From Nitrospirota bacterium (GTDB lineage Bacteria > Nitrospirota > Leptospirillia > Leptospirillales > Leptospirillaceae): a DNA stretch of 43,336 bases. The notes under the pieces were generated by a model that was not told the DNA's origin, searched no databases, and saw nothing but the letters and a program-made list of their open reading frames with translations. This document shows, in pieces, positions 1-43,336 of the stretch (the first letter of the stretch is position 1; each line of letters starts with the position of its first letter). The position numbers and the translations under genes were made by a program. The stretch spans positions 1 to 43,336 of the forward strand of contig JAJZGM010000001.1 of assembly GCA_021828525.1 (NCBI GenBank), read 5' to 3'.

Positions 1-243
1 CAGGATCAGGAGCGGATGGCCTGAAAGTGACGAGGTCCGGACCGTCCTTCCCGAAAGATCCAAAAGTTCCAGCGATGGCATCACCGGAGGATGCGAAAGG
101 TCCGCTCCCAGGTTTCCGGGCGGCGGCGGGGACGAGGCAAAAGCCCCCTTTTGACAGAATAAGATCATTCCGAGAAAGGCCAGGGCAAAAGTCCGCGCAA
201 GGATCCTTACGACATTTCCCCCGGTTCCTGCCACAAAAGACAA
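1..243 (-). CDS. Thioredoxin-fold (TlpA/redoxin-like) protein, N-terminal fragment running off the left edge
   Basis: Not in the ORF track because there is no stop inside the window. My own minus-strand translation gives TTG(243) or GTG(234) ...RILARTFALAFLGMILF (hydrophobic anchor) ...PPPPGN...VMPSLELLDLSGRTVRTSSLSGHPLLIL. This parallels APDFTLSTVDGKTVRLSDLRGKVVMLNFW in the adjacent TlpA-like protein. The CXXC motif would lie beyond the edge. Start codon uncertain. Confidence 0.4.
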   Translation of the reverse strand, partial: MSFVAGTGGNVVRILARTFALAFLGMILFCQKGAFASSPPPPGNLGADLSHPPVMPSLELLDLSGRTVRTSSLSGHPLLIL

Positions 244-254
244 CGGGAAACCCT

Positions 255-854
255 TCAATACCCTGATGCAGCGTCCTTCTTGGCCGCGAGATAGGCCGAG
301 GGAGACTTGGGTCCGTGGTCAAGAAGACTGTGCACGGTCACAAGACTGTCCTTCATCCTCCAGTCCCGAGGTCCGATCACGTGTTCGGCCACCACACCCT
401 TCTGGTCAATGATGAAGGTCTCGGGAACACCCGTGATCTTGTACAGATGGTCAAGTTTGCCCAGGGGATCCACGGGAACGGGAAAATCGATCCCGTACTT
501 CTGGAGAAAGGGACGGATCTTCCCCTGATAGAACACGTTGTTTTCGTTGACCGCGACCAGGTCAAAACGGTCACCGGCCAGGTTCTTGAAACCATGGTAC
601 ATCTCTTCCATCGAGGGCATTTCCTGGCGACATGGCTTGCACCACGTGGCCCAGAAGTTGAGCATGACCACCTTCCCCCGCAGATCCGACAGCCGGACGG
701 TCTTTCCGTCCACCGTGGAGAGCGTGAAGTCGGGGGCCACCATGCCGACAGAGACAGGGTTGATGTTTGCGGTCTTGACCACATATCCGACGACAAGAAT
801 CACAACGGCAGCAGCCACGAGATAGGGCCACCTGTCCTTCATTCCGCCTTTCAT
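255..854 (-). CDS. resA: Membrane-anchored thiol:disulfide oxidoreductase (TlpA/ResA family) for cytochrome c maturation
   Basis: 199-aa ORF with an N-terminal TM segment (WPYLVAAAVVILVVGYVV) and the thioredoxin motif FWATWCKPC. It sits directly downstream of ccsA/resB. ATG at 854 is preceded by GGAGGAG. Confidence 0.88.
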   Translation of the reverse strand: MKGGMKDRWPYLVAAAVVILVVGYVVKTANINPVSVGMVAPDFTLSTVDGKTVRLSDLRGKVVMLNFWATWCKPCRQEMPSMEEMYHGFKNLAGDRFDLVAVNENNVFYQGKIRPFLQKYGIDFPVPVDPLGKLDHLYKITGVPETFIIDQKGVVAEHVIGPRDWRMKDSLVTVHSLLDHGPKSPSAYLAAKKDAASGY

Positions 855-872
855 GCTGCTCCTCCCGCCTCC

Positions 873-1724
873 TCAGGCCGCGTAGGCATGGAGGCCAGGG
901 ATGATGAAACTCACACCCCAATACAAAAAGATGACCGCCACAAAACCGAGAATTGAAAAGTAGGCACTGGGTGCCCCGCGAAGTCCCCGTGTCATCCGGG
1001 CGTGCAGATAGGCCGCATAGACGAACCAGGTGATCAGGGACCAGGTTTCCTTGGGATCCCAGGACCAGTATCCGCCCCATGCCTCATAGGCCCACATGGC
1101 TCCGAAGATCACACCCAGCGTCAGGAGCGGAAAGCCGACCAGCACAGACTTGTAGGTAAGATCGTCAAGATCCTCCGCGGAGGGGAACTCCTGGAGAATC
1201 CATCCCACCGATCCCTTCTTTTCCGCCCGGCGCTTGGCCAGATAGATTCCGGCCAGGGCGGCCGAGATGCCAAAGGCCGCATAGGAGAGAAACATCGTGA
1301 AGACATGGATTTTCAGCCAATAGGAGTTGAGGGCCGGATTGAGAGGTTCCACCATCTGGTAGCGGTAGGGGAGCATGCGGGCGGCTCCAACGGCAAACAT
1401 CACCAGGGTCAGGACGAAGGCGCCGGCGACCCTGACCTTGTACTTGAACTCCATGACCATGTATCCCAAAACAGAGGCCCAGGAGAAAAGGAAGAGGGTT
1501 TCATAGAGATTGGACCATGGGGCATGGTGATCGGCAAAACCCCGGCCCACCAGGGCGGCGGTATTGACGATCCAGCCCGAGAAGGTCACCGTCGAGGCAA
1601 TCTTTCCCACTTCTTTCCGGTGCGAGATCAGGAAGAGGAAGTAGGCCACGGTTCCGGCAAGGTACAGGACAATAACGGTGTTGTAAAGTATAAAGGAAGA
1701 TCCGACAGAATTAATGAGGGACAT
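873..1724 (-). CDS. ccsA: Cytochrome c biogenesis protein CcsA/ResC (System II haem handling)
   Basis: Polytopic membrane ORF carrying the Trp-rich WWD-type motif WGGYWSWDPKETWSLITW. I prefer ATG at 1724 (AAGGAGA 6 nt upstream) to the GTG at 1727 used by the ORF track. Confidence 0.9.
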   Translation of the reverse strand: MSLINSVGSSFILYNTVIVLYLAGTVAYFLFLISHRKEVGKIASTVTFSGWIVNTAALVGRGFADHHAPWSNLYETLFLFSWASVLGYMVMEFKYKVRVAGAFVLTLVMFAVGAARMLPYRYQMVEPLNPALNSYWLKIHVFTMFLSYAAFGISAALAGIYLAKRRAEKKGSVGWILQEFPSAEDLDDLTYKSVLVGFPLLTLGVIFGAMWAYEAWGGYWSWDPKETWSLITWFVYAAYLHARMTRGLRGAPSAYFSILGFVAVIFLYWGVSFIIPGLHAYAA

Positions 1725-1824
1725 CACCAGTCTCCTTGCTCAGTGTTCGCCATATAACATCTCCGGAAAACCAGATCTCAGGAGAGTCGCTTTCACGTTT
1801 CACCTTGAATCGGCCAACCCCTCC

Positions 1825-3378
1825 TCATCCGTTCGAAAGGGAGGGCCTTTGCGCCATCGCCCCGGAGACAGGCTCCGTGGCGGGACGGTCAGGAGGCGAC
1901 AGGGCCGTCTTCAGATCAGCGACGATCGCCTCGAACTCACGTTCAAATCCTATCTTGTCCTTGTGGCCGAATCCTCCGACGGCTACGGATAGTCCCTCCC
2001 CGTGCGGCCGGACCCGAAGCCATATTTTCCGGTGAAAGATGAAGGAGGAAAGGAAAAGGCCTCCGACCAGAAGGAAGGATCCGGTCCACACGACAGGAAC
2101 CCCGGGATCCTTGGCAAGCTCAAGACCCGTATAGAATGGCGCGTGATATCCTCCGAAAATAAAGAATTCCGGGACACTTTTCAAGACCTGGACCTGGGGG
2201 AACTTGTAAAAAAGCCAGGGGCTCCCCAAAAGTTTTCCGTCCTGGTAGACCTCGATCTGGACGGCCGGGTTCTTCGGCTTTTCCGATTGGGTAAAGACCG
2301 ACCCCGTCTTGGGATCAAAGGCAAAATCCGACACGTAGCGGACCACCTTCAGGGTGTAGGGAGTCTTAGGAATCGGAACCGGTTTGTCCCATGCGAGCGA
2401 AAATCGTCCGAGGAACTGTTTTTTCTCCTTGTCCACCACAAGGATGTCGGCCTTCTCCAGTCGGTCGGGGGCCTCTCCGAAGCTCGCCTGGTAAAAGCGA
2501 AGGCCCTTGTACTCCAGGGGATGGTTGACCTGGATGACCTTGTGCTTCATGATCTTCCCGTCTTTCAGGATATCCACATCGCTGAAATAGGACTTGACCA
2601 TCCCGTTCTTGTAGTGGGTGATCCAGAACTTGTTGACCCGGAGATCCCATCCCCCCTGGGGGATGAAGGTGGTCGTGTTGACATAGAAGGTTCCGAAAAG
2701 GCGAAACCCCGTCAGGCTCCCCAGAAGGCCGCCGGCCAGGATCACGATCACCGAAAGATGCGCGACGTGGGATCCGATGCGCCCCAGGACACCCTTGTGG
2801 GCAAAGATGGCGGTTTCCTTGCCGTCGCCTGATGTCTGGACCCTGTAATGGCGTGCCTTGAGGGTCTCCGTCACCAGGGAGGAAACGGAGGACGGCGGAA
2901 CAGGAGAGCGGGCAATCTCGATTTCCCTGTATTCTTTCTGTCTTTTCAGAAAGTCCCGACTGACATTCACGCGTTCCCGGAACAGGGAGCGGATGGTCAC
3001 CGGGAATCGCCGGTAAACGCAGGTGAGGGCGTTGACACAAAGGAGTGACAGGAGGCTCGTGTAGTACCAGCTGTGGTAGATGTTGTCGATTTTGAGATTC
3101 AGGATCCAGGGTCCCCATTTGGGCCCATAGGAAGCCAGGTAGAAGGCGGGATCTCGTCCCTGCTCGATGAAGGTCCCGAAGATGGTCAGAACGGCCAGGG
3201 TCAGAAAGAGGAAGATGGCCAGGACAAGGGAGGAGAGGAAGCGAATCAAAATATGGTCACGGGCCCCATGGAGAAAGGAGGATCCGGAGGATCCCTTGGA
3301 CTGGCCGGCTTCATCCACCCCGGAAGCCCCCTCTATTTCAAGAGCCTGCTGCTCTTCAGGACTATATCGTTCTGTCAT
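1825..3378 (-). CDS. ccsB: Cytochrome c biogenesis protein ResB/CcsB (Ccs1)
   Basis: About 517 aa. N-terminal TM helices, a large soluble (periplasmic) middle domain and a C-terminal TM, as in ResB. Adjacent to ccsA. ATG at 3378 has AAGGA 6 nt upstream; the ORF track begins at TTG 3381. Confidence 0.88.
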   Translation of the reverse strand: MTERYSPEEQQALEIEGASGVDEAGQSKGSSGSSFLHGARDHILIRFLSSLVLAIFLFLTLAVLTIFGTFIEQGRDPAFYLASYGPKWGPWILNLKIDNIYHSWYYTSLLSLLCVNALTCVYRRFPVTIRSLFRERVNVSRDFLKRQKEYREIEIARSPVPPSSVSSLVTETLKARHYRVQTSGDGKETAIFAHKGVLGRIGSHVAHLSVIVILAGGLLGSLTGFRLFGTFYVNTTTFIPQGGWDLRVNKFWITHYKNGMVKSYFSDVDILKDGKIMKHKVIQVNHPLEYKGLRFYQASFGEAPDRLEKADILVVDKEKKQFLGRFSLAWDKPVPIPKTPYTLKVVRYVSDFAFDPKTGSVFTQSEKPKNPAVQIEVYQDGKLLGSPWLFYKFPQVQVLKSVPEFFIFGGYHAPFYTGLELAKDPGVPVVWTGSFLLVGGLFLSSFIFHRKIWLRVRPHGEGLSVAVGGFGHKDKIGFEREFEAIVADLKTALSPPDRPATEPVSGAMAQRPSLSNG

Positions 3379-3493
3379 CAACTATCCTTGGGTAAGCACG
3401 AAGACAACATCCCCCCATCTCCTTGGCAAAAGCCGGCATCATTGAGGGGACTATCCTGTCATGGTCCAATCGGGTTTCTTTTCCTGTCCTTCC

Positions 3494-3522
3494 AGAATAC
3501 TGATCCGGCGCCCTTTCGTCAA
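3494..3522 (-). promoter_or_regulatory. Candidate sigma70-type promoter for resB-ccsA-resA
   Basis: Minus strand reads TTGACG - 17 nt - TATTCT inside the 164-nt MCE/resB spacer. A direct repeat of AAATCCGG (plus-strand 3521-3528 and 3537-3544) overlaps or flanks the -35. Pattern match only. Confidence 0.3.
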
Positions 3523-3545
3523 ATCCGGGAATCTTAAAATCCGGC

Positions 3546-5144
3546 TCAGGGAAGATGGCCGGCAATCAGATACTTCAGGGTTTCGTCATTGAGGATGAGT
3601 CCTCCCCCGACTAATGGAGAGGCCACACTGGCATTGAAGACGTTGTAATACCCCGCATTGAGCCAGATGTGGTTGAAGATTGTATAGGTCAGGAATATCC
3701 GGGAATAGGGATTGGGGGTCATCGGATCATAGGTTCCGATATTGTACATGGTAAAGGTCAGGAAGAGGTTCTTGAAAATCTGGTAGTCGGCCCCGACGCC
3801 GAAGCTGTTCTGGATGAGTCCCGCCCTTACATCGAAGTCGCCGAACTTTTCCCCGAACTCCACGCTGAACTTGATTCCCTGGGTCGTCCCCGTGATCTGG
3901 GTTGGCCCGGCCACATAATTTCCGTTGATCTGGGTATAGGGCGTTGTCTGCGTGTAGTAAGGATTGGTCGTGCTCACCACCTGGATTCGGTAAAACTTGT
4001 CCGACCTGGGATAGAGGTCGAGGGTGAAAAAACCTTCGGCGGTCCCGGCCCGGGGCATGTAGAAACCCCGCATCCAGACGTTAAGTTCCATCCGGTCGGC
4101 CTTGTTGGTGACCCCTGAAAGTTTTTTGAGCGTTTTCGACAGGTTGTCGTAGACATCCGGATTGTTGACCAGCTTTCCGATCGTTCCCTGTCCTTCGTCG
4201 ATTTTCTTCAGGATGCTGTTCAGATGGGCCAGAGACTGGTTGGCATTGTCGTAGACATCGTTCTTGTTGACCAGGGAACCGATGGTTCCGACCCCGTTGT
4301 CGATCTTGTTGGCGATGGAATCGACCTTGTTGAGGATATCCGGGGACTTTTTCTTGAGGCTCACAGTAAAATCCCGAAGATTGGTGGTGAGCTCGTCCAG
4401 ATGCTTGAGCGTCCGGCGAAGCTGCTCCTTTCCCTGGGTTGTCCCGATCGACCCCTTGAGCGATTTCGAGACGGCCTGGATATCGTCTGCGATCTTGTTG
4501 AGTTTTTTCACGAGCCTGTTGACGCTGACGGTGTTCCCCGGTGAGGCGAGAATCGCACCCGGTGCCAGTTCGCCGGGAGAAGGGTCCGGAGGCCCGGCCT
4601 GGGATGGAGCTGAGCCGACAGGGGAAGGGGCCGGTTTCGGTTGTGAGGAGGGAGAAGAGGGCGGAGCGGAAGGAGCGGGGGAGGGGGCGGATCCCGTGTC
4701 GGCCCAGGCCGGGGCCGGGAAGTCGATCCCGCCAAAGATCCGCCGCAGAAGTCCGGGGGGCTCCCTGTCCCTGTCAGGATCAAGTCGCGGTCTGACTCCC
4801 GATGGCCCGGGTTCGATTTCCACATACATCTTTCCCAGAAATCCGTTGGAAAAGATGACGGCCCGGGCATCGGCGGGTATGACCACCTTCTTGGTGACCA
4901 GCATCCGGACCCGGGCCATGCCGTCGGAGCCCAATGTGATGGCATCGACCTCCCCCACCTTGACGCCCGCCACTTCCACGTCGGTTCCCTTTTCGAGGCC
5001 GTCCACAGAAGAAAATTTGGCGTAAAAGGCAAAGGAATGGTCCGGCTTCAACTTGTGATGGCCAAGACGGAGGGACAGGAAGGCGATCACTCCCAGCGCG
5101 ACCAGCACAAAAAAACCGAGCCGCGTTTCGGCAGACACTTTCAA
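3546..5144 (-). CDS. MCE/MlaD-family protein, atypically long (TM + MCE domain + Pro/Ser-rich linker + repeated helical motif + beta-rich C-terminal domain)
   Basis: 532 aa. N-terminal TM (FFVLVALGVIAFLSL), then an MCE-domain-like segment (FYAKFSSVDGLEKGTDVEVAGVKVGEVDAITL...ADARAVIFSNGFLGKMYVEIEPG). It lies downstream of mlaE and mlaF. The start is TTG at 5144, with AAGGAGA about 7 nt upstream. Confidence 0.85.
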   Translation of the reverse strand: MKVSAETRLGFFVLVALGVIAFLSLRLGHHKLKPDHSFAFYAKFSSVDGLEKGTDVEVAGVKVGEVDAITLGSDGMARVRMLVTKKVVIPADARAVIFSNGFLGKMYVEIEPGPSGVRPRLDPDRDREPPGLLRRIFGGIDFPAPAWADTGSAPSPAPSAPPSSPSSQPKPAPSPVGSAPSQAGPPDPSPGELAPGAILASPGNTVSVNRLVKKLNKIADDIQAVSKSLKGSIGTTQGKEQLRRTLKHLDELTTNLRDFTVSLKKKSPDILNKVDSIANKIDNGVGTIGSLVNKNDVYDNANQSLAHLNSILKKIDEGQGTIGKLVNNPDVYDNLSKTLKKLSGVTNKADRMELNVWMRGFYMPRAGTAEGFFTLDLYPRSDKFYRIQVVSTTNPYYTQTTPYTQINGNYVAGPTQITGTTQGIKFSVEFGEKFGDFDVRAGLIQNSFGVGADYQIFKNLFLTFTMYNIGTYDPMTPNPYSRIFLTYTIFNHIWLNAGYYNVFNASVASPLVGGGLILNDETLKYLIAGHLP

Positions 5145-5196
5145 TGAAGGTCTCCTTCAAATAAAAGGGGAGAATATCGGCCTGGCCCTTTCCTCA

Positions 5197-5979
5197 TCAC
5201 GGACCTGTCTCCTCGGCAATAACAGGGATCGGACCCGATGTTTCTCCCCGCACGAATTGTCCGAGGACGGGATCCGGCGTCTCGCGGACCTCCAGGGGAG
5301 TGCCTGAAAAATGAATTTTCCCCTGGTAGAGGAACAGGATCCTGTCCGCGATCCGAAATGCGCTGTTCATGTCATGAGTGATGACGAGACTTGTCACATG
5401 AAGCTCCGCCTTCATCTTGAGGATCAGCTCATCGATCGAGGTTGCCAGAACGGGATCTAGTCCTGTTGTTGGCTCGTCGTAAAGAAGGATCTCGGGCTCC
5501 AGGGCGATGGCCCTGGCAATCCCGACCCTTTTTTTCATTCCTCCCGAAATTTCGGAGGGATATTTTTTTTCCACCCGGTTCAGTCCGACAAGCCGGATCT
5601 TTTCACGGGCAATCCGCTCGATTTCCACAGCTGACAGATCTCTCCGGTGCATGGTCAGCCCAAAGGCGACGTTTTCAAGGCACGTCATGGAGTCGAAGAG
5701 CGCCGATTCCTGAAAGACCATCCCCATCTTTTTCCGAATATCGTCTAGGGAGGCCCCCGAAAGGCCGACAATGGACTCTCCGTCAATCCGGATATCCCCG
5801 GAGTCGGGAACCAGAAGACGCATGACATGTTTCAGAAGGACCGACTTTCCCTGGCCGGATCCACCGATAATACAATAAGTCTGCCCCCGGGGAACCTCAA
5901 AGGAGACATTCCGGAGGACCTCCTGGTTTCCGAAGGATTTTGTGAGGTTCGATATGGTGATCGCCGGCGGGGAGAACAT
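5197..5979 (-). CDS. mlaF: ABC transporter ATP-binding protein, MlaF-like
   Basis: Walker A GGSGQGKS, signature [14 protein letters not shown], Walker [16 protein letters not shown] at 5979 overlaps the mlaE stop (ATGA). ATG at 5991 is an alternative. The ORF-track extension to 6111 overlaps mlaE and is Cys/Gly/Arg-rich, so I do not think it is translated. Confidence 0.9.
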
Positions 5980-6752
5980 CAGAAAAGCCATGCCGTCAGG
6001 AAATAGTCGATGACCAGAATGCTCATCGAGGCACTGACCACAGCACGCGTCACGGCCCGCCCCACTCCCGCCGCACCTCCGGAGGCCACAAATCCCGTCC
6101 GGCAGGCCCAAATGGAAAGAATTCCCCCGAAGAAGACTGATTTCACGATCCCCGACAGAAAATCGTGGAGTTCGACGTAATGTCGGATCTCCTGAAAATA
6201 GAGATGGGGAGAAAGGCCCAGGAGCTTGACGGAGACGAAGTACCCTCCCCCGATCCCGATGAGATCGGCCAGGGCCGTCAGAAGGGGAAGTGCCACAAGG
6301 GAGGCATAGAAACGCGGCGTGACTAGGTAGTCCACCGGGTTTACGGCAAGACTTTCCAGGGCGTCGATCTGCTCGCTCACCCGCATGCTTCCAAGCTCTG
6401 CAGCCATCGCCGAGCCGGACCGCCCGGTCACCATGAGGCTTGTGATGACGGGTCCGAGTTCCCGGGTCATCGACAAGGTCACCACGGCTCCCACAAGACT
6501 CTCGGCATTGAACTTCCGGAATCCGATCCAGGCCTGGAGGGCAAGCACCATCCCGGTAAAAAAAGCTGTGACTCCGACAACGGCCGTCGAATCCGCCCCG
6601 ATCTTCAAAAGCTGCTCAAGAAAGTTCCGAAACAGGAAGGCCGGCCGGAAGAGCCCGAGAAGCCCTCGCAAACCCATGATGAAGAGAGCCCCCGCCGCCT
6701 CCAGGATCCGGCGGGCCAGGTCAGAAATCATTCTGGAGAACCCGTGAAGCAT
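5979..6752 (-). CDS. mlaE: ABC transporter permease, MlaE-like
   Basis: Polytopic membrane protein with MlaE-like segments ([26 protein letters not shown]...[25 protein letters not shown]). ATG at 6752 has AGGAGG upstream. It overlaps the alr 3' end by about 30 nt. Confidence 0.88.
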
Positions 6753-7944
6753 CGCCGACAAACCTCCTGTCCGACCGGTGGCCGAGAAGGCAGAGCACCT
6801 CGTAGGGAATGGTCCCCGTCCACCGGGCAATCTGATCTACGGTCATGGATTCGGGTTCCTTGGGATCGATGATTCTGACCCATTCCCCGATCTCCACGGG
6901 CCGCGGAAGATCCGTCAGGTCAACGGCGACCATGTCCATGCAGACCCGTCCGGCAAATGGGACCTTCCGGCCGTCGATCATGCCCCAGCCGCGCCCGGAG
7001 AGGGCCCGCGGCAGACCATCGGCATATCCCATGCCAAGGATCCCCACCCGGCTGTTTCGGGACAGGACTTCCGTTCTCCCGTAGGAGACGGAATGGCCTT
7101 TCGGAAGATTCCGAAGGGACAGCAGCCGGGCTTCTACGGTAAGGACTGGGGATATCTCATCCCACCCATGGAGATCGCCGATGGGAAGATGGCCATAGAG
7201 CATCAGTCCGGGTCTGGCCCAGAATGTGAGATTCTTTCCCGAAGGCTCTGGGGTCGGGAAGGAGACAAGTCCCTGCATGACGCCTCCGCTGTTGGCCATG
7301 TGAATGACCGACAGCTCAGAGAGCGCCGGATGGGAAAGGATCGAAAGAACACACTCCCGAAAGATTTCGAGACAGTCTTCCGTGTCCTTCCGGTCCTCGG
7401 AAAGGGGAAAATGGGTCATGATCCCCGTTATTCTTCCTTGGGGAATCCGGAGCATCCGGTCAAGGACATCAGGGATCTCGGAAGGGAGAAAGCCAAGCCG
7501 CCCCATCCCGGAGTCGATCTTGAGGTGGAGGTCGAGGGGCTCCCTGACCGGAGAAAAGGCTTCAAGAAGACTGATTTGATCCCGATGATGAAGGACCGGG
7601 GTGAGGTTTTCCCGAAAACAGAGTGTCAGTTCCTTCCCGGAAAACCCACCGAGGAGGATGATCGTCCCGGAATACCCTCCTCGCCTGAGAGAGAGGGCTT
7701 CATCCGCCCCCATGAGCGCCACGCGGTCAATGCCGATTGAGGACAGGGCGGTCATGACAGGAAGGAGTCCGTGACCATAGGCGTTGGCCTTGATGACCGG
7801 AAGGAGTCCCTCGTTCTTTCCGAGTCGATGGATCACCTTCCGGACGTTCCGGAGAAACTGGTCCAGATCAACGGTCACACGGGTCCGGCCCTCCGGACAC
7901 TCCGGATCCGGGATGGATTGCGGCGTGGGGTCCCGAGGTTTCAT
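6721..7944 (-). CDS. alr: Alanine racemase
   Basis: 407 aa with the PLP-lysine motif VIKANAYGHG and C-terminal SYGR...GYADG...VCMD motifs typical of Alr. ATG at 7944 lies 4 nt after the frr stop. Confidence 0.9.
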   Translation of the reverse strand: MKPRDPTPQSIPDPECPEGRTRVTVDLDQFLRNVRKVIHRLGKNEGLLPVIKANAYGHGLLPVMTALSSIGIDRVALMGADEALSLRRGGYSGTIILLGGFSGKELTLCFRENLTPVLHHRDQISLLEAFSPVREPLDLHLKIDSGMGRLGFLPSEIPDVLDRMLRIPQGRITGIMTHFPLSEDRKDTEDCLEIFRECVLSILSHPALSELSVIHMANSGGVMQGLVSFPTPEPSGKNLTFWARPGLMLYGHLPIGDLHGWDEISPVLTVEARLLSLRNLPKGHSVSYGRTEVLSRNSRVGILGMGYADGLPRALSGRGWGMIDGRKVPFAGRVCMDMVAVDLTDLPRPVEIGEWVRIIDPKEPESMTVDQIARWTGTIPYEVLCLLGHRSDRRFVGDASRVLQNDF

Positions 7945-7948
7945 GGGG

Positions 7949-8503
7949 TCAGGTCGTCAGGATCTCCTGCTCCTTCTTCCGGGAATGTTCGTCGACCTTG
8001 GCCCCCGCTCCGTCGACAAGCTTCTGGACTTCATCCTGAAGGCGCTTCACCCGGTCCTCCTGGATCAAGCCTTCCTTGTGCTTCTTCTTGATATCCTCGT
8101 TCGCATCCCGCCGGATGTTTCGCAAGGACACCTTCGCCTCCTCGGCCATTTTCTTCAGAAGCTTGACCATCTCCTTGCGACGTTCCTCTGTCATCGGGGG
8201 AACGACAATCCTGACAGCCTTGCCGTCATTCTGCGGATTCAGGCCCAGATTGGCGGCCATGATTGCCTTTTCGATGTCCCCGATGAGCTTTGTCTCCCAG
8301 GGGGTGATGGTAATCATCCGGTTGTCGACGATGTTCAGGGCCGCCACCTTGTCGAGGGAGACCTGATTCCCGTAATAGTCCACCCGGATATGTTCGATGA
8401 GGGTCAGGGATGGCCGCCCTGTTCTCAGGGTCTGGATCTCCTTGCGGAAATGGTCCACCGCATGATCCATTTTTTCTGAAAATCCCTTAAGTTCCGCATC
8501 CAT
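7949..8503 (-). CDS. frr: Ribosome recycling factor
   Basis: 184 aa with typical RRF sequence (LRTGRPSLTLIEHIRVDYYG...PPMTEERRKEMVK). GGGAGG lies 5 nt before the ATG. Confidence 0.97.
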   Translation of the reverse strand: MDAELKGFSEKMDHAVDHFRKEIQTLRTGRPSLTLIEHIRVDYYGNQVSLDKVAALNIVDNRMITITPWETKLIGDIEKAIMAANLGLNPQNDGKAVRIVVPPMTEERRKEMVKLLKKMAEEAKVSLRNIRRDANEDIKKKHKEGLIQEDRVKRLQDEVQKLVDGAGAKVDEHSRKKEQEILTT

Positions 8504-8534
8504 TTAAGCCTCCCGTTCCGCGACACCGGATATT

Positions 8535-9838
<1,304 letters not shown>

Positions 9839-9943
9839 CTTGTTTCCTTCCTCCGTCTCTATCCGTCTGGCGTTCTTCACTGGGCTTTACGAGGCATGAC
9901 CGGCTGTGGAAAAGGGAGAGGGTCTTCCTCTCCCTTCATCCCC

Positions 9944-10717
9944 CTATTTCTCTCCGGATTCTCCGGCCGAGAAGGCCTGCTCAAGCTCGGAGGCGACCGC
10001 CGGAGATTCAGGAGCCGCCTTGCCGGATGAGCGGCGGGACAACCCACCCTCGATCACGGCCTCGGCTATGCCCTCAGCCATGAGCCGGATGGAGCGGATT
10101 GCATCATCGTTGGCCGGAATCGGAAAATCGATCAGGTCCGGGTCGCAGTTCGTATCCACCATGGCCACCACCGGAATCCCGAGACGGTTGGCCTCGTGAA
10201 TGGCGATATGCTCTTTTTTGGGATCCACCACAAATATGGCCCCGGGAAGCTGTCCCATTCCGCGAATTCCCGACAGGGTCGATCGCAGCTTGGACTCCTC
10301 CTTTTCGATCTGGGCCACTTCCTTTTTGGGCAGACGGGCCCACTGGTCGCTTTCCTTCATCGCTTCGATTTTCTTCAGACGCTCGACGGATTTGCGGATC
10401 GTCTGGTGATTTGTCAGCATGCCGCCCAGCCAACGATGGGTGACATGGAACATTCCGCAACGTTCCGCCTCCTCCTCGATGATCGATTGGGCCTGTTTCT
10501 TGGTGGCGATGAAAAGGACCGACTTCCCTTCTCCCACGACATTCCTGATAAATCGCGTGGCCTGACGGTAACGCCGTGTCGTCTGCTGAAGATCGATGAT
10601 GTAGATGCCGTTTCTCTCCCCGTAGATGAATCGCTTCATCTTCGGGTTCCACCGCTTGGTCTGGTGTCCGAAATGGACACCGGCGTCGAGAAGTTCCTTG
10701 ATTGTCACGTTCTTCAT
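9944..10717 (-). CDS. rpsB: 30S ribosomal protein S2
   Basis: [27 protein letters not shown]... is a canonical S2 start. ATG at 10717 has AGGAGA 6 nt upstream. The ORF-track extension to 10780 is unlikely to be translated. Confidence 0.97.
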
Positions 10718-10969
10718 TCCCGTCTCCTGATCTGTGGGTTGACCTTTGCGAACCGTTCCCGCCGCCCAGGCCGGCGACAATAAACGCCTTTGCGGACCCG
10801 TGGGATTTCCGGATGATCTCCGCGATTCGCTGCAGTATTTGTTATTGGACCGATGTCGGCCGAAGGCCGCGGTCTGGTCCAGCCATAAACCCGTTCCAGT
10901 CCGGAGGGGCTGTCATGGCTGAACCTGAAGTGAAGAAGAAGGTCGCCACTTCTCTTCGTAAAACGTTTT

Positions 10970-10998
10970 TTTATACCACAATGAGGAAATAAATACAA
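10970..10998 (-). promoter_or_regulatory. Candidate strong sigma70 promoter with extended -10, upstream of rpsB
   Basis: Minus strand reads TTGTAT - 17 nt - TGgTATAAA in an AT-rich patch immediately after the argJ stop. It implies a leader of roughly 245 nt before rpsB. Pattern match only. Confidence 0.45.
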
Positions 10999-11003
10999 TC
11001 TTC

Positions 11004-12221
11004 CTAAGTTCTTCCCTTGTACCCGGCATTGATCCGGACGTAGTCGAGAGAGAGATCGGTTGTCCAGTATTCGGCTTCCATGGAGCCTTGTCCCAGCATG
11101 ACACGAAGGGTGATTTCCTTCCCTTTCATAACTTCGAGGGCCTTGTCCTCCTGGAGGGGTCCCAGACCCACACCCTTGTGAACCAGGGCTACAGGGCCCA
11201 TAAAAATATCGATCCGTTCCTCGAAGACCCTGACCCCGGAATTGCCGATTGCGACCATGATCCTTCCCCAGTTGACATCCTCGCCGAAGAAGGCTGTCTT
11301 GACGAGAAGTGAGCGGGATATGGACTGGGCCACCCTCCGCGCATCACCCCGGGATCGGGCCCCCGAAACCTGGATCCTGATGATCTTTGTGACGCCCTCC
11401 CCGTCCCTGACAAGCTGGTCCCGGAGGGATTCGCACACGGAGAGAACAAGCGGGTAAAACTCCTGGAACTCGGGGGAATTTCTGGTGACTCGCGAATTTT
11501 CGGCCAGACCGCTCGCCAGGATCAGGGCCGTATCATTGGTGCTCGTATCTCCGTCGACCGTCAGGGCATTGAAGGTCTTTTCCGAAGCCTGGACCAGGGC
11601 GTTTCTGAGGGCCTCCTTGTCCGCACAGGCGTCTGTCGTCAGAAACACGAGAAGAGTCGCCATCTGGGGATGGATCATTCCCACTCCCTTGGCGATCCCC
11701 CCGACCCTGACAGTCCGTCCACCGACAATCCCTTCGGTCTGGGCCGATTTTGATCGCGTGTCGGTCGTCATGATTGCCTGGGCGCAGGCTTCATGGCCGA
11801 AAGGACTGGCCTGTTTGACCAGGACGGGCAGAGAGGCCAGAATCGCCTCCATATTGAGCGGGCGACCGATCACTCCTGTCGACGCCATAAGGATCTTTCT
11901 GGGATCGCATCCCAGATGGCCCGAGAGCTTTTCCGAAATCAGGAAGGCATCCTTCTCGCCCTGCTCCCCGTTACAGGCATTGGCATTTCCGCTGTTGACG
12001 AGGATCGCCCGGACCCCTGCCCCCCGGACCCGGCGCTGGGTGATTCTGACAGCCGGAGCCTTGATCTGGTTTGTTGTGAAGACCCCGGCGGCCAGGCATT
12101 CCGTTTCGCAAAGGATCAGGGCGAGATCCGGCTTGCCGTTCTTTTTCACACCGGAATAGAGGCCTCCAGCGGCAAATCCCTTCGGAAAGGTGATTCCCCC
12201 CTCCATTTTTTTTCTGGACAT
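11004..12221 (-). CDS. argJ: Bifunctional ornithine acetyltransferase / N-acetylglutamate synthase
   Basis: 405 aa. ITFPKGF near the N-terminus, autoprocessing-site region HPQMATLLVFLTTDA, and a C-terminal NAGYKGRT-type end, all typical of ArgJ. Confidence 0.95.
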   Translation of the reverse strand: MSRKKMEGGITFPKGFAAGGLYSGVKKNGKPDLALILCETECLAAGVFTTNQIKAPAVRITQRRVRGAGVRAILVNSGNANACNGEQGEKDAFLISEKLSGHLGCDPRKILMASTGVIGRPLNMEAILASLPVLVKQASPFGHEACAQAIMTTDTRSKSAQTEGIVGGRTVRVGGIAKGVGMIHPQMATLLVFLTTDACADKEALRNALVQASEKTFNALTVDGDTSTNDTALILASGLAENSRVTRNSPEFQEFYPLVLSVCESLRDQLVRDGEGVTKIIRIQVSGARSRGDARRVAQSISRSLLVKTAFFGEDVNWGRIMVAIGNSGVRVFEERIDIFMGPVALVHKGVGLGPLQEDKALEVMKGKEITLRVMLGQGSMEAEYWTTDLSLDYVRINAGYKGRT

Positions 12222-12253
12222 GACGTCTTTCCCATGATGGTTTGTATTGAAGC

Positions 12254-13300
12254 CTAGGGAAAAAGGGCTTCCTGCCTCAGTCCATCCGTTTCATTAAGTC
12301 CAAAGATGCGGTTCATCGACTGGATGGCCTGACCGGCGGCTCCCCGGACGAGATTGTCGATGGCCGTCAGGACGACAAGACGATCTTCCTGGATCCTGGC
12401 GTGAATGTGGACATTGTTGGTGCCCCGGACGCTCATCGTATTGGGAGGAGAGGCCACCCTTCTCACAAAAGGACTGTCCCGGTAGCTTTCATCAATCATC
12501 CGGTCCGCCTCCTCCTGGGAACAGGGACCCTCCGTCACCATGTAGATCGTCGAGAGAATGCCGCGGTTGAACGGCAAGAGGTGGGGAACAAAGGTGACCC
12601 TTCCCCCTCCCATTCCTTCCATGGCCTGCTCCATCTCGGGAACATGCCTGTGGTCGAGGAGCTTGTAGGCGAGAACACCTTCTGAAATTTCGGGGAAGTG
12701 CGTCTCCAGGGTAAGCCCCCTTCCGGCGCCCGTGATCCCTGACTTTCCGTCGACAAAAATCATGTCCCTTTTGATCCGTCCGCGATGGAGAAAGGGAAGA
12801 ATTCCCAGGAGTGCTCCTGTGGGAAAGCACCCCGGGCAGGAGACGAGACTGCCTTTGCCTAGGGAGTTTCCTGCCCATTCGGGAAGAGCATAGACCGCCC
12901 GGGAGAGACCTTCCGGAAACATGTGGTCAATTCCATAGACCTTCCGGTAGAGGGCCGGATCCCGAAGACGATAGTCCGGCCCCAGATCGATGACAACCGT
13001 CCCCTGTTCAAGGTATCGCGGAACAAGCCTGAAACTCTGCCCGGCAGGGAGGGCAAAGAACACGATATCCACATCGGTCCAGAGGGGAGATTCCGAGGCC
13101 TTTTCCAGAATGGCGGAAGAATTTAGATGGGGATAAAGATCCCCGACAGAAACTCCAGCCCTGGACTCCCCCGCCAGGCGGACGACCTCCGTTGCCGGAT
13201 GCGATGCCAGGAGACGGACAAGTTCTGCTCCGGCATACCCCGAGGCGCCGACAATTCCGGCGCGAATCTTTGTCCCTTGCTGGGCCATTTCTTTCGTCAT
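12254..13300 (-). CDS. argC: N-acetyl-gamma-glutamyl-phosphate reductase
   Basis: 348 aa. NAD-binding GIVGASGYAGAELVRLL and active-site region SCPGCFPTG. GGAGAG lies just before ATG 13300. Confidence 0.95.
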   Translation of the reverse strand: MTKEMAQQGTKIRAGIVGASGYAGAELVRLLASHPATEVVRLAGESRAGVSVGDLYPHLNSSAILEKASESPLWTDVDIVFFALPAGQSFRLVPRYLEQGTVVIDLGPDYRLRDPALYRKVYGIDHMFPEGLSRAVYALPEWAGNSLGKGSLVSCPGCFPTGALLGILPFLHRGRIKRDMIFVDGKSGITGAGRGLTLETHFPEISEGVLAYKLLDHRHVPEMEQAMEGMGGGRVTFVPHLLPFNRGILSTIYMVTEGPCSQEEADRMIDESYRDSPFVRRVASPPNTMSVRGTNNVHIHARIQEDRLVVLTAIDNLVRGAAGQAIQSMNRIFGLNETDGLRQEALFP

Positions 13301-13320
13301 TTCTCTCCAATTTCAGCACG

Positions 13321-13346
13321 AAAAAAGGGGAGACCGAGGTCTCCCC
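13321..13346 (-). terminator. Rho-independent terminator after rpsI
   Basis: Minus strand reads GGGGAGAC-CTCG-GTCTCCCC followed by TTTTTT: a perfect 8-bp GC-rich stem, a tetraloop and a T6 tract. It sits 25 nt after the rpsI stop and 20 nt before the argC ATG. Confidence 0.85.
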
Positions 13347-13371
13347 TTCATATCGGGACACACTCCAGAGA

Positions 13372-13779
13372 TTAGCGCTTGGAAAACTGGAAACGCTTTC
13401 TGGCCCCCTTTTGGCCGAATTTTTTCCTTTCCTTGACCCTGGCGTCCCGGGTCAGGAAGCCTTCCTTTTTCAGGGACTCCCGGAATTCCGGATTTATTTC
13501 GAGCAAAGCCCGGGAAATTCCATGCCGGATGGCTTCGGCCTGTCCGGTCAACCCGCCTCCGGTGACCTTGGCGAAGACATCGAGTTTCCCGACCATATTC
13601 GTAAGCTCGATGGGAGCCTTCACCTGGGTGGTCCACAGGGTCCTCGGGAAGTATTCCTCGAGGGGCCTGTCATTGACCTGGATCAGACCTGTACCGCTCT
13701 GGACCCGCACACGGGCGATGGCAGTCTTGCGCTTTCCGGTCGCAGAACCCCGTCCATCCTCATTCGGTTCTCTCTCCAT
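13372..13779 (-). CDS. rpsI: 30S ribosomal protein S9
   Basis: [12 protein letters not shown]...[19 protein letters not shown]...[27 protein letters not shown] at 13779 overlaps the rplM stop (ATGA). Confidence 0.97.
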
Positions 13780-14225
13780 CAACGACCTCCTAATGCGTAG
13801 ACTTCGGGATTCTGGGCCTGATGTGGGTGCGATTCCTCAGCATAGACCTTGAGGCGGCTCATGAACTGGTTGGAGAGCTTGTTTTTGGGAAGCATTCCCT
13901 TCACGGCGTGAATGACCAGATGCTCAGGATTCCGGGAGCGGACTTCCTTTGCGGTCGCAGACTTGAAACCTCCGGGATAGCCGCTGTGCCGGTAATACAT
14001 TTTCTGGCTCCACTTTTTTCCTGTGAAGGCCACCTTGGCCGCATTGATCACGATGACAAAATCCCCTGCATCCTGATGCGGAGTAAAGAAAACCTTGTTC
14101 TTGCCCCGCAGAAGAAGCGCGACGGCCGTGGAGAGCCTCCCGACGGTCTGACCGTCGGCATCCACGACATACCACTTTTTCTGGGAGAGTTCTTCAGCGG
14201 TTGCGATTCGTGTCACTTTTTCCAT
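13779..14225 (-). CDS. rplM: 50S ribosomal protein L13
   Basis: 148 aa, [29 protein letters not shown]...[10 protein letters not shown]... is canonical L13. Confidence 0.97.
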
Positions 14226-14258
14226 TGCCTGAAAATCTCCTTCAGATTCGGGTCGGCC

Positions 14259-16136
14259 TCAGGAGGTCATCTGGACCATAACCGGCTTGATCTCCTCCGC
14301 CATCGACGGGGAAGTCCTGATTCCGGCGATCGTCTCCTTGTAGGCTCGATGAACCCTGTCCAGATCCTGTGTAAAAAATGCTCCCAATTGGGCCAGCGAG
14401 GAGTAAAGGGAGCCATCCTGCTTGTCGAGGAACAGGGAGACGGCTGTCGGAGCCGATTGCTTGTGCTGGGCCAGCCACTGCTTCAGACTCTCGATTTTCT
14501 GGAAAAACTCTTCCTCTCCCTGACGCGCCCGCTCCATCACCGGCAACACGATACAGTCCACCTTCCCGCGAATCCTGGAAAGGGCCGTCGGATCATCCCC
14601 ATCGGCCAAAGATTCGGAAAAGGGAACCACTGAACTGCCAAGTCTTGCGAAAAAGGCGACAAGACCTGAACCCAGCTCCGAGTCAAGAATGAATCTCGGA
14701 ACGCCCACACGGTTCGTGCGTGGATTTCTGGAGGAGGATTCGATCCCCTCCTCCGCTTTTTCAAAGACCGTCGACCGGAGTCCCTCAAGGAATCCCTGAT
14801 TCTCCCGGCGCCAGTTCTTCAAAAGATGTTTCGCCCCAAACTGGATCAATGTCGAATAGTAGTCCCGCCTCATGGCGCTTCGGGATATATTTTTCCAGGA
14901 ATAGAAATCTTCCATCGCCCCGATCGCAGCCTCGTTCAATTCGTAGGCGGTCATATTCTTCGGACGGTAGACGGCATGATGTCCGTCATAAAGGCTCCAG
15001 TCCTTGTAAAGAAGCTCCCGGTTTCCCGTGGCATAAAAATGGTCGAAATCGGGAGAGCCTGGCAGCGGAGTGAGGATCATCAGCTGAATGGACTGAAGCT
15101 GCCACTCCTGGGCGAGGCGGGCCGTTTCGTAGATCGTATTCTTGTCGTCGGTGTCGGCGCCGACCACGAACATACCGTGAATCCTGATGCCGGCCTTGTT
15201 GAAGGCCTCGACGGACCGGACAATTTTTTCGTAGGTCTGCCGCTTGTTGAACAGATCGAGTGTCTGGGGATTGATCGACTCGAACCCGATAAAGACATTG
15301 AAGCAGTTGCTGGCCTTCATGAGCTCGAGCAGTTCGGGATCGAAGGCGGTTTCCGTCCTGATCTGGGCTCCCCATTCTGGGGTCAGCCCCTCTTCGATCA
15401 TCCTTTTGAGGAGATCCTTGGTCCTTTTCCTGTTGGCTGTAAAAAGGTCGTCCGCGAAAAAGACATATTTCGGATTGTTGACCCGGATTTCCTCAATGAC
15501 CCTCTCGATGGAATGCATCCTGAATCCATGGCCGTACATACCCGGAACGGAACAAAAAGTGCAGGTAAACGGACATCCGCGGGAGGTGGCAATGGAAATC
15601 AGGCCCCTCTTCTGGGTGTTCCAACCCTCCACCAGGCCGTAATCGGGGATGGGATTCGAGTCAAGGTCCTCCTTGAGTGGCCGGTCCGGATTATGGAGCT
15701 TCCGGGAGCCCTTCCAGTAGGAGAGACCAAGGATCTTCTCCATATCGCCACGGCCTTCCATGGCATCGATCAGCTCGAAGAGTGTTTCCTCGCCCTCTCC
15801 CCGCACGACATAATCCGCGTAATCGAGAGCCTCGTCCGGAAGAAATGTGACATGCGTGCCCCCGATAACGACGGGAATCCCCGCCTTGCGGACAGTCTCT
15901 GCCAGACGGTAAGACTGGGGAGCCGTGGAAGTGAGCGTTGAAATCCCTACAATGTCTGCAGAAAGCACTTCCTTCATGTCAACGGGCGCCACATCCTCGA
16001 TGTAGACCCTGACATCCCACCCCCGGTCTCTCAGCATGGTTCCAAGCAGAATGACGCCAAGTCTGGGAATGGTGAATGAACTATAGACATGGAGATGAGT
16101 TGACTTTGGCTCGACAAGCACAAATTTCTTTGCCAT
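14259..16136 (-). CDS. B12-binding-domain radical SAM protein with an unassigned C-terminal domain of roughly 170 aa
   Basis: 625 aa. N-terminal Rossmann-like cobalamin-binding-type domain (DIVGISTLTSTAPQSYRLAE...IPVVIGGTHVT) and the radical SAM cluster motif SRGCPFTCTFCSV (CxxxCxxC). The C-terminal part (about 14262-14774) has no motif I recognise. Confidence 0.85.
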   Translation of the reverse strand: MAKKFVLVEPKSTHLHVYSSFTIPRLGVILLGTMLRDRGWDVRVYIEDVAPVDMKEVLSADIVGISTLTSTAPQSYRLAETVRKAGIPVVIGGTHVTFLPDEALDYADYVVRGEGEETLFELIDAMEGRGDMEKILGLSYWKGSRKLHNPDRPLKEDLDSNPIPDYGLVEGWNTQKRGLISIATSRGCPFTCTFCSVPGMYGHGFRMHSIERVIEEIRVNNPKYVFFADDLFTANRKRTKDLLKRMIEEGLTPEWGAQIRTETAFDPELLELMKASNCFNVFIGFESINPQTLDLFNKRQTYEKIVRSVEAFNKAGIRIHGMFVVGADTDDKNTIYETARLAQEWQLQSIQLMILTPLPGSPDFDHFYATGNRELLYKDWSLYDGHHAVYRPKNMTAYELNEAAIGAMEDFYSWKNISRSAMRRDYYSTLIQFGAKHLLKNWRRENQGFLEGLRSTVFEKAEEGIESSSRNPRTNRVGVPRFILDSELGSGLVAFFARLGSSVVPFSESLADGDDPTALSRIRGKVDCIVLPVMERARQGEEEFFQKIESLKQWLAQHKQSAPTAVSLFLDKQDGSLYSSLAQLGAFFTQDLDRVHRAYKETIAGIRTSPSMAEEIKPVMVQMTS

Positions 16137-16143
16137 TACACTG

Positions 16144-16187
16144 CCCCCTTCAGGGGGCCTCCCTGCCAGAATGCGCAGGGAGGGGCC
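16144..16187 (-). promoter_or_regulatory. Two adjacent GC-rich stem-loops in the ferredoxin/radical SAM spacer
   Basis: Plus strand reads CCCCC-TTCA-GGGGG (16144-16157), then CCTCCCTG-10 nt-CAGGGAGG (16158-16183). On the mRNA the first hairpin contains the only purine-rich SD-like element (GAAGGGGG) before the radical SAM ATG. There is no T tract, so this is not a canonical terminator. Confidence 0.35.
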
Positions 16188-16190
16188 CCG

Positions 16191-16445
16191 TTATCCGTTC
16201 GGATGAATCCGATCTTTCTTCGCAAGAAGCTGTTCTTTTGTTTCGACATAATTCGGATCCGGTATGCAACATTCATCGATGGGACAGACTGCGGCACACT
16301 GGGGCTCATCGTGGAACCCTATGCATTCCGTGCAGAGATCCGGATCGATCACGTAGATAGGATCCCCTTCGCTGATAGCGTCATTCGGACACTCCGGAAG
16401 GCAGGCTCCGCAGGAGATACAATTATCGGCAATCAAAATAGACAT
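16191..16445 (-). CDS. 2x[4Fe-4S] ferredoxin, YfhL-like
   Basis: MSILIADNCISCGACLPECPNDAISEGDPIYVIDPDLCTECIGFHDEPQCAAVCPIDECCIPDP shows two Cys clusters in the YfhL arrangement. ATG at 16445 has AAGGAGG 6 nt upstream. Confidence 0.85.
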   Translation of the reverse strand: MSILIADNCISCGACLPECPNDAISEGDPIYVIDPDLCTECIGFHDEPQCAAVCPIDECCIPDPNYVETKEQLLAKKDRIHPNG

Positions 16446-16546
16446 CCAGGCCTCCTTGACCATTTCCTTAGCTTGCAATCAAACGCCTCAGGCCAGCGCC
16501 TGGGCACTCTCCATTATCCGGGTCCACAGAAAACCGGACATCTTCC

Positions 16547-16576
16547 AAAAAGGCCCTCTTACATGGAAAAGAGGCC
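16547..16576 (-). terminator. Probable Rho-independent terminator after the polytopic membrane protein gene
   Basis: Minus strand reads GGCCTCTT-loop-AAGAGGGCC (8 bp with a one-base bulge) followed by TTTTT. Confidence 0.55.
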
Positions 16577-16617
16577 GAGGTTACTACAAGATCCTTATTC
16601 TATCGGCAAGCCATCCC

Positions 16618-16635
16618 ACAAATCAACTGATTTGT
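16618..16635. repeat. Perfect 8-2-8 inverted repeat ACAAATCA-AC-TGATTTGT
   Basis: Read directly from the sequence, in an AT-rich spacer between the membrane-protein stop (16683) and the terminator at 16547-16576. Confidence 0.6.
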
Positions 16636-16682
16636 TCAGAATTTCACAGCGGCCACATTTTAGGTGCGGCCCCCTTCCGACA

Positions 16683-17522
16683 TCATATCAGAATCCCAAG
16701 ATTCAGGAAGAGGAACCGGGAAAAGGCCTCTCCGAAGAGGATCATGAGAAGCGCCACATAGAGCAGTCCCGTGGCGGCCTGGGTCGAATGCATCCGGACG
16801 GTGCGGTACGCCAGTATGGAGATCACCAGTCCCCCGATCACCCCGACGAGAAGTCTTCCCCAGAGGTAGAGCCCCTGGAAAGACTCCAGGAGAAGCCCTT
16901 CGGCAAAACCAGGCCGTCCCTGCCAGTCCATCCACGTCAGGACTCCCGAAAGGATGGCCGTCAGGGCGGTGCATCCAAGAAGGGCCCGGGCAAGAAAGGC
17001 CAGCGGTTCGATGGGAAGGGTGGGGTTGGTCAGGTAGAAGTGCCCCCAGTTCATGGCAAGAAGAACGGCTCCCAGGAGAAACGAAGAGACAAACATGGTC
17101 ACGAGAAGGATCAATCCCGAGACGGACAGGCTGAGGGAGGCATTCAGGATCAGGGTGGCCGTACCCGTGGCCCCCAGAAGCAGGAGGGCACAAATATTGA
17201 GGACCGGTCGTGTGATGGGACGGATCCGGTTCCAGGAGACAAAATTGACCAGGGAGTTGTATCCCACCAGCCCTGCCGTTCCCGACATCATGAGGTAGAC
17301 CGTCAGCTGGTCCAGACGGCCGGGATGAAAGGCAGGGATTCTCATTCCGGACGGGCCGAGGGCAAACAGGGCGCCTCCTGAAAAAAGGAGGAAAAGAAGG
17401 CCGTGCAACCGGTAAAAGGATCGGTTGACCGAAGGATACCGGTACAGGAAGGTCATGAGAAAGCATCCTCCGGCCGTCGCCTGCAAAAGAAGAAGTCCAA
17501 AGACATTGGGATGAAAGATCAT
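16683..17522 (-). CDS. Polytopic (about 8 TM) membrane protein of unknown function
   Basis: 279 aa and strongly hydrophobic with repeated TM-length segments. The start ATG overlaps the stop of the FolB-like gene (ATGA). I preferred it to the same-strand alternative frame 16660-17466, which is Pro/Arg/Gly-rich. Confidence 0.7.
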   Translation of the reverse strand: MIFHPNVFGLLLLQATAGGCFLMTFLYRYPSVNRSFYRLHGLLFLLFSGGALFALGPSGMRIPAFHPGRLDQLTVYLMMSGTAGLVGYNSLVNFVSWNRIRPITRPVLNICALLLLGATGTATLILNASLSLSVSGLILLVTMFVSSFLLGAVLLAMNWGHFYLTNPTLPIEPLAFLARALLGCTALTAILSGVLTWMDWQGRPGFAEGLLLESFQGLYLWGRLLVGVIGGLVISILAYRTVRMHSTQAATGLLYVALLMILFGEAFSRFLFLNLGILI

Positions 17523-17950
17523 TCTGGTCCTTCCTGTATTTTTTCGTTTCTTTTCTCCTGGCGCTTCCGGGATTTCCGGTCTTCCCAGCGGGGCCGGGTT
17601 TCCCGGACCCTAAGCCCCACCCTCCCGAGGGGGAGGGGAAGAGGGGGCGGATCCTTCCAGAGGGAGAGGGTCATCCCGGCCACTCCCGGAAAGATCCCCA
17701 TGACATGGTCGACAATGGCCTCACCCAGTCGTTCGAGCAGAAAAAACTCCGATGCCTCTCCTTTGGCGACGATTTCCCGAAGAAGGCGGTCATAGTCCAC
17801 TGTCTTGTGAATGGCGTCATTGCCCCAGGGAATCTCTGAAAGTTCGATCTCTCCCGACAGAAGAAGGCGCTGGGGACGGGACCGTTCCTCCTGTCCCGTC
17901 CCGATTCTCACATGAATTGAAAGTTGTTCAAAAAAAAGAGTCTTGGACAT
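17519..17950 (-). CDS. folB: Dihydroneopterin aldolase family protein (FolB/FolX-like) with a basic C-terminal tail
   Basis: Aligns by eye with E. coli FolB: LFFEQLSIHVRIGTGQEERSRPQRLLL vs IFIEQLSVITTIGVYDWEQTIEQKLVF, VDYDRLLREIV...FFLLERLGEAIVDHV vs LSYADIAETVV...FALVERVAEEVAELL, and LSLWKD vs IKLSKP. The conserved Glu/Tyr/Glu/Lys positions are retained. It carries an extra Lys/Arg/Glu-rich tail. Confidence 0.7.
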   Translation of the reverse strand: MSKTLFFEQLSIHVRIGTGQEERSRPQRLLLSGEIELSEIPWGNDAIHKTVDYDRLLREIVAKGEASEFFLLERLGEAIVDHVMGIFPGVAGMTLSLWKDPPPLPLPLGRVGLRVRETRPRWEDRKSRKRQEKRNEKIQEGPE

Positions 17951-17953
17951 CGT

Positions 17954-18436
17954 TTAAGGCCCGCTCCCCGAGACGGTCGGCAGTTTCCGGTCGATGAGGA
18001 TCCTGACGGGGGATCCTCCCACAGTTCCGTCCACGGGAACGGTCCCGCTGTACTCCCCGCTCGCAACCAGGGAGCTGCCTGATTCGAGGGAGAGACGAGC
18101 CACAAGCCGCACCGCCCCCTGGAAGTTAATCCCTGTGAGGCGGACATCCTTCTGGGAGATCTCGAAGGGGACGGGGAATGTCGGATGGACAAAGACAACG
18201 CGGGCGACAGGGAGCCAGTCCGGAGAGGTGGGTCCCTTCATCAGGGCCACCACAGCCAGGGACCCATGAGTCATCCAGAGGGGGACACGGGGATCGAGGA
18301 AGACAGTCCCCACCACCTTGCCGGGAACGTTTTCCCCGCCGGCGGGTGTTTTGGAACATCCTCCGGAAAAAAGGACCAGCAGGAACAGAAGGCATGACAG
18401 GAGTCTGCCGGCAGGGAAAAGGCGGGGTCTATTCAT
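17954..18436 (-). CDS. Putative lipoprotein, unknown function
   Basis: MNRPRLFPAGRLLSCLLFLLVLFSGGCSK is a signal peptide with a lipobox-like LFSGGC. ATG at 18436 was chosen because the longer ORF-track start would overlap rng. There are 3 nt between its stop and the folB-like start. Confidence 0.6.
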   Translation of the reverse strand: MNRPRLFPAGRLLSCLLFLLVLFSGGCSKTPAGGENVPGKVVGTVFLDPRVPLWMTHGSLAVVALMKGPTSPDWLPVARVVFVHPTFPVPFEISQKDVRLTGINFQGAVRLVARLSLESGSSLVASGEYSGTVPVDGTVGGSPVRILIDRKLPTVSGSGP

Positions 18437-18461
18437 AAAGTGACCTTTCGAAGGTGTCGTT

Positions 18462-20027
18462 TCATGGAGATACAATGACAAACTCCTCGATATGATAGAG
18501 TGGATCACTCTTGATGATCACCTTTCGGCGGATCACCTGCTGGACGGCATCCAGAAAAATCTTTTCCGAGGCGAGCTCCGCCTCGACATCCGGATGGACA
18601 TAGAGGATCACGCGGCGGTCCTTCGCTCCCCGACCCGAAGGAAGCTTCCGGAGATCTTCGAAAATTTCGTAGATGATCGTCCGGACGGACTTGACGTATC
18701 CCTTCCCGTCACAATAGGCGCAGGTTTCTCCCAGAAGGTGGACAAGGTCCTCCCGGACCCTTTTCCTGGACATTTCCACCAGACCCAGGTCCGAGATCTT
18801 GAGGGCATTGGTGCGGGCCTTGTCCTTCGTCAGCATTTCCTGAAGCCCCTGGAAAACCCTCTCCCGGTTTTTTTCCTTTTCCATGTCGATGAAATCAAGG
18901 ATGATGATTCCTCCGATGTTGCGAAGGCGCAACTGATGGGCGATTTCCTCCACCGCCTCGAGATTGGTCTTGAGGATGGTCTCCTCCGGATCCTTGTCCC
19001 CGACAAATCGCCCCGTATTCACATCAACCACCGTCAGGGCTTCGGCCCGGTCGATCACGAGGTAGCCTCCGGATTTGAGCCAGACCTTCTTCTCGAGGGC
19101 CCGGGCGACCTGCTGGTCGACCGAATATTCCTGAAAGAGAGATGATTTTCTGCTCCAGAGTTCGATTTTGTCTGCATAGGCTGGCAGATAGGTCCGGACA
19201 AATTCGAGAACCCGCTGGTGCTCTTTCTGGCTGTCGATGAGGAGACGGTCGACTTCGTTTGTCAGGTAGTCCCGTATTGTCCGGAAAACCACGTCCAGGT
19301 CGACACGAACGAGCGCCGGGGCCCGGACAGTCTCCTTCTTTGACTTGATGTCCTCCCAGAGAAGATCGAGGAAAACCATGTCCATCCTGGCTTCGTCCTC
19401 GGTCATCCCTTCCGCGACTGTCCGGATGATATACCCGCCCTTGTGGGTCCGGAGCCCCCCCACGATCTCCTTCAGCCTCTGTCTCTCTCCCTCGTTCGTG
19501 ATCCTGCGGGAGACTCCGATATGGTTGACCTGGGGCATATAGACAAGATAGCGGCCGGGAAGGCTGATATAGGTTGTTGCCCGAGGGCCCTTGGTACTGA
19601 TCGGGTCCTTTGTCGTCTGGATCAGAAGCTCCTGTCCATCGGTCAACAGCTCCTCGATGGGGCGTCTTCCCGAACGTTTTGCTGGCTCCGGCGGGGCCTC
19701 CCCTTCGGGGGTGGCCGGAATGGACACTGGGGTTTCTTCCTCGATCACCGCCCCCGGAGGAGACTCCTCACGCAGGGCATCGGGAAGCGTCTCGGTGCCT
19801 TCGACAAAGATATCGTCAACATAGAGAAAGGCGGCTTTTTCAAGACCGATATCCACAAAGGCTGCCTGCATTCCCGGGAGCACCTTGCTCACCTTTCCCT
19901 TGTAGATATTTCCCACGATCCCCTGGGCCTGCTTCCTGTCAAAAAAGTATTCGGCCAGACGTCCGCCCTCGACGATGGCCACCTTCGTCTCTTCTTCAGT
20001 CACATGAATCAGGATTTCCGAACCCAT
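18462..20027 (-). CDS. rng: Ribonuclease G/E family endoribonuclease
   Basis: 521 aa. S1-domain start (GNIYKGKVSKVLPGMQAAFVDIGLEKAAFLY), catalytic-core motifs (GGIIILDFIDM) and a zinc-link CxxC (CAYCDGKG). GGAGGG lies before the ATG. Confidence 0.9.
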   Translation of the reverse strand: MGSEILIHVTEEETKVAIVEGGRLAEYFFDRKQAQGIVGNIYKGKVSKVLPGMQAAFVDIGLEKAAFLYVDDIFVEGTETLPDALREESPPGAVIEEETPVSIPATPEGEAPPEPAKRSGRRPIEELLTDGQELLIQTTKDPISTKGPRATTYISLPGRYLVYMPQVNHIGVSRRITNEGERQRLKEIVGGLRTHKGGYIIRTVAEGMTEDEARMDMVFLDLLWEDIKSKKETVRAPALVRVDLDVVFRTIRDYLTNEVDRLLIDSQKEHQRVLEFVRTYLPAYADKIELWSRKSSLFQEYSVDQQVARALEKKVWLKSGGYLVIDRAEALTVVDVNTGRFVGDKDPEETILKTNLEAVEEIAHQLRLRNIGGIIILDFIDMEKEKNRERVFQGLQEMLTKDKARTNALKISDLGLVEMSRKRVREDLVHLLGETCAYCDGKGYVKSVRTIIYEIFEDLRKLPSGRGAKDRRVILYVHPDVEAELASEKIFLDAVQQVIRRKVIIKSDPLYHIEEFVIVSP

Positions 20028-20068
20028 TCTCTACCCTCCTGCAACGACCATTAAAATCCTCCGGCATC

Positions 20069-20094
20069 AAAAATCCTGTCCTCACGAGGAGGAC
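20069..20094 (-). terminator. Possible Rho-independent terminator after rodA
   Basis: Minus strand reads GTCCTC-CTCGT-GAGGAC, then AGGATTTTTG. The stem is short (6 bp), so confidence is modest. Confidence 0.45.
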
Positions 20095-20149
20095 TCCATC
20101 CTAGACCTTCAGGAAATCATTCGGAAGCCGTGTGATCCGCAAACCGGCG

Positions 20150-21241
20150 TTATCTCTTTGCATAAAAGCGGACATTCATCAAAAGAGCCATGGCTCCCAG
20201 AGACACAATCATGGCCGACCCCCCATAACTCATCAGAGGCATCGGAACCCCCACGACAGGAAGTATCCCGAGCACCATCAGGACATTGATCAGAAAACAA
20301 AACAGGAAAAAACCCGTCACCCCAGCCGAAAGATAGAACCCAGCAGGGTCCCGACAATCCATGGCTGTGCGGAAACCGAACCAGACCAGATAGGAGACCA
20401 AACCCAGGAAGATCAGGGCTCCGGCAAATCCCCATTCCTCCGTAAAAACGGCAAAGACAAAATCGGTATGTGCTCCGGGAAGGAACTGGTAGCGCACCTG
20501 TGTGGCCCCGGACAACCCTTGACCGAACCACCCCCCCGATCCGACCGCCACGATGGACTGGATGGTGTGGTATCCGAGGCCGGAAGGATCGGAAGCGGGA
20601 TCGATGAAAGCCCGGATCCTGTCCTTCTGGAACTCGTGGAGGTGTGCCCAGACCCCTTCCCAGAGAACCGGAAAGAAGGCCAATCCTCCCAGGACAGAGA
20701 TGGTCACGATCCTGGAAGGAATTCCCTTCAGAAAAACGAAGACGGAAAAGATGATCATCAATTCAAATGCCGTGCCAAGATCCGGCTGCCTCGCGATCAA
20801 AAGGGCCGGGAAAACCGAGGCCAGGAGAGCGGCGGCGAAACGCCCCGGCCGTAGTGGGACATCCCGTTTTTCCGGGACGAAAAGCCATGTCAGAAAGAGA
20901 ATCAGCCCCAGGATCATGAACTCCGAGGGCTGGATCTGGAACCACCCCAGCCCGATCCAGCGTCTTGCTCCATGGCTGGCATGTCCGGCAAGAAAGACGA
21001 TGGCGAGAAGCGCCAGGACAACCCCGTATATCCAGAGGGCATTTTTCAGAAAAAGGGGATAGGGAACAAGGAGGATGCCAAGTCCCATAAGAAGGCCAAA
21101 AACCTCCCAGAGTCCCTGCTTGACAGCCAGATAGGGTGTCACGGAGAACAGGGTCAGAAGATCGATTAACAGGAGGGCGGACAGAACCACCAGAAAGGCT
21201 GGATGGACCCTGACAACATAGAGGAGAATTTTGGCGATCAA
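20150..21241 (-). CDS. rodA: Peptidoglycan glycosyltransferase RodA (SEDS family)
   Basis: 363 aa, 10-TM SEDS-like, with motifs QPSEFMILGLILF, TDFVFAVFTEEWGF and LPVVGVPMPLMSYGGS. Downstream of mrdA. TTG start at 21241. Confidence 0.9.
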   Translation of the reverse strand: MIAKILLYVVRVHPAFLVVLSALLLIDLLTLFSVTPYLAVKQGLWEVFGLLMGLGILLVPYPLFLKNALWIYGVVLALLAIVFLAGHASHGARRWIGLGWFQIQPSEFMILGLILFLTWLFVPEKRDVPLRPGRFAAALLASVFPALLIARQPDLGTAFELMIIFSVFVFLKGIPSRIVTISVLGGLAFFPVLWEGVWAHLHEFQKDRIRAFIDPASDPSGLGYHTIQSIVAVGSGGWFGQGLSGATQVRYQFLPGAHTDFVFAVFTEEWGFAGALIFLGLVSYLVWFGFRTAMDCRDPAGFYLSAGVTGFFLFCFLINVLMVLGILPVVGVPMPLMSYGGSAMIVSLGAMALLMNVRFYAKR

Positions 21242-21258
21242 ATTCCAGTGTCCCTTCC

Positions 21259-23103
21259 TCAGGATGCAACGGCCGGCGCGGGATTTCCTTTTTCTGCCAG
21301 CCGCGTAATGTAGAACATGCGGAAAATCTCCCGGGCCACAGGCCCGGCCACATCTCCGCCGTCTCCTCCGTTTTCGATCAGGACGGCAACAACGATCCTG
21401 GGATCATCGAAGGGCCCGAACCCCACAAACCAGGAGTCGGCCTTCGGACGCTTGATGCCCTTGTTTTTTCCACGGTTGCTGACGACCTGGGCCGTCCCGG
21501 TCTTTCCTGCGATGGCAAAAAACGGCAGGTCCACCGGATGGCCCGTCCCGTGCGGAGCCGCCACAACATCCCTGAGATCGCCGCGGACAATATCGAAATC
21601 CTTTTTGGGAATCGGTATGGGAGTCAGGTCTGCGGCCCCGGAACTTCCCCCTTTTTCCTTCTCCCCGAGCAGGAGATGGGGGTGCGAGAGTTGTCCCTTC
21701 ATGGCCACAGCTCCCATCAATCTGGCCATTTCAAGGGGAGTGACGGTCAGAAAGCCCTGTCCGATGGCCAGGGGGGGCGTTTCTCCCGGGTACCAGGACG
21801 TGTGGAGATATTTCCTCTTCCACTCCCTGTCAGGGACAACTCCCGAAAGTTCGGCCGGAAGATCGATTCCCGTCCGGGAGCCCAGCCCAAAAAGGCGGGC
21901 CACCCTGGCAATGGGTTCGGGACCCAGGGTCATTCCAAGGTGATAGAAGTAAATGTCGCAGGACTGCTCGATCGCCTTGTGAAGATGGAGCGTTCCATGC
22001 CCCCCCCTCTTCCAGTCGTGAAAGATCACGGATCCGACCCGGAAAGTTCCTGCGCAATGGAAGGGGGCCTCGGGATCAAGCTTGTGTTCCGTCAGACCAG
22101 CCAAGGTGGTGACGATCTTGAAGACCGAGCCTGGAGGGTAAAGCCCCTGGACGGCACGGTCCGTCATCGGGTGGTCGGTGGCATGGACGAGAGTGTTCCA
22201 GCGGGCGGAACTCATGGCCTGCGAAAGCTCTTCCGAGTTGTAGGAGGGATGGCTTGCCAGGGCAAGGATTTCTCCGTTTCTGGGATCTAACGCCACGACG
22301 GCACCACGCCTGTCTCCCAGAAACCGTTCCGCAGTCATCTGGAGCCTCATGTCGATCGTGAGCCTGAGCGAGCGGCCCTCTTTCGGTGGGTCGTTCCTGA
22401 GATTCCGGACCATCCGGCCGTGGGAGTCGACCAGCTTGCGTCTCAGGCCGGGAGCTCCCTGGAGGAGGGCGTCATATTCCTTTTCGATTCCCGACTTGCC
22501 TATTCCTGTTCCCGGAGGAAGATGGCGATAGAAAGACCCCTTGAGGTCGGACGCGGTGAAAGACCCGACATAACCCAAAAGATGGGCCCCGATATTGTCC
22601 GGGGGGTAGATCCGCTTTGGCATGACCTGGATGTAAAAACCCGGCAACCGGTAAAGATCCATGTTGACCCGGCCGACCTGGGCCATGGAAAGTCCTGTCT
22701 CCAGGGGGACGGGCATGTGGGGGGGAAGGACGAATCCCAGACGGGAGAGGGCATGCCGGAGTTTGCTCGCGGGGATTCCGAGATCAAAGGCAAGCCACGC
22801 CAGTTCGCGGCGAGGATGGCGGACCTCCCCCGGAATTTCGAAAACGGCAAAATCCGGTCCATTGCGGACCAGAACCACACCATTCCTGTCGGTAATTTCT
22901 CCGCGGAGGGGAGGGATGGGCACAACTTTTACGACATTGTCCCTGGCAAGGGCCAGATAATGGCGGTGTTTGATCACCTGGACCACATAAAGGCGAACAA
23001 CCACCACCGCGATGCCCAGCCAGAAGACAAAAATCAACCCGTTGAGACGGGCCCTCGGAGATCCTAGGATCCCATTTTTATGAAAGCGGAATTCCGATGC
23101 CAT
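21259..23103 (-). CDS. mrdA: Penicillin-binding protein 2 (elongasome transpeptidase)
   Basis: 614 aa. N-terminal anchor and transpeptidase motifs (PGSVFK = SxxK, SCD in place of the usual SxN, and a KTGTA box). Sits between mreD and rodA. Confidence 0.93.
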   Translation of the reverse strand: MASEFRFHKNGILGSPRARLNGLIFVFWLGIAVVVVRLYVVQVIKHRHYLALARDNVVKVVPIPPLRGEITDRNGVVLVRNGPDFAVFEIPGEVRHPRRELAWLAFDLGIPASKLRHALSRLGFVLPPHMPVPLETGLSMAQVGRVNMDLYRLPGFYIQVMPKRIYPPDNIGAHLLGYVGSFTASDLKGSFYRHLPPGTGIGKSGIEKEYDALLQGAPGLRRKLVDSHGRMVRNLRNDPPKEGRSLRLTIDMRLQMTAERFLGDRRGAVVALDPRNGEILALASHPSYNSEELSQAMSSARWNTLVHATDHPMTDRAVQGLYPPGSVFKIVTTLAGLTEHKLDPEAPFHCAGTFRVGSVIFHDWKRGGHGTLHLHKAIEQSCDIYFYHLGMTLGPEPIARVARLFGLGSRTGIDLPAELSGVVPDREWKRKYLHTSWYPGETPPLAIGQGFLTVTPLEMARLMGAVAMKGQLSHPHLLLGEKEKGGSSGAADLTPIPIPKKDFDIVRGDLRDVVAAPHGTGHPVDLPFFAIAGKTGTAQVVSNRGKNKGIKRPKADSWFVGFGPFDDPRIVVAVLIENGGDGGDVAGPVAREIFRMFYITRLAEKGNPAPAVAS

Positions 23104-23593
23104 GTTGTTTTCGGGACGGAGGACCGGCTGTCCACCCCAGGGATCTCCTCACAAAAACGAGCATCATCCCCAGGAGTCCTGTCACCCCGTCCATCACCAG
23201 CCAATCTTTGAATAATTGTGTCTCAAGGGGGTAATCAAGAAGCTTCCTGACAAGAAGTCCAGCCCCCATATCGATACCGAGGACGATCCATACCATAAGG
23301 TACTGCCTGACACCAGAGCCTGTCGAAAAATCCGAAAGCCGTGAAAAGAGCCAGGCTTCGGAAAGATACAGAAGCACCCAGAAGGATCCCGGCCCATAGG
23401 AAACAAGAGAGAGGACGAGACCGGCCAGTAAGCCCAGGAGAAGGAACCCGTACTTCTCCTTCTTCTGCAGAAGGAAAAAAAGGAACAACGGAACCGGATT
23501 GATCCACGCAGACAGGTAAGGAAACCATCGAAGTCCGGAAACCGCCAGAACAATAAGAAGAACCAGAATCATGGCCCGGACCGGAAGGTTCAC
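23078..23593 (-). CDS. mreD: Rod shape-determining protein MreD
   Basis: 171-aa hydrophobic protein between mreC and mrdA. The GTG start overlaps the mreC stop (GTGA). Assignment rests mostly on position and hydrophobicity. Confidence 0.8.
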   Translation of the reverse strand: MNLPVRAMILVLLIVLAVSGLRWFPYLSAWINPVPLFLFFLLQKKEKYGFLLLGLLAGLVLSLVSYGPGSFWVLLYLSEAWLFSRLSDFSTGSGVRQYLMVWIVLGIDMGAGLLVRKLLDYPLETQLFKDWLVMDGVTGLLGMMLVFVRRSLGWTAGPPSRKQHGIGIPLS

Positions 23594-24450
23594 TGTCGCC
23601 CCTTTCCAAGAAGGGGTTTTTCTGTCCAGTCGAGCGGCGGAACAAGGACCATGACGGCATACAGGGACTCGAGCTTCTCGGCACTATCGAGCCTGATCGA
23701 CTGAAACAACTGGTGACGGGAGTTTCCGCTCCGGACGACGGTACCGATCAGTTGATCCGGCGGGAAGAAGCCGTCTTCTCCGGTCGTCACCACATGCACG
23801 CCATTTTCTGTCGACGCCATGGAGGGAATATATTCGAGCCTGAGAAAGTGCCCTGTCCCCCGTCCCCGCACAAGTCCATTCTGCCCCGAATCCTGAAGTC
23901 GTCCTTCCAGCGCAAACATCGGATCCTCGATCCAGAGGACCTGCGAGAATCCGGAAAAAACCCGCACAACATAACCGACGATGCCGTTGGTCCCGATCAC
24001 TCCATCCCTGACGTGGACTCCCCTTTTTTTCCCGCAGTCCAGAAGAAGGGTTTTGGGAGCGGCCGTCGGATTGTCCGCAATCACATGACAGGCAATTTCC
24101 CTTTGCGGAATCCTTTTCTTAAGGTCGAGCAAAGCCTTGAGATCCTCACTTCTCAGGAAAAGCTCCCGGTCGTGTTGAAGAGAGTTCCTGAGGGTCTCGA
24201 CCTCCAGCCGGAGCGTGCGATTTTCTTCTTCGCTCCTGACAAGATGAAGATAATGGGTCCAGAGTCCGGTCGATCCTTGCGAGAGGTCTGTGACTTCCAA
24301 AAGGACGAGACGGAAAGCCTTCAGGGGAGGGTCAAGAACCCAGCGCCGGAAAAAATCCGGATAGAATCCGAGAACCACAAACATCACCAGAACAATCAGA
24401 AAAACCGGAACGGCCTTAATGGATTTTGGTCGTTTCAGGGAAGGTCGCAC
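23590..24450 (-). CDS. mreC: Rod shape-determining protein MreC
   Basis: 286 aa. N-terminal TM, a coiled-coil segment (ENRTLRLEVETLRNSL) and a beta-rich C-terminal domain. Follows mreB. GTG start. Confidence 0.9.
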   Translation of the reverse strand: MRPSLKRPKSIKAVPVFLIVLVMFVVLGFYPDFFRRWVLDPPLKAFRLVLLEVTDLSQGSTGLWTHYLHLVRSEEENRTLRLEVETLRNSLQHDRELFLRSEDLKALLDLKKRIPQREIACHVIADNPTAAPKTLLLDCGKKRGVHVRDGVIGTNGIVGYVVRVFSGFSQVLWIEDPMFALEGRLQDSGQNGLVRGRGTGHFLRLEYIPSMASTENGVHVVTTGEDGFFPPDQLIGTVVRSGNSRHQLFQSIRLDSAEKLESLYAVMVLVPPLDWTEKPLLGKGRQ

Positions 24451-24458
24451 CGTTTCGC

Positions 24459-25490
24459 CTAGTCTCCGAGTGTGACCTTTCTCAAGACATCGAGTTCCTC
24501 AAGAGTCTTCCCCGTGCCGATGACGACAGTCGTCAGGGGATCGTCCACGGTGATGATGGGGAGACGGATCTCGTCCCGTATCCGGACGTCAAGCCCCCGG
24601 AGCATTGATCCCCCGCCCGTCAGAACGATTCCGCGGTCAATGATATCGGCCGAGAGCTCCGGAGGCGTGTTCTCAAGGGTCTTCTGCACAATCGACACGA
24701 TACTGTTGATGGTTTCCGAAAGGGCCCCGCGTATTTCCTCTTCCGTGATCTTGAGGGTTTTGGGAAGACCGGTGATGAGATCCCTCCCCTTGATGATCAT
24801 GACGTGGCCCTCTTTCTGAGGACAGGCGGATCCGATCTCCATCTTGATCCGCTCCGCCATCGAGTCCCCTATCAGAAGGTTGTGCTGCTTCTTGATGTAG
24901 GAGATGATGTCCTCGTCCATCTTGTCACCGGCCACTTTGATGGACTCGCTGTATACCGTCCCCCCCAGGGAGATCACAGCGACATCCGTCGTGCCTCCTC
25001 CGATGTCTATCACCATGTTGCCGGAAGGCTCCATGATGGGAAGCCCCGCCCCGATTGCCGCCGCGAGAGGTTCCTCAATCAGGTAGACCTCCCTGGCTCC
25101 GGCCATGCGGGCCGAATCCTTCACCGCCCTCTGGGCCACCATCGAAATTCTGGACGGGACGCAGATCACCATCCGGGGACGGACAAAAGCCGACCGCCGG
25201 TGGACCTTGTTGATGAAATAGGACAGCATCTGCTGGGCGATGTCGGGATTGTCGATGACGCCGTTCCGGACCGGCCGCACCGCCACGATGTTTCCCGGCG
25301 TCCTGCCCAACATTTTCTTGGCTTCCCGTCCGATGGCGAGGACCGAGCCCGACTTCTGGTCCATGGCCACGATCGAGGGTTCATTGATGACGATCCCCTG
25401 GTCACGCACGTAGACCAGAGTATTGGCCGTTCCAAGATCGATCGCCAGATCCTGGGAGAGAAACCCGAAAAGATTTGCGATGAGCCCCAA
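24459..25490 (-). CDS. mreB: Rod shape-determining actin homologue MreB
   Basis: 343 aa, DLAIDLGTANTLVYV...IDIGGGTTDVAVISLGG...GIVLTGGGSMLRGLD. Apparent TTG start at 25490; there is no in-frame ATG nearby. Confidence 0.97.
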   Translation of the reverse strand: MGLIANLFGFLSQDLAIDLGTANTLVYVRDQGIVINEPSIVAMDQKSGSVLAIGREAKKMLGRTPGNIVAVRPVRNGVIDNPDIAQQMLSYFINKVHRRSAFVRPRMVICVPSRISMVAQRAVKDSARMAGAREVYLIEEPLAAAIGAGLPIMEPSGNMVIDIGGGTTDVAVISLGGTVYSESIKVAGDKMDEDIISYIKKQHNLLIGDSMAERIKMEIGSACPQKEGHVMIIKGRDLITGLPKTLKITEEEIRGALSETINSIVSIVQKTLENTPPELSADIIDRGIVLTGGGSMLRGLDVRIRDEIRLPIITVDDPLTTVVIGTGKTLEELDVLRKVTLGD

Positions 25491-25509
25491 GATGATTTTC
25501 CTTTATTCT

Positions 25510-26013
25510 TTAGGGAGTCGTCGACTCCGTTGTGTCCCCGAGGGAGGTCTCCGAGGCCTTGTCCTGTCTGTTTTTATTCCCTCTGAACTCGCTCTTTCTG
25601 ACCATTGTTCCCACCAGATCATCCCCGAACCTGCGGTCGGAGGGCATTCCGGCAAGGATGAGAGCCTCAAAGGAGACAACGAGCAACCCCAGGACCCACC
25701 CGATCCATGGAATCTGGGAGAGGATGTAGGCCAGCCCCATCGGAATGTTCCGGATTGTGGACTCGTAGAAACTGCAGGGGCGCCCCGTCCTCCCGGCCAC
25801 CCACAATCCCGTCAGTCTTTTTCCGAGACTTTTGCCCCCGGGAAGACCATCGGCAACAAGGATATAGGCTGTCGCCGCCAGCCAGGCCAGCCAGGAGCTG
25901 CCCAACAGAAACCCGGCATGCTCGAGGGAAAGGGCCAGAAGATAGTCCACAAACTTGGCCAGAAATCGGTCGAAAAGGTAGGAGAATCGGTCAGACGGTT
26001 CCCTGATGTCCAC
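25510..26013 (-). CDS. RDD-family membrane protein
   Basis: 167 aa. Resembles the RDD-domain layout: RF...D..L start, two or three TM segments, GKRLTGLWV and a late RRFGDDLVGT motif. GTG start preceded by GGGGGAGGA. Confidence 0.7.
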   Translation of the reverse strand: MDIREPSDRFSYLFDRFLAKFVDYLLALSLEHAGFLLGSSWLAWLAATAYILVADGLPGGKSLGKRLTGLWVAGRTGRPCSFYESTIRNIPMGLAYILSQIPWIGWVLGLLVVSFEALILAGMPSDRRFGDDLVGTMVRKSEFRGNKNRQDKASETSLGDTTESTTP

Positions 26014-26066
26014 CCCATCCTCCCCCGGCCCGGACGGACAAATCCATAAAATTCTTCACAAGAGAA

Positions 26067-26096
26067 AACTTACCCCAGCACGCATGAAAAATGCAA
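26067..26096 (-). promoter_or_regulatory. Candidate promoter for the RDD-mreBCD-mrdA-rodA unit
   Basis: Minus strand reads TTGCAT - 18 nt - TAAGTT within the AT-rich 171-nt spacer between rpe and the RDD gene. Weak pattern match. Confidence 0.25.
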
Positions 26097-26184
26097 CACA
26101 AGATTTATTTTGGACCCGACAGGGAGGACTTTTCCGGAAATTTCTCGTTTTAATAATGATGAGCGTGGGTTTTTTCACGAAGGC

Positions 26185-26874
26185 TTACTGGTTCTCCTCC
26201 AGACGCTTGCGGATATCCCTGAAGACAGCCTCGCAAGGAGTGTCTCCAAAAATGGCGGAACCCATGACCACGGTGTCGGCCCCGCAGTCCACCACCCGGG
26301 CAATGTTGGCAGGCTTGATCCCTCCGTCGACCTCCAGTCTCACGTGGCTGGCCCCTCTCTTGTCCAGCAGATCCCGCATGGCGGCAATCTTTTCGAAGGA
26401 GTGGGGGATGAAGGACTGTCCCCCGAAGCCTGGGTTCACCGTCATGACGAGAACCAGGTCGATCATGTCGAGGATTTCCGAGACCATGGTCACGGGGGTA
26501 GCCGGGGAAAGGGCCACGCCCGCCCTCATGCCAAGCTCCCGGATCCGGGAGAGGACGTAATGGAGATGAGAGGAGGCCTCCCAATGGACAGTCACCCGGT
26601 GCATCCCGTATTGCGCGAGCTCCGGAAGGTAGATCTCCGGGTGCTCCACCATCAGGTGGGCTTCGAGGGGAACATCCGTGATTTTCCGCAGCCCTTCGAT
26701 GACGGGAGGCCCGAATGTCAGATTGGGAACGAAATGGCCATCCATCATGTCCAGGTGCAGAAGGTCGGCACCGGCGGAGGAGGCCTCCCGGACCTCCTCT
26801 CCCAGGGCAAGAAAGTCGGCGGAGAGAATGGAGGGGGCGATCAGGATCTTGCGGCCGTTCCGGGAGAGCATCAT
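26185..26874 (-). CDS. rpe: Ribulose-phosphate 3-epimerase
   Basis: 229 aa, IAPSILSADFLALGEEV...LHLDMMDGHFVPNLTFG...MTVNPGFGGQSF. Confidence 0.95.
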   Translation of the reverse strand: MMLSRNGRKILIAPSILSADFLALGEEVREASSAGADLLHLDMMDGHFVPNLTFGPPVIEGLRKITDVPLEAHLMVEHPEIYLPELAQYGMHRVTVHWEASSHLHYVLSRIRELGMRAGVALSPATPVTMVSEILDMIDLVLVMTVNPGFGGQSFIPHSFEKIAAMRDLLDKRGASHVRLEVDGGIKPANIARVVDCGADTVVMGSAIFGDTPCEAVFRDIRKRLEENQ

Positions 26875-27759
26875 CTAAAAGGCATGCCGCGAGAGGGAGA
26901 GGCTGGAACCGGCCATGGCCTCGAGCCTCCGGATACGCTCTTCCGTTGGGGGATGAGTCGAGAAAAAGGCCATCAGACCTCCCGCGTGGAAGGGTTCGAG
27001 AATGAACATGTGCGCTGTGGAAGGGTTGGCGGCCATGGGAACGGCGTCGATGCCCCGTTCAAGTTTGGACAGGGCCCGGGCCAGGAACAGGGGATTTCCG
27101 CAAAGCTTCGCCCCCCCTTCGTCGGCCGCGAATTCCCTCGAGCGGGAGATCGCCATCTGGACCAGCATGGCGGCGATGGGAGCCAGGATGATCATCAGGA
27201 GATCCCCGAATCCTCCCCCTTCCCGCTCCTCGCGTTCACGTCCTCCGAAGATGGCCGCCCACTGGGCCATGCTTGCCAGCATCGTGACTGCTCCCGCGAT
27301 GGAAGCGGCCACCGTGGAGGTCAGGGTGTCCCGGTTGACGACATGGGTCAGCTCGTGACCCAGAACACCCGACAGTTCCTCCGGCGTCATGAGGTCCATG
27401 ATCCCGGTCGTGACCGCAACTGCCGCATGGGACGGATCCCGGCCCGTCGCAAAGGCGTTGGGAGAGGGATCGTCGATGATGTACAGGCGGGGAACGGGAA
27501 TCCCGCCGCGCCGGGCAAGACCCGCCAGAAGCTGCTGGATCTCACGGATTCGGGGATTTCCGGACTCTCCAGTCACTTCATGGGCCTGGTACATCGAGAG
27601 AACGATCTTGTCGGAAAACCACCAGGAAAAGAAATTCATCCCCACCGAGAGGACCAGGGCGACCACCATTCCCGTCTGGCCTCCCAGCTGTTTTCCGATC
27701 ACAAGGAGGAAGCCCGTCAGAAGTCCGAGAAGAAGAACGGTCTTGAAAGAGTTGAACAT
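26875..27759 (-). CDS. htpX: Zinc metalloprotease HtpX (M48 family)
   Basis: 294 aa, TM-rich, with the HELTHV zinc motif and a downstream EFAAD segment. Confidence 0.93.
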   Translation of the reverse strand: MFNSFKTVLLLGLLTGFLLVIGKQLGGQTGMVVALVLSVGMNFFSWWFSDKIVLSMYQAHEVTGESGNPRIREIQQLLAGLARRGGIPVPRLYIIDDPSPNAFATGRDPSHAAVAVTTGIMDLMTPEELSGVLGHELTHVVNRDTLTSTVAASIAGAVTMLASMAQWAAIFGGREREEREGGGFGDLLMIILAPIAAMLVQMAISRSREFAADEGGAKLCGNPLFLARALSKLERGIDAVPMAANPSTAHMFILEPFHAGGLMAFFSTHPPTEERIRRLEAMAGSSLSLSRHAF

Positions 27760-27811
27760 TGTCTTGAAACTCCCCTATGGGTTCTGTCGTTTGTTGGTCA
27801 TTTTCAAAATT

Positions 27812-28768
27812 TCACGCCTCGAAAAGCACGATCTCGTCTTTTCCGAATCGCCGACCTGCCAGGAACTCCCCCGAGGTCAGCATCCTCCCGCCTTCGCGCT
27901 GGAGGGAGAGAATCCGGTAGACCCCTTTTCCGCAGGCCACATCGATTCCTTCCGGACCCTGGTAAAGGAGCTGTCCGGGAAGGGAAGGAGGGGAATCCTC
28001 CCGGAGAACCTCTCCGGAACCGACCCGGAACCGCCCGATGGAGGAGTCAAAGCTGGCTCCAGGCCAGGGATTCATCGCCCTGACATGGGCATCGACCTCT
28101 CGGGCGGAGGATTCGAAAGGCATCCGTCCGTCCTCTTTCCGGAGAATGGGCGCCTGGGTTCCCTTCTCGGGCTGAGGGAGCGGACTGAGAGTTCCTCCGA
28201 TATACCCTGCAAGGCCCTGAACCAGAAAGGGAGGGCCCAGCTCCTTCATCCTTTCCGAAAGCGAGACCGAGGTCTCCCGGGGATTCAGAGGAATCTCGAG
28301 ACGGTCGAGCACGGGTCCCGTATCCATCCCCCGGTCCAGGAGCATGAGGGACAACCCCGAGACTGTCAGTCCCTGGCGGATGGCCCAGACGATGGGAGAG
28401 GCTCCCCGAAGGGCGGGCAGGAGGCTGGCATGGACATTTACGCACCCCCACCGGGGAAATTCCAGAACCTCTCCTGGAAGTATTTTACCATAAGCCACCA
28501 CAACGATCAGGTCAGGGGACCAATCCCCCAGAAATTCCCGGCCTTCCGGGACCCGAAGGGAAGAGGGAGTGACCGTGGGGATTCCTCGGTCCATGGCCCA
28601 GGCCCTGACCGGAACCGGGGCCGTCACCTGCCCCCGTCCCCGGGGGCGGTCGGGCTGGGTCACCACGCCCCGGAGGTCAAAGCCCGCCTGGACAAGGGCG
28701 GCCAGGAAAGGGACTGCAAAGTCCGGACTTCCCATGAAGACGGTCCGGATTCGGGAAAAGCCGGTCAC
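27812..28768 (-). CDS. fmt: Methionyl-tRNA formyltransferase
   Basis: RIRTVFMGSPDFAVPFL...NVHASLLPALRGASPI motifs. I favour GTG at 28768, which overlaps the def stop (GTGA). The ORF-track ATG at 28810 would overlap def by 46 nt. Confidence 0.92.
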   Translation of the reverse strand: MTGFSRIRTVFMGSPDFAVPFLAALVQAGFDLRGVVTQPDRPRGRGQVTAPVPVRAWAMDRGIPTVTPSSLRVPEGREFLGDWSPDLIVVVAYGKILPGEVLEFPRWGCVNVHASLLPALRGASPIVWAIRQGLTVSGLSLMLLDRGMDTGPVLDRLEIPLNPRETSVSLSERMKELGPPFLVQGLAGYIGGTLSPLPQPEKGTQAPILRKEDGRMPFESSAREVDAHVRAMNPWPGASFDSSIGRFRVGSGEVLREDSPPSLPGQLLYQGPEGIDVACGKGVYRILSLQREGGRMLTSGEFLAGRRFGKDEIVLFEA

Positions 28769-29292
28769 GGACAACTCTCCATCCGTTTTTCCCAGAGGGT
28801 TCGGCGCCACAGGGAGAGGAAACGCGAAAGGGGAGGCTGGCGGTCGGGAAGGAGAATCCCCTCGAGGTGGTCCACCTCATGTTCGATCATCCGGGCAAAC
28901 AGTCCTGATCCGGTGTAGACCACCTCTTCCCCCTTTTCGTTTTGCCCGGACACGGTCACCCTTTCGGGCCGCCGGATCGACAGGTCGAGTCCGGGAAATG
29001 ACAGGCACCCCTCGACCACCGACACGGACCCGGTCCGCTCCCGTATTTCCGGGTTGAGGAGGACTCCCCGAGCGGGAGGACCTCCCGGATCCCGGGGTCG
29101 CTTCAGGTTCCAGACGAAAAGGCGGCAGGAAATGCCGATCTGCGGCGCGGCCAGGGCCACCCCCCTCTGGGTGGCCAGGGTGTCCCAAAGATCAATGATC
29201 GCCTGCCGGACCTCGAGGGAGCATGGATCAGTCCGGAGAGCGACAGCCCGGAGAGAGTTCTCCCTGTGACCCACCAGGGAACGGATCGGCAT
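28765..29292 (-). CDS. def: Peptide deformylase
   Basis: 175 aa with GVALAAPQIG, EGCLSFPG and HEVDHLEG, the three Def motifs. Confidence 0.96.
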   Translation of the reverse strand: MPIRSLVGHRENSLRAVALRTDPCSLEVRQAIIDLWDTLATQRGVALAAPQIGISCRLFVWNLKRPRDPGGPPARGVLLNPEIRERTGSVSVVEGCLSFPGLDLSIRRPERVTVSGQNEKGEEVVYTGSGLFARMIEHEVDHLEGILLPDRQPPLSRFLSLWRRTLWEKRMESCP

Positions 29293-29310
29293 TCTTCCGG
29301 CCCCCCGTCC

Positions 29311-29730
29311 TCAGGACCCTTTTCCCGTCGGGGGACAGGAATAGGGGGCCCCTCCATGAACGACGACGGGAACCGGGACTTCATCTGTTTTGACGATCTG
29401 GTCCCTGCCCGCCAGATCAAACCCCAGCCGGTGCCGGCCGGCAGACAGGTGGCCGACACAGAGCACAAGCGAACGGCCCGGCACCACCTTCCTCCCCAAC
29501 AGTCGCCCCCTGTCCACTGTCAGATGCAGGAAGCGGCCAGCCGGTTTTTTGGGAATCGAGAGCGTCAGGGTGACGGTCGATCCCCGGACGGAGACAGAGG
29601 AAAGAGTCGGCGGAGGGGAGGTGCTGTCGGCCTCCGCCCTTTCAGGACCGGGGAGGGGGAAGAGGAGAACAGAAAGCCCCAGGACAAGAGAGGAAAGGGT
29701 GGTGCGGCAATGGCCAGTCGGATGATTCAT
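29311..29730 (-). CDS. Hypothetical small secreted protein
   Basis: 139 aa. Signal-peptide-like N-terminus (LSSLVLGLSVLLFPLPGPERAEA), then beta-strand-like alternation. Same strand as its neighbours. No recognisable motif and a weak SD. Confidence 0.5.
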   Translation of the reverse strand: MNHPTGHCRTTLSSLVLGLSVLLFPLPGPERAEADSTSPPPTLSSVSVRGSTVTLTLSIPKKPAGRFLHLTVDRGRLLGRKVVPGRSLVLCVGHLSAGRHRLGFDLAGRDQIVKTDEVPVPVVVHGGAPYSCPPTGKGS

Positions 29731-29817
29731 GGGGCTTTGATTTCCCTCCGGAGGATGGACAAGGTCATGGCCCTATCCTATCCCGACCCGAGGGCAGGAC
29801 TCAACCCTCGCGGCCGC

Positions 29818-30501
29818 TCAATGCCGTCTTCCCTCCCCCTCTTCGCCAGGGTCAAGGATCCCTCCCATCCACTCCCCGATGGCCCCGATCTCCGGAAGGC
29901 AGACGGAATGGCCCATGAGATACTGTTGCCACTCACGGACCCCTTTCCCGCCCAGTCTCTCCAGGGCCTCGAAGGTCTTCCGGCCAAGCCTGAATGGGAC
30001 AACCGGATCCTCCGTCCCGTGAACCATGAGCAAGGGTGTCGGACTGTCGGACAGGGGAACCCCGGCATCACTGGGAAGATAGGTGGAAAGGGCCAGGACG
30101 CCCCCCCAGCGCTCCCCCCCTTCTCCGAAGACGGTCAGAAGGGCGATCACTCCCCCCTGGGAGAAGCCTGCCAGAATGATCCTTTCCGGGGGGATCCCCC
30201 GGTTCATTTCATGTCTTGCCAGCTCCCGGACGTGTCCCACCGAGCGGCGCATTCCCTCGAGATCGGGATTCCTGGAGAGGTCAGGGAGGGCCACATCGTA
30301 CCAGGCCCGCATGGGCGCCCCCCCGTTGACTCTGACCCGCATGACCGGGGCATGGGGGAAGACGAAGCGAAGGGGAACCTGCGGCAGGGGAATCTCGGGG
30401 ACGATCCCGGCGAAGTCGTGGCCGTCGGCTCCGAGCCCGTGGAGCCAGATGACGGCCCATCGGGGATCGGGGCCGGTTTCGAGGGTGACCGACTCAAGCA
30501 T
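29818..30501 (-). CDS. Alpha/beta-hydrolase carboxylesterase (phospholipase/carboxylesterase family)
   Basis: [16 protein letters not shown], nucleophile elbow GFSQGG, and late HGTEDPVVP and GH residues. ATG at 30501 lies just inside the yyaL 3' end. Confidence 0.85.
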
Positions 30502-32533
30502 GGGCTCCTCCCTCTTCCCCGATCCCGGAGAGTCTTTCCAGAAGGGTCTCCGGGCCGTCATCGACCGAAGAGAGGCATCCGAAGGTGCCGCAGATCCAGG
30601 CCCGGGTCGATCCCTGTCCGGCCGGACTCTTGCCTGCGATTTCCCTTCCCTCCGCAGAAAGGATCGTCCAGACGGGAACGGGAGCGGACAGGGCCCGCCT
30701 CTGCCACCGGGCGGCCTCCCTCCCCTGGAGGATCACCGTCGGAGCCCCGGCAAGTCTGTAAGACAAGGCGGAGAGGAGGGTATCGAAACCTTCGGGACGG
30801 GTGTTGAAGGTTCCCGCAAAGAGGGTGAGGGCGCGTTCGGCCGACTCGAGCATGGGAAGGTCCCCGAGAAGGGATCCAAGGCGAAGGAGGCTCCGGACCG
30901 CCACTCCGTTCCCGTTGGGAAGGGACTGGTCATGGCCGGTCTTGATCCGGCACAGGAGCTCCTCGTGGTCCCTGGCCGTAAAGAAGAATCCTCCTTCCTG
31001 TCGGTCCTCGAAGGCATCGAGAAGGACCGCCGCGATCTCCCGGCCCCACAAGAGACGGTCGTCGGAATATTGGGCCGAAAGGCCTTCAAGGAGGGCGTCG
31101 AGAAGAAAGGCATAGTCGTCGAGATAGGCCGAAAGACGGCTTTCTCCCTGCGTCCTGACGGCCAGGAGCCGGCCCTCTTTCCAGAGATGGGTCCGCACGG
31201 CCGAAAGGCCGTCCTGGCCTCGCCTGATCCACTCTGGCCGGTCGAGGATCCGTCCCGCTTCGAAGAGTCCGCGCAAGTAGAGCGCATTCCAAGCTGTCAG
31301 GATCTTCTCGTCGCGACCCGGATGGATGCGCCTCTCCCGGGTCTCGAAAAGCCGTCTTTTGGCGGACGCGAAGAGTCTCCGGAACTCTTCTTCCTCCCCT
31401 CCCTCCTCCCTGGCGAGTTCTTCCGGTGTCCGGACAAGGACCGGATTCCAGAACTGGTGCTCGAAATTGGGCTCCCGGGAAAACCCCAGACAGGCCAGGG
31501 CCACCCGGCGCTCCTCTCCCGCCAGGACCTCCTCGACTTCACGACGGGTCCAGCGGGCGAACTTCCCCTCCTCCCCCTCCGAGTCGGCGTCAAGGGAGGC
31601 ATACCAGAGCCCTTCAGGAGCCAGCATCTCCCGGTCCGCCCAGGCAACGATCTCCTCCGCCACCCTCCGGAAGAAGGGATCTTTCGAGATTTCAAAGGCC
31701 CGGGCATAGAGCCCAAGAAGCGGCCCGTTGTCGTAGAGCATCTTTTCGAAGTGGGGAATCTCCCATCGTTCGTCGACACTGTACCGGGCGAAACCTCCGC
31801 CGATCTGGTCGCAGATCCCTCCCCGCCCCATCTTCCGGAGAGTGAAGAGGGCCATTTCGCGGTCTTTTTCCAGGGGAGAGTCGAGCAGGAAGGAGAGTCC
31901 CTGGGCATGGGGGAATTTCGGGGCCCCCCCGAACCCTCCCTCGACCGGGTCAAAGACCTCGCGAAGATGGGCGCGGAGCGCCTCGACCGGGGCCGGAGAA
32001 AGGGAGGCCCCCTCCTGGCGTTTCGGAACGAGGAGGTCAAGGGTCTCGATCACCGAGCGGTTTTCCGGACTTTCAAGCTGCTCCCGGTGCTCGGAATAGA
32101 AGGTGTGGATCCGGGTAAGAACTTCTGAAAATCCTGGCAGACCGAAGCGCCCCGTCTTGGGAAAATAGGTCCCGGCGGCAAAGGGGACCTTCCGTCCGGT
32201 CAAAAAGACGGTCAGGGGCCAGCCGCCCCCTCGCCGGGCCAGAAGCTGATGGGCGGTCTGGTAGATATGGTCGAGGTCGGGGCGCTCTTCCCGGTCCACC
32301 TTGATGTTGATGAAGAGATCGTTCATAAGTCTCGCTGTCTCCGGATCCTCGAAGGACTCGTGAGCCATCACGTGGCACCAGTGGCAGGCAGCATACCCGA
32401 TGGAGAGAAGAACCGGCTTTCCCGTCTCCCTTGCCGCCTTCCAGGCCTCCTCTCCCCAGGGATACCAGTCCACGGGGTTGTGGGCGTGCTGTCGAAGGTA
32501 GGGACTGGTCTCCCGGCCCAGGCGATTTGACAT
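30494..32533 (-). CDS. yyaL: Thioredoxin-domain protein YyaL (DUF255 + six-hairpin/N-acylglucosamine 2-epimerase-like domain)
   Basis: [22 protein letters not shown]...[22 protein letters not shown] is the characteristic DUF255 N-terminus, followed by a long alpha-helical remainder. ATG at 32533 preferred. Confidence 0.88.
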
Positions 32534-32691
32534 GAATTTCCTCCCTTTCCTCAAGAATATCCTGTTCGGCGTGATGGCTCACTGTACAATGCTGAGGTTT
32601 CATTCTAACGGCCCTTCTCAGTCCTCGTCCAATGGACCCCGGTTGAAGCCCCCGGGCCAATCCGGTATGATCCCTCGAAAAAGGAGACGAG

Positions 32692-34611
32692 ATGGGGGTT
32701 TTGGAGGCGACAGACCGCAGAAAGGATTTTTCCCGGTCCCCGGGGAGTTTCGCCGGTCCCCGGGATCTGGGTCCTCTGGGAGCCCATCCGTCAGAGACGG
32801 GAACACTCTTCCGGGTCTGGGCCCCGAAAGCCCCCTCCCTCCATCTCGTCCGGGAGGGAGGGGGACCCCGGAGCGGGATTCCGATGGACCAGGAGGCGGA
32901 CGGGTATTACCGCCTCTTTCTGGAGGGGGCCCTTTCCGGAACGACCTACCGCTATCTGATCGACAGCAGAACCCTTCGCCCCGATCCCGCCTCCCGCCTC
33001 CAGCGGGAAGGCGTCCATGGCCCCTCGACGGTCTGGGGGGCCCCGGAAGCCTTGCCCGTCGCCTTTTCCGGCCATGCCCTTCCGGATCTGGTCTTCTACG
33101 AGCTCCATGTGGGAACCTTCTCTCCCACCTCCGATTTCGACGGGATTCTTCCCCACCTCGACCATCTCGTCCGTACCGGCATCACGGCCCTCGAACTCAT
33201 GCCGGTGGCCCAGTTTCCAGGAAGGCGGAACTGGGGCTACGACGGCGTCTTCCCCTTCGCCGTCCAGTGGTCCTACGGGGGACCGGACGCTCTCTTGCGT
33301 CTCGTCCGGGAATGCCACCTCCGGGGCCTCTCGGTCTTTCTCGACGTGGTCTACAACCATCTGGGTCCCGAAGGGAACTATCTCAGGGATTTCGGTCCCT
33401 ATTTTTCCACGACGACCCGGACCCCCTGGGGGGACGCCCTGAACTTCGACGGTCCGGACAGCGACCATGTCCGCCACTTCTTCCTGGAACATCTCCGGAC
33501 CTTGACACTCCTCTTCGATCTGGACGGATTCCGGCTCGACGCGATCCACGCCATCCGCGACCAGTCTCCCCATCCCTTCCTGGCCGACCTCTCTCATCTG
33601 GCCAAAAATATTGCCTCCCGGAGGGGCCGCCCTCTCCATCTCGTCGCGGAATCGAACGCGAACGACCGCCGGACCGTCCTGCCCGTCCGGGAGGGCGGCC
33701 TGGGTTTCGATTCCCAGTGGAGCGACGACTTCCACCACGCCCTGCACGTCTTCTTTACCGGAGAACGAACCGGCTACTATCGGGATTTTTCGGGAAAGGA
33801 TGACCTGGCAGAGGCCCTGTCGAAGGGATTTGTCTACCGGGGACAATACGCTCCCTCCTTCCGTTGCCGCCGGGGCTCGGACTCTCTCGATCTGCCTGGG
33901 CAATCCTTCGTCTTCTTCGCCCAGAACCATGACCAGACGGGAAACCGGATGCAGGGAGAAAGGCTGGCCTCCCTCCTTCCCCCGGAGGCCCTTCCGGCGA
34001 TTGCCGCCCTGGTCCTCCTGTCGCCAGGCCTTCCGCTCCTCTTCATGGGAGAAGAGTACGGAGAGACCAATCCCTTTCTCTATTTCACCGACCACGGGGA
34101 TCCCGACCTCATCCAGGCCGTCCGGAAAGGGCGCAGGGATGAATTTGCCGCCTTTTCCTGGTCGGGGGAGGTGCCCGATCCTCAGGATCCCCTGACCTTC
34201 GAGCGTTCGCGGCTTTCTCTTACGGCTCCCGGAAGCCTTCTCTCAAAATTTCAGGAGGATCTTCTCCGCTTTACCGCCCGGCTTGCCGAAATCCGAAGGA
34301 CCCGGCCCGCCCTGTCTCCTCCTGGGCGGATCGAAAGCCCCCAAAACCGTGTCTTCTCCCCAGCCTCCGGGACCCTGGCCCTCTTCCGGGGCGACTCCTC
34401 CTCCGGGATCCTCCTCCTGGCCAACCTCTCTGGGACCCCCCGCCTTTTGGGACCCTTTCTTCCCGGAGAATGGGACCCCGAATCCTCCGACCTCCTCCTG
34501 GACTCGGCCGCCTTTTTCGGAACCCCCTCCCGCCCCTTCTCCCCTTCCTCCAAGACAGAGTTCCTATTCGAGCCCTTCCGTGTCCTTGTTCTCTCCGGGA
34601 GAAATCGATGA
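32692..34611 (+). CDS. treZ: Malto-oligosyltrehalose trehalohydrolase
   Basis: 639 aa GH13. FRVWAP...YELHVGTFS...LELMPV..F.G..NWGYDGV...DVVYNH, GFRLDAIHAI and an AESN region. AAGGAG lies 5 nt before the ATG. Confidence 0.93.
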   Translation: MGVLEATDRRKDFSRSPGSFAGPRDLGPLGAHPSETGTLFRVWAPKAPSLHLVREGGGPRSGIPMDQEADGYYRLFLEGALSGTTYRYLIDSRTLRPDPASRLQREGVHGPSTVWGAPEALPVAFSGHALPDLVFYELHVGTFSPTSDFDGILPHLDHLVRTGITALELMPVAQFPGRRNWGYDGVFPFAVQWSYGGPDALLRLVRECHLRGLSVFLDVVYNHLGPEGNYLRDFGPYFSTTTRTPWGDALNFDGPDSDHVRHFFLEHLRTLTLLFDLDGFRLDAIHAIRDQSPHPFLADLSHLAKNIASRRGRPLHLVAESNANDRRTVLPVREGGLGFDSQWSDDFHHALHVFFTGERTGYYRDFSGKDDLAEALSKGFVYRGQYAPSFRCRRGSDSLDLPGQSFVFFAQNHDQTGNRMQGERLASLLPPEALPAIAALVLLSPGLPLLFMGEEYGETNPFLYFTDHGDPDLIQAVRKGRRDEFAAFSWSGEVPDPQDPLTFERSRLSLTAPGSLLSKFQEDLLRFTARLAEIRRTRPALSPPGRIESPQNRVFSPASGTLALFRGDSSSGILLLANLSGTPRLLGPFLPGEWDPESSDLLLDSAAFFGTPSRPFSPSSKTEFLFEPFRVLVLSGRNR

Positions 34612-37502
34612 AGCCCTACACAAGCGGAGGGACCGGCCGGCTCCCCGTCACGACCTACCGGCTGGGCTTTCACCGGGGCTTCAGGCTCACGGCGGCCACG
34701 CGTCTTCTCCCCTATTTCCAGAGGCTTGGCATCACCACCCTCTATGCCTCTCCCCTCTTTGCCGCCCGCTCCGGAAGTACTCACGGATACGACCTGATCG
34801 ATCCCACCCGCCAAAATCCTGAAATCGGGACCCCCCAGGACATGGAGCGCCTCTCCCGGGGGCTTTCGGCCCGGGGGATGGGGATGATCCTGGACATCGT
34901 CCCCAATCACATGGCGGCGCACTTCGAAAATCCCTGGTGGCGTGATCTTCTCGAGAACGGAGAAGCCTCCGCCTTCTCCATGTTCTTTGACGTGGACTGG
35001 AATCCTCCCCAGGAGGCGCTGGCCCACCGTATCAGCCTTCCCGTCCTGGGAGACTCCTACCGGAAAGTGCTGGAGAACCAGGAACTCGAACTGGTCTTTA
35101 CCAAAAACGGCTTCGCCGTCCGCTACTACGAGACCCTCTTCCCTGTCGATCCGGCCACCCTGCCCCCCGTTTTGGGAAAGATCCGGGATCTTCTCCGTTC
35201 CCAGGCCCAGAAAGAAGACGAAGAGGCACGACAAACCCTCGACCTGTTGCTCGCACGGACAGAGTCCCTGCCCGAGCGGCGGGCCGATCCCCTGGCCCGC
35301 CGCCAGAGGTCCCGGGCCCGCAGGACCATCCAGCGTCTGCTCAAATCGCTCCATCGGGACAGTCCCTCTTTCCGGGAGGCCCTGGAAAAGGTTCTGGGCG
35401 AATACCGGGGAATCCGGGGCATTCCCTCCTCCTTCGACCGGATGGACGGCCTGCTTTCCTCCCAGGTCTACTGGCTCTCCCACTGGAAAACGGTCACGAG
35501 AACCCTGAACTACCGGCGTTTTTTCGACGTGGCGGACCTGGCGGGGGTCCGGATGGAAGATGACCGGGTCTTCGAGGCCTTCCACCGCCTTGTCCGGGAG
35601 TGGGCCGGGAAAGGCTGGATCGACGGAGTCCGGGTGGACCATGTCGACGGCCTCCGGGATCCCGCCGACTACCTTCACCGGCTCTCCCGGCTTCTCCACG
35701 AGGAACGTCCGGACCACCCCCCGTTGATCTGGATCGAGAAGATCCTGGGCAGGGACGAAGTCCTGCCTGACTGGCCGGTCATGGGAACGACCGGGTACGA
35801 ATTCGCAGCCCGGGTCCTGGATCTCTTCACCGACCCGGGGGGAGCCCGACTCCTGAAGAAATGGTACGAAACGCGTCTCTCGCCGGACCTGAGCTTTGAG
35901 GACATTTCCTACCAGCAAAAAAAGGCCGTGGCCGAGACGCTGATGGGAGGAGAGCTCAGGCGGCTGACACTCCTTCTCGAATGGATCGCCATGGAGGAGC
36001 GCGACGTCAGGGAAACGGGATTCCGCGAGCTCCAGACCGGTCTGGTCGAGGTCACGGCCTGCCTGGACGTCTACCGGACCTATATCCGGGAAGACAGCGT
36101 TCCGGATGAGGCGAAAATGCGTCTCGCGAAGGCGCTCGATCGGGCCAGGCACCACCATCCCATCCGGAGGCAGGGACTCTTCCGCTTCTTTGAACGGGTT
36201 CTGACCCAGGGGCTTCCTGCAGGCGCCAGCCCCGAAAAGAAGCAACGCTGGACAAACTTTGTCCTCAAGTGGCAGCAGTTTTCCGGAGCCGTCATGGCCA
36301 AGGGCGTCGAGGATACGGCCCTCTACCTCTACGCCCCCCTTCTCTCCGCCAACGAGGTGGGAAACGATCCCGGCCTTCCCCCGACAGCTCCGGAGGACTT
36401 CCACCGGTTCAACCGGAAACGCCTCGAAGACAACCCCCTTTCCCTCTCCGCAACCTCGACCCACGATACGAAACGGAGCGCCGACACGAGGGCCCGGATC
36501 GCCGCCCTCTCCCTTCATGGCGAAGAATGGATCGCCCGGGTCGAACGATGGCGGCTCTTGAACCGGAGGCTCCGCCATCCCCACAGGGGGGGTCCGGAGC
36601 TCCCCGATCCTTCGCTTGAACATTTCCTCTACCAGACCCTGATCGGCGCGTGGCCCCTGGAACCCCGGGACGAGAGCTTCGATCGCCGCATCGACGCCTA
36701 TCTTGTCAAGGCACTCCGGGAATCCAAGCAGAACACCAACTGGATCACCCCCGATCCCGCCTACGAGGAGGCGGTCTGCCATTTTGCCCGGGAGATCCTC
36801 CGGACCGACCGGAAGAGCCCCTTCCTGGAAGACTTTCTCTCATTCCAGCAGAAAATCGCCCGGGAAGGAGCCCGGATCTCCCTGTCCGCGCTCGTCCTGA
36901 AGGCCACCTCTCCGGGGATCTTCGACCTCTACCGGGGAGAGGAACTCTGGGATCTCTCCCTGGTCGACCCGGACAACAGACGGCCCGTGGACTATTCCCT
37001 TCGCGCCCGTCTTCTGGAATCCGTCATAGAACAATGGTTGAGGAGGCCGGCCGGGGCCTTCCGGGACTTCCTCTTGCACTGGACCGATGGCCGGATCAAA
37101 CTTTTTCTCACCTGGATCCTTCTCTCCGTCCGCAAAAATCATCCGGACCTCTTCCTCTCAGGAGAATACCGTCCTCTCTCCCCCGGATGGGAGCAGGATC
37201 ATGGTATGCTGGGGTTTGTCCGGAGTCTTCCGGACCGTGACCTTCTGGTGGTTGTGGCCCTGTCCGGCAGAAACCGGCTGGAGGAGGGATCCGGGATCAC
37301 CGGCCGGGAGGATCCCTCCGGGGAGATCCCCCTGCCGGAGGGAGGGTCCGTCCCCTGGGTTCATCTCTTTTCGGGAGAGACCCTTCATCCGTCGATCTCC
37401 GACCGTGGTCCCGCCCTTCCCCTTGCCCGGGCCATGGGAAGACTCCCCTTCACCGTCCTTTACCGGGGTCCGGACCCGGTTTTGCCCAAGGAGCGCCCCT
37501 GA
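34608..37502 (+). CDS. treY: Malto-oligosyltrehalose synthase
   Basis: About 964 aa. TTYRLGFHRGFRLTAATRLLPYFQRLGITTLYASPLFAARSGSTHGYDLID is the TreY N-terminal signature. The ATG overlaps the treZ stop (ATGA). Confidence 0.93.
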   Translation: MKPYTSGGTGRLPVTTYRLGFHRGFRLTAATRLLPYFQRLGITTLYASPLFAARSGSTHGYDLIDPTRQNPEIGTPQDMERLSRGLSARGMGMILDIVPNHMAAHFENPWWRDLLENGEASAFSMFFDVDWNPPQEALAHRISLPVLGDSYRKVLENQELELVFTKNGFAVRYYETLFPVDPATLPPVLGKIRDLLRSQAQKEDEEARQTLDLLLARTESLPERRADPLARRQRSRARRTIQRLLKSLHRDSPSFREALEKVLGEYRGIRGIPSSFDRMDGLLSSQVYWLSHWKTVTRTLNYRRFFDVADLAGVRMEDDRVFEAFHRLVREWAGKGWIDGVRVDHVDGLRDPADYLHRLSRLLHEERPDHPPLIWIEKILGRDEVLPDWPVMGTTGYEFAARVLDLFTDPGGARLLKKWYETRLSPDLSFEDISYQQKKAVAETLMGGELRRLTLLLEWIAMEERDVRETGFRELQTGLVEVTACLDVYRTYIREDSVPDEAKMRLAKALDRARHHHPIRRQGLFRFFERVLTQGLPAGASPEKKQRWTNFVLKWQQFSGAVMAKGVEDTALYLYAPLLSANEVGNDPGLPPTAPEDFHRFNRKRLEDNPLSLSATSTHDTKRSADTRARIAALSLHGEEWIARVERWRLLNRRLRHPHRGGPELPDPSLEHFLYQTLIGAWPLEPRDESFDRRIDAYLVKALRESKQNTNWITPDPAYEEAVCHFAREILRTDRKSPFLEDFLSFQQKIAREGARISLSALVLKATSPGIFDLYRGEELWDLSLVDPDNRRPVDYSLRARLLESVIEQWLRRPAGAFRDFLLHWTDGRIKLFLTWILLSVRKNHPDLFLSGEYRPLSPGWEQDHGMLGFVRSLPDRDLLVVVALSGRNRLEEGSGITGREDPSGEIPLPEGGSVPWVHLFSGETLHPSISDRGPALPLARAMGRLPFTVLYRGPDPVLPKERP

Positions 37503-39169
37503 TGGACGATACCAGACCCTGGATCTTCCGCGGAATCCTCTATGAGATCTATATCCGGAGCTTCTACGACAAATCCGGGGATGGGGTGGGAGATTTCCGG
37601 GGGATTCTCGAACGGATGGACTACCTCGCCCGCCTGGGCGTGAAGGCCCTCCTCCTCAACTGCCCCTTCCAGTCCTTTCCCGGAAAGACCCGCCACCCCC
37701 TGACCGACTGGATGCGCCCCGACCCCTCCCTGGGATCCCTCTCGGAGCTCCTGGTGATCATCGAGGCGGCCCACGGAAAAGGTCTCCGGGTCCTGGCCTC
37801 CCTTCCGATCAATGCCACCAGCAACTGCAACACCTGGTTTCTTGAATCCCGGAACCGGAGTTCCCGCTATCTCCGGAAAAGCTTTTTCTGGTCGGACCGT
37901 CTGAAGCTCCCCACCTCCCCCGACCAGGAGACACCGGAGATCTCGAACTGGGCCAAGGATGAGGAAACCGGGCAGTACTACTGGTACCAGGACCACAAGG
38001 ACGAACCGGCGATCAACTACGGAGATCCCGAAATCCTGGAGGAGATCCGGCGCGTCTTCGAACACTGGTTCACGCTGGGGATCGACGGCTTCCGTCTGGC
38101 GGGATCGGGCCGCCTCCACCGTCTGGGAAAGAACGGGATCGAACTGGTCACCGATCCCTTCCGCCAGATCCAGGGCATCCTCCTTCCACTCAAAAACTCC
38201 TACCCGGACCGGGTCTTCCTTTTCGAAACGGGCCAGCCTCCCAAGGGAGCCTTCGGCCAGGATTCCCGTCTCTTTTACCACTTCAACGGATTCTTCCCTT
38301 CGGTGATCCGGTCGGTCAGGGACGAAAACAAGGAACCTCTCGATCAGGCCATCGCCTCGGGGGAACGGGAGGCCCACAGCCGGAAGGACCTCCCGGTCCG
38401 CTGGACCCTCGACCTCAGAGAGCGCTCCGAGGAGACCTTCGAGAAGTTCCTCGAGGAGGACGGAGGGGATACGGTCTTTCCCCTGGAGGCGGAAGGCTCA
38501 AAGGACCGGCCGGTCCTGGCCCGCGTCGCCCGGATCATGGAGAACGGCCGAAGACGCATCCAGCTTGCGGCCAGTCTCTTCTTCACCTTTCCGGGCATTC
38601 CCGTTCTCTATTACGGCGATGAAATCGGGATGGGGGACCATCCCCATCTTTCGGGGCGCAACCCCGTCCGGACGCCCATGCAGTGGTCCTCCGACCGGAA
38701 CGCCGGATTTTCGTCCGCCGATCCCGAGGAGCTCTACAACCCCGTCATCGACGATCCCCTTTACAGCTACACCATGGTCAACGTCGAGAGCCAGGAACGC
38801 TTCGTCGATTCCCATCTCTGGAACGTCCGCCGGATGATCGAGGTCAGAAACCGCCAGCCGGCCCTCTGGAGCCAGGGGCAGTTCGGTCTGGTCGAAACCA
38901 CCCACCCCGCCCTCTTCGCCTTCTACCGGCAGTCGGGAGACGAGACCTGTCTCCTGGTCCACAACCTCTCCAAGACCTCCGTCTGCGGTGAGCTCAAACT
39001 CGGAAAATTCGCCTCCCTCGTTCCCCGGGAACTCTTCGGAGGAGCCATGTTCCCCCGCATCCCCCGCCATCCCTATCTCATCACCATGACCCCCTACTCC
39101 TTCATCTGGTTCGAGCTTCTTCCCGGAACCACCCGGGCCCGGAAGAAAAAGGCGGAGGTGACCCCATGA
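37502..39169 (+). CDS. GH13 trehalose-synthase-like paralogue lacking key catalytic residues (putative pseudoenzyme)
   Basis: 555 aa, collinear with the downstream TreS. Region I reads SLPINATS (TreS: ELVLNHTS), region II GIDGFRLAGSG ([11 protein letters not shown]), and region IV WTLDLRERSEETFE ([14 protein letters not shown]). The ORF is intact and overlaps both neighbours by 1-4 nt. Confidence 0.85.
   Translation: MDDTRPWIFRGILYEIYIRSFYDKSGDGVGDFRGILERMDYLARLGVKALLLNCPFQSFPGKTRHPLTDWMRPDPSLGSLSELLVIIEAAHGKGLRVLASLPINATSNCNTWFLESRNRSSRYLRKSFFWSDRLKLPTSPDQETPEISNWAKDEETGQYYWYQDHKDEPAINYGDPEILEEIRRVFEHWFTLGIDGFRLAGSGRLHRLGKNGIELVTDPFRQIQGILLPLKNSYPDRVFLFETGQPPKGAFGQDSRLFYHFNGFFPSVIRSVRDENKEPLDQAIASGEREAHSRKDLPVRWTLDLRERSEETFEKFLEEDGGDTVFPLEAEGSKDRPVLARVARIMENGRRRIQLAASLFFTFPGIPVLYYGDEIGMGDHPHLSGRNPVRTPMQWSSDRNAGFSSADPEELYNPVIDDPLYSYTMVNVESQERFVDSHLWNVRRMIEVRNRQPALWSQGQFGLVETTHPALFAFYRQSGDETCLLVHNLSKTSVCGELKLGKFASLVPRELFGGAMFPRIPRHPYLITMTPYSFIWFELLPGTTRARKKKAEVTP
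38606..38712 (+). repeat. Nucleotide-level conserved block shared with treS (copy 1)
   Basis: CTCTATTACGGCGATGAAATCGGGATGGGGGAC...ATGCAGTGGTCCTCCGACCGGAACGCCGGATTTTC closely matches 40288-40394, in frame and without gaps. Confidence 0.7.
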
Positions 39170-40968
39170 CGGAACTCGGCGGGGCCACCGACTGGTACAA
39201 GGACGTCATCATCTATGAAATTCCCGTCAAGTCCTTTTTCGACTCCGACTGCGACGGGATCGGGGACTTCGTGGGCCTTTCCGGAAGGCTCGATTATCTG
39301 AAGGGGCTGGGCGTAACGGCCCTGTGGCTCCTTCCCTTCACCGACTCGCCCCTTAAAGACGACGGCTACGACATCCGGGACTACTACAACCTCTATCCCC
39401 CCTACGGAGCGATGGAGGAATTCCAGCAGTTCCTCTCCCTGGCCCACGACCGGGGAATCCGCATCATCACCGAACTGGTGCTGAACCACACCTCCAATAC
39501 CCATCCCTGGTTCGTCTCCGCCTCGGCCTCCCGCTCCTCCCCCTTCCGGGACTACTATGTCTGGAACGACTCCCCCGACCGCTACAAGGGGACCCGGATC
39601 ATCTTCAGCGACACGGAGAAATCGAACTGGACCTGGGAACCCCGCACCCGCCAGTATTACTGGCACCGCTTCTTCCACCACCAGCCCGACCTGAACTTCG
39701 ACAACCCGAAGGTCCAGGAGGAGCTCCTCAATGTGGTCAAGTTCTGGTTTTCCTTAGGCGTGGACGGCCTCCGGTGTGACGCCGTCCCCTATCTCTTCGA
39801 GCGGGAAGGGACGAACTGCGAAAATCTCCCGGAGACCCATGCCTTCATGAAGCGTCTCCGGAGCGAGGTCGACCGGGAGTTTCCCGGGCGCATGCTCCTG
39901 GCCGAGGCCAACCAGTGGCCCCAGGATGTGCTTCCCTACTTCGGAAAGGGCGACGAGTTCCACATGGCTTACCACTTCCCCCTCATGCCCCGGCTCTTCA
40001 TCGCCATCGCCCGGGGCGACCGGACGCCCATCATCGACATTCTCGAACAGACTCCGGACATTCCGGAGGGGTGCCAGTGGGCGATCTTCCTGAGAAACCA
40101 CGACGAGCTGACGCTCGAGATGGTCTCCGACCAGGAACGGGACTACCTGTGGTCCACCTATGCCCAGGATCCCCGGATGCGTCTGAACATCGGAATCCGA
40201 AGGCGGCTTGCCCCCCTCATGCAGAACGACCGCCGGAAGATCGACCTGATGCACAGTCTTCTCCTGACCCTTCCCGGAACACCCATCCTCTATTACGGGG
40301 ACGAAATCGGGATGGGGGACAACATCCATCTGGGAGACCGGAACGGCGTCCGGACTCCGATGCAGTGGTCGTCCGACCGAAACGGGGGATTTTCCCGGGC
40401 CAACCCCTCTGACCTCTACGCCCCGCTCATCCAGAACCCCATCTACGGCTTCCAGGTCGTCAACGTGGAGAACCAGGCGCGCTATCCCACCAGCCCCCTC
40501 AACACCCTCCGGCAGATGCTGGCCGTCCGCCAGGAGGCCCGCCTCTTCGGGCGGGGGCGCATGACTCTCCTTCCCACGAAAAACCGGAGCATCCTGGCCT
40601 ATCTCCGGGAGATGGGGGAGGATGTGGTCCTGGTGATCAACAACCTCTCCGACCGGACCGAGTCGGTCACAGTCGACTTGAAACGTTTTAAAAACCATGT
40701 CCCCGTGGAGCTTTTCGACAAGAACCCCTTTCCTCCGATCCGGAGTTCCCGTTTCCACTTCACCGTGAGCCCGTTCGGATTTTTTTGGCTCAAGCTTCTG
40801 TCTCCCACCCACCCGGCCTCTGCCCCGGGCCTCCATCCTTCCCGTCGTCTCGGGGACCCCTCCGGCATGGGAAGCGTCCCGGCAAGACCCACCCGCCGAA
40901 ACAAAGCGCCTCTCCGGGCCACTCCCTCCCCGGGTCCCTCCTCCGAAGGCGGAGGGACTCCACCATGA
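39166..40968 (+). CDS. treS: Trehalose synthase (maltose alpha-D-glucosyltransferase)
   Basis: 600 aa. [60 protein letters not shown] and [10 protein letters not shown] give a full GH13/TreS motif set. It ends in a roughly 55-aa Pro/Ser/Gly/Arg-rich tail. Confidence 0.92.
40288..40394 (+). repeat. Nucleotide-level conserved block shared with the treS-like paralogue (copy 2)
   Basis: See 38606-38712. Confidence 0.7.
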
Positions 40969-43172
40969 GAGTCCTGCCTGGAAAACCCCATCCCCTGGGA
41001 GCCACCTGGGACGGCAAGGGGGTCAACTTTTCCCTCTTCTCCGAAAACGCCGAAGGGGTCGAGCTCTGCCTCTTTCCCGGGCGGGAGGCCACGACCGAAT
41101 CGGTGCGCCTTCCCCTCACCGAACGGACCAACCACATCTGGCACATCTCCCTTCCCGAGGCCCGGCCGGGATGGCTCTACGGCTACCGCGTCCATGGACC
41201 TTATGACCCGGCCCGGGGCCTCCGCTTCAACCCCGCCAAGGTCCTGCTCGACCCCTATGCCAAGGAGGTCGCCCGGCGCGTCCGCTGGGACGAGACGCTC
41301 TTTGCCTACCCGCTCGGGAACCCCGACGGGGACCTGGTCCCGGACAGCCGAGACAATGCACCGGGAGCCCCCCTCGGGGTGGTCGTGGATCCCGCCTACA
41401 TCTGGGGAACCGACCGTCCTCCCCGGACTCCCTGGTCCGAGACAGTCATCTACGAAACCCATGTGAAGGGATTCACGGCCCGTCATCCGGACCTCCCCCC
41501 GGAGCTTCGGGGGACCTATGCGGGACTTGCCAGCGAACCGGTCATCGACTACCTCCGCTCCCTGGGAGTCACCGCCGTCGAGCTTCTTCCGGTTCACCAC
41601 CACGCCAGCGAGCACACGCTCGTCACCCGGGGTCTCACCAACTACTGGGGATACAACACACTCTCCTATTTCGCTCCGGACAACAGGTACGGATCGGGGA
41701 CCATGACCCCCTCCAACGAATTCAAGATGATGGTCCGCTCGCTCCACGACGCGGGCATCGAGGTCATTCTCGACGTGGTCTACAACCACACCTGCGAGGG
41801 AAACCACCTGGGTCCGACCCTGTCGCTTCGGGGAATCGACAATTCGACCTACTACCGGCTGATGGAGAAGGAACCCCGCTTCTACATGGACTACACCGGA
41901 TGCGGCAATACCCTGAACATGCGTCACCCCCAGGTGCTCCAGCTCATCATGGACAGCCTCCGGTACTGGGTCCTCGAGATGCATGTGGACGGCTTCCGCT
42001 TCGACCTGGCCAGCGCCCTGGCCCGCGAACTCCATGAGGTCGACAAGCTCTCCGCCTTCTTCGATGTGATCCAGCAGGATCCCGTCGTCTCCCAGGTGAA
42101 GCTGATCGCCGAACCCTGGGACATCGGAGAGGGGGGCTACCAGGTCGGAAACTTTCCCTCCCTCTGGACCGAGTGGAACGGGCTCTACCGGGACTCCATC
42201 CGCCGCTTCTGGAAGGGGGACGGCCGCCAGGTGGCAGACCTTGCCACCCGGCTCTCCGGGAGCAGCGACCTCTACGAGCAGGAGGGACGGCGGCCCCACG
42301 CCAGCATCAACTTCATCACGGCCCATGACGGATTCCCGCTGAACGACCTGGTGAGCTACAACGAAAAGCACAACGAGGCCAACCTGGAAGACAACCGGGA
42401 CGGGAACAGCGACAACATCAGCTGGAACTGCGGGGAGGAAGGACCGACGGACAAGCCGGAGATCCGGCAGCTCAGGCTGCGCCAGATGAGAAACTTCCTG
42501 GCGACCCTCATGCTCTCCCAGGGGGTTCCCATGATCTGCGGGGGCGACGAGATCGCCCGGACCCAGCGGGGAAACAACAATGCCTATTGCCAGGACAACG
42601 AAACCACCTGGTACGACTGGGCCCTCTCCTCCGACCAGAAGAATCTCCTCGGATTCACCCGCTTCCTCATCGCGCTGCGCCGGTCCCAGCCGACTCTCAG
42701 GCGACGGAAATTCTTCCATGGCAGAAAGATCCGCGGCACAGAGATCAAGGACATCTCCTGGTTCTCGCCCACCGGACACGAGATGACCGACGAGGAATGG
42801 AACGCCGACTTCGTCCGGACCCTGGGGGTCCGCCTCTCCGGAGAGCTGATCGACGAGAGGGACAGCCTGGGACGGGCCGTCACGGGAGAGACCCTCCTGA
42901 TCCTCTTCAACGCCCACTACGAGTCGGTTCCCTTCGTGCTTCCCGCCCACCGGAAGGGGGCCCACTGGTCCCTTCTTTTCGATACCACCCACCCCTCTGC
43001 CGGCCTCCGTCCTCCCCGGAAGGCCTTCTTTCGGGGAGGACGGACCTACAACGTCCAGGGACGCTCCCTGGCTCTCTTTGTCCTGCAGGAGACCCAGACC
43101 CGGTCCGACGAGGGGAAAACCCCGCTCCGTCCCGCTCCGGAAGGGACTTCTCCGGCCGGCTCCCCGCCATGA
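40965..43172 (+). CDS. glgX: Glycogen debranching enzyme GlgX/TreX
   Basis: [37 protein letters not shown] is the typical GlgX N-terminus. GH13 motifs DVVYNHT, GFRFDLA, EPWD and FITAHDGF are present. The ATG overlaps the treS stop (ATGA). Confidence 0.93.
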
Positions 43173-43336
43173 CGTCCGGAGCCTCTCCTCTCCGGGGGCT
43201 TGATCCGGCCTTCAGCACAGCCTTGATCCTTTCTCCCCTTTTGTTCCTTCTCGTCTTTCCCGGACCGGCCCCGGCCGCGAAACTCCCGGATCACTCCCGG
43301 AAGAACCGCGGTCCGGTCGCCGGACCTTCCGAGATC
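43169..43336 (+). CDS. Hypothetical protein fragment with a signal-peptide-like N-terminus, running off the right edge
   Basis: My own translation is [56 protein letters not shown]. The ATG overlaps the glgX stop (ATGA). Only 56 codons are visible. Confidence 0.4.

Follow-up and report, generated by a model that had tools for sequence, protein, structure and literature searches.

We identified, in a 43,336-nucleotide stretch of Nitrospirota DNA from an uncultured Leptospirillum-type bacterium (hereafter the window), an intact gene for a catalytically degenerate paralogue of trehalose synthase (TreS), which we call pTreS and which lies directly upstream of a canonical treS. As read from its residues, pTreS is a pseudoenzyme unable to perform the GH13 double-displacement reaction. 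Our main reading, to which we assign a probability of roughly 0.5, is that this paralogue serves oligomeric TreS as a subunit or regulator without being catalytic itself, much as ISA2 does for ISA1 or GlgD for GlgC. TreS is placed where metabolism switches between the stress protectant trehalose and the GlgE route to alpha-glucan; it is used in industry as a biocatalyst, and in mycobacteria it is a drug target.

The pTreS gene (37502..39169, forward strand, as are all features below) is an ATG-start ORF of 555 aa, unbroken as the initial annotation had described it. Upstream lie treZ, encoding malto-oligosyltrehalose trehalohydrolase (32692..34611; TIGR02402, 626.8 bits), and treY, encoding malto-oligosyltrehalose synthase (34470..37502; TIGR02401, 836 bits), the treY coordinates being those of the longest ORF, with an HMM match that begins at about residue 43–59. 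Downstream are treS (39166..40968; TIGR02456, 878.6 bits against a cutoff of 678.35, with the full DYHRDEHD signature) and the glycogen debranching enzyme gene glgX (40785..43172; TIGR02100, 1032.8 bits). The glgX coordinates are again those of the longest ORF, and because the HMM match begins only at residue 66, translation probably begins close to the treS stop or beyond it. Both overlaps proposed for pTreS, with treY (TGATG) and with treS (ATGA), were confirmed: the treY stop TGA (37500–37502) shares 1 nt with the pTreS ATG at 37502, and the pTreS stop TGA (39167–39169) shares 4 nt with the treS ATG at 39166 (ATGA at 39166–39169). Shine-Dalgarno motifs are found 8 nt 5′ of the pTreS ATG, within the treY 3′ end (AAGGAG, 37488..37493), and 5 nt 5′ of the treS ATG, within the pTreS 3′ end (GGAGGTG, 39154..39160).

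By BLASTP, pTreS is collinear with the downstream TreS across 540 residues (34% identity, E = 2e-104). It matches PF00128 (172 bits) and PF16657 (53 bits), and at 396.7 bits it falls well below the TIGR02456 equivalog cutoff of 678.35. To place its substitutions, we aligned it by BLASTP, by phmmer against solved TreS structures, and by MAFFT and hmmalign with about 200 TreS sequences. The losses called in the initial annotation (NH to NA in region I, Asp to Ala in region II, NHD to ERS in region IV) recurred in each of these alignments. In region I (LPINATS, 37802..37822, versus LNHTS in TreS), His is replaced by Ala105; in region II (GIDGFRLAGSG, 38078..38110, with FRLAGSG versus LRCDAVP), the nucleophile Asp is replaced by Ala200 and Arg198 is kept; and in region IV (LDLRERSEETFE, 38408..38443, with LRERSEE versus LRNHDE), Asn-His-Asp has become Glu307-Arg308-Ser309. 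The substrate/Ca-site segment had been described as replaced by TRHPLTDWMR, and the alignments bore this out, with residues 64–72 (RHPLTDWMR, 37691..37717) standing in place of the DDGYDIxDY subsite −1 loop of TreS (Tyr to His65, Asp to Pro66). The QPDLN motif of region V is also absent, TreS HQPDLN having become DEPA[IL]N (Gln to Glu168, Asp to Ala170). The survival of the acid/base Glu, claimed earlier, holds for this protein, where Glu242 is present in region III (VFLFETGQ, 38213..38236), but not for one pTreS sub-lineage (P0016/P0017/L041), in which the position is Gly. The GH13 catalytic triad is thus incomplete, with both Asp replaced (Ala200, Ser309) and Glu242 kept outside that sub-lineage.

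These changes characterize the whole clade. The substitutions recur in about 40 pTreS orthologues at 55–95% identity, every one of them from a Leptospirillia/Nitrospirota MAG: both subsite −1 His, one in region I and one in region IV, are replaced clade-wide (Ala105, Arg308); His65, Pro66 and Leu67 are 100% conserved where TreS has Tyr, Asp and Ile; the nucleophile position is Ala, or Ser in a few; and the region IV motif, which served as our orthologue search pattern, is almost invariant. The catalytic signature reads xHAR[A/S][E/G]RS in all pTreS orthologues and D/GYHRDEHD in TreS. pTreS retains 73 of the 154 positions that are invariant in every TreS and has 54 fixed differences at positions otherwise conserved in TreS; 40% of its columns are at least 95% conserved, versus 65% in TreS. 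From the residue losses and the inactivity of Mycobacterium tuberculosis (Mtb) TreS-D238A, we predict that pTreS lacks maltose–trehalose isomerase activity; the Mtb mutant, although inactive, is still a folded tetramer able to bind a substrate (trehalose) analogue (PMC11019547). Structure modelling showed that pTreS keeps the full TreS fold: the AF2 model has a pTM of 0.81, and its top Foldseek matches are the TreS structures 4LXF, 5JY7 and 3ZO9 (TM about 0.8). The protein has no hydrophobic segment, its highest Kyte-Doolittle mean over 19 residues being 1.34.

Among 1.84 billion representative proteins, the pTreS family forms one isolated cluster at 50% identity. In a neighbor-joining tree it is monophyletic, a separate clade on a long stem, as far from Leptospirillia TreS (0.69) as from other TreS (0.69). 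A motif scan returned 14 matches outside Nitrospirota, which we rejected: tblastn found no TreS-like gene there, and we estimate that about 17 matches would be expected by chance. We also discarded an association with defence, as a PADLOC scan gave only a generic GlgB-like match. Other degenerate TreS-like domains occur in fusion proteins with a TIR, caspase or maltokinase domain, the maltokinase fusions being P0124 and P0188. NCBI names the pTreS orthologues only "alpha-amylase family glycosyl hydrolase," and JGI records auto-annotate the proteins as "maltose alpha-D-glucosyltransferase/alpha-amylase," a label that would inflate the number of trehalose synthase genes counted in genomes of Leptospirillia.

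The pTreS gene is under purifying selection. Over 85 unsaturated pairs, the median NG86 dN/dS was 0.137 for pTreS and 0.103 for co-resident TreS, with pTreS pairs spanning dS values up to 1.5. A pseudogene in slow neutral decay, still open by chance, might have been suspected from the missing catalytic residues and from non-synonymous evolution about 1.7-fold faster than in TreS, but this explanation is effectively refuted by a dN/dS of 0.14 across such distances, a reading frame that stays open in about 40 orthologues, the most distant at 55% identity, and conservation of both the 4-nt overlap and the Shine-Dalgarno motif. We found no genuine frameshift or stop in pTreS orthologues from about 21 genomes. 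The only apparent frameshift, in the UBA4572 orthologue (L032), is a 7-nt gap that we attribute to assembly rather than decay because it adjoins "nn" bases. The initial proposal that the gene is maintained, and is not a decaying pseudogene, therefore stands (dN/dS 0.14 versus 0.10 for TreS, the sole frameshift being an assembly gap).

Pairing with treS is strict across changing genomic contexts. At every locus where the contig reaches far enough, pTreS lies directly 5′ of a canonical treS, and the 4-nt ATGA overlap is present in 17/19 genomes and also in L041, L043, L044 and L046; the coupling to the real TreS and the co-occurrence of the pair in related genomes, both raised at the outset, are accordingly supported, the two genes being adjacent at all loci with both on the contig. 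Four neighborhoods can be distinguished: treZ-treY-pTreS-treS-glgX (the window, L001); an arrangement in which treS is followed by glgE and pep2 (L003, L046); and two kinds of stand-alone pTreS-treS pair, differing from each other (L041/L043 and L044/L045), near which we found no treYZ, glgX, glgE, pep2 or other glucan gene. Because the pairing holds in all four, two of which lack treYZ, glgX, glgE and pep2, we take the pTreS-TreS pair itself to be the conserved unit. No transporter gene consistently adjoins pTreS at the examined loci, and the nearest outgroup TreS (65% identity, L042) has no neighboring pTreS.

Since an intact copy is kept though its catalytic residues are lost, pTreS is most likely a non-enzymatic helper of TreS. 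Selection would keep it for joint work with the competent TreS encoded directly downstream; the two proteins would be made in coupled fashion from overlapping genes and assemble as a hetero-oligomer, replacing or adding to the usual TreS homo-oligomer, in which the dead subunit could supply scaffold, stability or regulation of maltose–trehalose interconversion, possibly sensing a ligand through its remodelled former active site. The transition from homomer to heteromer after duplication, with one subunit losing catalysis, has precedents in glucan metabolism in ISA1/ISA2 and GlgC/GlgD. TreS is moreover an obligate oligomer, a tetramer in mycobacteria (PMC6509496), which favors a hetero-oligomer. 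We infer both a physical association of pTreS with TreS and a regulatory effect on it. Against a complex, the partner TreS looks fully self-sufficient from its sequence: it departs from TreS-wide conservation at just 3 positions that pTreS keeps, versus 54 in the other direction, so we rejected complementary degeneration or subfunctionalization of the partner. Nor is the coupling specific evidence for a complex, because tight overlaps are general in the operon, treY/pTreS included.

Several features of the former active site could also fit a protein that works by itself, binding a sugar or sugar phosphate (maltose, trehalose, maltose-1-phosphate or glucose-1-phosphate) as a sensor, buffer or carrier without a stable TreS complex. 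The sugar-contact scaffold is partly kept (Arg198, Glu242, Asp373/Glu374, Arg390), conserved basic or small residues supplant the acidic or aromatic catalytic ones (His65, Ala200, Arg204, Arg256, Arg308), and a site that has lost the nucleophile and gained Arg/His close to the anomeric position would be suited to a 1-phosphate; binding of a trehalose analogue persists in Mtb TreS-D238A, and the fusions to TIR, caspase and maltokinase domains suggest that degenerate TreS-like domains are reused as binding or sensor modules. We nevertheless consider such a stand-alone role unlikely. Conservation at the replaced active-site positions does not exceed background (24/64 versus 120/387, Fisher p = 0.31) and so gives no positive sign of a new ligand site, glucose is unlikely to bind in the canonical way because the stacking Tyr of subsite −1 and both His are lost, and a direct partnership better explains why pTreS so strictly adjoins and overlaps treS in every context. 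Dead TreS-like domains may still be a recurrent bacterial sugar-sensor module. More specifically, pTreS could be the subunit that senses a ligand and regulates a heteromeric trehalose synthase, in which case its remodelled, positively charged former active site would bind a metabolite of the pathway, such as maltose-1-phosphate or glucose-1-phosphate, and gate flux between the compatible solute trehalose and GlgE-pathway alpha-glucan; this proposal we regard as quite improbable.

A further role in the same pathway would be that of an adaptor docking the maltokinase Pep2, and perhaps GlgE, to TreS, taking over the part played by the beta-sandwich of mycobacterial TreS. The mycobacterial TreS:Pep2 contact positions include Mtb P511, R536 and R320 (PMC6509496), and at two of the three pTreS has the mycobacterial-type residue where co-resident TreS differs: P511 corresponds to Pro469 in 41/43 pTreS and to Arg, Gln, Thr or Asn in TreS, and R536 to Lys491 in 43/43 pTreS and to Asp in 20/20 TreS. 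The genes glgE and pep2 also follow treS at some loci and lie nearby at others, and maltokinase fusions of degenerate TreS domains are known elsewhere (P0124, P0188). At R320, however, it is TreS and not pTreS that carries Arg, the contact positions vary in TreS at large, and the pair is also found with neither pep2 nor glgE nearby; the comparison is a weak one, of three positions across distant phyla, and we judge the adaptor very unlikely. We hold equally little confidence in an active enzyme of altered chemistry, acting for example through Glu242, Glu307, Glu310 or His65 on an unknown substrate. Strict conservation of His65, Ala105, Glu307, Arg308 and Ser309 at former catalytic positions would fit, as would slow evolution of the clade after a long stem branch, which is expected following neofunctionalization, and some annotated pseudoenzymes have reportedly turned out to be active. 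Yet we know of no GH13 member that functions without the nucleophile Asp, the remaining acid/base Glu is gone from one sub-lineage that retains pTreS, and constraint is looser than in TreS by the same column measure (40% versus 65%).

In the literature, our searches brought up nothing relevant on TreS paralogues lacking activity or on GH13 pseudoenzymes of bacteria, in line with the initial annotation, whose author knew of no described role for a TreS pseudoenzyme partner. If partnership with TreS is correct, pTreS, a naturally evolved dead TreS always travelling with a live one, would be the first pseudo-subunit of this kind among bacterial GH13 proteins and a clean system in which to follow the change from homomeric enzyme to regulated heteromer.

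Among the close known systems is TreS itself (EC 5.4.99.16, TIGR02456; 4LXF, 3ZO9, 5X7U, 4TVU), with which pTreS shares the three-domain GH13 fold, its length and 33–38% full-length identity. It keeps the N-terminal YEI..F.D..GDG.GD motif, the region II Arg, RTPMQW..DRN.GFS and the C-terminal beta-sandwich, but lacks the nucleophile Asp, the transition-state Asp, both His and the Tyr/Asp of DDGYD. The engineered Mtb TreS-D238A (PDB 8UQV) has the same Asp-to-Ala nucleophile change, its Ala aligning with pTreS Ala200 in RLA(A/G), although it differs from wild type by one substitution, versus 54 fixed differences in pTreS. The SLC3 proteins rBAT and 4F2hc have eukaryotic, oligo-1,6-glucosidase-like GH13 ectodomains without catalytic residues, and rBAT chains are matched by pTreS in phmmer (about 1e-40) and also in Foldseek; they differ in having a transmembrane anchor and an amino-acid transporter partner, whereas pTreS is bacterial, without a hydrophobic segment, and paired with TreS. 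ISA2, the plant and algal isoamylase, is a non-catalytic GH13 paralogue experimentally proven to form a heteromer with catalytic ISA1. Like pTreS, it is a GH13 pseudoenzyme of alpha-glucan metabolism retained under selection, working with an active paralogue; it is, however, eukaryotic, belongs to another GH13 subfamily and does not share an operon with ISA1, and for pTreS the complex is only inferred. GlgD of Firmicutes, a non-catalytic paralogue of the ADP-glucose pyrophosphorylase GlgC encoded beside glgC, is likewise a bacterial glucan-pathway pseudo-subunit adjoining its catalytic paralogue, and its heteromer has altered properties; it differs in its nucleotidyltransferase fold and in that its gene follows the catalytic one, whereas that of pTreS precedes it. 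As would be expected of an ISA2- or GlgD-like pseudoenzyme partner, pTreS combines loss of catalytic residues and a kept fold with purifying selection and strict co-occurrence with its active paralogue.

A compact plus-strand operon in the window places an intact 555-aa open reading frame (37502..39169; pTreS) between treY (34470..37502; TIGR02401, 836 bits) and treS (39166..40968; TIGR02456, 879 bits against a cutoff of 678), with treZ (32692..34611; TIGR02402, 627 bits) and glgX (40785..43172; TIGR02100, 1033 bits) at its ends. pTreS overlaps the treY stop by 1 base (TGATG) and the treS start by 4 bases (ATGA), good Shine-Dalgarno motifs are present at both the pTreS and treS starts, and its base composition and GC3 are like those of the neighboring genes. 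The GlgX HMM match begins only at residue 66, and the longest glgX ORF has therefore probably been given too early a start; the 5' extension of this ORF overlaps a Pro/Ser/Gly/Arg-rich tail of ~55 residues that ends TreS beyond the beta-sandwich domain (residues ~545-600; window 40800-40968). On the minus strand upstream of treZ, and divergent from it, is the gene for a 686-aa DUF255/thioredoxin-domain protein (30494..32554; PF03190, 236 bits). The window also has an ordinary housekeeping context, a minus-strand cell-shape cluster (18462..25490) of mreB (24459..25490), mreC (23590..24450), PBP2 (21259..23103), rodA (20150..21241), and RNase E/G (18462..20027).

The pTreS product is collinear with the downstream TreS (34% identity, E=2e-104) and has the Pfam domains Alpha-amylase and Malt_amylase_C, but scores only 396.7 bits against the TreS model (TIGR02456). 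The initial annotation had called it catalytically degenerate, and three independent alignments (phmmer against solved TreS structures, MAFFT with ~120 TreS, and hmmalign to the TreS profile) agree on the losses: Tyr68 and Asp69 of the DDGYD loop (window TreS numbering) become His65 and Pro66, region I His108 becomes Ala105, the nucleophile Asp205 becomes Ala200, region IV His312 and Asp313 become Arg308 and Ser309, and the domain B signature QPDLN reads EPAIN. Region II Arg203 (pTreS Arg198) is kept. Survival of the acid/base Glu247, also claimed, holds for the window protein (Glu242), but the residue is additionally lost in one pTreS sub-lineage (P0016, P0017, L041). All pTreS orthologues carry the signature xHAR[A/S][E/G]RS, versus D/GYHRDEHD in TreS. 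M. tuberculosis TreS has the catalytic residues D238, E280, and D350, and its D238A variant is catalytically inactive, with tetramer formation and substrate-analogue binding persisting (PMC11019547); the Ala of this engineered protein (PDB 8UQV) aligns by phmmer with pTreS Ala200. An AF2 model of pTreS (pLDDT 76.9, pTM 0.81) superposes with TreS structures 4LXF, 5JY7, and 3ZO9 at TM ~0.8. The replaced residues and this superposition indicate that pTreS keeps the TreS fold and not the chemistry. In membership tests it classified neither as an active GH13 enzyme nor as a TreS, and at the sequence level it had the features sought in a pseudoenzyme partner.

Coupling to the real treS, and co-occurrence of the pair in related genomes, held up: pTreS lies immediately upstream of canonical treS in every locus whose contig fits both genes, with the 4-nt overlap in 17 of 19 genomes and a 29-nt gap in L001 and L030, two loci that are close relatives of each other. 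Four genomic contexts all retain this overlap: treZ-treY-pTreS-treS-glgX with glgE/pep2 nearby (window; L001), treZ-treY-pTreS-treS-glgE-pep2 (L003, L046), the pair alone, flanked by hflX-like and M16 peptidase genes (L041, L043), and the pair alone with a sigma-54 activator, a toxin-antitoxin pair, and a group II intron as neighbors (L044/L045). Among outgroups, the TreS nearest in sequence (65% identity, L042) lies in treY-glgE-treS-mak, a locus without pTreS. As the pair is constant while its surroundings vary, gene order points to pTreS plus TreS as the conserved functional unit, not pTreS with TreY/TreZ or GlgE.

A search of 5.8 billion proteins returned 23 clusters at 56-88% identity and 709-1161 bits to pTreS, below which scores fall abruptly to ordinary TreS (~37% identity, 371 bits). 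Exhaustive phmmer against 1.84 billion 50%-identity representatives found a single pTreS cluster (947 bits) and nothing else above 352 bits, which marks the family as narrow and isolated. Of the 36 loci matched in a genome scan with the clade-specific motif RERSE[ED]TFE, 22 lie in MAGs of Nitrospirae, Leptospirillum, or Leptospirillia; the remaining 14 had no TreS-like gene, and their number is near the ~17 chance matches estimated for the pattern. For cultured L. ferriphilum Sp-Cl, the genome paper reports a single contig with treZ, treY, and three genes labeled 'alpha-amylase/trehalose synthase (ble/pep2)' (PMC4769503), and protein database searches placed no protein of cultured Leptospirillum in the pTreS clade. 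Some MAGs with the pair bear the NCBI name 'Leptospirales bacterium' (Spirochaetota), such as L001 (GCA_054637315.1); their loci hardly differ from those of 'Nitrospirae bacterium' MAGs (L001 versus L030, dS ~0.1), which suggests that GTDB Leptospirillales were mislabeled. In MAG FK3.bin81, two distinct pTreS genes each occupy their own contig (L023, L030; the window protein is 68% and 73% identical to them); either two species were binned together or one genome holds both copies.

The view that the degenerate copy is maintained rather than decaying was borne out by dN/dS. Pairwise Nei-Gojobori medians over 85 unsaturated genome pairs were 0.137 for pTreS versus 0.103 for co-resident TreS, with non-synonymous change in pTreS ~1.7 times that in TreS; 40% of pTreS columns were at least 95% conserved, versus 65% in TreS. 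The only apparent frameshift, in L032, is due to a 7-nt gap that adjoins 'nn' bases. A neighbor-joining tree recovers pTreS as a monophyletic, long-stemmed clade, as distant from Leptospirillia TreS as from other TreS: a burst of change, then constraint. These sequence comparisons indicate a maintained gene family, and neutral decay is effectively refuted.

With a probability of about 0.5, we favor pTreS as a paralogue that serves oligomeric TreS as a non-catalytic subunit or regulator: it is full-length yet dead, is under purifying selection, and is always co-encoded, and probably co-translated, with the live enzyme. Mycobacterial TreS forms tetramers in which paired beta-sandwich domains serve to dock Pep2 (PMC6509496). 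Tempering this reading, gene overlaps are general throughout this operon, and complementary loss is absent from the partner TreS (3 positions versus 54 in the other direction). These 3 positions, otherwise universal in TreS, are kept by pTreS and changed in co-resident TreS; window examples are pTreS Glu275/TreS Gly284 and pTreS Tyr525/TreS Phe530, and Glu275 adjoins the equivalent of Pep2-contacting Mtb Arg320. A stand-alone sugar or sugar-phosphate binder is a weaker candidate: the pocket retains Arg198, Glu242, Asp373/Glu374, and Arg390 and acquires conserved His65, Arg204, Arg256, and Arg308, yet conservation at the substituted sites does not exceed background (p=0.31). We doubt a Pep2 adaptor role still more: two positions that contact Pep2 in mycobacteria are Pro469 and Lys491 in pTreS (Arg/Gln and Asp in co-resident TreS), but a third goes the opposite way. 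An enzyme with altered chemistry seems equally improbable.

GH13 catalytic residues are also absent from TreS-like proteins unrelated to the pTreS clade (P0171, P0180, P0181, and the following fusions), which include C-terminal TIR fusions (P0165, P0187), N-terminal caspase/Peptidase_C14 fusions (P0151, P0183), and degenerate TreS domains joined to maltokinase (P0124, P0188). PADLOC matched only the TIR and caspase parts of these fusions, and dead TreS-like domains may have been repeatedly reused as sensor or scaffold modules.

At NCBI, pTreS proteins go by 'alpha-amylase family glycosyl hydrolase', and at JGI by 'maltose alpha-D-glucosyltransferase/alpha-amylase'. Our literature searches found no description of TreS paralogues that lack activity or of GH13 pseudoenzymes in bacteria, and the portions consulted of a 2024 review in Chem Rev on prokaryotic alpha-glucan enzymes mention no such protein. 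The original observation is real and its interpretation supported, the function itself being our proposal; the case is robust, clean, and testable, and confined to uncultured Leptospirillia. The TreS instance, with its distinctive conserved motifs and lineage restriction, appears undescribed. Dead paralogues partnering a live enzyme are a well-known phenomenon, as with ISA2 and ISA1 in plants and GlgD and GlgC in Firmicutes, and the pTreS/TreS pattern, with its putative complex, matches both pairs.
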